In this document: positions 1-64,000 of the stretch, piece after piece
Layout: each line of letters starts with the position of its first letter
How positions within the stretch are numbered: position 1 is the stretch's first letter
Notes under the pieces: generated by a model
Database searches by the model: none
What the model saw: the letters and a program-made list of their open reading frames with translations, nothing else
What the model was told of the DNA's origin: nothing
Translations under genes and position numbers: made by a program
Assembly (NCBI GenBank): GCA_024679065.1
Contig: JAGIQG010000006.1
Span: 7,998,001-8,062,000, forward strand
DNA from: Sphyrna mokarran
Taxonomy: Eukaryota
Length of the DNA stretch: 64,000 nt
Direction: 5' to 3'

Positions 1-1941
1 TTGGGCTATTTTGGCATCATATTCCGGGGAATGCAAATTCACAAGGTGAGAAATCCAAAGAAAAGTTTTTTAAACTGCTCAGAGAAGCTCGTGATGTAGA
101 AGGAAAGCTATGGAAGCTGAGCAAGTGTTTATGATTGAATGGTATTTTTCTTTGAAGTCTGTCCGATTGAAATCAGGTTGCGATCAGTTGAAGGCAGACC
201 CACAAACGAGCTGCAATTTTCATCCTTCCTGTTGATGATTTCCTGTGAGGAGGCACTATTGAATTTGTGCAAGAGGTAATCAAGAAGATAAAGAAGGAAT
301 TCAATCTAGGAGGTCTGGCCTTTAAATACATACGTTTAGATATTAAGCAAAACAAGTTAGGAATGATAGTGAATCAACATTCTAGAAAATGTTAATCATA
401 TCCCTACAACCTGGGTTAGATCCTCATTAAAAGAGGATCCAGCTACTAAAAGAGGAAACAGAAGTTTGATTGGACAGTTGACCTAGCACTCAGATTAGAT
501 CTGACACTAGTTACAATATGTTAAAACTAAGTGCCATGGTGAAACATGCTTCAGTTGAAGGAATTCTGAGAGCAAATAAAACACTAAAAAAGTTATAATC
601 AATAAGATGCATGCTCAAATTCCCAGCCTTGGGTGAACCAGAAGATAGGAGGTTGGTTATTTTTAGTGATGCTTCACATACCAACCCTCCAGATGGGTAC
701 TATAGCACATCAGGGGTTATCATATTCTTGGAGGGAAAAAATGAGAAGCGTTGTCTATCAGCTTGGGAGGTCAGGAAAATGATGAGTTGTAAAATCATCT
801 TATATGCTTCAATAAGATCCCCTCTTAGCCGCCTCCTTTCTAACGAAAACAACCTCAAATCCTTCAACCTCTCTTCATAGGACCTGCCCTCCATACCAGG
901 CAACATCCTGGTAAACCTCCTCTGTACCCTCTCCAATGCCTCCACATCTTTCTTATAATGTGGGGACCAGAACTGCACACAATACTCCAAGTGCGGCCGC
1001 ACTAGAGTTTTGTACAGTTGCAACATGATGCTGCGGCTCCTAAATTCAATCCCCCTACCAATAAAAGCTAAGACTCCATATGCCTTCTTAACAACTTTAT
1101 CCACTTGACTGCCTACTTTCAGGGATCTATTGACACATACACCAAGATCCTTCTGTTCCTCAACACTATTAAGAGCCCTACCATTAGCCCTATACTCTAC
1201 ACATTTATTGTTCCTGCCAAAGTGCATTACCTCACACTTTTCCACATTAAACTCCATTTGCCACCTCTCGGCCCAGCTCTGCAACTTGTCCAAGTCACTC
1301 TGTAAACTATAACACCCCTCTTCACTATCTACCACTCCACCGACTTTAGTGTCATCTGCAAATTTACTGATCCATCCCTCAATACCCTCATCTAGATCAT
1401 TTATAAAAATTACAAACAGCAGGGGCCCCAAAACAGACCCCTGAGGCACACCACTTGTCACCGATGGACAGTGATAGCCTTTTTCCTAGGATGGAGAAAG
1501 CTAGCACAAGGAGACACAGCTTTAAATTAAGGGGTATGAGTTATAGGACGGATATCAGAGGTAGGTTCTTTACTCAAAGAGTGATTAGGGAGTGGAATGC
1601 CCTGCCTGCAGCTGTTGTAGATGCGCCAAGTTTGGTGGCGTTTAAGAGGTTAATTGATAAGTATATGGAAGAGAAGGGAATGGTTTAGTTTGGAGGGGCA
1701 TTGCTTTTTATTTTGGTCGGCACAACATCGAAGGCCGAAGGGCCTGTTCTGTGCTGTAATGTTCTATGTTCTATGTTCTATGTTCTAAAATGCCACTGAA
1801 ACACTAGCATGGGTAGAAACACTGGATCTGGGGTTTCCTTGTGCAATATAGCCAAAAATTGTATATAAGGGTGAATGTGGGAAATATTTATTCATAGAAG
1901 GTTATGTTGACAATCGATCTGTTTGGGACAATGTTCCATAA
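1..1941 (+). mobile_element. Decayed Ty1/Copia-type LTR retrotransposon pol fragment (RT-RNase H), split by a CR1 insertion at 796-1786
   Basis: Frames give EGKLWKLSKCL*LN..WYFSLKSV..KADP, IFILPVDDFL*GG (VDD RT motif) and LVIFSDASHTN. After the CR1 they continue ATETLAWVETLDLG..GYVDNRSVWDN (Copia RNase H). Confidence 0.75.
796..1786 (+). mobile_element. Young 5'-inverted (twin-primed) CR1 LINE: RT part inverted at 796-1461, 3' end forward at 1462-1786
   Basis: Minus [25 protein letters not shown] joins a plus segment DSDSLFPRME..KYMEEKGMV*. It ends in a GGCCGAAGGGCC stem-loop and an (ATGTTCT)n tail. TSD TAAAAT at 790-795 and 1786-1791. Confidence 0.9.
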
Positions 1942-2200
1942 NNNNNNNNNNNNNNNNNNNNNNNNNNNNNNNNNNNNNNNNNNNNNNNNNNNNNNNNNNN
2001 NNNNNNNNNNNNNNNNNNNNNNNNNNNNNNNNNNNNNNNNNNNNNNNNNNNNNNNNNNNNNNNNNNNNNNNNNNNNNNNNNNNNNNNNNNNNNNNNNNNN
2101 NNNNNNNNNNNNNNNNNNNNNNNNNNNNNNNNNNNNNNNNNNNNNNNNNNNNNNNNNNNNNNNNNNNNNNNNNNNNNNNNNNNNNNNNNNNNNNNNNNNN
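1942..2200. other. Assembly gap (N run)
   Basis: Uninterrupted N characters. Confidence 1.
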
Positions 2201-2650
2201 GAGGTGAGGGGGGAGAGGGAGGGGAGTGAGGGGGAGAGGGAGGGGGAGGGGAGGGGGAGGGGAGGGAGGAGAGAGACAGAGGGAGGAGGAGGGGGAGGAG
2301 GGGGAGAGGGAGGGAGGGGGAGGGGGAAAGGGGGAGGGGGTGAGGGAGGGGAGGGAGGGAGGGAGGGGAGGGGAGGGAAGGGGAGTGAGGGGGAGGGGGA
2401 GTGAGGGGGACAGAGAGGGGGAGGGAGGGGGAGAGGGAGGGGGGAGGGAGAGGGAGAAGGGGGGAGGGAGAGGGGAGAGGGAGGGGAGGGAGGGGAGAGG
2501 AAGGAGGGGGAGGGAGGGGGAGAGGGGGGGGGGAGGGAGGGGGAGAGGGGGGGGTGAGGGAGGGGAGGGAGAGGGAGGGGGGAGGGAAAGGGAGAAAGGG
2601 GGAGAGAAAGGGAGAGGGAGAGGAGGGAGAGGAAGGGGAGGGAGAGGGAA
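2201..2650 (+). repeat. GA-rich polypurine low-complexity tract
   Basis: Almost exclusively G and A, directly abutting the gap. Confidence 0.95.
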
Positions 2651-3930
2651 TATCCTAGAATATTGTGGGAAGCGAGGGAAGAAATTGCGGGGCCCCTAGT
2701 GGAGATATTTGTATCATCAACAGCCACAGGTGAAGTGCCATAAGACTGGAGGGAGGCAAATGTGCCATTATTTAAGAAAAGTGGCAAGGGAAAACCTGGG
2801 AACTACAGACCAGTGAGCTTCACATCAGTGGTAGGTAAGTTGTTGGAGGAAATTCTGAGAGCCAGGATCTACATGATTTGTAAAGGTGAGGACTGATTAG
2901 CGATAATCAGCATGGGTTTGTGTGTGGGAAATTGTGCCTTACAAATTTGATAGAGTTTTTTGAAGTGATGGCCATGAAAATAGTTGAGGCAGTGTGGTGG
3001 ATGTCATCTGCATGGACTTTAGCAAGGCCTACGACAAGATACCGTATGGTAGACTGGGTCATTTAGGTTAAGTCACATAGGATCCAGGAATTACTAGCGA
3101 ATTTGATAGAAAATTAGATTGCCGGTAGGAGGTTGTAGAGAGTTGTTTTTCTGGAAGCTTGTGCCATAGCGATCAGTGCTGGGTCCATTGCTGTTTGTCA
3201 TTTATGTAAATGACCTGGATGAAAATATAGGACCGTGGTTAGTAAGATTGCAGATAGCACCAAAATTCGTGGTATAGTGGACAGTGCAGAAGGTTGTCTA
3301 AGAGGATTGCAATGGGATCTTGATCAACTGAGCCAGTGGGATCAAGTGGGCCAAGGAGTGGCAGATGGCATTTAATTCAGATAAATGTGAGGTGTTGCAT
3401 TTTGGTAAGACAAGCCAGGGAAGGACTTACACAGTTAATTGGTGGGCCCTGGAGAGTGTTGTCAAACAGAGAGATCTAGTGGTACAGATACAAAGTTCCT
3501 TTAAAGTGACGTAACAGTTAGACAGGGTGGTGAAGAAGGCATTTGGCATATGTGCCATTATGTTACAACTGTACAAGACATTGGTAAGGCCACACTTGGA
3601 GTACTACATACAAGTCTGGTCACCTTGCTGTAGGAAAGATGTTATTAAACTGGAAAGTATGCAAAAAAGATTTATGAGGATGTTACTGGGACTGGGAAGT
3701 TTGGATTATAAGAATTATAAGAAGAAAAAATAAGGAGGTAGAGAGAAAACAGGGATCTATAGACCAGTGAGTCTAACGTCAGTAGTGCAAGTTGCTAAAA
3801 TCCATTATAAAGAATTTCATATTTTAGCATTTGGAAAACAGTGGTATAATCAGACAAAGTCAGCATAGATTTACAAAAGGAAAATCATGCCTGACAAATC
3901 TTTTGGAACTCTTTGAGGATGTAACTAGTA
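2650..3930 (+). mobile_element. Degenerate CR1 ORF2 fragments
   Basis: RT motifs (GNYRPVSF, MDFSKA, LYKTLVRPHLEY) interrupted by stops and frameshifts. Confidence 0.85.
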
Positions 3931-4125
3931 GATGGCAGGTCTGTCATATGAGGAGAGACTAAATCGGTTAGGATTATATTCACTGGAACTTGGAAGAGTG
4001 AGAGGAGATCGCATAGAAATTTATGCAATTCTAACTGTGTTAGACAGAGTAGATTCAGAAAGAATGTTCCCAATAAGGGGAGAGTCCAGAACTAGGGAGT
4101 CCTAGTTTAAAGAAGATGGGTAAAC

Positions 4126-7100
4126 ATAGAACATAGAACAACACAGCACAAACAGGCCCTTCGGTCCATGAGTTGCACCGATCACATCTACCAATCCACA
4201 GACCTATCTATAACCCCCTATCCTATTCTTTTCCATGTACTCATCCAGAAGTCTCTTAAAAGACCCCAGTGAGTTTGCCTCAACAACCTCCGACGGCAGT
4301 CGGTTCCATTCACTCACCACCCTCTGAGTGAAAAACCTACCCCTGACATCTCCTTTGTATTTGCTTCCCTGCACCTTGAATCTGTGTCCTCTCGTAGTGA
4401 CCATTTCAGCTCGGGGAAATAGTCTCTGAGAGTCCACCCTATCTATTCCTCTCAACATTTTATAAACCTCTATCAGGTCGCCTCTCAAATAACGTCTCTC
4501 CAGTGAGAAGAGTCCCAGCTCCCTCAACCTATCTTGATAAACTCACTGGGGTCTTTAGACTTGGATGTCTCAGGGACAGGACTGGGTACTACAGGTCCCG
4601 GGATTCAGATCCTTCAGGAAGGACAAGGAGGGAGGCAAAAGAGGTGGTGGAGTGGCACTGTTGATCAGGGACAGTGTCATGGCTGCAGAGAAGGTGGATA
4701 CCGAGGAGGGAATGTCTACGGAGTCTCTGTGGGTGGAAGTTAGGAATAGCAAAGGGTCGGTGACGTTGCTGGGTGTATTCTATAGGCCGCCCAATAGTGA
4801 CAGGGAAGTTGAGGTGCAGATAGGGAAACAGATACTGGAGAGATGTAGAAATAACAGAGTTGTTGTGATGGGAGACTTCAATTTCCCAAACATCGACTGG
4901 AATATCCCAAGGGTAAGGGGTTTGGATGGGGAGGAGTTTGTTAGGTGTGTTCAGGAGGGTTTCCTGACACAGCACGTGGACAAGCCTACAAGGAGGAGGC
5001 TGTACTGGACCTGGTACTAGCTAATGAACCAGGACAGGTGATGGATCTCTCGGTAGGAGAGCATCTTGGGGATGGAGATCATAATTCTATCTCCTTCACC
5101 CTTGCATTGGAAAAGGATAGGATCAGGCAGGCTAGGAAGGTGTTTGTCTGGAATAAGGGGAAATATGAAGACATCAGGCAGATGTTGGGGCGAATAAACT
5201 GGAAGGAGGTGTTCTTGGGGAAAAGCACAGAAGGAAGGTGGCAGATATTCAAGGAATGCTTGTCTGGAGCTTTGCACGACAACGTTCCGGTGAGACAAGG
5301 AGGTTTTGGTAGGATGCGGGAACCGTGGTGCACGAAGGCTGTGGTGAACATAGTCAGGAAGAAAAGAAAGGTGTATAAAAGGTTCAAAGAGCTAGGAGAT
5401 GTTGGGGATCTAGAGAAGTATAAGGCTTATAGAAGAGAGCTTAAAAAGGAAATTAGGAGAGCCAGAAGGGGTCATGAGAAGGCCTTGGCTGGTAGGATTA
5501 AGGAGAATCCCAAGGCCTTCTACAAATATGTGAAAAGTAAAAGGATGAGAAGAGAAGGGATAGGACCTATAAAAGGTGAAGGGGGAAAAGTCTGTATGGA
5601 ACCGGAAGAAATGGCAGAGGTGCTTAATGAGTACTTTGCCTCAGTATTCACGGTGGAAAGTGATCTGGGAGGATGCACTACAAGTTTGCGGCAGACTGAA
5701 AAGATTGAGTATGTAGATATTAAGGAAGCGGATGTGTTAGAACTTTTAAATGCTATCAAGATAGACAAGTCTCCGGGACCAGATGGGATGTACCCCAGGT
5801 TATTGTGGGAGGTGAGGGATGTCATTGCAGAGCCCCTGGCGATGATCTTTGCGTCGTCGATGGAGACGGGAGAGGTTCCGGAGGATTGGAGGATTGCGGA
5901 TGTGGTCCCTATTTTCAAGAAAGGGAACAGGGATAGTCCTGGAAATTACCGACCGGTGAGTCTGACCTCAGTGGTTGGTAAGCTGATGGAGAGGCTTCTG
6001 AGGGACAAGATTTATGAGCATTTGGAGAAGTTTAGGTTGATTAGAAATAGTCAGCATGGTTTTGTAAAAGGCAGGTCGTGCCTTACAAGCTTAATTGAGT
6101 TCTTCGAAAATGTGACTGAACACATTGACGAAGGAAGAGCAGTGGACGTGGTGTACATGGACTTCAGCAAGGCATTTGACAAGGTCCCACATGCAAGACT
6201 TCTTGAGAAGGTGAGAGGCCATGGGATCCAAGGGGCTTTGGCCTTGTGGATCCAGAACTGGCTTGCCTGCAGAAGGCAGAGGGTGGTTGTGGATGGCTCT
6301 TTTTCTGCATGGAGGTCGGTCACCAGTGGAGTGCCCCAGGGATCTGTTCTAGGACCCTTGCTGTTTGTCATTTTCATAAATGACCTGGATGAGGAAGTGG
6401 AGGGATGGGTGAGTAAGTTCGCCGATGACACGAAGGTCTGTGGTGTTGTGGATGGTCTGGAGGGATGTCAGAAGTTGCAGCATGACATCGACAGGATGCA
6501 AGACTGGGCGGAGAAGTGGCAGATGGACTTCAACGTGGATAAATGTGTTGTGGTCCATTTTGGCAGATCCAACAGGATGAATGAGTACACTATCAAAGGT
6601 AGGAGTCTTAGCTGTGTGGAAGAGCAGAGGAATCTTGGGGTCCGGGTCCATAAGACTCTCAAATCGGCCTCCCAGGTGGAGGATGTGGTTAAGAAAGCTT
6701 ACAGTGTACTGGCCTTCATTCATCGCGGGATTGAGTTCAGGAGTCAGGAGGTAATGCTGCAGCTTTATAGGACCCTTGTCAGACCACACTTGGAGTACTG
6801 TGCGCAGTTCTGGTTGCCTCACTATCGGAAGGACGTGGAAGCTATTGAAAGGGTGCAGAGGAGATTTACAAGGATGGTGCCTGGATTGGGAGGCATGCCT
6901 TATGAAGACAGGTTGAGGGAGCTGGGACTGTTCTCCCTGGAGAGACGAAGGTTGAGAGGCGACCTGATAGAGGTTTACAAGATTTTGAGAGGAATAGATA
7001 GGGTGGACTCTCAGAGACTATTTCCCAGGGCTGAAATGGTCGTGACGAGAGGGCACAGATTTAAGGTGCAGGGAAGCAAGTACAGAGGGGATGCTAGGGG

Positions 7101-8221
7101 AAAGTTTTTCACTCAGAGGGTGGTGAGTGAATGGAGTCGGCTGCTGTCGGTGGTGGTCGAGGCGAACTTGCTGGGGTCTTTTAAAAGACTTCTGGATGAG
7201 TATATGGGATCCAGTGGGATTGGGGGTTATAGATAGGTCTATGGCTGGGTAGGTTTTGATGTGTTCGGCACAACTTGTGGGCCGAAGGGCCTGTTTGTGC
7301 TGTAGTGTTCTATGTTCTATGTTCTATGTTCTATAAGGCCTGCCTCCCAATCCAGGCAGCATCCTTGTAAATCTCCTCTGCACTTTCTCAATAGCCTCTA
7401 CATCCTTCCTATAGTGAGGCGACCAGAACTGCGCACAATACTCCAAGTGGGGTCTGACAAGAGCCTTATAGAGCTGCATCATTACCTCCTGACTCCTAAA
7501 CTCTATTCCTCGATTAATGAAGGCCAGTACACTGTACGCCTTCTTGACCACTTCCTCCACCTGTGAGGCCGATTTAAGAGTCCTATGGACCCGGACCCCG
7601 AGATCCTACTGCTCTACAACACAGCTAAGACTCCTACCCCTTATATTGTACTTCTTCATCCCATTATTCCTGCCAAAATGGACCACTACACATTTATCCG
7701 CATTGAAGTCCATCTGCCACTTCTCCGCCCAGTTTTGCATCCTGTCTATGTCCTGCTGCAACTTTTGACATCCCTCCAGACCATCCACAACACCACCGAC
7801 CTTTGTATCATCGGCGAACTTACTAACCCATCCCTCCACTTCCTCATCCAAGTCATTTATGAAAATGACAAACAGCAGGGGACACCCCAGAACAGATCCC
7901 TGGGGCATTCCACTGGTTACCGACCTCCATGCAGAACAAGACCCATCCACAACCACTCTCCTCCGCCTTCTGCCGGCAAGCCAGTTCTGGATCCACGAGG
8001 CCAAAGCCCCTTGGATCCCATGCCCTCTCACCTTCTCCAGAAGCCTTGCATGGGGGACCTTATCAAACGCCTTACTAATGTCCATGTACACTACGTCCAC
8101 TGCCCTTCCTTCGTCAATGTGTTCAGTCACATTTTTGAAGAACTCAACTAGGCTCATAAGGCATGACCTGCCCTTGACAAAACCATGCTGACTATTTCTA
8201 ATCAGTCCAAACTTCTCCAAA
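4126..8221 (-). mobile_element. 5'-truncated CR1 (8221-7333 and 4540-4126), split by a younger CR1
   Basis: The RT ends ..GLGGRPY at 7333 and resumes DRLRELGLFSLE at ~4533. The (ATGTTCT)n tail is at ~4126-4140. Confidence 0.9.
4557..7332 (+). mobile_element. Young CR1 LINE with near-complete ORF2 (APE endonuclease plus RT), 5'-truncated, one frameshift near 4990
   Basis: ORFs 4565-5020 (GGGVALL, FYRPP, MGDFN) and 4945-7236 (763 aa; [12 protein letters not shown]). Stem-loop and (ATGTTCT)n tail at the 3' end. Confidence 0.95.
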
Positions 8222-8479
8222 TAAACCTTTTAGAACTGACGTGAGGAGAAATTTCTTCACTCAGGGCATGGTGAATCTGTGGAATTCACTAACACAGCAA
8301 GTAGCTGAGGCCAAAATGTTATCTGATTTCAAAGAAAAATTAGATCTCGCTCTTGGGCTAAAGGGGTCAATGGATATGGTGTGTGGGAAGGCGGGATCAG
8401 AACATTGAATTTGATAATTAGCCATGATCAAAATGAATGGCAGGACACAACATGTGGAACTGCTTCCAGTTTACCAAGA

Positions 8480-9990
8480 CTTATGATTGTATGGCCAAAT
8501 TCCCCAGGATCTCAATGACACGACCATCACTACTATCCACAAGAAGGGGATAAATCTAATTGCAAAAATTACAGGAGGATTTCCAATTTGGGTAAGATCC
8601 TGGCCCGCATCCTCCTGAACTCCCTTCATCCTGTCATTGAGGAGATCCTCCAGGAAAGAATCATCCAGTAAGATGATTAGAGGTTTAGATAGGGTGGACA
8701 GTGATAGCCTTTTTCCTAGGATGGAGAAAGCTAGCACGAGGGGACACAGCTTTAAATTAAGGGGTATGAGTTATAGACGGATATCAGAGGTAGGTTCTTT
8801 ACTCAAAGAGTGATTAGGGAGTGGAATGCCCTGCCTGCAGCTGTTGTAGATGCGCCAAGTTTGGTGGCGTTTAAGATGTTAATTGATAAGTATATGGAAG
8901 AGAAGGGAATGGTTTAGTTTGGAGGGGCATTGCTTTTTATTTTGGTCGGCACAACATCGAAGGCCGAAGGGCCTGTTCTGTGCTGTAATGTTCTATGTTC
9001 TATGTTCTATGTTCTATGTTCTATGAAACCAAATGCAGCTTCCGACATCCACATCTTCAGTTTGCATATGACAGCTATGTGATGGCTCACTCTGTACAAG
9101 ACATGCAAAGGATACACAACCTCATCATCATTTCCCAGAAGAGGCTTGACCTATCTTTAAACACCGCCAAGATAAAACTCCTTCAATCTTTCCCAAACCA
9201 GATGTAGACATGATGGCTTTGGAGTATTTGTAACACTCCCCATATCTCAGCAGCCACCCTTTCCAAGGGACTATGATCCATGAGGAGGTTCCAGCACTGA
9301 GTCAACTGTGTCACTGCTGCCTTCTTCATGCTGTGGCAACATGTGTTTGACCACATGAACCTTTGGAAGGCAACATGGCTCCTGGTTTATAGGTTCATTG
9401 TGTTGACCACCTTTTTATCCTGTCGTGAACCTGGACTGTCTATTGACACTACGTTTAGATCCTTGGCAGTTTCCATTAGTGGTTCTTGCATCAAATCTTG
9501 GGGATCAATTGGGAGGACAATCAGCCCAATGTTAGCATTCTCCATGAAGCTGTGTCTTCCAACATTAAAGAACCAAATCTGATGGAAGGGCCATTGTATT
9601 TGGATGTCCAGAAACCATCTCCCTCTGCAAGTTCTCTTCACGCAGCTCGCCATTGGCCAATGTTCGAAGGGCGGCCAAGGAAAAAGTAAAGAACATGCTC
9701 AAGACCACCCTAAACCATGGAGGCACTGACACCAATGATTGGGAGGAGGAGGCTGTGGACCATTTGGCATGGTTCCTCTTGGTCCATTGAGCTGCTTCAA
9801 GGCTCAGCAAACTGACAGTGTGGCAGAACAACATAGGCAGAGAAAGGAGAGAGAAGTCAGTCCAGGGCTGGAAATTCCACTCACTGCGCAACAACATATC
9901 CTCATTATGGAAGAACTAGTGGATCCATAATTGGATTCCTACGTCATCTATGTCAATTCACCAAGCCTGACAGATGCCATCCTTGGTTTT
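8480..9990 (+). mobile_element. Decayed RTE-clade LINE fragments, interrupted by a CR1 at 8667-9024
   Basis: Reads KKG-DKSNCKNYRRIS..GKILARILLN..ETKCSFR, LQFAYD, and C-terminal ILGINWED..GRPRK motifs. Confidence 0.65.
8667..9024 (+). mobile_element. Young CR1 3' end, near-identical to 1465-1786
   Basis: Same KYMEEKGMV* end, 3' UTR and ATGTTCT tail. Confidence 0.92.
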
Positions 9991-10309
9991 AAGGGACACT
10001 TCCAATGATGACATTCGAACTGTGCTGGGATTGGCATCCTTGCGAGCTGCCTAACTGGGGAAGTAAAGAGGATTTTAAACAAAATAATGGGGGCAAGGGA
10101 CCAAATTTGGAAAGATGTGGTAAGTCAAAGAGTAGAGAGTAGGTATTATTATGGGAAATAAAAAACAGACCATGACAGGAGGGGATTGAGTACAAATCTA
10201 ACAGTGAATTAAAATATTAGACTTGAGATTATAAAAAGAATGAAAGAATAAAACTAAAAGCTCTGTATCTGAAAGTACAAAGCATTGAAAATAAAACAGA
10301 TGAACTGGG

Positions 10310-11085
10310 AACATAAGAACATAAGAAATAAGAGCAGGAGTAGGCCATCTAGCCCCTCGAGCCTGCCCTGCCATTCAATAAGATCATGGCTGATCTGTAG
10401 TGGTTCAGTACCACTTCCCTGCTTTCTCCCCGTAACCCTTAATTTCCTTGTCAATCAAAAACCTATCCACTCTTGACTTGAACATATTCAGCGAGGAAGC
10501 CTCCACCACTTCATCAGGCAGAGAATTCCAAAGATTCACCACCGTTTGCGTGAAGGAACTCCTTCTCAACTCTGATCTGAACTGCCCCCCACTAATCTTG
10601 AGGCTGTGCCCTCTAGTTCTACATCTTTGCTAAGCGGGAAGAGTCTCTCAACCTCTACCCTATCCATCCCCTTCATTATCTTATATGTCTCTATAAGATC
10701 CTCTCTCAGTCTTCTAAACTCCAAAGAGTACAAACCTAGCCTATTCAGTCTCTCCTCATAATCCGATGCCCTCATCTCCGGTATCAGCCTGGTAAACCTT
10801 CTCTGCACCCCCTCCAAGGCCAATATATCCTTCCTCGAACTTGGCGACCAAAACTGCACACTGTATTCCAGCTGCAGCCTCACCAGTACCCTATACAGCT
10901 GCAAAAGTACCTCCCTATTTTTATATTCTATTCCCCTAACTATAAAGGCCAACATTGCATTCACCTTCTTAATCACCTACTGCACCTGCAGACTGTGTTT
11001 TTGCGATTCCTGCACAAGGATCCCAGGTCCTTCTGCACCGTCACATGCTGCAGCTTTTCGCCATTTAAATAGTAATGCTTCCTAC
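10310..11085 (-). mobile_element. CR1 3' fragment
   Basis: ORF 10566-10976 (LQLYRVLVRLQLEYSVQFWSP). The (ATGTTCTT)-like tail is at ~10311-10330. Confidence 0.88.
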
Positions 11086-11089
11086 CAAT

Positions 11090-13450
11090 ATGAGAATGCA
11101 TATTGAAATAAATAAGCATGATTTGGTAGCTATCACACAGATATGATCACAGTAGAACATGAACCACAACCTGATTTTTGAAGGGTACAGGGCATTTAGG
11201 AAAAACAGGAAGTAAGGGAAATAGTGGAGGGGTGGCTCTGTTAGTTAATGATGGTAATACAATAGAGTTGGATTACTTAAGGGATTACCAGGATGTGGAA
11301 ATGGTTTGGTTAGAGATGAGAAACAATAAAGGCAAGAAGTCACCAATGGGAATCATGTAGTCTCCCAAATAGTAACAACATAATAAGTTGGAACATAAAG
11401 AAAGAAATATGAGAGCATAGAAAGGCACAGCAATGATCATGGAGATTTTAATCTACATATACACCAAAATCTTGCTGCCGTTTATGCCGGCATATCTTAC
11501 TGATGGCACATGCCTGTTGCGGGTTTCCCGGCAATGAGGGGTACATTCAATGGAAAACCCCATTGACAATGGTGGAGCCATAAGAATCCACCGCTAACTG
11601 CAGTACAACAAACTGAGGAGAGGAAGGAAAATCCTGCCCATGGACTGGAAAAGGCAGATGAGCAAAAGTAGCCTAGCTGAGGAGTTTGTATAATGTTCCT
11701 GTGATAGCTTTTAAAAACTGCCTGTTCTGGAGCCAAGCAAAAAGTAGGCTATACTATACCGGCTATTGTGCAATGGGATGGGATTAATTATTAATCTCAT
11801 AGTGAAAGTGGCTCGAGGTAGCAGCCACCAAAATACAGTTGAATTTTATATAGAATTTGAGGGAAAGAGGACTAGGTCTTTGACATTGGATAGGATTTTT
11901 GCCCCCTTTGGTGTGTTTTGTGGCAACAGAGAGAGTCTGACATTGACTGGCAATGGGATCTTCCTGTCCTGCCACTGTCACCGTGCTTTCCTGTAGTTCG
12001 CTCCCTCCACCGCTGGGCAACCTGAGGCAAAGTGGTAACCTTTGGTGGGACCAGAAGGCATTTGATAAAGTATCACATCAAAGGTTATTCTGAAAAATAA
12101 AAGCTCATGGTATGCAGGTAGCATATTGGCATGGATAGAAAATTGGCTGGTTAACAAGAAACAAAGAGTCAGCATAAATGAATCTTTTTCAGGTTGGTAA
12201 GATATAATAAGTGGTTGTCACAAAGGTCAGTGCTAGGACCTTATCTGTTTACAATTTCTATAAATGACTTGGATGAAGCAATTGAAGGGATGGTTGCCAA
12301 ACTTGCTAATGGCACAAAGAGAGTTAGGAATGGAAGTTGTGAAGAAAACATCAAAAGGCTACAGAAATATATAAATAGGTCAAGTGAATGGCAACTAGAC
12401 TATAATGTGGACAAGTGTGAACCTGTCCATTTGGCAAGAAGTATGCAAGAAAAACAGAGGTAACGAGGAATTTCTTCAGCCAGAGAGTGGTGAATCTGTG
12501 GAACTCTTTGCTGTTGAGTGTCCTTAAGACAGAGGTAGATAGGTTCTTGATTAATAAAGGGATCAGGAATTATGGGGTAAAGGCAGGAGGATAAAGATGA
12601 GAAAAATATCAATCACGATTGAATGGTGGAGCAGACTCGATGGGCTGACTGGTCTAATTCTGCTTCTATGTCTTATGGTTTTATGAAACATATTATCTAA
12701 ATGGTGAGAGATTGCACGCTTCTGAGGTGCAGAGGGACCTGGGTGCTTTAGCGCATGAATCACAATATGTGATGTACAATGTTTGGGTGTATAGCAAGTA
12801 ATTTGAAAAGCTACTAATAGAATTATATCATTTCTTGAGAGGGAAATTGAATATAAAATAGGGAGGTTATGCTTAAGCTGTATAGGGCAGTAGAAAGTCA
12901 ACATTTTGAGTATTGTGAACAGTATTGGTTTCTTTATTTAAGGAAGGATGCAAATGTGTTGGAAGTTGTTCAGAGTGCGCTTACCAGACAAATACCTGGA
13001 ATGGGAGGGTTGCCTTATGAGGAAAACAAGATAGGCTAAGCTTGCATCTGCTGGAGTTTGGAAGTATAAGAAGCAACTTGACTGAAACATAAAAGCTCTT
13101 GAAAGTCTTCACAAAATGGATATGGAGAGAATGTTTCCTCTTGCGGGAGAATCCAGAACCAGGCATCACTGTTTAAAAATAAGGGATGCCATTTAAAGTG
13201 AAGATGAGGTAAAATTGTTTCTTTCAGACTCTTGAGTCTTTGGAAATCTTTGCCTGAAAAGTTGGTGGAAGAAGAATATTTGAATACTAGCTAGAGGTGG
13301 ATAAATTCTTAGTAAGCAAGGGGATGATAGGTTATTAGGGGAAGGTGAGATGCAGATTTGAGGCTACTATCAGATCAGCTATGATCTTATTAAATGGCAG
13401 AGCAGTCTCGAAAGACCAAATGATTTATTCCTGCTCCTTGTCCATCTGTT
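11090..13450 (+). mobile_element. Old degenerate CR1 ORF2 with MITE-like inserts (~11465-11640, ~11890-12050)
   Basis: EN motifs (VAIT, GGVALLV, GDFN) and RT motifs (SVLGP), heavily mutated. Confidence 0.7.
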
Positions 13451-13574
13451 CCTTCACTGTTGCTGGGCAAAAATCCTGATTGCAGCGGTTCAAGAATGCA
13501 GCTCACACCCACCTTCTCTAGGGCAGTTAGAGATGGTCAGTAATGCTGATCTAGAGTACAGTGTTCACATCCCA

Positions 13575-14830
13575 TTGTTATTTGTCATTTATATTAATGA
13601 TTTGGATGAGAATGTAGGGGGCATGGTTAGTAAGTTTGCAGATGACACTAAGATTGGTGGCATTGTGGACAGTGAAGAAGGTTATCTCAGACTGCAATGA
13701 GATCTTGATCAATTGGGCTAGTGGTCTAATGAATGGAAGATAGAGTTTAATTTAGATAAATGCGAGATGATGCATTTTGGTAGACTGAACCAGGGCAGGA
13801 CTTACTCAGTTAATGGTAGAGTGAGTGCTGGGGAGAGTTACAGAACAAAGAGATCTAGGGATACATGTTCATAGCTTCTTGAAAGTGGAGTCACAGGTGG
13901 ACTGAGTGGTGAAGAAGGCATTCAGCATGTGTGGTTTCATTGGTCAGAACACTGAATACAGGAGTTGGGACAGCTTGTTGAAGCTGTAGAAGATATTGGT
14001 AAGGCCACACTTGGAATAAGATGTATAGTTCTGGTCATCCTATTATAGAAAGGATATTATTAAACTAGAAACAGAGCAGAAAAGATTTACTAGGACTTGA
14101 TGGTTTGAGTATAAGGAAAGGCTGGACAGATTGGGACTTTTTTCTCTAGAGTGTAGGAGGCTGAGGGATGATCTTATAGAGGTCTATAAAATAATGAGGG
14201 GCATAAATTAGCTAGTCAATATCTTTTCCCAAAGGTAGGGGAGTCTAAAACTAGACAGCGTAGGTTTAAGATGAGAGGGGAGAGATACAAAAGTGTCCAG
14301 AGGGGCAAATTTTTCACACAAGGATGTTGAGTGTCTGGCACAAGCTGCCAGAGGTGGGTACAATTTTGTCTTTTAAAAAGCATTTAGAGAGTTACATGGA
14401 TAAGATGAGTCTAGAGGGATTTGGCCCAATTGCAGACAATTGGGACTAGCTTAGGGCTTTGAAAAAAAGAGGTGCAACGGTTGGTCCGAAGTTTTTATGC
14501 TGTAAACATCTATGAATCTGTGACTGTAATTAATTTTTTAAAAAAGTCTCACATTTAAGATGGAGGTGAGAAATTATTTCTCACTGATGGTCATGAATCT
14601 TTGGAATTCTCTTCCTCAGAAAATGGTGGGGGCAGGGTCATTGAATATTTTTAAGACAAAGATAGATAAGTGCTTGACTAAAAAGTTAGTGAAAGACTAT
14701 AAAAGTAGTCAGGAAAGTGGAATTGATGCTAAAAGGGCCAGAATCAGGTCTGTCATAATCTTACTGAATGACGGAGCAGGCTTGAGAAGTTGAATAGCAT
14801 ACTCCTTTTTCTAATTCTTACGTTTACGTG
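13575..14830 (+). mobile_element. CR1 3' fragments of two subfamilies
   Basis: [23 protein letters not shown] motif and two successive CR1 3' ends. Confidence 0.85.
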
Positions 14831-15127
14831 TCTAAATATTGGCCATGACACCAGGGATAATTCCCATATTCTTCTTCAAAATGGTGTTGTGGGATCCTCT
14901 ACATGCATCTTAAAGGACAGACAGGCCTCATTTTAATAAAACTTTAGAAATATGTAATTATAATTTCTCAGTATTACATTGGAGTGTCAGTTTAGAATTT
15001 GTGCTCAAATCCTGGATTGGAACTTGAACTCAAGAACGCTGCAATTGAATCAGAGCAGACGTTTTCTGTTACACTATCCACTCTCAAAGTAAACTCTCTC
15101 AAAGTAAACTATTCACAGGAAAACGTA

Positions 15128-15416
15128 TTGGTTAATACTACTGCCCCACAAAACCAAGGACCCAGTTTCGATTCTCAGCTTGGGTCACTGTCTGTGTGGA
15201 GTTTGCGTGTTCTTCATGCATTTGCATGGATTTCCTCCAGGTGCTCCTGGTTTCCTCCCACAGTCCAAAGATGTGCAGGTTAGGTGATTTGGCCATGCTA
15301 AATTCTCCCCGTGTACCTGAACAGACGCCAGAGTGTGATGACTAGGGGATTTTCACAATAACTTCATTGCAGTGTTAATGGAAGCCTACTTGTGACTAAT
15401 AAATAAATAAACTTTG
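15128..15416 (+). mobile_element. tRNA-derived V-SINE (HE1-like)
   Basis: B-box GTTTCGATTC, V-domain GTGGAGTTTGC..CCTGGTTTCCTCCCACAGTCCAAAGA and (AATA)n tail. It ends ~20 nt from the V2 splice donor. Confidence 0.88.
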
Positions 15417-15436
15417 CTTTAGCAATGATTTCTTAC

Positions 15437-15784
15437 CATTTATGATCTGCAGACGAGTCTCATTCAGGATTAGATATTGATAATTGGGTGATGTGTACTC
15501 CACCAGACACAGGTAAGTGTTATTGTCATTCACATTCAGCTGATTTATCCTGATTGAGGCATTTCCCTTCTTTGGGCTGCCAATGAACTCATACCGATTT
15601 TCACCATTTTCTGTTGTCCACAGTCCATTTGATTGGGCTCTAAATGTGACCACGCGTTGGTAGGGCTCCTTCCTCATCCAGCTAACAGTGGTCAGGTTGT
15701 GACTGTGGCTGGGTGTGAACATACAGGGCAATGTAATTGAAGCTCTTTCAGTCCCAATCACCACAGAGTCTTTTCCACTAGCAC
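15437..15784 (-). CDS. Ig V-set domain exon V2 (Siglec-like)
   Basis: Acceptor tttgtcctttcctcag| and donor AATG|gtaaga enclose 348 nt, phase 1-1, open frame. Translation: ASGKDSVVIGTERASITLPCMFT..VSWMRKEPYQ..YEFIGSPKKGNASIRINQLNVNDNNTYLCLVEY..ETRLQIIN. Confidence 0.9.
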
Positions 15785-15914
15785 CTGAGGAAAGGACAAA
15801 TGACAGAATGATCAGTGTCTGGATGATGTTGCAATCTGGTTTGAGGATGTTAAGATATAAAAAAAATCTCAATACCTTGTTTCAACCAATGGAACCATAC
15901 CGCAAAATTTCACA

Positions 15915-18770
15915 GAACATAGAACATTACAGTGCAATACAGGCCTTTGGCCAAGCTGTAAAACCAACCTAAAGCCCATTTCATCTACACTATTTCAATA
16001 TCATCCATACATTTAGCCAATGACCATTTAAATGCCTTTAATGTTGACGAATCCACTACTGCTGCAGGCAGAACATTCCATGTCCTTACTACTCTCTGAA
16101 TAAAGAACTTGCATCTGATATCTGTCCTTTATCTATCACCCCTCAGATTAAAACTATGTCCCCTTGTGCTAGCCATCTTCATCCAAGGATAAAGGCTCTC
16201 ACTGTCCACCCTATCTAATTGTCTGAAGATCTTATATGCCGCTATTAAATCACCTCTTAACTTTCTTTTCTCTAACAAAAAGAGTCTCAAGTGCTTCACT
16301 CTTTCCTCATAAGACCTTCTCACCATACCAAGCAACATCCTGGTAAATCTCCTCTGCACCCTTTCCAATGCTTCCACATCATTCCTATAATACGGCGACC
16401 AGAACTGTATGCAATACTCCAAGTGCGACCGCGCCAGAGTTTTGTACAGCTGCAACATGACTTCATGGCTCTGAAACTCAATCCCTCTACCAATAAAAGT
16501 TAACACACCATACGCCTTCTTAGCAACTGTATCAACCTGGGTGCCAACCTTCAGGGATCTATGCACATGGACACTGAGTTCTCTCTGCTCATCCACACTA
16601 CCAAGTATCTTACCATTAGCCCAGTACTGTGTATTCCTGTTACTCCTTCTAAAGTGAATCACTTCACACTTTACCACATTAAACTCCATTTGCCACCTCT
16701 CAGCCCAGCTTTGCAGTTTATCTATGTCCCTCTGTAACCTGCAACATCCTTCCATACTGTTCAAAACTCCTCCGACTTTAGTGTCAACCACAAATTTACT
16801 AACCCATCCTTCTATGCTCTCATCTTGGTCATTTATAAAAATGACAAGCAGCATTGGCTCCAAAACAGATCCTTGCGGTACACCACTGGTAATTGAACTC
16901 CAGGATGAACATTTCCTATCAACCACCACCCTCTGTCTTCTTATAGCTAGCCAATTTCTGATCCAAATCACTAAATCACTCTCAATCCCATGCCTCCGTA
17001 TCTTCTGCAATACCTTCCTGTGGGGAACCTATCAAACACATTACTGAAATCGATATACACCACACAAACTGTTTTATCCTCATCCACCTCTTTGGGCACC
17101 TTCTCAAAGAACTCAATAAGGTTTGTGAGGCACGACCTATCCTTAACAAAATCGTGTTGACTATCCCTATTCAAATTATTCCTTTCTAGATTATTATAAA
17201 TCCTATTTCTTATAGTCCTTTCCAAAACTTTGTCCACAACAGAAGTAAGACTCACTGCTCTATAATTACCAGGATTGTCTTTACTCCCCTTCTTGAACAA
17301 GGAGACAACATTTGCTATCCTCCAGTCTTCTGGCACTATTCCTATGGACAATAACGATACAAAGATCAAAGCCAAAGGCTCTACAATCTCTTCCCTAGCC
17401 TCCCAGAGAATCCTAGGATAAATCTCATCCAGCCCAGGGGATTTATTTATTTTCATACTTTCCAGAATTGCTAACACCTCCTCTTTATGTACCTCAATCC
17501 TATCTAGTTTAATAGCCTGTATCTCAGCATTCTCCTCGACAACATTGTCTTTTTCCTGTGTAAATATTCATTTAGCACCTCTCCTATCTTTTCAGACTCT
17601 ATGCACAATTTCCCACTACTTCCTTGATTGGCCTAATCTTACGCTAGTCATTCTTTTATTCCTGACATACCAACAGAAAGCTTTAGAGTTTTCCTTGATC
17701 CTGCCTGTCAAAGACTTCTCATGTCCTCTCCTGGCTTTTCTTAGTTTTAGGTCCTTTCTGGCTAATTTGTAACTCTCAAGCACCCTTAAATGAGCCTTCA
17801 TGTTTCATCTTGACATAACTCTCCTTCTTTCTCTTCAACTTCTTTAATAAACCACGGTTTCCTCGCTCGACCATTTCCTCCCTTCTGACAGGTACATATT
17901 TACCAAGTAGCAGTAGATGTTCCTCACATAAGCTCCACAATTCAATTCATCTCCTGCAGTTTCCTTCCACATCCTATGCATTCTAAATATTGCCTAATTA
18001 CATTATAGTTTCCTTTCCTCCAGCTATAAATCTAGCTCTGCGATATGTACATATCTCTTTCCATTGCTGAAGTAAACATAACCAAATTGTGGTCACTATC
18101 ACCAAAGTGATCATCCACCTCCTAATCTAACACCTGGCCTGGTTCATTACCCAGTACCAAATCCAATGTGGCCTTGCCTCTTGTTGGCTTATCTACATAC
18201 TGTGTCAGGAAATCCTCCTCCACACATTGGACAAAAACTGACCCACATAAAGTACTTGAACTATCCCCTTTTCAGTCAATATTTGCAAAGTTGAAGACCC
18301 CATAACAATTACCCTATTACTTTTGTTCCTAATCAGAATCGTCTTTGCAATCCTTTCCTCTACATCTCTAGAATTTTTCAGAGACCTCTAGAAAACTCCA
18401 AACAGGGTGACCTCTCCTTTCCTGTTTCTAACCTCAGCCCATCCTACCTCAGTAGATGAGTCTTCATCAAACATTCTTTCTGCCACCGTAATACTGTCCT
18501 CAACTAACAGTGCTACACCTCCCCCTCTTTTACCACCTTCCCCGATCTTACTGAAACATCTAAACCCCAGAACCTGCAATAACCATTCCTATCCCTGCTC
18601 TATTCATGTCATGGAACACTATAGCACAAACCGGCCCTTCGGCCATATGTCTCCGAAATGGCCACAACATTGAAGTCCCAGGTACCAACCCACGCTTCAA
18701 GTTCACCTACCTGATTCCGGATGCATTGAAGTAGATACACTTCAAACCACCTTCCTGCCTGCTGGTACAC
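15915..18770 (-). mobile_element. CR1 LINE with near-complete, degenerate ORF2
   Basis: ORFs 18388-18579 (EN), 16971-17477 and 16129-17010 (RT). Tail at ~15915. Confidence 0.92.
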
Positions 18771-20326
18771 TCATTTCAATTTTCTTTTAACAAAAATGAC
18801 TTGGTTTTACATGAAAGAAAAAACAACCACTGTTAACTTAATAATATAGTTTGTAATTTTGTACATTATGCACTCTGGATTACTTCCTAATTCCCTCAAG
18901 AATTCTCTTGTAAGATATATCATTCTTAAATTTATTTTCTTCTGTTGGGACCACCTGTAAGAATGCTGTTGTCTGGAGACTTCTCCTCAGCTCCACCTAT
19001 TCTCAGAAGTATGTCTTTAATTTATGTTCTCTTAATTGTTGAGGTTTTTTTTTATTCTTTCAGTGGAAGTGACTTTTCTGGCAAAGCCAGCATTCACTCC
19101 CCATCCTTAATTGACCTTTAACTGATTGTCTTACTTGGCCATTTCTGTGGGCAGTGAATCAGAACTGACATGCAGACCAGACTAAGAAAGGAAGCAGATC
19201 AATTTCCTTCCCAAAATGACATTAGTGAACCAGATGGGTTTTTATGACAATCGATGTTAGTTTTGTCTTGTAGATTAAATACTTCTGACACAGGTTCTGG
19301 TGGAATTTTTTCAGATCATTTATCACCACCATCCCTTCTTTTTTGAATATATTTATGTTCTGCGATAACCAAGGTCCTGGAAGTGTATGCAATTGAGTGC
19401 CAATACCACCCTGTTGTCATATGAGGACACATCACACATCAGTAATAGGTATTTCCTAGGATTATAATGTGCCAGAACATTTGACGAGGAAAGTTGTTGC
19501 TTTATGTTATTGAAAATAACGTGATGGAGTGTGATGTGGTGGCCATTACAGAGACTTGGTTGTCTCAGGGACAGGACTGGGTACTACAGGTGCCGGGATT
19601 CAGATGCTTCAGGAGGGACAGGGTTGGGGGCAAAAGAGGTGGTGGAGTGGCACTGTTGATCAGAGACAGTGTCATGGCTGCAGAGAAGGTGGATGACGTG
19701 GAGGGAATGTCTACGGAGTCCCTGTGGGTGGAAGTTAGGAACAACAAAGGGTCGATAACTTTGCTGGGTGTATTCTATAGGCCGCCCAATAGCGACAGGG
19801 AAGTTGAGGTGCAGGTAGGGAAACAGATCCTAGAAAGATGTAGAAATAACAGAGTTGTCGTGATGGGAGATTTCAATTTCCCAAACATCGACTGGAATAT
19901 CCCAAGGGTAAGAGGTTTGGATGGGGAGGAGTTTGTTAGGTGTGTTCAGGAAAGTTTCCTGACACAGTACGTGGAAAAGCCTATGAGAGGAGAGACTGTA
20001 CTTGACCTGGTGCTTGCTAATGAGCCAGGACAGGTGTCAGATCTCTCAGTAGGAGAGCATCTTGGGGATGGAAATCATAATTCTATCTCTTTCACGATAG
20101 CAATGGAAAGAGATAGGATCAGGCAGGCTAGGAAGGTGTTTGTCTGGAGTAAGGGGAAATATGAAAACATCAGGCAGGTAATTGGATGAATAAACTGGAA
20201 GGAGGTGTTCTTGGGGAAGAGTACAGAAGGGAAGTGGTGGTTTTTCAAGGAATGTTTGTCTGGGGCTCTGCAAGACAACGTTCCGAAGAGACAAGGAGGT
20301 TTTGATAGGACGCGAGAACCATGGTG

Positions 20327-21066
20327 CACAAAGAACAAAGATCAAAGAACAAAACAGCACGGGAAACAGGCCCTTCGGCCCAATGAGCCGCGCTGCCACC
20401 CCAATGTTCCCACCTCTACCCGTGATCCCTGTCCATGTTTATAGATCTATGGATGAAAAACCAAATTTGAGACAATTTAGGGAGAATTTGTTTTGCCAAT
20501 TAGCCTAAGAGCACATCTTTGGGATGTGGGGGGAAACCGGAGCGCCCGGAGAGAACCCACGCAAGCACAGGGAGAATGCGCAAACTCCCACAGACACAGG
20601 CCCAAATCCGTGTATCTGCACAGCACAGCGATAGTCACTGAGCTGTTGTGTTGCCCATCAAATGGTCCAGGTCAAGTGTACACTAACAACGTGAAGCAGT
20701 AGGATACTCTCGAAAAAGATCCAAGAGCAGTCCTCTCACGACCCATCACGTGTATGCCCCTCGTTAGACAACAAGGTGGATCAAAGCACCTGTAGGATAA
20801 AAACAAGTACATCAATATCATCTATTTACACACTTCCCAGAGACTCCCAAGGCTCATGATCCCTACTTTAAATCAGTTTTCTAAACCCCTCCATTCCCAT
20901 TCTGTTCATGTGCCCATCTAAGTATTTCTTAAATAACTTCAGAGTACCTGCCTCCACCACTTTACTTGGCAGCGCATTCCATACCCCCACCACCCTCTGA
21001 GTGAAAAAACTCCCTCTAGCATCCAAATTATACCTTACCCCCCTCGCCCTAAGTCCGTGACCCCTC
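20327..21066 (-). mobile_element. CR1 3' end with a long SINE-containing 3' UTR (copy 1)
   Basis: RGHGLRARGVRY..MEGFRKLI*, then a ~540-nt UTR with a V-domain (~20525-20595), a stem-loop and a (TTTGTTC)n tail. Confidence 0.88.
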
Positions 21067-22812
21067 GCGTTGAACTCCATCTGCCACTTCTCCGCCCAGT
21101 CTTCCATCCTGTCTATGTCCCGCTGCAACTTTTGACATCCCTCCAGACCATCCACAACACCACTGACCTTTGTATTGTCGGCGAACTTACTAACCCATTC
21201 CTCCACTTCCTCATCCAGGTCATTTATGAAAATGACAAACAGCAAGGGTCCCAGAACAGATCCCTGGGGCACTCCACTGGCGACCGACCTCCATGCAGAA
21301 AAAGACCCATCCACAACCACTCTCTGCCTTCTGCCGGCAAGCCAGTTCTGGATCCACAAGGCCAAAGCCCTTTGGATCACATGCCCTCTCACCTTCTCAA
21401 GAAGCCTTGCATGTGAGACCTTATCAAACGCCTTGCTAAAGTCCATGTACACTACGTCCACTGCTCTTCCTTCATGAATGTGTTCAGTCATATTTTCGAA
21501 GAACTCAACTAGGCTCGTAAGGCATGACCTGCCCTTGACAAAACCATGCTGACTATTTCTGATCAGTCTGAACTTCTCCAAATGTTCATAAATCTTGTTC
21601 CTCAGAAGCCTCTCCATCAGCTTACCAACCACTGAAGTCAGACTCACCAGTCGGTAATTTCCTGGACTATCCTTGTTCCCTTTCTTAAAAATAGGAACCA
21701 CATCCGCAATCCTCCAATCCTCCGGAACCTCTCCCGTTTCCATGGACGACGCAAAGATCATTGCCAGGGGCTCTGCAATCACTTCCCTCACTTCCCACAA
21801 TAACCTGGGGAACATCCCATCCGGTCCCGACGACTTGTCTATCTTGATAGAATTTAACAGATCTAGCACATCCTCTTTCCTAACATCCACATACTCAATC
21901 TTTTCCGTTTGCCTCAAACCTGCAGTACAACCTCCCAGATCACTTTCCACCGTGAATACCGAGGCAAAGTACTCGTTAAGCACCTCTGCCGTTTCTTCCG
22001 AATTCACACAGACTTTTCCCCCTTCACCTTTTATAGGTCCTATCCCTTCTCTTCTCATCCTTTTACTTTTCACATATTTGTAGAAGGCCTTGGGATTCTC
22101 CTTAATCTTACCCGCCAAGGCCTTCTCATGATCCCTTCTGGCTCTCCTAATTTCCTTTTTAAGCTCCCTTCTACACACCTTATACTCCTCTAGATCCCTA
22201 ACATCTCCTAGCTCTCTGAACCTTTTATACACCTTTCTTTTCTTCCTGACTAGGTTCACCACAACCTTGTGTAGAGGTCCATTTTGGCAAGAATAATGGG
22301 ATGAAGGAGTACAATATCAAGGGTAGGAGTCTTAGCTGTGTTGTAGAGCTTGGGGTCTGGGTCCATTGGACTCTTAAATCGGCTTTTCAGGTGGAAGAAG
22401 TGTTAAGAAGGCATATGGTGTACTGGCCTTCGTTAATCAAGGAATTAAGTTTAGGAGTCAGGAGGTAATGATGCAGCTTTATAGGACCCTTGTCAGACCC
22501 CACTTGGAGTACTGTGCGCAGTTGTGGTTGCCTCATTATAGGAAGGATGTAGAAGGTATTGAAAGGGTGCAGAGGAGACTTACAAGGATGCTGCCTGGAT
22601 TGGGAGGCATGCCTTATGAAGATAGGTTGAGGGAGCTGGGACTCTTCCCCCTGGAGAGACGTAGGTTGAGAGGCAACCTGATAGAGATTTAAAAAATGTT
22701 GAGAGGAATAGATGGGGTGGATTCTCAGAGGCTATTTCCCTGAACTGAAATGGTCACAAGAGGACACAGATTTAAAGTGCAGGGAAGCAAATACAGAGGG
22801 GATGTTAAGGGT

Positions 22813-23028
22813 AAGTTCTTTACCCAAAGGGTGGTTCAGGAGTGGAATGCCCTGCCTGCAGCAGTTGTAGATGCGCCAAGTTTGGTGGCGTTTAAGAGGT
22901 TAGTTGATAAGTATATGGAAGAGAAGGGAATGGTTTAGTTTGGAGGGTCATTGCTTTTTATATTGGTCGGTGCAACGTCGAAGGCCGAAGGGCCTGTTCT
23001 GTGCTGTAATGTTCTATGTTCTATGTTC
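22813..23028 (+). mobile_element. Young CR1 3' end inserted at the homologous position of CR1 A
   Basis: KFFTQRVV..KYMEEKGMV* plus tail, followed immediately by the host KFFTQRVV. Confidence 0.88.
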
Positions 23029-26000
23029 AAGTTTTTCACTCAGAGGGTGGTGAATGAATGGAATCGGCTGCCATCGGAGGTGGTAGAGGCAAACTCGCTG
23101 GGGTCTTTTAAAAGACTTCTGGATGAGTATATGGGAACTAATGGGATATGGGGTTATAGATAGGTCTGTGGATTGGTAGGTATGGATGTGATTGGCACAA
23201 CTCGTGGGCCAAAGGGCCTGTTTGTGCTGTAGTGTTCTATGTTCTATGTTCTAAAACCAAGGATTGATGGGGTGATCTCTCCCGAGGCTGATTCTTTTAG
23301 CAGTTGGTGTAATGGAGCCATGATGGAGGCAAGGTTGGACATAAATTTCCCATAGTAAGTTACCAATTCCGGAAATAGTTTTAACTCCTGGATGGTGAGA
23401 GCTGGGGCACCTTTGAATGCCTGCACCTTGTCCTCCAAGGGGCGCAGACCAGACTCGTCTACTCTGTAGCATCAATTGGTCATTTAGAAGGTCTGGAATA
23501 CACATTTTCTTCTTAGGCACACACCTGTCTTTGAAAATTGATTTAGAACTTCCTCAACATTCTCTAGGTGCTCCTTATATGTTTTTCCCTCATGACGCCA
23601 TCACCCAGATAAAGTGCAATTTGAGGTAAACCTTGTAAAACTTTCTCCATCGTTTGCTGGGAGATTGTGCAGGCTGACAATACTCCAAATGGCAGTCTAG
23701 TGTATTGATAAAGACTCTTAAGAGTATGACTATCTATGGGAATCCTCATCTATCTGTACTTGTAAGTTAGTGTGAATCGTATCAAGTTTTGAAAACTTCA
23801 TCCATAAATCCTTGATCTGAGGGATTGGGTATTTATCCAGTTTTGAGAAACTGTTTGCCATTTGTTTAAGTGGACTGATCCATCTGGTTTCAAAATTGGC
23901 ATGCCTGATGCTGCCCATTCTACAAATTGGACTGGCTTGATGATCCCTTCATGTTCCAGTCTTCAGATTTCTGCTTCAATTTTTTTTTATAAGGCAATTG
24001 GTACTGGACAGACTTTGCAAAATCATGGAATCGCTCCCTGGTCAACATATTAGGTCACCTTGGCTCCTTTTTTGGTCCCTAGCCCTTCCTGGAAAACTTT
24101 AGGGAATTTAAGCAGAACTTCACTCAGGTGGCCATTCTCTACCTGAAAAATGTTGAGCCAATCTAGGTGTGCCTCTCACCATTAATTTTGTTCCATTAGG
24201 CTTGGTCCTGAGACCTCCACTACAATCACTGATAACCAAACCAGCTGCCTTTCACGGGAAAGAGAGACTAAGGTTATTCCCACAATTCACAAAGCTTTCC
24301 CTGTATAGTTTTGCAGTCCTGCTGACATATTGAGTAAAGTTAAGGACTTGAGTTCTGGACAAATTTTACGGAACATTGATTCTTTGATCACTGATAATGG
24401 CCGCAATGATATCGACCTCCATTAGTACTTGATACCTATTTAATCATACATTTATCTTGATTGGACTTGGACATCAATATGCAATTTAATTGTTCTAAAT
24501 CAGATATGGCTGGACCTTCCGAGATCTAAAGTCTCCTGCGTATTGGCCTATAAGTTGTTTTTTTAAATCTAGATCTTGTAGCACTCCTTTGTTGTTTCGA
24601 CTCTGCATACCGGCAACAAATGCAATGTGAGATTCTGAAGGGACTTGCGACTATTTGGCCAAAGTTTGGCTTTGTTTTGAGGCTGTGCGGTGGACAGCCC
24701 TGGAGTTATGTGTATCTGGATACTTTCTGAGTGAGGCTATGTAATCATCAGTGCTCAAGCGATGATCCCCGAATTCAAATGAACTGGCCTGGATGTCGAC
24801 TTCTACTAGGTGCTTTGCAACTCATGTGCTCCACTTGCAGCATTTCCCAATGATAAGGCCAGCTGTAGTTCCTGTCTGAAGTCCAGCTGAACTTCAGCGA
24901 AGAGATGGTTTTGAATAGTTACGTTATTAATCCTACATTCCAGACGGTCGCTCAGCATTTTGTTAAGGGTTAAACCAAATTCACATGCTTCGACTAGTTA
25001 TCTTAACCTGGTTAGAAAACCCATGACAGATTCCTCTGGCTCTCAGATTGCTGAGTAAAAGCCGTAACATCTCAGAATTAGGGGTGACTTGGGGTCGTAG
25101 TATTCTGTAACCAGTTCAGTCAATTCTTGAAAGGTGCCTCAGAGAAAGTTAACCTTCGAAAGACAGCAAATACTGAAGCCTGACAGGCAGTCAGGAGAAT
25201 TACCCATTTTTCATCTGCCATAATGTCGTTTTACCCAAAAAAAGAAACACATGCATTCCACATATTGGGCCCAGTCCTTGACAGGGTTGAACAAGTTAGC
25301 CTTCCAAACAAAGGCCTGAAGCATTAGAATAGCTTACCATAACTTAGGCCAACTGTTGTGCACAAATTCCTTCAGGGTCATGTTTTACCATGTCACCACT
25401 GAAAAAGCTCCTCACTTCACCAAGTTTAGATTTATTTACATAGTAAGCAACACTCAAACAGATACTTCCTCGTACAGATTGTAAACACAGAGTACCAGTA
25501 ACCCTGACGCTCCACATTATGTACGCATGCAGGGCTCTCTGAATGGACAAGCCATTACTGCCTTAATCTATGAGCTTATATTCTAAGAGGTCCACATTGT
25601 GGGCCTTGTTAAAGTCATTACTTTTTCCACAGACAGTCACCCAAGGTTGGAATCAAATCCAAGATTTTAGCGCCGTGAGGCAACAGTATCACTGTGCCAC
25701 TGAACCGCCCTGAGGCCCCTGCATTGATTCTTTTGGCACAATGCTATTCACTGCCTGCCAACTTGAAAAAGCCCAATTTATGCCACTCTCTATATATTAA
25801 ACAATCAATCCATGCTAAAACATTACATCTGACTCCATGATTTGCAAATTAACCTTTTGTGGGACACCTTGTTCAAAACCTTCTGGAAATCCAGACACAC
25901 TTTGGGTCAAATCTTCCAAAAAAAGGCAGAGTTTTGTTTCTAGTGAGAAAACTGAGAGAAATAGGTTGGTTTTTCTCCAGATCTTGTGACACTCTGCCAA

Positions 26001-27419
26001 AAAAAATCAAGGGGGAATTGTCAGGCAAGGCAACGGAGCCTCAACACGATAGCGAAGCCCATCTGCACTGACATCCCATTAGAACAGCATTAAAGCTCAC
26101 TGTGTAGCTCATCATGGAGGTTTCAAGGGCACCTGTCTCCACCCTACCCCATAGGAGCCGCCATACAATTCCAACTTTCCCACCCCCAGTTGTAATTAGT
26201 GGCCCCTTCATCTTCGCTCACCCCCGCCACCCACCCCACAGTCAGAGCTGGCACCCCTCCCACTCCAAAACGCCATTGCTGGCATCCCCTGCACCCCTGT
26301 CTGCTCCAGTCCACCACCTTATATAAATGAATGCCTCCTGCATGAAGCTCCCTCTGTGATCCATATCTTAGTGCTGGTTGATACTGTCAGGGTGGCGCTT
26401 CTAGAGTGGTACTGCCAGGGTAGCATGGCCAGGGTGCCAACCTGACAATGCTGATCTGTGCTGGGCGAATTGCCAGGCCACTGCCTGCCTATGTCTCCTC
26501 CTCACCCTCCCCGCAGGGAGCTATACTTGCCTTAACACCCCAGAGGGAATCCCCATGACAGATTCATGTCTGGGTGAACCTGTTGTAAACCACACCAACG
26601 TGATGTTACGTTGATGTGATTTGAAAATACAGAGACTGGAGATCAATATCTAGCGAGGGGACATTTTAATAATATTCAAATGTATTGAAATATATGTAAA
26701 TCAGATTCACGTTTGTTGTGGACACAAACCTGATGACATCACTAAGTGAGTGGCAGGGAAGATCCAAAATTATGATCTTGCTAGTGAGAGCTGAGTGTCC
26801 ACTAGCATTTCCATGATAGCGGGAATGCCCCTTTATCTTTTGGTTTCCCCTTACCAGTTACACTCTCAAAAATCTCCAATAAATGTGTTAAAAAGCATTT
26901 CCCTTCAGAAAAAACATGTTGACTTGTTCTGTTTTTAAATTATTTCATGGGATATAGGCATTGCTGGCTAGATCAGCATTTTTATTCCACTCTGCTAATT
27001 GCCTTTGAGAAGATGGTGGTGAGCTGCCTTCTTAATCCACTGCAGTCCATATGGAGCCTCCTCCTCCAAGGAGCTGTTTGATAGATTGCCACCATTCAGA
27101 ACTAAATATGGCAGGATTGCAGAGCTTAAATCTCAGATAATCACATTAGGTTTTCCAAATGCATTGTTAATACTTCCTTAATAATAGATTCTAGCTTTTT
27201 GCCAAGAATTGATATAGACTAACTGGCCCATGTTTCCCTAATTCCTCCCATGAAGTAACATTTGCTGACTTGCAATCTGATGAGATTTTTCTGAAGCTAA
27301 TGAATTCTGAAGCCAACCGATTCAAGAATAGCTTCTTCCTTACTACTGTCACTCTTTTGAATGGACATACCTTGCATTGAGCTGATCTTTCTCTGCACCG
27401 TAGCTATGACTGTAAGACT

Positions 27420-27990
27420 ACGGGCCCGATTTTTATCAAAAATTGAAATTGCAGTAAATTTGGGTGTTGGACCTCTAACACGATCTGCACCCAAAACCAA
27501 GCAGATCACACCTTTACTGACATCAGATTTGGGCGTGGATCAGGTCCGTGCCTCAATCGGGCAGCCTGATGATTTAAATGCATTAGTATGCATTTAAATT
27601 GACTTAATGAACCACACGCCGAACTCTGCCACCAAATCGCTCTTTACCGTCTTCAGAACTGTTCTGGATCTGCGCTGTTACCAATCTGCAGAATAAAAAT
27701 CCAAAGCGGATTCCTGTTCTGCAGGGGAACCTCCAAAGCCCATTCTCCTCGAATATCCTTCGCAGACCTCCCGCTAACCACCCCAGCAGACCCGCACCTC
27801 CATGATCTGAACTCCCTGGGAGGCAGACACCTCCCTGCGATCAGACCCCTCCCCAGGAGGCAGCCCCCCCGGCAGCAGCCCCCCACACCACATGGTCAGA
27901 GTCCCCTGGGAGGCAGGCCTCCCCTTGGCAGAGCACACCCCCAAAATACCTCAATTGCTGCTGTCCCTCCACCGTCCTTCTGACCTGCAT
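27420..27990. mobile_element. GC-rich MITE-like non-autonomous repeat (similar element ~26000-26830)
   Basis: GGGCCCGATTTTTA terminus and C-rich internal low-complexity repeats. The family is not identified. Confidence 0.4.
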
Positions 27991-27995
27991 CCATT

Positions 27996-28830
27996 GATGT
28001 GCAGATGCCAGCATTGGACTGGGGTAAACACAGTAAGAAGTCTCACAACACCAAGTTAAAGATCTATTGGAGTTTAACCTGGTGTTATGAGACTTCTTAC
28101 TGCACTCGTTGGACAGCCTGCAGTACCTTCTTGGCCTTCTACTGGTGTCTGCCGGAAGGTGGGCTGGGGTCAGATGGATCTCTGGTAAGGGAGGGAGGTG
28201 GGGTCAGATGGATCTCTGGTTAAGGAGGGGGGGCTCAGATGGATCTCTGGTTAAGGAGGGGGGCTCAGATGATCTGGTTAAGGAGGGGGGCTCAGATGGA
28301 TCTCTGGTTGGGGCGGGAGGGCGGCTCAGATGGATCTCTGGTTGGGGCGGGGAGGACGGGCTCAGATGGATCTGTAAGGAGGGGGGGCTCAGATGGATCT
28401 CTGGTTGGGCGGGGAGGCGGCTCAGATGGATCTCTGTTGGGGCCGGGAGGGCGGGCTCAGATGGATCTCTGGTTAAGGAGGGGGGCTCAGATGGATCTCT
28501 GGTTAAGGAGGGGGGGCGGGCTCAGATGGATCTCTGGTTGGGGGGGGGGGGGGGGGCTCAGATGGATCTCTGGTTGCGGGGGAGGTAGAATCTCCACCTC
28601 GCCCGCAACCAGAGATCCATCTGAGCCCGCCCTCCCCGCCCCAACCAGAGATCCATCTGAGCCCACCTCCCCTCTCCGGCAGATGCCAGCAGAAGCTCAG
28701 GAAGGTGTTGTAGGCTGTCTACCGAATGCAGTAAGAAGTCTCACAACATCATTAAACTCCAACAAGACTTTAACCTGGTATTGTGAGACTTCTTATTGTG
28801 TTTACCCCAGTCCAACGCTGGCATGTGACA
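27996..28830. repeat. Large nested inverted repeat with Penelope-type arms and an internal ~31-bp G-rich minisatellite
   Basis: Arms 27996-28165 and 28670-28830 are reverse complements, and each contains a hairpin. There are 13 copies of GGCTCAGATGGATCTCTGGTT.. at 28165-28590 and 2 inverted copies at 28600-28665. The centre of symmetry is near 28590. Confidence 0.9.
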
Positions 28831-28859
28831 ATAATAAATCAAATCAAATCAAATTTTGA

Positions 28860-31760
28860 AAATGACAGCCAGTAAGCACATCCTTCATCTCTGCAGTTAT
28901 CTCCTTTAAGTCTGAGGCTGTGGCCCATCAGGCCCCTTGGATTTAATCCTTTAAGTTTCTCCAGAACTACTTCTCTTTTGATATTAATTTTTCTAATTTC
29001 CTCACTTTTTAGCCCTATGTTTACTGATTATTTCTGGAATAATATGAAATATTTGTCTAATGCCCCATCATTTCCTCATTCTCATGTTAATTTTACCTGT
29101 ATTTGAACCAAATGGACCAAAGTTAACTTTAGTTATTCTCTTTCTTTTTATATGCTTATAAAAACCTCTTACAATCTGTTTTTATATAGCTACCTAGTTT
29201 ATTCTAACATTCTATTCATTTCCCTTTTTGTCAATTTTTTGGTTGCCCTTGGCTGGTTTCTAAAATGTTCCTAATCCTCAGAGATCTAGGGTTCTTTGCA
29301 ATATTAGAAGCTTCCTCTTCTAATCTAAAACTAACCCTAACATTCTGAATGAGCCATAGTCTTTCTTGCTAAGTTTTTCAATAGAATATACAGTTTTGGA
29401 CATTTGAATTCTTTCCATTTCCTACTGTTTATTTACAGCCAAACCTTTTAGTCTATTTAGCCAGTTTTCCTCTCGTACCTATATAACGTGTTTTGCTCAA
29501 GTTTAAGATTCTTGTCTGTGCTTGGGATCTGTCACTTTCAAATTTAAACTGGAATTCATCACTGTTTCCAGTGGATTCTTTATAATGGCATTACTAATTA
29601 ACCCTGATTCACTACACAATACCAAATCTATGATAGCTTTATCTGTGGGTGATTCCACTACAGACAGGTTCAGGAAACATTCCACAAACTCACCTTCAAT
29701 GTAGATTACTCTTACCAATTTGATTGTTCCAGTCTAGATGAAAATTAATGTCCCTCACAATTATTGCATCTTCTGTACTACAACCGCCAATGGTTTCTTG
29801 TTTCATGCTCTGTCCAATTGTATAACTACTATGAAGGGCCTGTTTTATGACTCTTGCTATTTCTAATTCTGTGTCACCTGTGAACTTACTGATCATACCC
29901 ACCCTCCATATTCCCATCTAGCCAGCAGTCGTAATACACATTGGTAAAAACAATATAGGTTAAAAAAAGAATGAAGTCCTGTAAACATTATATAAGGAGT
30001 TAGGAAGTAAATTGAAAAGTAACACCACAAAGGTACTGATTTCAGGAATACTACCAGTGCCACATGCTGGTCAGAATAGAAATAGCAGGATATATCAGAT
30101 GAGTGTGTGGCTGAAGAGATAGTTTGAGGAGGGGAGTTTCAGATTCATGGGACATTGGGAGCATTCTGCGGAGGTGGAACCAGTACACACTGGATTGGTT
30201 ATACCTGACATTCTAGGGTGAGTATTTGCTAGAGTGTTTGGAAAAGGCTTAAGCTGAGATGGCAGGGGAGAATAGCCATCTATGTAAGGTGTCTAAGGAG
30301 AGAGAATGAAGGACAAGAACAAACAATTGTAGAGCCAAAGGGACTATTTCCTGTGCTGTGCTGTTCTTTGTAAAATACAGAAAGGGAAATAAGAAAAGTG
30401 ATAGGCAGAGAAACCAAAGAGCCAGAATTAAAGATGGCCAACAATGAAAAACAAGTAACAAGTAGTGTCAGAAAGGCAAGCCTTAGAGTTCTGTACCTTA
30501 ATCCATGGAGCATTCTTAGTAAAGTGAATGAATTAATTGCATAAACAGGTATGATATAGTTAAAATTATGAAACATGGCTGCTGGGTGACCAGGCATGGA
30601 ACTGAACTCTGAGATTTCAATGTTTAGGAAGGAAAAGGCAGTGGAGTTACATTGCCGGTTAAAGAGGAAATTAATGCAATAATGAGGAAAGATATTAGTT
30701 CTGACCATATGGAATCTGTATGGGTAGAGCTAAAAAACATTAAAGGGTAAAAAAATGTTAGTGGGGATTATATCTAGATCCCCCAAACTGTAGTGGAATG
30801 TTGGGGACAAAATTAAACAGGAAATCAGAGATGCAAGTGAAAAAGGAACATCTATAATTTAGGTGACTTTAATCTGCATATAGATTGGCAAATCAAGTTA
30901 GTCATAATACCATAGAGGGGACATTCTTGGAGTGTATACAGTCTAGTTTTCTGGAGCAATATGTTTTTAAACTATAACCCAGCAGCTTTCAATAAAAACA
31001 TTTACCAAATTCACTATCTCTTGGTTTCTAGTCCAGCTGTGTGATTATCCAGGCTATCCCTGGGCTGTCTGACTGATTGATTCCCCACATGTATTTTAAC
31101 AAAGTCTTTTGCAACCTCTAGAGGATCTAGAGAACAGATCATCCAAATTGGGTATTATCTAATGAGAAAGAAATAGTTGACAATCTAGTTATGCAAGATT
31201 CCTTGGGAATGAGTGACCAGAATATGGTAGAATTTTTCATCAAAATAGAGAATGAGATAATTGATTCTGAGACAAGGGTCCGAAATCTTAATAAAAGATT
31301 CTATGATAATATGAGGTGCAAGTTCGCTAAGATGGATTAGGAAATGTTATTTAAAGGGATGATGGTGGATAGACAATGGCAAACATTCAAAGAGCGAATG
31401 GGATGAACTGCAACAATTGTTTATTTCTGTCTGGCACAAAAGTAAAATTGGAAAGGTGGCCAAACCATGTCTTACATAGGAAAACAGAGATAGTATTGGA
31501 TCCAAGGAAGAGGCATATACATTGGCCAGAAAAAACAATAGATCTGAGGTAGGGGAGCAGTTTAGAATTCAGCAAAGGAGGGTGAAGGGATTGATTAAGA
31601 AGGGGAAAATAGAGTATGAGAGTAATAATGTAAAAAATGGCTGTAAAAGTTTCTGTAAAGAATAAAAAATTGACGTAGACAAATGTAGGCCCCTTACTGT
31701 CAGAAACAAGGGCATTTGTAATGGAAACGAAGAAATGGCTGACAAAGTAAATACATATGT
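28860..31760. mobile_element. Old degenerate CR1 elements (minus ~28860-29900; plus ~29930-31760 including the ORF1 esterase end)
   Basis: KVLISGILPVPHA and LDWLYL-type ORF1 motifs. EN motifs YRSP, GDFN and SDQN carry many stops. Confidence 0.7.
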
Positions 31761-31826
31761 GGGCAGTGTGGTACACAGTGGTTAGCACTGCTTCTTCACA
31801 GCTCCAGGGACCTGGGTTCGATTCAT
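31761..31826 (+). mobile_element. Truncated tRNA-SINE head
   Basis: GGGCAGTGTGGTACACAGTGGTTAGCACTG..GGGTTCGATTC (A and B boxes). Confidence 0.8.
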
Positions 31827-31890
31827 CTCCCAGACCAGATAGGGGTTTTGAACTAGAGAGTCAGCTACAACCTTGAACATTGATTCTCAC

Positions 31891-32271
31891 CTTTCACTGT
31901 CAGAATAGTTTCTTTTGGTGACTTAAACGTTCCAACATTGAGGTCCACCTGGCAGTGATATGTACCGCTTTCTGCCTTGCTCAGCTGCTCCATCAGTATT
32001 GAGCCATCTTTGTTGCTGAGGTTCCCAGCAAATCTAAGTTGACTCCCACTCCACTGTTTCCCACTCTCACATTGTGCATCCTGCGGATTGTCTGTACCCA
32101 GATATATACACTGAAAGATATATTCTGGGTAACTGTTGAACCATTTCACGGATCCAGTGACTGTGAGATTGGTGTCTGGGTGGGTGAAAATACATGGTAG
32201 GACAGCGGATCCCCCTTCCTCAACACTCACAACATCTGCGACTGTTATTGTCCAACCATTTTTAGAACACG
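31891..32271 (-). CDS. Ig V-set domain exon V1 (Siglec-15-like)
   Basis: Pyrimidine-rich acceptor ...tttccctctacag| and donor AAG|gtgaga enclose 381 nt, phase 1-1, with no stops. Translation: CSKNGWTITVADVVSVEEGGSAVLPCIFTHP..VKWF..FQC..QC..FAGNLSNKDGSILMEQLSKAESGTYHCQVDL..ETILTVK. B-strand Cys, C-strand Trp, YxC and an extra Cys pair are present. Confidence 0.9.
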
Positions 32272-33141
32272 CTGTAGAGGGAAAGAGAGAGAGAGAGAGG
32301 GAAAGAATATTAAAACAGCACAGGGATAGTTCCAAAAACAAGCAACATTTAATATATTGCGTCTGCCAACAAATATAAATAGATACATCACCCAGTCAGA
32401 CTGATATTGCCCAGTTCTGATACAGTGACACTGCAAACTTGCTCTTCAGATATAAAGCTCTCTGATCTCTCAGGATTTAATATCAGTTCATTTATATCTG
32501 CAACAACTGACAACCGAATTGTAGTCTCTTATCTGTTTAATAGTTTTTTTTCTGATGGGGGAGTTCTGGCTGAAACCTGGAAACGTTTGTTCATTGAAAC
32601 TTTGGTGAAAATTGGGAAATCTCTCCCTCAAAAGGTGTTGATGCTGTGGGGTCAATTGAAAATCTCAGAATTGAGATGGATTGTTTTTTGTTTGACGAGG
32701 ATATTGAGAGTTGTGGAACCAAGGCAAGTATTTGGTCCATTAGGATCAAAGACAGGTGAAATTAACATGAGAATGAAGAAATGATGGAGGCATTAAACAA
32801 ATATTTTGTATTATTCCAGAAATAGTCAGTAAATGTGGGATTAAAAAGAGTGAGGAAATTAGGGAAATTAATACCAAAGAGAAGAAGTATTGGAAAAACT
32901 TAAATATTAAATTATGAAAAATCACTGGGGCCTAATGGCCCACACCCTTGGGTTAAAGAAGATAGCTACAGAGATAAAGGAAGCATTGGCTGTAGTTTTA
33001 GGATACTAATCAGCCTTGATCACATTGAATCTAGGAATAGGCTGGAGGGGCTGAATGGCCTGTTTCATGTCCTTTGTGCCTTGCCAGAAACCTGACATTC
33101 TTTCTCTATTCTGTTCCTCAAACTCTGCATTAGACATTCAC

Positions 33142-33153
33142 CTACTGTCAACC
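33142..33153 (-). CDS. Putative 12-nt phase-1/phase-1 micro-exon (second leader exon, adds R-L-T-V)
   Basis: Minus strand reads ttgtcctttttgctacttcattgcag|GGTTGACAGTAG|gtgaat. It is frame-preserving and separated from exon 1 by a 74-nt intron. Confidence 0.5.
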
Positions 33154-33227
33154 CTGCAATGAAGTAGCAAAAAGGACAATTTATGCGACAAAATAAGTTT
33201 GAATAATTATTATTAAAAAGGACCTAC

Positions 33228-33288
33228 TGAAACCCCGCGCTGAGAGCGACAGCAAGACAGTGAAAAGCCAAATGTAGACAGAATCCAT
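33228..33288 (-). CDS. Putative leader (signal peptide) exon 1 of a Siglec-15-like IgSF receptor
   Basis: ATG at 33288 reads MDSVYIWLFTVLLSLSARGF, a hydrophobic core followed by small residues. A phase-1 donor A|GTAGGT follows at 33227. It lies ~1 kb upstream of the V1 exon on the same strand, in non-repetitive sequence. Confidence 0.75.
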
Positions 33289-33519
33289 TCCAAATCTTCA
33301 GTGTTTTGCTTTTGTCACTCACTGATTCTTATCTTTTGACACCGAAATACGGAAATTGCTCAAGATGTTTCTTCACTTCTTGTGAAATCACCCAAAACTG
33401 ATGAAAATTTCCTTGAATTTACTGACTAAGGGGAAATCTGTTTAATAAAAAAATGTATCAGAGAAATTCCGTCAGCAACTGTGGAGAGAGAAACAGAATT
33501 AATGTTTCAAGTCCATTAA

Positions 33520-33751
33520 GTGGAATGTGTCTGGAATGAGTGATAGATGTTTGGAACGCATTGCCAGGGATGACGTGTAGGCAGAAAAAATAGGGACATT
33601 TAAGGGTCTCTTAGACAAGCACATGAATATGCAAGGAATAGAGGGATATGATCCAAGGGCAGTCAGAAGGGGTTAGTTAAATTGCCATCATGTTCAGCAC
33701 AACATCACGGGCCAAAGGGCCTATTCTTGTGTGGTGCTGTTCTATGTTCTA
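33520..33751 (+). mobile_element. CR1 3' end inserted into a Penelope-derived short repeat
   Basis: VWNALPG..FKGLLDKHMNMQGIEGY, stem-loop and ATGTTCT tail. Confidence 0.8.
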
Positions 33752-33892
33752 AGATTCTTCTTCAGAAGCGTTTGGGAAATAGGAAAACTATTTACGTTGA
33801 GCGGAAAACAAGAATGAAATGTTGTTGATTTACAGACCATATCTATTTATATAACTAATACTAAAAATTGGCACAATTCATAGCATCAAGGG

Positions 33893-35887
33893 AGAATAAA
33901 AGAACAAAGAACAAAGAACAATACAGCACAGGAAACAGGCTCTTTGGCCCAACGAACCCACGCCACCATTTTAACAGCGTGAGTTCCATCTTCCGCCCAT
34001 GACCCTTGTCTATGTTTATGGAAACACACATTGGAAACCATATTGGGGAGACAATTTAGAGACAAATTGTTTTACCAATCAGCCTAAGACCACATCTTTT
34101 GGTGTGGGAGGAAACCGGAGTGCCCAGAGAAAACCCACGCAACCATGGGGAGAATGCACAAACTCCCACAGATACTGGCCCAAATCCATGTATCTGCACA
34201 GCAAACAGTGATAGTCACTGAACTGTCATGTTGCCCATCAACTGGTCCAGTTTATGCGTACACAAATGATGTGAAAAATCATTGAAAAATCCAAAAACAG
34301 CCCTCGCACGACCCATCGCGTGTATGCCCCTTGTTGGACAACAAGGCGGACTGAAGCACCTGTGGAATAAAAGAGAATAACATCAATAACATGCACATCT
34401 TATACACATATTCAAGGAAATCCCCAGAAGCTCAAAAGTAAAACAAGTGAGCCAGAAAAGTATGTTGGAAGATCCGTAGGAATCAATTGATTCCCAGGAA
34501 AGTCCCAAGGCTCCCGATCCCTATTTAAAACAGTCTTCTATATCACTCCATCTCTATTCTGCTCATGTGCCTATCTAAGTATTCCTTAAATAACTCCAGC
34601 ATGCCTGCCTCCACCACCTTACTTGGCAGTGCATTCCATACCCCCACCACCCTCTGTGAGAAAAACCTCCCTCTATCATCCAAATTATACCTCGCCCCAC
34701 CCTTACCCTAAGCCCATGGCCCCTCGTCATATTTGTTTCCCATCTAGGAAAAAGCTTACTACTGTTTACTCTATCTATACCCTTCATAATCTTATACACC
34801 TCTATTAGATCTCCTCTCAGTCTACGTCTTTCTAAAGAAAACAGCTCCAATTTGCCCGACTTTTTTTCTCGTAACCCAGACCTTCCATACCAGGCAGAAT
34901 CCTGGTAAACTTCCTCTACATTCTCTCCAAGGCTTCCACATCCTTCTGATAGTAAGGTGACCAGAACTGGACGCAGTACTCTAAATGAGGTCTAATCAAC
35001 ATTCTATACAACTGCAACACCTAACATCAGCTCTTGTACTCTATACCCCTTCCTATAAAGACTAGCATACCATAAGCTTTCTTCACAATATTCTCCACCT
35101 GTACTACTACCTTCAAAGACTTGTGCGCTTGCACTCCCAGGTCCCTCTGCATTTCTATGCTCTTAATAGGTCTACCCTTTATCATATAATCCCCTACACA
35201 TTATTTCTCCCAAAATGCATCATTTCGCATTTATCAGGATTAAATTCCATCTGCCATTTATCTGCCCAATCTACCAGCCTATCTGTGTCCTGCTGTATTG
35301 CCTGACAATGCTCCTCACTGTTGCAAGTCCAACCACCTTTGTGTCATCTGCAAACTTACTGACCACACCACTTACTCCCTCTTCCAAGTCATTTATGTAT
35401 GTTACAAATAGAAGAGGTCCCAGTACTGAGCCCTGCGGCACACCACTAGTGACCGACCTCCAGCTAGAAAAAGACCCTTCCACTACTACTCTCTGTCTCC
35501 TATTACCAAGTAAAGTTTTACAACACCAATTTTAAATCCAACCAATTTATTTGATATTAAATTCGCGAGCTTTTGACTTTATAGCCTTCGACAGGCAAAT
35601 GCTTGACGAAGGCTATAAAGTCGAAAGCTCGCGAATTTACTATCAAATAAATTGGTTGGATTTAAAATTGGTGTTGTAAAACTTTACTGAGTTTACCCCA
35701 GTCCAACGCCGGCATCTCTACATCATCCTACTACCAAGCCAGTTACTAACTCACCTCGATACCTGTCCTTGTATTCCATGAGCTTTGACCTTTTCAACTA
35801 ACCTCCCATGAGGGACTTTGTCAAACGCCTTACTGAAATCCATATAGACATCAATAGCTTGTCCTTCATCGACTGTTTTTGTCACCG
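33893..35887 (-). mobile_element. CR1 LINE with a long SINE-containing 3' UTR (copy 2)
   Basis: RT fragments at 35751-35948, 35271-35483 and 34575-34850. V-domain at ~34104-34170 and (TTTGTTC)n tail. Confidence 0.9.
35509..35725 (+). mobile_element. Penelope-type palindromic short element inserted in a CR1
   Basis: 82-nt inverted arms (35509-35590 and 35607-35688, 2 mismatches) followed by a TTTACCCCAGTCCAACGCCGGCATCTCTACATCA tail. 13-bp TSD TCCTA(T/C)TACCAAG at 35498-35510 and 35726-35738. Confidence 0.8.
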
Positions 35888-36449
35888 ATATATTTCTGAC
35901 TTTTTGGGGGTGAACTTCCCAAAAAAATTCTAAGTGCTGAATAAGCATGAAAATGGAAGATTTTCAGGTTTGCTTTTTCAGTAAGGGAAAAAAAAATCAA
36001 ATCTTATAACACGTAGCTCAAATCACAACCTGATTATCACCAATATGGGGAGGGGACAGGATGGGACTTACCTCACCAGTAAGATGGTAGCAGACATTTT
36101 TGCACATGTGCCTTGACCTCCCGCTGCACCGTATCAATCATACACAGTGCATTAGGAGATTGTCACTCCCCAACTCCCCACACTAACATCATACCCACAC
36201 CTCCCATTGCCCCCTAGATCACTGCCTTGATCACAGATTTCTTGCTTGCCCAATTGCCGCCCAATCGTGCACCTCACTGGCCATTCACCACCCCTGAATT
36301 TTCCTCCCCTACCCTGGTTGATCATGCTACAGATTCCACCACTGCCTTCCCCCATCTCCCAGTCTTCACCAACCGGCTGATCTTCACCCCAGTTCATTCT
36401 ACCAATATATTCCTCTGAACTCCAACTAAGGCATATAATCTTTTTCACA

Positions 36450-37300
36450 CATGGCATGATGTATGAGAAGAGATTGACCAGGTTAGGATTGTTTTTGCTG
36501 GAGTTCAACAAAATGAGGGGGATCTTGAAGAAACTTCCAACAGGATTAGACAAGGTAGATCCAGGAAGGATGGTCCTGATGATGGGAGAATCCAGAACCA
36601 GGGGTCACAGACTGAGGATACAGGATAGACCATTTAGATGAAGATGAGGAGACACTTCTTCAGGCAAAGAGTGGTGAATCTGTGGAATTCATTACCACAG
36701 GAAGTAGCTGATGCCAAAATATTGAATGTATTCAAGAGGTTAGATATAACACTTGGAGCGAACGGGATCAAAAGTTATGGGAGAAAGCAAGATTAGGCTA
36801 TTGAGTTGGATGATCAGCCATGATCGTGATGAATAGCAGAGCAGGTGCAAAGGGCCAAATGGCCTCCTCCTGCTCCTATCTATGTTTTTATGTCCTGTCA
36901 TTCATTAAACATGGGACACTTGCTTTTTCAGTTGAGGCATTGATTACAAATTAGGGAGGTCATTTAGGAGTTGTGTAGAACTTTGGTGAACTCTCAGCTG
37001 GAGCACTGTGTGAAGTTCTGGTCATCACATAGGATGTGATTGCACTGGAAGGGTTGCAGAGAAGATTTGCCATGATGCCAGGAATATTTAAGTTCTGGAG
37101 AGAGGTTGGATAGGCTTGGGTTGTTTTCATTGGAGTAGAGAAGACAGAAGTGACCTGACTGAGGTGTACAAGATTATGAGAGACATGGACAGAGTGGATA
37201 AGGAGCCTTATCAGCTAAGATTCCCTTTAGTTGAAGAGTCACTCATGAGGGGGCATAGGTTCAAGGTGAGAAGCAGGATGTTGAGGAGAGATGTGAGGTG
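36450..37300 (+). mobile_element. CR1 3' fragments
   Basis: YEKRLTRLGLFLLEF..GESRTRGH and DLTEVYKIMR motifs. Confidence 0.8.
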
Positions 37301-38586
37301 ATTCAGATATATACAGGCTGAATAATATCAAAGTGGGCAAAGTGGTTCTCATCACAATTGTACTGATGGTTAACAGTCCAATTACAATTGAGGTTGATAA
37401 AGGAGCCTCTGCCTCAGTAATAGGAGAACAAACTTATTGATAACTATTGTGGAGGTCTGGTTCCTGGGATTAAAAATATGGTAGCCAGGTTGTCAACATA
37501 AAGAGGGGAAGCTATATGGATTTTGGGAACATTAACAGCATCTCTAAGTCACAGAAAGCAACCTGCCCAACTGCCTTTAATTGTAATTCAGGACCAAGCT
37601 TGAAGGGATGAGGTAGGCTTCAGGCAACAAAATGAAACTGGCTCAAAATTTTCAAAATTCAAGAAGGGCACCTACATGATGTCCATCAGAATCCCCAGTT
37701 TAGTGGGTTTTCCTATTACCTATTGAACAATGTTCCACATGATCAGTGGAGTAATTCCTGCTGAGTTGCTGATAGGTAGACATATTCGAACCAGGTTGGA
37801 CCCAGTGTTTCCACATTTGGCAGGATGTTGGAGACTAAGGAGAGTGGGCAAAAGAAGGGTCATAATTCTATAAAGTCTGAGGGAAGAATTGAGGTGGATG
37901 ATCTAATGTATGCTAAAAGATTTGGGACAGGTCAGTGTTGGGTCCCGAGATGGGCCACTATCTTATGAAGTCAAAGTTCAAGTTAAAGATTGATGAAGCA
38001 TTCAGATCACCTGTGAAGTCACATAGAGAGCCAATGGACTAATCCACTCTGAGAATGCCCACCAGTGATATTGTGGTTGAAAGCAATATGGATACAAGTT
38101 GGCCCAGGAAGTGTCGAGTGGTAATTTTCTGGGAAATTAAAAAGTGATCTGTACAGATGCACTGTTACAAGTTGGGAGTCCAATTTCAGGAAGTGGAACT
38201 GAATCCACCCCTATTCACGTCTCCTGTTGAATTGTGTTAGTCTAAAAGGGTGACAGAATCCCCTAACAGTCTGACTTTTTAATGGACTGTGCTAAAAAAA
38301 AATCATATATAGTATAACTTTTGATACTATGATACATAAGGTATTAAAGGGGGAATGATACATTAGCAAGCTCCTTTAAGGGACAAGATTTCGGAGGATC
38401 GACTTTATTTAGCCAATTGGGTAAAAGCATGCGAATCCTGAGCTGAGCTCTCCCATGCAGTCTAGGAGCCGGACTCTCAGTAATGGATAGCATTGATCTC
38501 ACTTTTTGTGCATAGTTCTTTCACTGCTAATAAACTGTTCTTTTATTACCCCACTTGGTGATTGCTGCTCCTTCCAAAATACTACA
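37300..38586 (+). mobile_element. Decayed Gypsy fragment with polypurine tract (38346-38355) and a probable 3' LTR (~38356-38586)
   Basis: Protease-like EVDKGASASVI and integrase-end YRTVPH..GVIPAELL-like remnants. PPT AAAGGGGGAA, AATAAA at ~38529, and the element ends in ..ACTACA. Confidence 0.6.
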
Positions 38587-39109
38587 GAAAGCTAATAAAA
38601 TGTTATCATTTGTTATGAGAGGAATTTTAAAAAAATTATTTATTCATTCATGAGACATAGGTGTTGCTGGCTAGCCAGCATTTGTTGCCCATCCCTGGTT
38701 GCCTGAGGACAACATCGTTGCTGTGTCCTACAGTCACATGAAGGCCAGATTGAGTAAGGGTGGCAAATTTCCTTCTCTAATGGAAATTTGTGAACCAGAT
38801 GGGTTTTTCCGACAATCAACAGTGGTTTCATGGTCATCAGTAGATTCTTATTTCCAGATATTGTGTATTGAATTCAAATCCCACCAACTGCCATGGAGGA
38901 ATTTGAACCCAGATCCCCAGAACATGAGCTGGGATTGCAAAATTGATTGCAAAAGTATGGAGGTTGTGTTTCACTTGTGCAGGGTATTGGTGAGACCATA
39001 TTTGGAGCATTGTGTATGGCAATGATGAGCAACCTGTGGCCTGGAGGGCACATGTGATCCATCTAACTCACAGCCACATGACATTTTTTTGATTGTTCCT
39101 CATACAGAT

Positions 39110-40153
39110 TTAGAGTCGTAGAGATTTACAGCATGGAAACAGGCCCAACTTGTCCATGCCGCCCTTTTCTTAAAACCCCTAAGCTAATCCCAATTGCCCG
39201 CATTTGACCCATACCCCTCTACACCCATCGTACCCATGTAACTATTTAAATGCTTTTATATTTTAAAAATGCTCCCTCTGTGTAAATATTTCTTTGTTTT
39301 TGCCATTTGAAGTTGGTGCTAGTCCTATTAATATCTAAATGATTAAGCATTTACTGTAAGATCATAAGACATAGGAGCAGAATTAGGTTACTCAGTCCAT
39401 CGAGTCTGCTCTACCATTCAATCATGGCTGATATTTTTCTCATCCCCATTCTCCTATCTTTTCCCCATAACTCTTGATTCCCTTATTAATCAAGAACCTA
39501 TCTATCTCTGTCTTAAAAACACTCAATGACCTGGCCTCCATAGCTTACTGCGGCAAAGAATTTCACTACTCTCTGGGACCCATACCTAAGGAAGGACGTA
39601 CTGGCTTTAGAAAGGGCTCAGAGGAAGTTCACAAGAATGATCCCTGGAATGGAGAGCTTGTTGTATGTGGAACAGTTGAGGAATTTGGGTTTGTACTCAT
39701 TGGGAGCTTAGAAGGATGAGGGGGCATCTTATTGAAACTTGCATGATACTGTGAGGCCTGGAAAGAGTGGATGTGGAGAGGATAAAAGAACAATACAGTA
39801 CAGGAAACAGGCCCTTCAGCCCTCCAAGGATATTTTCCATTAGTAGGAAAAACTAGAACCAGAGAGCACAAATTCAGGCTAAAGGGACAATCCTTTAAAA
39901 CAGAGATGAGGAGGAATTTCTTCAGCCAGAGAGAGTGTAAAACTTTTGAACTCTTTGCCACAGAAGATTGTGAAGGTCAGGTTCATTGATTGTCTTTAAG
40001 ACAGAGATAGATAGGTTCTTGATTAATAAGGATTAAGGGTTATAAGGAAAAGGCAGGAGAATGGTGATGAGAAAAATATCAGCCATGATTGGACAGGGGG
40101 GCAGACTTGAAGGGCAAGTGGCCTAATTCTGCTCCTATACTTTATGGTCTTAT
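39110..40153. mobile_element. Cluster of CR1 3' ends (minus 39110-39260 and 39363-39570; plus 39575-40153 with a ~45-nt minus tail insert at 39785-39827)
   Basis: CR1 3' UTR and tail motifs. GGATA is duplicated around the small insert. Confidence 0.8.
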
Positions 40154-40154
40154 G

Positions 40155-42890
40155 TTAATTGCATATGGGACTGCAACATTCAGTATTATAAAAAGCCAGG
40201 GAAACATTGAATTTGTAGAAATGATGGCAAATCATTACTATCTTAAACCTTCCATGGTCTTGCAAGGGTACAGGTTCAATACAATTACTAGATTTACAGG
40301 GAAACCAATGGCAGAATTTCTGACATGACTAAGAAAACTGGTGGAGCATTGTGAATATGGCACAGCATTAATGGAAATGCTGAGAGACTGTTTAGTGTGT
40401 GGAATAAATAATCTAGCAATCCAAAGAAGTCTTTTGACAGAGCCAAATCTAGATTTAAAAAAGACTAGAGAGCTGGCCTAAGCTCGGAAGAATAAGAGGA
40501 AAGGAGCATAAGAGCTGCAAGGATCTTTAGATAGTAATGTCCATAGGTTCAGGCAAGTGCCCTTCCGCAGACCCAGGTCCCCAGTTGAACATACTCATGA
40601 ATCCCATCCTTGGGCGAGAAAAAATGAGCAAGCAGAGAAACTAAGAAATCTCAACATTGGCTGAGAGACAGATGTGCAGTTTAGGAAGCAGCCAGCACAG
40701 CAGCACTGACACGCAGCCAGAGACCCTTCTCCAAGCAAGGTTACCAAAACAAACAGAGTGCACAATACTCATATCGAAGGGCAAAGCCAGACAAAATAGA
40801 ACATACCAAATAAGCCAGGCCGGAGAGGGGGAACTAGCATTACTAAGTTGCATCATAACCCCAATATAGATACAGCTCCAAGTGAATGGACACCCATTGG
40901 ATATGGAGGTGAACATGAGGGCAGTGGTATCTATTGAAGGGGACTGAAAATTTAGAAGGTTAAGATTGGATATCTCCATACTCACATTGAAGGACATCAA
41001 AGCAAAATTGGCAACTTATAGGATCATTACGAGTAGTGGGGATTACCATAGTCCCAGTCACATGTGGGCAACAAACAATTTGACTCCCGTTGATAATGGT
41101 ACAAGAGACTTGACCATTTTATTTTTCCAAGGTCTGTCTTGAAAACATCTGGATATTTTCCTATTATGTTTTATAAGTTTCCAGTGCCCATTTTTGAATT
41201 TTTCCTCCAATCCAACTGGATTTTCTGTAACCAGTCCCTTCGCAAAAGCCTTTTGCGACACTTACAGTGTCGACAAAGATGGTCTACACCCAGTCATAGA
41301 AAGGGTAAGAGCCATAAAAGAAGCTCCAACACCAAGGAACATGATGGAATTAAAATCGTTCCTTGGCCTCTTTAATTATTATGGAAAGTTCATTTCAAAC
41401 TTGGCAACCTTACTGGCATCAGAAGAGGGCATGGAAAGAACCACAGGAGGATGCTTTTGTAATGGTAAAATACCAACTACAATCTGACAACATGTTGACC
41501 CATTTCAGCCTGGAAAGGTCATTGGTCATAAAATGCAACATCTCTCCTTGTGTAATAAGTGCAGTACTATTGTTTCGATGGAACAACAGGATGGAGCACT
41601 CGATTGCGTATGCCATGATAACATCAGCCAACAGAAAAGGAAAATAAACACAGATAGGAAAAGAGGTTTGGCAATGGTCTTCGCAGTAAAGAAATTCCAT
41701 CAATATGCATACAGTCAACACTTTACAATCGTAACAGACCACAAACCTCTGTTGAATCATTTTCCTGAGCACAAAATGATCCCTCCTATAGCGTCAGCCC
41801 AAATAAAGCAATGAGCACCATTACTATGTGCTTATGAATATACTCTGGAACATAGACCAGAGGCACAAGTCACCGACATAGACGCCTGAGTACTTACTTT
41901 TGCCCACAAGCTTTTCATCACCACCGAATATGGCTGAAGTAATGATGACATTAAATTTTATGGACATTCTGCCAATTTTGGTGAAACAAATAAAGACTTG
42001 GACTTGAAACAACCCAACATTGGTGAAACTAAGCTGCATGATATTAAATGGAGGTATGCAGGATGTCTTTTTGTGACTTGAAACCTTTTGTGACAAAGTC
42101 CCTGAATTAAGCATAGAAGACAGCATTATCCTGTGGGGAGCCCGGGTAGTTATCCCACATCTCATTCAAAGGCCTGTCCTTCAAGAACTTTATAAGGGGT
42201 GGCATGGTAGCACAGTGGTTAGCACTGCTGCTTCACAGCATCAAGGACTGGATTTTGATTCCTGGCTTGGGTCACTGTCTGTATGGAGTCTGCATACTCT
42301 CCCCATGTCTGCGAGGGTTTCATCCAGGTCCTCCAGTTTCCTTCCACAGTCCAAAGATGTGCAAGTTAGATGAATTGGCCATGCTAAAATTCTTCCTCAG
42401 TGTGCATAAACAGGGGCCGGAGTGTGGCGACTTAGCTGGGGATTTTCACAGTGACTTCATTTCAGTGTGAATGTAATTTTACTTGTGACTAATAAGCAAT
42501 CTTTAAAATAAATAAACTGATGGGTCATCTAGACATATCAAAATTGAAGATACTAGTGAGAAGCTACGTCTGGTGGCCTGGTACTGATGTGAAATAGAGA
42601 AAATGGTGAAATCATGTAAAATGTACCAGGAAAACCAGAACCGATAGTTTCGATACATGCAGACTTTACAGGACTATTTATGGGCTCTTTTTTTTATTTT
42701 TAATTGACACCCATTCTAAATTGATGGAAATGCACTGGATAACATCCACCACATCTCAAAATACGATACAGAAACTACAGTTTTACAGAAAGTGTAAAGC
42801 ACAGTTCCTTTACAACCGACTCCTAGAGTTATGACAATAACAATAGTTATGTGAAGTGCTAAAGGTTCTAAATGACAGAGCTGGTCCACT
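40155..42890 (+). mobile_element. Decayed Gypsy gag-pol
   Basis: Motifs LRKLVEHCEYG..MLRDCLVCGIN, ELKSFLGLFNYYGKF, VFAVKKFHQY..FTIVTDHKPL and RSYVWWPG. Confidence 0.82.
42197..42516 (+). mobile_element. Full-length tRNA-derived V-SINE
   Basis: GGGTGGCATGGTAGCACAGTGGTTAGC head, V-domain, and the same 3' part as 15128-15416. Confidence 0.9.
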
Positions 42891-42896
42891 CTTTAC

Positions 42897-44970
42897 CTTT
42901 GCCGATGACACGAAGGTTGGAGGTGCTGTGGATAGTTTGGAGGGATGTCAGATGTTGCAGTATGACATAGATAGGATGCAAGACTGGGCAGAGAAGTGGC
43001 AGATGGACTTCAATCCGGATAAATGTGCAGTGGTAGATTTTGGCAGATCAAATGGGATGAAGGAATATAATATTAAGGATAAGACTCTTAGCAGTGTGGA
43101 AGATCAGAAAGATTTTGGGGTCTGGGTTCATAGGATTCTCAAATCGGCTTCACAGGTAGAGGATGTGGTTAAGAAGGCATATGGTGTACTGGCCTTCATC
43201 AATTGAGGAATTGAGTTTAGGAGTCAGGAGATAATGCTGCAGCTCTATAAGAGCCTGGTCAGAACCCACTTGGAGTACTGTGTTCAGTTCAGTTCAGTTC
43301 AGAGGGAATCGGCTGCCCTCATTACAGGAAGGATATGGAGGCCATTGAAAAGGTGCAGAGGAGATTTAGAAGGATGTTGTGTGGATTCCTTATGAGGATA
43401 GGTTGAGAGAGCTCGGTCTTTTCTCTTCAGTGAAATGAAGGATGAGAGGTGACCTGATAGAGGTGTATAAGATGATGAGTGGTACTGACAGGCAAATTCT
43501 CAGAGTCTTTTTTCCAGGGCTGAAATGACTGCCACAAGAGGACACAGATTTAAGGTGATGGGGAATAGATACAGAGGAGATGTCAGGGGTAAATTTTTCA
43601 CTTAGAGGGTGGTGCGTGAGTGGAATCGGCTGCCGTCAGTGGTGGTGGAGGCAAATTCGTTAGGGTCTTTTAAAACATGTCTGGATGAGTCCAACGGACT
43701 TAATAGGATTGAGGTTTATAGGTAAGCCTAGTAAGTAGAAATATGATTCGCACAACATGTGGGCCAAAGGGCCTGTTTGTGCTGTAGTTTTTCTATAATT
43801 CTATGATTCACCCGTCAGGAATTTCATGACTTCATATAGTTGATCATCAGCCATTCATTACTATGAAAGCATGATTCCTCAGAAAGAGAATAACTAACTG
43901 AAAGCAAAGAGTGGGGGTAAATGGTGTTTTTCTGGTTGGCGATCAGTGACTAGTGGTGTGCCTCAGGGATCAGTGTTGGGACATCAATTGTTTATGATTT
44001 ACACAGATGATTTGGAGTTGGGGACCAAGTGTAGTGTGTCAAAATTCACAGATGACACTAAAATTGGTGGAAAAGCAAATTGTGCAGAGGATACTGAAAG
44101 TCTGCAAAAGGATATAGATAATTTAAGTGAATGAATGAGGGTCTGGCAGATGGAGTACAATGTTGGTAAATGTGAGGTCATCTATTTTGTTAGGAATAAC
44201 GGAAAAATGGATTATTATTTAAATGGTAAAAAATTGCAGCATGCTGCTGTGCAGAGGGACCTGTCCTTGTGCAGGAATCATAAGGAGTTGGTTTGCAGAT
44301 GCAGCAGGTAATTAAAAAGGCAAATGAATTTTGTCCTTCATGTCGAGAGGGATGGAGTTTAAAAACAGCGAGGTTATGTTGCAACTGTATAAGGTGCTGG
44401 TGAGGCCACACCTGGAGTATTGTGTAGAGTTTTGGCCTCCTTACTTGAGAAAGGATATACTAGCACTGGAGAGGGTGCAGAGGAGATTCACTAAGTTGAT
44501 TCCAGAGTTCAGAGAGTTGGCTTATGAAGAGAGACTGAGTAGACTGGGACTATACTCATTGGAATTCAGAAGAATGAGGGGAAATGTTATAGAAATGAAG
44601 GGAATAGATTATGAAGGGAATAGATAAGATAGAAGCAGGGAAGTTGTTTCCACTGATGGGTGAAACTAGAACTAGAGGGCAGAGCCTCAAAATAAGAGGG
44701 AGCAGATTTAGGACTGAGTTGAGGAGGAAAGTCTTCACACAAAGGGTTGTGAATCTGTAGAATTCTCTGCCTACTGAAACAGTTGAGGCTACTCACTGAG
44801 TGTTTTTAAAGCAAGGATAGACAAATTTTTGAACAGTAATGGAATTAAGGATTATAGTGAGTGAGCGGGTAGGTGAAATGAGTTCACAAAAAGATATGCC
44901 ATAATCTCATTGAATGGTGGAGCAAGCTTGAGAGGCTAAATCGCCTACTCCTGCTCCTAGTTCTCATGTT
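42897..44970 (+). mobile_element. Two 5'-truncated CR1 LINEs (42897-43805 and ~43895-44970)
   Basis: [18 protein letters not shown] and LVRPHLEYC motifs with CR1 3' UTRs. Confidence 0.88.
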
Positions 44971-45259
44971 CAACGCATGATGCTACAGCTACAACTTCAG
45001 TGTTGTCTGTAAATATGACGAAGAGCTGTGCTTATCTGATGCTCTTTCCAAAGCTTTCCCATTCATTACAGCCCAGGCAGATCATGAGGAAAACAAAGAC
45101 ATCATGATGCTACCCTCCCATAAAATCCAGGAACTCAAAGATGCCTCATAGGCAGACATCACATGTGGACAACATGTGCACATCATCATCATGAAGGGCT
45201 GACTTGAGTCATCAATGGAACTTCCCACAAGCTTCAGATATTCTTTGCCATCAGAAATG

Positions 45260-48200
45260 ATACCAACAATATAGGTAGGAAAAGGGATGAGGTCCCGAGG
45301 TGTGGATATAGAGAGTTAGGCAGAAGGCTAAAGTGCAGGACCTCGAAGGTAGTAACTTTTGGACTACTATTTGGTGCCACATGCTAGTGAGAATAGGAAT
45401 AGGAAGGTTAAGTAGATGAATGCCTGGCTTGAGAGATAGTGGAGGAGGCAGGAATTTAAATTTTTCAATCATTCGGACCTTTTCTGGAGAAGGGATGACC
45501 TGTTCAAGAGGGATGGATTACACCTGAACTGGACGGGGACTAACATCCATGTGGGGAGATTTGCTAGAGTCACTTGGGAGGGTTTAAATAGTCTGGCAGG
45601 AATGTGGGACCCAAAGCAGCTGGGAGACAGAAGAGAAGTTTAAGGACAGCACAGAAGTTAAAGAGAGTGCATTAAATAGTAAAGACAGTGTCAGTCATCC
45701 TAGTACCAGACACATCAGGCAAAAGCAAGACAGAGAACTGGGAAGTCCAGATTAACTGCATTTATTTCAATGCAAGAGGTCTGACGGGCAAGGCAGATGA
45801 GCTCAGGGCATGGATGGGTACATGGGACTGGAATATTATAGCAATTACTGAAACATAGCTAAGAGAGGGACAGGATTGGCAGCTCAATGTTCCAAGGTAC
45901 AGATGTTATAGGAAAGATAGAACAGGAGGTAAGAGAAGAGAGAGAATTGCACTTTTGATTAGGGAAAACATCACAGCTGTACTGAGAGTGGATATATCCG
46001 AAGGTTTGGCCACTGAGTTCATATGAGTAGAACTGAGAAATAAGAAGGGGGAAATCACTTTGATAGGGTTGTACTATAGGGCCCCAAATAGTTAGCAGGA
46101 AATTGAGGAGCAAATATGCAAAAGATTACAGATAGCTCCAAGAAAAATAAGGTGGTAATAATCAGAAATTTTAACTTTCCCAACATTGACTGGGAAAGCC
46201 ATAGTATTAAAGGGTTGAATGGAGAGAAATTTGTTGAGTCTATTTAGGACTAGAGAGGGGCAAAATTTGACGTCCTGTTGGGAAATAAGGAAAGGCAGGT
46301 GACAAAAATGTTAGTGAGGGATCACTTTGGGACCAGTGACAATAATTCTATTAGTTTTAAGATAGCTATGGAGAATGATAGGTCTGGCCCAAAAGTTAAA
46401 ATTCTAAATTGGGGCAAAGCCAATTTTGATGATTTCAGGCAGGAACTTCCAAAAATTAATTGGGGGAATTTGTGGGAAGACAAAGGGATGTCTAGTAAGT
46501 GGGAGGCTTTCAAAAGTGTGTTAACAAGATTCAGGGTAAACACATTCCTCTTAGAATGAAGGGCAAGGTTGGCAGAAGTAGGGAACTCTGGATGACTCAG
46601 GATATTGAGGCTCCAGTCAAGAAGAAGAAAAAGGCACATGACATGCATAGGCAGCTGGGATCAAATGAATCCCTTGAAGAATGTAGAGGGTGTAGGACTA
46701 AAATTAAGAGAGAAATCAGGAGGACAAAAAAGAGTCACGAGATTTTTTGGCAGATAAGCCAAAGGAGAATCCAAAGAGCTTCTACGAATACATAAAGGGC
46801 AAAAGAGTAACAAGGGAGAGAGTGAGGCCTCTAAAGGATCAACAAGGTTATCTATGTGTGGATCTATAAGGGATGGGTGAGATCCCAAATGAATATTCCT
46901 CATCATATTTACTGTTGAGAAAAGCATGAATGTTGGGGAACTTGGGGAAACAAAGTGATGTCTTGAGGAGTGTACATATTACAGAGAAAGAGATGCTGGA
47001 AGCCTTAAAGCACATCAAGGTAGAAAAATCTCTGAGATCTGATGAAATATATCCCAAGACATTGTGGGAGGCTAGGGAGGAAATTGCAGGTCCCCTGAAA
47101 GAGATATTTGAATCATCGATAGTCACAGGTGAGGTGCCTAAAGATTGGAGGGTGGCAAATGTTGTGCCTTTGTTTCAGGGCTGCAGGGAAAAGCCTGGGA
47201 ACTACAGGCCAGTGAGCCTCAGAACTATGGTGGGTAAGTTGTTGGAAAGTATTTTGAGAGACAGGATCTACAGGCATTTAGAGAAGCAAGGACTGATTAG
47301 GGACAATGGCTTTGAGAGGGGAAAATCATGCCTCACAATTTGACTGAGTTTTTTGAAGGGGTAACCAAGAAGGTAGATGAGGACAGTTGATATTATCTAC
47401 ATGGACTTTAGCAAAGCACTGCATTGTAGGTTGTTGCGTAAGGTTAATCTCATGGGGTCCAGATTGAGGTAGCTAAATGAATACAAAATTAGCTTGATTA
47501 CAGAAGCCACAGGGTGTTGTAGAGGATTGTTTTGCAAACTGGAGACCTATGACCAGTGATGTGTCTCTGGGATCTGTGCTGGGTCCACTGTTATTGGTCA
47601 TTTATATTAATGATTTGGATGAGAATATAGAGGGCATGGTTAGTAAGTTTGCAGATGACACCAAGATTGGTGGCATTGTGGACAGTGAGGAAAATTATCT
47701 CGGACTGCAATGGGCCAGTGGGCTGATGAATGGCAGGTGGAGTTTAATTTAGATAAATATGAGGTAATGCATTTTGGTAGATCGAATTAGGGCAGGACTT
47801 ACTCAGTTAATGGTGGGCATTGGGAGAGTCACAGAACAAAGAGATCTAGAGGTACATGTTCATAGCTCCTTGAAAGTGGAGTCACAAGTGGACAGAATGG
47901 TGAAGAAGGCATTCAGCATGCTTGATTTCATCGATCAGAACATTGAATACTGGAGTTGGGACATCTTGTTGAAGTTATACCAGACATTGGTAAGGCCACA
48001 TTTGGAATACTGTGTGCAGTTCTGGTCACCCTATTATAGAAAGGATATTATTAACCTAGAAAGAGAGCAGAAAAGATTTACTAGGATGTTACCGGGACTT
48101 GACGGTTTGAGTTATAAGGACAGGCTTGATAGACTGGGACTTTTTTCCGTTGAGCTGAGGGGGGATCTTATCGAGGCCTATAAAATAATGAGGGGCACAG

Positions 48201-48548
48201 ATCAGCTAGATAGTCAATATCTTTTCCCAAGGGTAAGGCTGTCTAAAACTAGAGAGCATAGATTTAAGGTGAGAGATGAGAGATACAAAAGTTTCCAAAG
48301 GGGCAATTTTTTTCACACAGAGGGTGGTAAGTGCCTGGAACAAGCTGCCAGAGGTAGTAGTAGAGGATTTTTTGTCTTTTAGATAATATTTTGACAGTCA
48401 CATGGGTAAGATGCGTATAAAGGGATATGGGCCAAATGTGGGCAATTGGGACTAGCTTTGGGGCTTAAAAAAAAAGACGGCATGGGCAAGTTGGGCCAAA
48501 GGGCCTGTTTCCATGCTGTAAACCTCTATGACTCTATTACTCTATGAT
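45260..48548 (+). mobile_element. Long degenerate CR1 (ORF1 esterase C-terminus plus ORF2) with a CTATGACT-type tail
   Basis: DGLHLNWTGTN (ORF1), YFNAR and IAITET (EN), and RT ORFs 46930-47343 and 47774-48382. Confidence 0.9.
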
Positions 48549-48832
48549 TCTATTACTCTGTATAAGAAGGAAGGATAGCAAGAATAATCCAGGTAATTAC
48601 AGGCTGGTGAGCCTTACATCTGTAGTAGAGAAATTATTGGAGTGGATTCCTCGAGAAAGGATTTATTCCCATTTGGAAATTAGTGGACGTATTAGGGGGC
48701 GACAACATTGTTTTAAGAAGGGGAGGGCATGTCTTATGAATTTGACCGTGTTTTTCGAGGAAGTGGCGAAAATGATTGATGAAGATACGGCAATAGATGT
48801 TGCCTACATGGACATCAGTAAGGCCTTTGATA

Positions 48833-51775
48833 ACTGCAACTTCTGACATCCCTCCACACTATCCACAACATCTCCAACATTTCTGTCATCAGCAAACTTA
48901 CCAACCCATCCCTCCACTTCCTCATCCAGGTCATTTATAAAAATCACAAAGAGCAAGGATCCCAGAAAATATCTCTGGGGTACTCCACTGGTGACCAACC
49001 TCCATGCAGATTATGACCCATCTAAAACCATTCTTTGCTTCTGTGGGCAAGCCAGTCCGGACCCATAAAGCAATGTCCACTTGATCCCATGCCCCCTCAC
49101 TTTCTCAGTAAGCCTTGCATGAGACATCTTATCAAATGCCTTGCTGAAGTCCATATAAGCTACATCCACTGCTCTTCCTTCATCAATGTGTTTGGTCACA
49201 TCCTCAAAAAATTTAGTTAGACTCATAAGGCATGATCTGCCTTTGACAAAGCCATGCTGACTGTTCTTAATCATATTATACCTCTCCAAATGTTCATTAA
49301 TCCTGCCTCTCAGGATCTTCTCCATCAACTTACCAACCACTGAAGTCAGAATCACTGGTCTATAATTTCCAAGGCTATCTCTACTCTCTTTCTTAAATAA
49401 AGGAATAATACCTGAATCCTCTGGAACCTCTCCCGTTTTCTTTGATGATGCAAAGATCATCGCCAGAGGCTCAGTAATCTCTTCCCTTGCTTCCCATAGT
49501 AACCTGGGGTACATTCCATCTGGTCCCAATGACTTAGCTAACTTGATACTTTTCAAAAACTCCAACACATCCTCCTTCTTAATATCTATATGCTCAAGCT
49601 TTTCAGTCCACTGCAAGTCTGCACTACAATCACCAAGATCCTTTTCCATAGTGAATACTGAAGTAAAGTATTCATTAAGTATCTCTGCTATTTCTTCTGG
49701 TTCCATACAAACTTTCCCACCATCACACTTGATAGGACCTATTTTTTCACGTCTTATCCTCTTGCTGTTAACATACTTGCAGAATGCCTTGGGATTTTCC
49801 TTAATCCTGCCTACCAAGGCCTTCTCATGAGGCCCCCTGGCTCTCCTAATTTCCTTCTTAAGATCTTTCCTATTAGCCATATACTCTTCTAGATCTCTAA
49901 CATTACCTAGCTCTCTGAACCTTTTGTAAGCTTTTCTTTTCTTCTTGACTAGATTTAGAACATAGAACATAGAACAATGCAGCACAAACAGGCCCTTCGG
50001 CACACGGGTTGCACCGATCACATCTACCAATCCACAGACCTATCTATAACCCCCTATCCTATTCGTTTCCATATACTCATCCAGAAGTCTTTTAAAAGAC
50101 CCCAGTGAGTTTGCCTCAACAACCTCCGACGGCAGTCGGTTCCATTCACTCACTACCCTCTGAGTGAAAAACTTACCCCGATATCTCCTCTGTATTTGCT
50201 TCCCTGCACCTTAAATCTGTGTCCTCTCGTAGTGACCATTTCAGCTCGAGGAAATAGTCTCTGAGAGTCCACCCTATCTATTCCTCACATCAATCTATTA
50301 CAGCCTTTGTACACCATGGTTCCTGTAACCTACCCTGTCTCATTGGGATGTTGCTATGCAGAACTCCAAGCAAATATTCCCTGAAAATTTGCCACATTTC
50401 TTTCATACATTTCCTTGATAAAAGCTCTTTCCAATTTAAGCCTCCAATTTCCTGCCTGATAGCCTCATAATTCCTCTTATTCCAATTAAACACTTTTCTA
50501 ACTTATCTGATCCTATCTCTCTCCAATGCTGTTGTAAAGAAGAATTATAATTACTATCTCCAAAATGCTCTTCCATTGAGAGATTTGACACCAAGTTCAT
50601 TTCCCAATACTAAATCAAGTACAGCCTCCCTCTTATACAGCCTCTCCTCTCTACATACTGTGTCAAGAAACCCTCCTGAACATACCTAACAAACTCCTCC
50701 CCATCTAAACCCCTTACTCTAGGAGATTCCAATCAATATTTGAGAAATTAAAATCTCCCATCATGACAACTTTGTTATTATTACATCTTTCCAGGATCTA
50801 TTTCCCTATCTGCTCCTCAACATCCCTGTTAATATTGGGCGGCCTATAGAAAACTCCCAGTAAAGTTATTGACTTCTTCCTGTTCCTAACCTCCACCCAC
50901 AGACACTCTGTAGACAATCCTCCATGGCATCCATCTTTTCTGCAGCCGTGACACCATCTCTGATCAACAGTGCCACTCCTCTACCTCTCTTGCCTCCCTC
51001 TCTGTCCCTTCTGAGACATCTGAAACCCAGCATTTGAAGTAACAGTTCTGTCCCCGAGTCATCCAAGTCTCTGTAATGGCCGCCACATCATATTTCCAAG
51101 CAGCAATCCATGCTCTAAGCTTATCTGCTTTGTTCACAACACTCTTTGCATTAAAATTGACACATCTCAAACGTTCGATCTGAGCACTCCCCTTCTCCAT
51201 CACCTGCTTATCCTCCCTCTCACACTGTAGACAAGCTTTCTCTATTTGTGAGCTGACCTCCTCTCTCCCAGTCACTTTGATTCCCAACCCCCAACCATTC
51301 TAGTTTAAACTCTCCCCAGTAGCCTTAGCAAACCTCCCTGCCAGGATACTGGTCCCCCTGGGATTCAAATGTCCTTTTTGTACAGGTCACACCTGCCCCA
51401 GAAGAGGTCCCAATGACCCAGAAACCTGAATTCTTGTCCCCTGCTCCAATCCCTCAGCCACGCATTTATCCTCCACTTCATTCTATTCCTACTCTTACTA
51501 TCGCATGGCACAGGCAGCAATCCCAAGATTACTACCTTTGCGGTCCTTCTTCTCAACTCCCTTCCTAACTCCCTATATTTTCCTTTCAGGACCTCTTCCC
51601 TTTTCTTACCTATGTCATTGGTACCTATATGCACCATGACCTCTGGATCTTCTCCCTCCCACTTCAGGATATCTTGGACGCGATCAGAAACATCCCAGAT
51701 CGTAGCACCAGGGAGGCAAACTACCATCTGAATTTCTTGACTGTGTCCACAGATTGCCCGTCCGACCCCCTCACT
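48833..51775 (-). mobile_element. CR1 with partial ORF1 and ORF2, carrying a nested minus-strand CR1 3' end (49956-50290)
   Basis: ORF1 MVVCLPGAT..VHIGTND, EN NFNAKS and AITETW, and RT ORF 49011-50030. Confidence 0.9.
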
Positions 51776-51879
51776 ACTGAGTCAGGATACTCTATAATAT
51801 ACTATACTGTAAGGATTCTATATTTTATCAAGAGTACAGGAGAGCATGCCAGGAGCAACACCAGACATACCTAAAAATG

Positions 51880-52236
51880 AAATGTCAACCTGGTGAAACT
51901 ACCAAACAGGACTACTTATATATGAAACAGCAACAGAGCAAAGCGATTCCACACCCAGTGGATCAGATATAAGCTCTGCAGCCACATCCAGCCGTGAATA
52001 ATAGTAGACAATTAAACAATTCACTGGAGGAGGAGGTTCTATAAATATCTTCATCCTCAATGATGGAAGAGTACAACACATCAGTGTAAAAAATAAGGCT
52101 GAAGCATACACAGCAATCTTCAGCCAGAAGTGCCGAATGGTTGATCCATCTTGGCCTCTTCCAGTCGTCCCCAGCATCTCAAATGCAAGTCTTTAGCCAA
52201 TTTGATTCACTCCTTGTATAATCAAGAAATGGTTAG
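51880..52236 (+). mobile_element. Fragment of another non-LTR LINE (ORF2 linker); a related 3' part lies at ~59290-59580
   Basis: ATSSRE..TIKQFTGGGGS.NIFILNDG..DKAEAYTAIFSQKCR and SPFAWMSTAP..LKK..QDKAA motifs. The clade is not firmly assigned. Confidence 0.55.
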
Positions 52237-53029
52237 AAACAAAAGCAGAAAATGCTAGAAATTCTCAGCAGGTCTGACAGCATCTGTGGAGAGAAAATAG
52301 AGCCAACATTTTGAGTCAGGATGACTTTTCGTCTAATTACTGGTATGTATGTTAAATATTAAGTGAGTGGGCAGGATTTCCAGTGTATTACCAAATAGGA
52401 TCCTGAGCTTTCACTTGCCAGGAGACAGATCACCTGAGCAATTATTAGAAAGCAAGTTTCTAGTTGGCCACCTCCACACTCTTTGTCTGATTAAGGATAC
52501 ATGCTGGCTCTCAGTGTAGCTAGTCCAGTAAGAGGTTTGACAGGTCTGGAGCCTTGGTGAGATCTGCTGAGTCACGAGGACTCTGAGGCACAAATGTTGA
52601 TGAAGATTTGAGAGGTGTTAGGTCAGCTGGTCTTCTTTGGGCACAGGCCTCTGGATCTGATCTCCCAGATTGTGATAGTGAGTTGGTAGCCTCCACAAGT
52701 GGCAGCCATCTATTCTACCACCAGCAAAATCCCAACAAGGCTGAGCAATCGTTCCCAATTAGAGCCTTAAGTATTTAATTTGCCTACTTCCTGACAGCCT
52801 CCCAGATTATCCATGGACATTTCCCTTGTGGTGAAGATGCGCTCCCCTCCCTTTCACTGGCACGCCCAACACTTCCAAGCCATGCCACTTGTAGGACAGG
52901 AAAATGCAACATGATACAGGAGAATTTTTACCCCAATTTGGTAAGAATAACAAAACTTTGTGTGTCTTTAATCACACCTTTGATGTAAAAAAACATTCTG
53001 AGAACATAACAGGCAAAACCTGATAAGGG

Positions 53030-53470
53030 AGATTTGATTTGATTTGATTTATTATTATCACATGTATTAACATACAGTGAAAAGAATTGTTTCTAGCATG
53101 CTACACCAACAAAACATACTGTTCGTAGAGAAGGAAACAAGAGAGGGCAGAATATAATATTAACTCACAGTTAGGGTATAGAGAAAGATCAACATAATGC
53201 AAGTGAAGTCCATTCAAAACTCTGACAACAGCAGGGAAGAAGCTGTTCTTCAGTCGATTGATACTTGACTTCACACTTTTGTATCTTTTTCCCAAAGGAA
53301 GAAGGTGGAAGAGAGAATGTTCGGGGTGCGTGGGGTCCTTAGTTATTGTGGCTGCTTTACAGAGGCAGCAGGAAGTGTAAGTGGAGTCAATAGATGGGAT
53401 GCTAGTTTGAGTGATGGTTTGGGCTTCATTCATGTCCTTTCGTAGTTCCTTGCGGTCTTGGTCAGAACAG
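53030..53470 (-). mobile_element. Rex1/Babar-like LINE 3' end
   Basis: KAATITKDPTHPEHSLFHLLPLGKRYKS..RLKNSFFPAVVRVLN followed by an (AATCA)n tail. Confidence 0.75.
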
Positions 53471-53519
53471 GAACATAGAATATTATAGCGCAGTACAGGC
53501 CCTTTGGCCCTCGATAAGA

Positions 53520-56500
53520 AGAGGGGAATTATGAGTGTGATGCCAGTTTGTTGTTCTCAGTGTCAGATGTGGGAAATCCTGAAGTCTCCTGGATGTCCAT
53601 ATCTGTGCTAGGTGCTGCGGCTCCTAAGGGACTGTGTTAAGGAGCTGGAGGTGCAGTTTCAGGACCTCTGTCTGGTCAGAGAGAACGAGGAGGTGATAGA
53701 TAGGAGTTACAGACAGGTGATCACACCAGAGCCACTGGAGGCAGGCAAGTGGGTCACAGTTAGGAAGGGAAAAGATCAGGTGCTAGAGAGCACCCCGGTG
53801 GATGTGCCTCTTCACAGTAAGTACTCCTCTTTGAATACTATTGTGGGGGACAGCCCACCTGGTAGAAGCAGCAGTGGCCATACCTCCGGCGCACAGTCCG
53901 GCCCTGTAGCTCATAAGAGTAAGGAAAAGAGGAGGAAGGCAGTGTTAATCTAGGGGACTCTACAGTGAGGGGGTTGGACAGGCGATTTTGTGGAGGTAGA
54001 TGGGAAACGCGGATGGTAGTTTGCCTCCCTGGTGCCAGGATCTGGGATGTTTCTGGTCATATCCGAGAAATCTTGAAGTGGGATGGAGAAGAGCCAGAGA
54101 TCGTGGTACATATTGGTACTGCCGACGGAGGTAGGAAAAGGGAAGGGGTCATGAAAAGAGAATATAGGGAGTTAGGTAGAGATTTGAGAAGGAGGAACGC
54201 AAAGGTACTAACCTCGGGTTTTCTGCCTGTGCCACGAGAAAGTGAGAGCAGAAATAGAATAAGCTGGAAGATAAATGCGTGGCTAAGGGATTGGTGCAGG
54301 GGGCAGGGATTCAGTTTCCTGGATCATTGGGACCTCTTTAGGTGTGACCTGTACAAAAAGGACGGGTGGCACTTGAATCCCAGGGGGACCAATATCCTTG
54401 TGGGAAGGTTTACTAAGACTACTGGGGAGACTTTAAACTAGAATGGTTGGTGGGAGGGAATTGAAATGAAGTGACTGGGAGGAAGGAGGTTAGCTTGTAA
54501 ATAGAGAGAGCTTGTCAACAGTATAAGAGGGAGGATAGGCAGGTGATGGAGAAGGGGACTGCTCAGGCTGAAAGTTTGAGATAAATCCATTTTAATGCAA
54601 GGAGTGTTGTGAACAAAGTGGATGAGCTTTGAGTGTGGATCGCTGCTTGGAAATGGGATGTGGTGGCCATTACAGAGACTTGGATGACTTAGGGATAGCA
54701 CTGGATACTTAAAGTGCCACGTTTCAGATGTTCCAGGAGGGACAGGAAGGGAGGTAAAAGAGGTGGGGAAGTGGCACTGTTGATCAAAAATAGTGTCACG
54801 GCTATACAGATTGTCTATGGAGTCACTGTGGGCAGAAGTTCAGAACAGGAAGAGGTCAATAACTTTACTGGGTATTTTCTACTGGCCGCCCAGCAGTAAC
54901 AGGGAGATGAGGAGCAGATAGTGAAACAGATCCTGGAAAGATGTAATAGTAACTGAGTTGCATTATGGGAGACTTTAATTTCCCAAATATTGATTGGAAT
55001 CTCTCTAGGGTAAGGGGATTAGATGGGAAGGGGTTTGTTAGGTGTGTTCAGTAGAGTTTCCTGACACAGTATGGGGATAAGCCTACAAGAGGAGAGGCTG
55101 TACTTGATTTGGTGTCAGATTTTTCAGTGGGAGAGCATTTTAGGGATAGTGATCATAACTCTATCTTCTTTACACTAACATTAGAGAGAGATAGGATTAG
55201 CCTAGCTAGGAAAGTGTTCATCTGGAGTAAAGGAAATTATGAAGCCATCCGGCAGGAAATTAGAAGCATAAATTGGAATGAGATTTTCTAGGGGAAATGT
55301 ACAGAAGTAATGTGGCAGATTTTCAAGGAATGTTTGTCTGGAGTTCTGCACAACAACGTTCGGATGGGACAGGGAAGTTATGATAAGTTACAGGAACCAT
55401 GGTGCACGAAAGTTGTAATTAATCTAGTCAAAAAGAAAAGCGTACAAAAGGTTCAGAGAGCTAGGTATTGTTAGGGATTCAGAGGAGCATACAACTTGTA
55501 GAAAGGAGCTTGAGAAGGAAATTAGGAGAGCCAGAAGAGGTCATGAAAAGGCCTTAGTAGGTAAGATTAAGGAAAACTCCAAGGAACAAGTATGTGAAGA
55601 GCAGAAGGATGAGACGTGAAGGAATAGGACCTATCAAATGTGACGGTGAGAAAGTTTGTATAGAGCCGGTAGAAATAGTAGTTTGTATAAAGCCGGTAGT
55701 AACAGTTTCACAGTGGAAAAGGATCTTAGTTGTTGTAGTGCAGGCTTGCATCGGACTGAAAAACTTGAGTATGTTGACATTAAGAAAGAGAATGTGTTGA
55801 AGCTTTTGAAAAGCATCAAGTTAGATAAGTTGCCGGGACTGGATGGAATGTACCCAAGATTACTGTGAGTGGCGAGGGAAGAGATTGCAAAGCCTCTGGC
55901 AATAATGTTTGCATCATTGACAGAGACGGGAGAGCTTTTGGAGGATTGGAGGATTGCAAGTGTGGTTCCTCTATTCAAGAAAGGGAGTAGAGATAGCCCA
56001 GGAAGTTATTGACCGGTGAATCTAACCTCAGTGGTTGGTAAATTGAGGGAGAAGATCCTAAGAGACAGGATTTATGAACATTTGAAGAAGTATGATCAAA
56101 AATAGTCAGCACGGCGTTGTCAAAGGCAGATCATGTCTTACGAGCCTGTTTGAGTTTTTTGAAGATGTGACTAAACACATTGACAATGGAAGAGTGGTAC
56201 ATGTGGTTTAAATGGACTTCAGCAAGGCGTTCGATAAGGTCCTTCATGCAAGGCTTATTGAGAAAGTGATGGGGCATGGGATCCAAGGGCACATTGCTTT
56301 GTGGATCCAGAACTGGTTTGCCCACAGAAGGCAAAGAGTGGTTGTAGATGGGTCTTTTTCTGCATGGAGGTCTGTCACCAGTGGAGTGTCCTGTTGTTCT
56401 GGGACCCTTGCTCTTAGTGATTTTATAAATGACCTGGATGAGGAAGTGGAGGGATGGGTTGATAAATTTGCCACTGACACAAAGGTCGGAGGTGTTGTGG

Positions 56501-57532
56501 ATAGTTTGGAGGGATGTCAGAAGTTGCAGTGAGACATAGGATGCAAGACTGGGCGGAGAAGTGGCAGATGGACTTTAACCCAGATAAGTGTGTGGTGGTT
56601 CATTTTGGCAGGTCAAATGGGATGAAGGAATATAATATTAAGGGTAAAGCTCTTAGTAGTGTGAAATTTCAGAAAGATCTTGGGGCCCAGGTTCACGGGA
56701 CTCTGAAATTGGCTTCACAGGTCGAGGAAGTGGTTAAGAAGACATATGGTGTACTGGCCTTCATCAATCGAGGAATCAAACTTAGGAGTCAGGAGATAAT
56801 GCTGCAGCTATATAAGACCCTGGTCAGATCCCACTTGGAGTACTGTGCTTAGTTCTGGTTGCCTCATTACAGAAAGGATGTGGAAATCATTGAAAGGATG
56901 CAGAGGAGATTTACAATGATGTTCTGTGGACTAGGTGGCATGCCTTATGAGAATAGGTTGGGAGAACTCAGTCTTTTCTCCTTGAAGAGACGAAGGATGA
57001 GAGGTGACCTGATAGAGGTTATAAGATGCTGAGTTATAGATTGAGTGGATTCTCAAAGGCTTTTTCCCAGGGCTGAAATGGCTACCACAAGAGGACACAG
57101 GTTTAGGGTGCTGGGGAGTAGGCACAGAAGAGATGTCAGGGGTGGTGGGTGCGTGGAATCAGCTGCCAGCATTGATGGAGGCAGATTCATAGAACATAGA
57201 ACATTACAGCGCAGTACAGGCCCTTCGGCCCTCGATGTTGCGCCGGCCAGTGGACCCTCTAACCTAAACTATTCCAATATCATCCATATGCCTATCCACC
57301 GAACATTTGAATGCCCCCAAAGTAGGCGAGTCCACAACTGCTGCAGGCAGGGCATTCCACGCCCTCACCACCACCACCATTCGATACACTCTTTTAAGAG
57401 ACTTCTGGATGAATACATGGGACTTAGTAAGATTGAGGGTTATAGGTAAGCCTAGTAAGTAGAGATATGTTTGGCACAACTTGTGGACCGAAGGGCCTGT
57501 TTATGCTATAGTTTTTCTATGTTTTATGTTCT
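53520..57532 (+). mobile_element. Near full-length degenerate CR1: ORF1 (Cys-rich N-terminus, coiled coil, SGNH/GDSL esterase) plus ORF2, with a nested minus CR1 3' end at 57188-57378
   Basis: CCSQCQMW..HICARC, GDSTVRG, VVHIGT and DGWHLNPRG in ORF1. EN/RT motifs carry many stops. The nested insert is flanked by ATTC. Confidence 0.9.
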
Positions 57533-57557
57533 ACTGGGAGTAAATAATGTTACAGGA

Positions 57558-57725
57558 TGGAATTCTACAGTCCTTCCTGCTAACAGGATCTTCTGGTCCC
57601 GCCAATGTTAGCACTTATCATGGATCTCTGATGGTAGCTTGGGCAAGGAATGTAAATCACCATCAACTTCAACAGGACTGGAAGATCCCACCCAGCGGCA
57701 ATGGCAAGAGGGACTGGAGAATTCT
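57558..57725. mobile_element. Short MITE-like palindromic element
   Basis: Imperfect terminal inverted repeats GAATTCTACAGTCC..GGACTGGAGATTC. Similar to 11465-11640 and 11890-12050. Confidence 0.5.
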
Positions 57726-58127
57726 AGTCACAGAATCAGGAGTCATTCGTGCACATGAAGAGGCCATTCAGTCTTTCCATATATGACCCTTGCTGAGAGA
57801 TGTAAATATAGCTTTTATTAACTATTAAGGGTAAATATCATTGTACCTACAGTGGTGAAGATAAGCACTTTGGTGGCAGGGTGAACACTATAGCAATCAC
57901 AGTTGTAGGACTAACTTCTATCGTAACCATGGCCTTAAGGTTTCGCAGTACAGTGTGATGTAAAGATGTACTTTTCCATAAAAAGCCTCAAATGCTGCAG
58001 TGGGATTTGAACCTATAACCCTCTGATTCAGAGATGAGAGTACTACCAACTAAACCACATCCAATGAGTTTTTTGAGTTAAATAGCTCACCCTCAATGTA
58101 CACTGGAGAATGTGGCAATGATTTCAG

Positions 58128-58362
58128 ATCAACTGGTTTATCCTTATTGAGGCATTTTCCTTCTTTGGGCTTCCAATGAGCTCACATCAATTTCCACCAT
58201 TTACAGTTGTCCATGATCCACTTGATTGAGCTCTAAATGTGACCACATGTTGGTAAGATTCCTTCCTCATCCAGCTAACACTGGCCAGCATGTGAATAAA
58301 AAAGGGCTATGTAACTGCAGCTCCCTCAGTCCCATTCACCACTGGGTCATTTCCACTAGCAC
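58128..58362 (-). pseudogene. Pseudogenised, 3'-truncated paralog of V exon V2
   Basis: Same acceptor and adjacent intron as V2. Reads ASGNDPVVNGTEGAAVT*PFFIHMLASVSWMRKESYQHVVTFRAQSSGSWTTVNGGN*CELIGSPKKENASIRINQLI*. Stops at 58307-58309 and 58187-58189, B-strand Cys lost, 15-nt deletion, and homology ends before the F strand. Confidence 0.88.
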
Positions 58363-59919
58363 CTGAGGAAAGGACAAACAACAGAATGATCAGTGTCTGG
58401 ATGATGTCCTGATTCAAGTAGGATCGTTATCATTTCAAATGAAATCCCAATAGTTGTTTTAACCAATCAAACTACACCACAAGACATTAGCTCTGATCTC
58501 GCTCCACATGTTGTCAGATCTGCTGAGATTTCCAGTATTTACTGTTCATGTTTAAACAGGATTCCTTACATATTTAAAAACATATCTAATTATCAGTATC
58601 TGTGTGAAATACTGAAAGAATGGGGCCGATTGTTGTTTGCTTTCAGCAGGAACAACAAGAAATTGTGTTCATATATCGACTTAACATTAGTAACACATCC
58701 CAAAGTGTTTCAGATCAGTGTGATCAGATAAAATTTGAAACTGAAGCACATAAGGAAAGTTGATCAAAACTGTGGTCAAAGAGAGGTGTTTTTGGGATTA
58801 ATGAAAACAAAGGGGGCAGCCAATCAAATCCACATTATGAATAAACTAAGAGGAATGTATAAATTAAATCTTTTTTTTGGCTAAAATGTATTTCCTATTC
58901 TATGGCCATTCAAGATGACGCCCATAGTATCAAACAAAATAAAATCAATCGAATGAAACTGGATTTATCTTTATAAAGATGTACAAACAATAAATACCAA
59001 ATTATAAATAACAAAGGATGCTAAATCAGAGGAAAATAAATCAGGAGAAAGGAAATTATGTTACTATTACTGTGTCTCTGCAGTAGGCACAATTTACAAG
59101 CAAAATAAATTCTTGTTTTAAGAGATGATAAAGCCCTCCAGTGACATATTTTGATCATTGCCCAGAAACTGAACTGGACCAGCCACAAAAATAGTGTGGA
59201 TACAAAACAGATCAGATAGGGAATTCTGCAGGGAGTACATCCTGGCTTTTCAATTCTTGTGAACCACTGACAGATCACAAGGTTAAGACTGTGACCAAAA
59301 ACTCTCCCTTTGCCTGGATGAGCACAGCTCCAATAATTCTCAAGAAGGTCACCCAGGACAAAGCAGCCCAGTTGTCTGCACAATGTGACAGCAATGTGTA
59401 CCAGATAAAAAATGCACAGCAGCAACTTGTCAAAGCTCCTTTAACAGTAGCTTCCAGATTTATAATCTCCGATAGAGAACAACATGAGCAGCAGACCTTG
59501 ATGGAACACCACTTGCAAGTTTCCCTCCAAGTCACACACCATAGTGGATCAAAAATCTGAAACACTTTCCAACAGCAGTATACAAATTACAATAGACCTC
59601 AATGAATAGAGGTGTCTGGGGTTTTAATCAGGTCTCCAATACCTTAGCACGTTTAGGCTGTGAGGAGCTGAATTATACAGATCATGAAGGGATCCGTTTC
59701 AATCACCGATCTGTCCTATTTTAGACAATCCCAACTGGGCTGCAATAGGGATTCTCCATTGGTTTAACTGCTACAGGAGTAGGGGATGAAATAGTGTTCT
59801 GGGTTCCTGCTGCTGTTGATAGCCAGTGACTTCTGCTGGACATGTACTGTCTGATTCAATCAGAATAGCACAAACGTTTAAATACTTGCCAAGGCACACA
59901 GACAAAGGTCCACCCATGA

Positions 59920-60716
59920 ATCAATTGGGCCAGTGGGCTGATGAATGGCAGATGGAGTTTAATTTAAACAAATGTGAAGTAATGCATTTTGGAAGATTGA
60001 ACCTGGGCAGGATTTACTGATAGGGTATTGGGGAGAATTACAGAACAGAGATCTAGAGGTACATGTTCATAGCTCCTTGAAAGTGGAGTCACAGGTGGAC
60101 TGAGTGGTGAAGAAGGCATTCAGCATACTTGTATAAGACATTGGTAAGGCCACACTTGGAATACTGGGTGCAATTCTGCTCAACCTATTGTAGAAAGGAT
60201 ATTATTAAACTAGAAAGAATGCAGAAAAGATTTATTAGGATGCTACCGGGACTTGATGGTTTGAGTTATAAGGAGTGGCTCAATAGGCTGGAAGTTTTTA
60301 CTCTGGACCACAGGAGGCTGAGAGGTGACCTTATAGAGGTCTGTAAAATAATGAGGGTCATAGACAAGGTAGATAGTCAATATCTTTTTCCAAAAGTCGG
60401 GGAGTCTAAAACTAGAGAGCATAGGTTTATGGTGAGAGGAGAGAGATACAAAAGTATCCAGAGGGGCAATTTTTTCACACAGAAGATAGTGAGTGTCTGG
60501 AATAAACTGTCAGAGGTAGTAGTAGAGGCAGGTACAATTTTGTTTTTTAGAAAGCATTTAGACAGTTACATCGGTACGATGGGTATAGAGGAATATGGGC
60601 CAAATGTGGGCAATTGGGATTAGTTTAGGGGTTTTAAAAAAAAAGGGCGGCATGGACAGGTTGGGCCGAAGGGCCTGTTTCCTGCTGTAAACCTCTATGA
60701 CTCTGTGACTCTATGA
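59920..60716 (+). mobile_element. CR1 3' fragment with CTATGACT tail
   Basis: ORF 60129-60623 (LVRPHLEYWVQF..GNFFTQKIVSVWNKL). Confidence 0.9.
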
Positions 60717-60789
60717 CAGGATTTCACTTTTAACAAAAGAAACTATCATTTTAATATTGTTTAAAAACATTATGCTCTCAGGTTTACTT

Positions 60790-61095
60790 AGAATCATTGA
60801 ATTCCGTACAGTGCTAAAGGATGCCATTTAGCCCATTAAGTTTGCACCGACAACAATCCCACTCAGGCCCTATCCCCATAACCCCATGGATTTACCCTGA
60901 TAATCCCCTGACACCAAGAGGCAATTTAGCATTATCAATCAACTTTAGCCACAAATCTTTGGACTGAGGAGGAAACTGGAGCAGCGGGAAGAAACCCTGC
61001 AGACATAGAGAATATGCAGATTCTGCACAGTCACCCAAGGCTGGAACTGAACCTGCGTCCCTGGCACGATGAGGCAGAAGTGGTAACCATATTGC
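60790..61095 (-). mobile_element. V-SINE with CR1-type tail (HE1-like)
   Basis: Minus-strand tRNA head, V-domain (GGAGGAAACTGGAGC on the plus strand) and a CR1-like 3' end. Confidence 0.8.
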
Positions 61096-61419
61096 TTCCC
61101 ATACTCTATACTTATCCCAAGAACTCTCTTAAAAGACATATCAACCTTAAAGTTATTTATTTCTGTGGGAGCACCCATAATAATGCTACAATCTTCTGAA
61201 GAATTCTCTTCAGCTCCAGCAATTCCTAAGAGGCAAATCTTTCTTTTACCCCTTTCTTAGCTGTGGAGACCTCAATCCCGTGTTTTGGTTATTTTTCCAA
61301 CATTTCCAACCTAATTTGCTGGTGTCTTTTGCAATGAGAGACAGAGAACAACATTAGATTCTCCTACACACTGCAAAATCAACAATCTATCAGCAACTGT
61401 TCCTCATCAATTTTTTTTA

Positions 61420-64000
61420 AGAGAGCAACACAGCACGGGAAACAGGCCCTTCGGCCCAACGAGCCCGCGCCGCCGTCATAACTATATAGTAGCAATTCCA
61501 TTATCCTATTATAGATTTAGGTTATTCCTAATATGGAAGACTCTCACTATAGGGACAATTTGTTTCCCAATCAGCCTAAGAGCGAATTTTTGGGTTGTGG
61601 GAGGAAACCGGAGTGCCCGGAGAAAACCCACGCAACCACGGGGAGAACGCGCAAACTCCCGCAGACACCAGCCCAATTCCAAGTGTCTGCACAGCCACAT
61701 CGATAGTCTCTGAGCTGTCATGGTGCCCTTCAGATGGTCCACATAAAGCACTCATTTACGACATGAGGTACCAGGCAACCCATGAATCAACATCCAAGAG
61801 CTGTACCCGCACCACCTGCCGAATGCATGCTCAAAGTATGGACCGAATTACCTGTGGAAAAAAAGCCGTAGTTAAACAGTCCTAATATATCCCTCTATCT
61901 GCATACCGCTCATGTGGCTGTCCAAGAGACCCTTAAACAGCCCCAGCGTGCCTGCTCCCACCACCTTACTCGGCAGTGCATTCCACATCCCCACTACCCT
62001 TTGTGTGAAAAACTGCCCTCTAATATTTGTCTTATACATAGCCCCCCTCACCCTATGGCCATGACCCCTCATCCTATCCATTTCTGAAGGTGCAAAAAGT
62101 TTACCTCCATTTACTCTATCTATACCCCTTATAATCTTATACACCTCTATGAGATCCCCTCTAAGCCGATGTCTTTCAAGGGAAAACAACCCCAGTCTAT
62201 CTAATCGTTCCTCATAAGACAGTCCTTCCATACCAGGCAGCATCCTGGTAAACCTCCTCTGCACTCTCTCCAAGGACTCCACATCCTTCCGATAGTACGG
62301 CGACCAGAACTGGACGCAGTATTCCAAGTGAGGCCTAACCAACGTTCTATACAACTGCAACATCAAACTCCTACTCTTGTATTCTATACCCTTTTCTATG
62401 AAAGCTAACATACTATACGCCTTCTTTATCACCTTCTCCACCTGTGAGGACACCTTCAGAGACTTGTGAACCTGCACCCCCAAGTCTCTCTGCGTCTCTA
62501 TGCTCCGTACCTTTTATCCTATAACTCTCTTCTACATTTTTCCGGCCAAAATGCATCACCTCGCATTTATCCGGATTAAATTCCATTTGCCATCTATCTG
62601 CCCAGTCTACCAACCTATCTATGTCCTGTTGTATTGCCTGACACTGCTCCTCTGTACCCGCCAATCCAAGCATCTTGGTGTCATCAGCAAATTTGCTGAT
62701 CTCACCACCTACCCCAACTTCCAAGTCGTTTATGTAGACCACAAATAGAAGAGGACCTAGTACTGAGCCTTGTGGCACTCCACTAGTGACAGGCTTCCAG
62801 CCGGAAAAAGCCTTCCACTACTACCCTCTGTCTCCTCCTCCCGAGCCAGTTCTCGACCCATCTACATACCCGACCCTGTATCCCATGCGCCTTCACCTTC
62901 TCTATCAGTCTACCATGAGGAACCTTGTCAAACGCTTTACTGAAATCCATGTAGACGACATCAACAGCCTGTCCTTCATCAACTGTTTTTGTCACTTCTT
63001 CAAAAAATTCCACTAGATTTGTAAGACAAGACCTCCCCTTGACAAAGCCATGCTGCGTATCCCTGATCAGATCGCAGCGCTCCAGATGCTCATACATCCT
63101 GTCCCTGAGGATCCTCTCCATTAGCTTACCTATAACTGAAGTCAAGCTCACCGGCCTATAGTTCCCTGGGTTATCCCTCTGCCCTTTTTTAAACAACGGT
63201 ACTACGTTTGCTATCCTCCAGTCCTCTGGGACCTCACCTGTGTCCAAGGAAGAGACAAAGATTTGCGTCAGAGGCCCAGCCAAGTCTTCCCTCAACTCCC
63301 TTAGCAGCCTGGGTAAATGCCATCAGGCCCCGGAGCTTTATATGTCTTTAAGCTGCCTAACAGCCCCAACACCTCTTTCCTCGTAATACTTATTTCCCTC
63401 AACCGATCCTCAACTTTGTCAACATCAGGCACAGACATCTGTCCAGTCTCCTGCGTGAATACCGACGCAAAGTATTCATTCAGGATCTCCCCCATTTCCT
63501 CAGGCTCTAAGCATAGATCCCCTCCTCTGTCCCTAAAAGGTCCAATCTTGCCTCTAACCATCCTTTTGCTCCTTACATAGGTGTAAAATGCCTTTGGATT
63601 TTCCTTTATCCTACCTGCCAGAGCCACCTCGTGGCCCCTTTTTGCCTTTCTAATACCCCTTTTAAGATCCCGTCTACACTCTCTATAAGCTTCCAGCGCT
63701 GTCTCAGCCCCCAGTTGCCTAGATCTAATGTAAGCCTCTCGCTTCTTCCTGATCAAGTCCTCAATCTCCCTGGTAAGCCACGGTTCTCTAATCCTACCTT
63801 TCCCATCCTTCCTCCTTGCCGGCACGTATCTTTCCTGCAGAGTTTTAGTTTTCCCTTGAAAGACTCCCACATGTACCTCGTCGACCTGCCCTCGGAAAGC
63901 TTATCCCAGTCGGTATCTTTAAGATCTTGCCTAATCTGGCTGTATCTAGCCCTCCCCCAGTTAAATACCTTCCCTTTTGGGCCGGTCTCGTCCTTTTCCA
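61420..64000 (-). mobile_element. Young CR1 LINE ORF2 (few frameshifts, runs off the window) with a long SINE-containing 3' UTR (copy 3)
   Basis: Consecutive ORFs 63301-63870, 62783-63295, 62413-62778 and 61872-62483. V-domain at ~61596-61665 and GGCCGAAGGGCC stem-loop at ~61445. Confidence 0.93.

What the first reader, a model, noticed from the sequence alone, without database searches (positions are those of the whole stretch)
20327..20867. CR1 LINE lineage that carries a whole V-SINE as its 3' UTR (three diverged copies)
Seen: three minus-strand CR1s (3' UTRs at 20327-20867, ~33893-34530 and ~61420-61871) have 450-640-nt UTRs, against ~100 nt in the other CR1s here. Each contains, in sense orientation and the same order: GGACCA.YTGA.GGGCA, a degenerate tRNA-SINE head (GGGCAACACAACAGCTCAGTGACTATC.., B box lost), the V-domain (GGGAGTTTGCGC.TTCTCCC..GCGTGGGTT..CCGGTTTCC.CCCAC), then the CR1 stem-loop and tail. 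The three copies have different ORF2 C-termini, so the fusion is ancestral and was propagated by retrotransposition. Known: shark HE1 V-SINEs borrow the 3' tail of a CR1 (HER1). Inference: the reverse capture occurred, with the LINE adopting its parasite as its own 3' end. The V-domain appears better conserved than the flanking UTR, which hints at a function in retrotransposition or RNA stability.
Basis: partly seen in the sequence, partly recalled or inferred. Interest (0 to 1): 0.75.

Follow-up and report, generated by a model that had tools for sequence, protein, structure and literature searches.

The report
Retrotransposon lineage keeps captured SINE module
A lineage of self-copying CR1 retrotransposons, probably in a shark or ray, carries in its tail a captured piece of a parasitic short repeat whose promoter is broken but whose sequence and predicted RNA fold are kept, which offers a direct way to test what this ancient conserved piece does.

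Summary
Three minus-strand CR1 3' ends have 454-626-nt UTRs; the 14 other ends measured have 32-55 nt before the terminal hairpin. All three carry a decayed tRNA head plus V-domain at one position, with the same 18-nt B-box deletion and no shared target duplication. Their ORF2 ends group together, dN/dS is 0.24-0.35, and flanks are unrelated: one capture, spread by retrotransposition. Corrections: the SINE is not whole, the origin of the tail is unresolved, and copy 1 has only 200 nt of its own ORF2. New here: the V core stays 87-89% identical while synonymous sites (46-55% against copy 3) and both spacers (39-61%) decay. Each copy independently folds head+V into the same four-way junction plus the known Vhc hairpin. 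A splice-acceptor-like site is also kept. Best reading: the LINE dropped the Pol III promoter and keeps the RNA fold because it helps the RNA in cis; the function is inferred. Limits: three copies, one window, weak covariation, and Repbase/Dfam shark consensuses unchecked.

The parts
20868..21067 (-). Copy 1: last 66 codons of CR1 ORF2 (all it has of its own ORF2; 5'-truncated)
20789..20806 (-). Copy 1: pyrimidine tract + AG|G, splice-acceptor-like
20672..20788 (-). Copy 1: spacer A, unknown origin
20594..20671 (-). Copy 1: decayed tRNA-SINE head, B box deleted
20512..20593 (-). Copy 1: V-domain core
20526..20654 (-). Copy 1: predicted four-way junction (20654-20561) and Vhc hairpin (20560-20526)
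20397..20511 (-). Copy 1: post-V SINE body (20511-20472) and spacer B (20471-20397)
20327..20396 (-). Copy 1: CR1 terminal stem-loop and repeat tail; junction with host at about 20333
21068..22268 (-). Inverted 1.2-kb piece of a different host CR1 joined to the 5' end of copy 1 (not part of the lineage)
34525..35885 (-). Copy 2: CR1 ORF2 3' part, with stops and frameshifts, 5'-truncated, interrupted by a 224-nt insertion at 35502-35725
34252..34524 (-). Copy 2: variable post-stop stretch, acceptor-like site (34376-34359), spacer A
34051..34251 (-). Copy 2: head remnant (34251-34172), V core (34171-34091), post-V body
33899..34050 (-). Copy 2: spacer B, CR1 stem-loop and repeat tail
61872..64000 (-). 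Copy 3: CR1 ORF2, with frameshifts, running off the window; RT domain piece matches Pfam RVT_1; last 210 codons open
61744..61871 (-). Copy 3: acceptor-like site (61865-61851) 6 nt after the stop; spacer A, a long hairpin (z -4.3)
61545..61743 (-). Copy 3: head remnant (61743-61665), V core (61664-61583), post-V body
61418..61544 (-). Copy 3: spacer B, CR1 stem-loop and short tail
39781..39822 (-). Tail-only (about 40 nt) insertion of the same tail type inside another CR1, 6-bp duplication
30332..30371 (+). Tail-only fragment of the same tail type
15128..15416 (+). Comparator: free V-SINE, tail without the CR1 hairpin
42197..42516 (+). Comparator: free V-SINE with best-kept head, tail without the CR1 hairpin
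60790..61095 (-). Comparator: free V-SINE with CR1-type tail

Best explanation
An active CR1 LINE once took a V-SINE (tRNA head, V-domain, some body) into its 3' UTR, in sense orientation, by insertion behind ORF2 or by a template switch. Before the lineage diversified, an 18-nt deletion removed the B box, so the piece can no longer be transcribed by RNA polymerase III and travels only inside the LINE's own RNA. The lineage then split into subfamilies that kept copying by target-primed reverse transcription from the usual CR1 hairpin tail. Through that divergence, selection on the element kept head+V, most likely as a folded RNA module (a tRNA-shaped four-way junction followed by the Vhc hairpin) that raises the chance that the RNA survives or is packaged with ORF2 protein. 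SHOWN: architecture, single origin, loss of the B box, spread by retrotransposition, excess sequence conservation. PREDICTED: the fold. INFERRED: selection as the cause and the benefit in cis.
For: Same 18-nt deletion in 3 of 3 copies, absent in 3 of 3 free SINEs. Head+V of the three form one group, 100/100, with 29 columns where all three share a base absent from all three free SINEs (11+7+11). ORF2 ends group likewise: 92/95 among 16 rows over 200 nt; copies 2+3 100/100 among 12 rows over about 970 nt. No ORF2 end of this lineage without the block was seen in the window. dN/dS 0.24 (205 codons, copies 2-3), 0.30 and 0.35 (65 and 64 codons). No similarity among five 500-nt flanks, differing 5' ends, tail-only insertions. 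V core 72/81, 71/82, 72/81 identical; against copy 3, spacers 88/165 and 88/162, synonymous p-distance 0.45-0.54. V is as conserved as first and second codon positions (p 0.24) and as the terminal hairpin (80-89%), although it holds up to 8 CpG. Each copy alone gives the same five helices at mean pair probability 0.74-1.0, also within the whole UTR; 128 of 132 cells pair. Neutral simulations rarely keep three folds so alike (0 and 1 of 300). [quoted passage not shown] Three published frog V-SINE consensuses can form the same junction with double changes in the closing helix (read by eye from supplement passages of PMC6887750).
Against: Only three full copies from one window. Covariation among the three is not significant against the shuffle control (54 of 500); two of the four double changes sit in a CpG palindrome and could be deamination after insertion. 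With CpG-weighted mutation the fold similarity is reached in 29 of 360 and the pairing in 42 of 360 runs, though four double changes in 0 of 360. Variable columns are not depleted in stems (16/88 against 9/41, p 0.64) and the structure conservation index is unremarkable (64 and 106 of 300), so sequence may matter as much as shape. Folding z-scores of head+V are modest (-2.3, -2.4, -1.0). The three free SINE copies do not adopt the fold as their minimum-energy structure. The three-copy ORF2 group misses the 95 bootstrap mark and copy 3 is a long branch. No expression or activity data.
Confidence: 0.6

Rival explanations
1. Single capture, but the block is a passenger: it looks conserved because subfamilies exchanged it by gene conversion or template switching more recently than their ORF2s diverged.
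For: LINE 3' ends recombine (general knowledge); the V-domain has been proposed to promote module exchange (passage in PMC4758252); n is 3; structural statistics are weak.
Against: Spacers on both sides are at the neutral level against copy 3 (56-61% and 39-52%), so an exchange would have to cover only the 200-nt block, and the hairpin separately. The block shares 29 diagnostic columns not found in the three free SINEs, so those are not the donors.
Confidence: 0.2
2. The kept function is splicing or RNA processing: the acceptor-like site makes the structured UTR a terminal exon, so the element yields a short ORF2-less RNA (its own SINE-like product) or traps host transcripts, and V is kept for that RNA.
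For: All three copies keep a pyrimidine tract, YAG|G, an AG-free zone and a branch-point-like motif; 16 of 9075 AG sites in the window meet these criteria and three are these (criteria recalled and set after seeing the sites). Length varies freely (6, 61, 148 nt) just upstream and stops varying at the tract.
Against: The three sites are homologous, so one event; could be a relic of captured host DNA. No spliced copy in the window (spacer A matches only the three copies). Donor-like motifs in ORF2 are not distinctive. Not exclusive of the best explanation.
Confidence: 0.12
3. The direction is the reverse: V-SINEs took their V-domain from this LINE's UTR.
For: SINE bodies can derive from LINE UTRs (RTE, Vingi; PMC5786205 abstract and passages).
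Against: A tRNA-head remnant with a precise B-box deletion lies in front of V; V-SINEs range from vertebrates to cnidarians (PMC4824008 passages), whereas this lineage is one branch among the window's CR1s.
Confidence: 0.03
4. Three independent SINE insertions in or behind CR1 copies, or segmental duplicates of one dead chimera.
For: The window is dense in LINEs and SINEs (318 self-matches); one 7-nt repeat flanks the block in copy 2.
Against: Identical deletion and position; no repeat of 6 nt or more in copies 1 and 3; unrelated flanks; dN/dS far below 1.
Confidence: 0.02

Closest known systems
CR1-clade LINEs of sharks and rays (HER1 type)
   Same: RT-bearing ORF2, terminal stem-loop plus short repeat, 5' truncation. 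Closest named protein hit is from Chiloscyllium punctatum, 59%; birds and turtles about 42-58%.
   Different: 3' UTR 454-626 nt instead of about 100 nt, holding a SINE head remnant, V-domain and acceptor-like site.
V-SINE superfamily (HE1 of sharks and rays, DANA, Ac1, frog V-SINEs)
   Same: tRNA-type head followed by the roughly 80-bp V-domain; HE1 is listed with partner LINE HER1 (table in PMC3747384).
   Different: No B box, not a free unit, embedded in a LINE; flow of sequence is SINE to LINE, not LINE to SINE.
MER6/MER6A MITEs (PMC6887750; abstract, passages and supplement passages seen)
   Same: A V-SINE piece without a working head, spread by another kind of element.
   Different: MER6 is a non-autonomous DNA transposon that moves without RNA, so its V can only ride along; here V sits in the RNA template of an autonomous lineage and outlasts its neighbours.
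Ingi-3_AC with a Ceph-domain-like stretch (PMC5786205, passage)
   Same: A LINE holding a SINE conserved-domain-like piece, possibly by recombination with a SINE.
   Different: 5' UTR, RTE-derived piece, no tRNA head remnant reported in the passage; other LINE clade.
Vhc stem-loop (PMC4758252, section 11 part 1)
   Same: The last helix here corresponds by description to the 39-bp Vhc hairpin with internal loop.
   Different: That paper says the hairpin does not appear preserved in the whole fish V-domain; here it is predicted at 0.89-1.0 next to a four-way junction.

Membership tests
CR1-clade LINE | ORF2 with reverse transcriptase domain most like CR1 ORF2 | tested here: met
   Pfam RVT_1 2e-18 in copy 3; best protein hits are vertebrate RT-domain proteins, recognised as CR1 from recall. 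Copy 1 has only the C-terminal 66 codons.
CR1-clade LINE | 3' terminal stem-loop followed by short tandem repeat | tested here: met
   (z -2.7, 0.0, -2.2)
CR1-clade LINE | Endonuclease domain, ORF1 and 5' promoter (full-length autonomy) | not testable with these tools
   Copies 1 and 2 are 5'-truncated; copy 3 runs off the window at 64000. dN/dS 0.24-0.35 shows coding masters indirectly.
CR1-clade LINE | Dispersed copies with unrelated flanks and 5' truncation | tested here: met
V-SINE | Central V-domain of about 80 bp | tested here: met
   69-79% to the three free SINEs over the V block; close by eye to published MER6, Ac1 and frog V sequences
V-SINE | tRNA-derived head with intact A and B boxes | tested here: not met
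   Head remnant present, A box degenerate, B box removed by an 18-nt deletion in 3 of 3; no tRNA call by ARAGORN or Rfam
V-SINE | Free, non-autonomous unit with its own insertion boundaries | tested here: not met
   Joined to ORF2 in 3 of 3; no shared duplication around the block
V-SINE | 3' tail borrowed from a partner LINE | tested here: inconclusive
   Tail is CR1 type, but whether it is the LINE's own or came with the SINE is unresolved
A described Repbase/Dfam shark CR1 family | Consensus with V-domain in its 3' UTR | not testable with these tools
   No such library here; the chondrichthyan CR1 consensuses in the supplement of PMC13343379 are cut at 400 characters, and even a common tail motif gave 0 hits, so the blank means nothing

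The most novel reading that the evidence does not exclude
The V-domain is a portable cis-acting RNA module: its 5' half pairs back with the tRNA head to rebuild a tRNA-shaped four-way junction and its 3' half forms the Vhc hairpin, and this fold makes any RNA a better retrotransposition template. That would explain why V persisted in SINEs from cnidarians to vertebrates. This CR1 lineage stole the module from its parasite, cut out the Pol III promoter and kept the fold, and may also splice into it to make its own SINE-like RNA.
Probability: 0.3. Interest if true: 0.82.

Novelty: new variant of a known kind. Interest (0 to 1): 0.64.

Why it matters
The known flow of sequence is from LINE to SINE. 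Here it runs the other way and was kept through subfamily divergence. Why SINE conserved domains such as V stay conserved is stated as open in PMC4758252, PMC4824008, PMC5499810 and PMC11481361 (passages); the proposals are host benefit, help in tail exchange, or help in proliferation. An autonomous LINE that keeps V without a promoter separates these. It needs no tail exchange and no Pol III transcription, so conservation points to a role of the RNA itself in the element's copying. It also supplies a ready test system, the same LINE reporter with and without the block, and a specific structure to probe. For annotation, such UTRs would be masked as separate SINE plus LINE hits, which could hide the family and inflate V-SINE counts.

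Tried and rejected
Rfam: no match in the window at gathering scores and only chance-level matches (E 3-9) in the three UTRs; my passing idea that spacer A is 5S-rRNA-like got no support. ARAGORN found no tRNA. No reading frame is conserved after the acceptor-like site (read by eye). A shared hairpin in spacer A is strong only in copy 3 (z -4.3, -1.6 in copy 1, +0.9 in copy 2) with no significant covariation (72-244 of 500): not claimed. Spacer B as a relic of another CR1's ORF2 end is only suggestive. No conserved poly(A) signal. The first tail scan missed most sites and was replaced. Bacterial and archaeal genomes: 0 matches to the junction motif; four distant LINE fragments without a V hit. 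Protein searches gave relatives up to 87% identical but without names or DNA, so they say nothing about UTRs. Literature: 10 searches turned up no report of a CR1 with a V-domain in its 3' UTR or of a four-way junction in V-SINE RNA. I saw term-matched passages of 9 papers (one section part in full, supplement passages for three), none in full. Ogiwara 2002 is not held and Ogiwara 1999 was seen only as a reference; either may bear on both claims. One supplementary file of PMC4758252 could not be searched, and bioRxiv supplements were closed.

Full report
SETTING. The window is dense in LINE fragments (318 self-matches). The closest named relative of the copy 3 ORF2 C-terminus is a bamboo shark protein at 59% identity; bird and turtle proteins give about 42-58% and unnamed records up to 87%. 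A shark or ray host is therefore likely but inferred.

OBSERVATION. A scan with the terminal hairpin motif gave 22 sites. For the 17 given, the distance from ORF2 stop to hairpin is 32-55 nt in 14 and 486, 574 and 414 nt in the three copies of the finding (stops ending at 20868, 34525, 61872). The three UTRs align in one order: a variable stretch of 61, 148 or 6 nt, a pyrimidine tract with AG, spacer A, a head remnant, the V core, a short post-V body, spacer B, and the CR1 hairpin with repeat tail. The V block is 69-79% identical to the three free SINEs and, by eye, close to published MER6, Ac1 and frog V-SINE sequences. The head remnant matches the head of the best-kept free SINE at 57-65% (0-1 of 2000 shuffles), but not significantly the other two.

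CORRECTIONS. The captured piece is not a whole SINE. All three copies lack the same 18 nt that hold the B box in all three free SINEs, and the UTR has extra sequence of unknown origin in front of the head; spacer A matches nothing else in the window. Copy 1 has only 200 nt of its own ORF2. The 1.2 kb upstream is an inverted piece of the host CR1 into which it inserted, 92% identical to 5335-6535, and the tail meets the host at a short microhomology. Only one of the three free SINEs has a CR1-type tail, and the lineage's hairpin resembles other CR1 tails in the window more than that SINE's tail. Spacer B faintly resembles the ORF2 end of the CR1 at 48.4 kb in copies 1 and 2 (9 and 45 of 1000 shuffles, 17 comparisons each) but not in copy 3. 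Whether the LINE kept its own tail or took the SINE's is open.

ONE CAPTURE, SPREAD BY RETROTRANSPOSITION. Head+V of the three copies form one group against the free SINEs (100/100) with 29 diagnostic columns. The last 200 nt of ORF2 group the same three among 16 rows (92/95, below the starred level, copy 3 long-branched), and about 970 nt group copies 2 and 3 at 100/100 among 12 rows. No ORF2 end of this lineage without the block was seen in the window. ORF2 diverged under coding constraint: dN/dS 0.24, 0.30, 0.35, values that include decay after insertion. Five 500-nt flanks share nothing, no repeat of 6 nt or more brackets the block in copies 1 and 3 (one 7-mer in copy 2), and two tail-only fragments of the same tail type occur, one with a 6-bp duplication. 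Independent insertions and segmental duplication are excluded. The head remnant with its precise deletion, and the presence of V-SINEs from vertebrates to cnidarians (PMC4824008 passages), set the direction as SINE into LINE.

EXCESS CONSERVATION. V core identities are 72/81, 71/82 and 72/81; head 78-88%; post-V 84-87%; terminal hairpin 80-89%. Against copy 3, spacer A is 56-61%, spacer B 39-52%, the ORF2 end 70-76%, and synonymous p-distances are 0.45-0.54. V exceeds the spacers (p 3e-8, 1e-7, 2e-3), third codon positions (p 7e-4) and fourfold sites (p 2e-3), and equals first and second positions (p 0.24) (pairs are not independent). Branch lengths agree: copy 3 has 0.37 in ORF2 and 0.11 in head+V. 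Because both flanking spacers have decayed, a swap of the whole UTR does not explain this; selection or conversion confined to the block does.

PREDICTED STRUCTURE. The three copies fold head+V into four helices meeting with no unpaired base, followed by a hairpin with an internal loop. The closing helix pairs the 5' end of the head with the V-domain; the third arm's loop marks the B-box deletion. Each copy gives this fold alone (helix probabilities 0.74-1.0) and within its whole UTR; 128 of 132 cells pair and four pairs change on both sides. The statistics are mixed. The shuffle control is not significant (54 of 500). Neutral simulations reach equal fold similarity in 0-1 of 300 runs and equal pairing in 2 of 300, but an equal conservation index in 64-106 of 300. 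With CpG-weighted mutation the first two figures become 29 and 42 of 360, and four double changes 0 of 360. Two of the four double changes lie in a CpG palindrome. Stems are no less variable than loops (p 0.64). Mapped on all six V elements, 81% of cells pair and 11 pairs change on both sides (0 of 500 shuffles), which relatedness can inflate; the decayed free copies do not adopt the fold as their best structure. Read by eye, three frog V-SINE consensuses can form the same junction, with two double changes in the closing helix. The final hairpin fits the Vhc stem-loop described in PMC4758252, whose authors did not see it preserved in whole fish V-domains. I rate the fold likely, not shown.

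ACCEPTOR-LIKE SITE. All three keep a pyrimidine tract, YAG|G, an AG-free zone and a branch-point-like motif; 16 of 9075 AG sites in the window meet these recalled criteria, which I set after seeing the sites. Length variation stops at the tract. No conserved frame follows and no spliced copy is in the window. It is a lead.

MECHANISM. Most likely (0.6) the LINE absorbed a V-SINE, lost its Pol III promoter early, and has since kept head+V because the folded module helps the LINE RNA in cis (stability or assembly with ORF2 protein), while the usual hairpin still primes reverse transcription (established for stringent LINEs; PMC3747384 passage). Architecture, single origin and excess conservation are shown; fold is predicted; benefit is inferred. 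Rivals: passenger homogenised by conversion (0.2), splicing-centred function (0.12), reverse direction (0.03), independent insertions or duplication (0.02).

COMPARISON AND NOVELTY. It is a CR1 LINE by every feature that could be tested. The block is V-SINE-derived but fails V-SINE membership (no B box, not a free unit). Precedents are partial: MER6 carries a headless V-SINE in a DNA transposon, and Ingi-3_AC has a Ceph-like piece in its 5' UTR. Ten literature searches found no report of this architecture; the Repbase-wide SINE-LINE comparison (PMC5786205) has no occurrence of 'shark' and one of 'CR1', and the 2026 CR1 survey has one of 'UTR', about the 5' end. But Repbase, Dfam, both Ogiwara papers and the 3' ends of that survey's shark consensuses (cut at 400 characters) could not be seen, so an unannotated or annotated consensus may exist.

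VERDICT. Real feature, new variant of a known kind, interest 0.64. Its value lies in turning the open question of what SINE conserved domains do into a direct deletion-and-rescue test; its weakness is three copies from one window.

Noticed in passing
window 19552-23253: Copy 1 sits at the breakpoint of a 1.2-kb inversion (21068-22268) inside a plus-strand host CR1, with microhomology at the tail: an insertion that probably inverted its target.
   Followed up: partly
window 35502-35725: 224-nt insertion in copy 2 ORF2 that holds a 180-nt palindrome (94% arm identity) and a piece similar to 27995-28060; family not identified.
   Followed up: partly
window 31760-31824 (+): Isolated tRNA-SINE head with intact A- and B-box-like motifs but no V-domain behind it.
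   Followed up: no
window 15128-15416 and 42197-42516: Two free V-SINEs share a tail without the CR1 hairpin, ending A-rich; recalled as Rex1-type, not tested. At least two V-SINE families with different partners coexist.
   Followed up: no
window 15536-15905 and 58129-58482: Another repeat (78% identical pair) with a strong acceptor-like site on the minus strand at 15785 and 58363.
   Followed up: no
window 1465-1787 and 8695-9016: Two CR1 3' ends 98.8% identical: a very young family.
   Followed up: no
window 18610-18645, 53462-53515, 30332-30371, 39781-39822: Several tail-only CR1 insertions of 35-55 nt, showing extreme 5' truncation.
   Followed up: partly
window 61744-61850 (-): Spacer A of copy 3 folds into one long hairpin, z -4.3, 0 of 200 shuffles; weaker or absent in the other copies.
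   Followed up: partly
proteins P0099, P0106; loci L001-L004: CR1 ORF2 proteins 68-69% identical to copy 3 are labelled as bacterial in NCBI, and four prokaryotic genome contigs hold LINE fragments: probably host contamination.
   Followed up: no
supplement of PMC6887750: Three frog V-SINE consensuses appear by eye able to form the same head-V four-way junction, suggesting a general V-SINE fold; not computed.
   Followed up: partly
window 1942-2200, 2201-2650, 28156-28672: A 259-N assembly gap, followed by a tandem repeat array; a second array near 28.2-28.7 kb.
   Followed up: no
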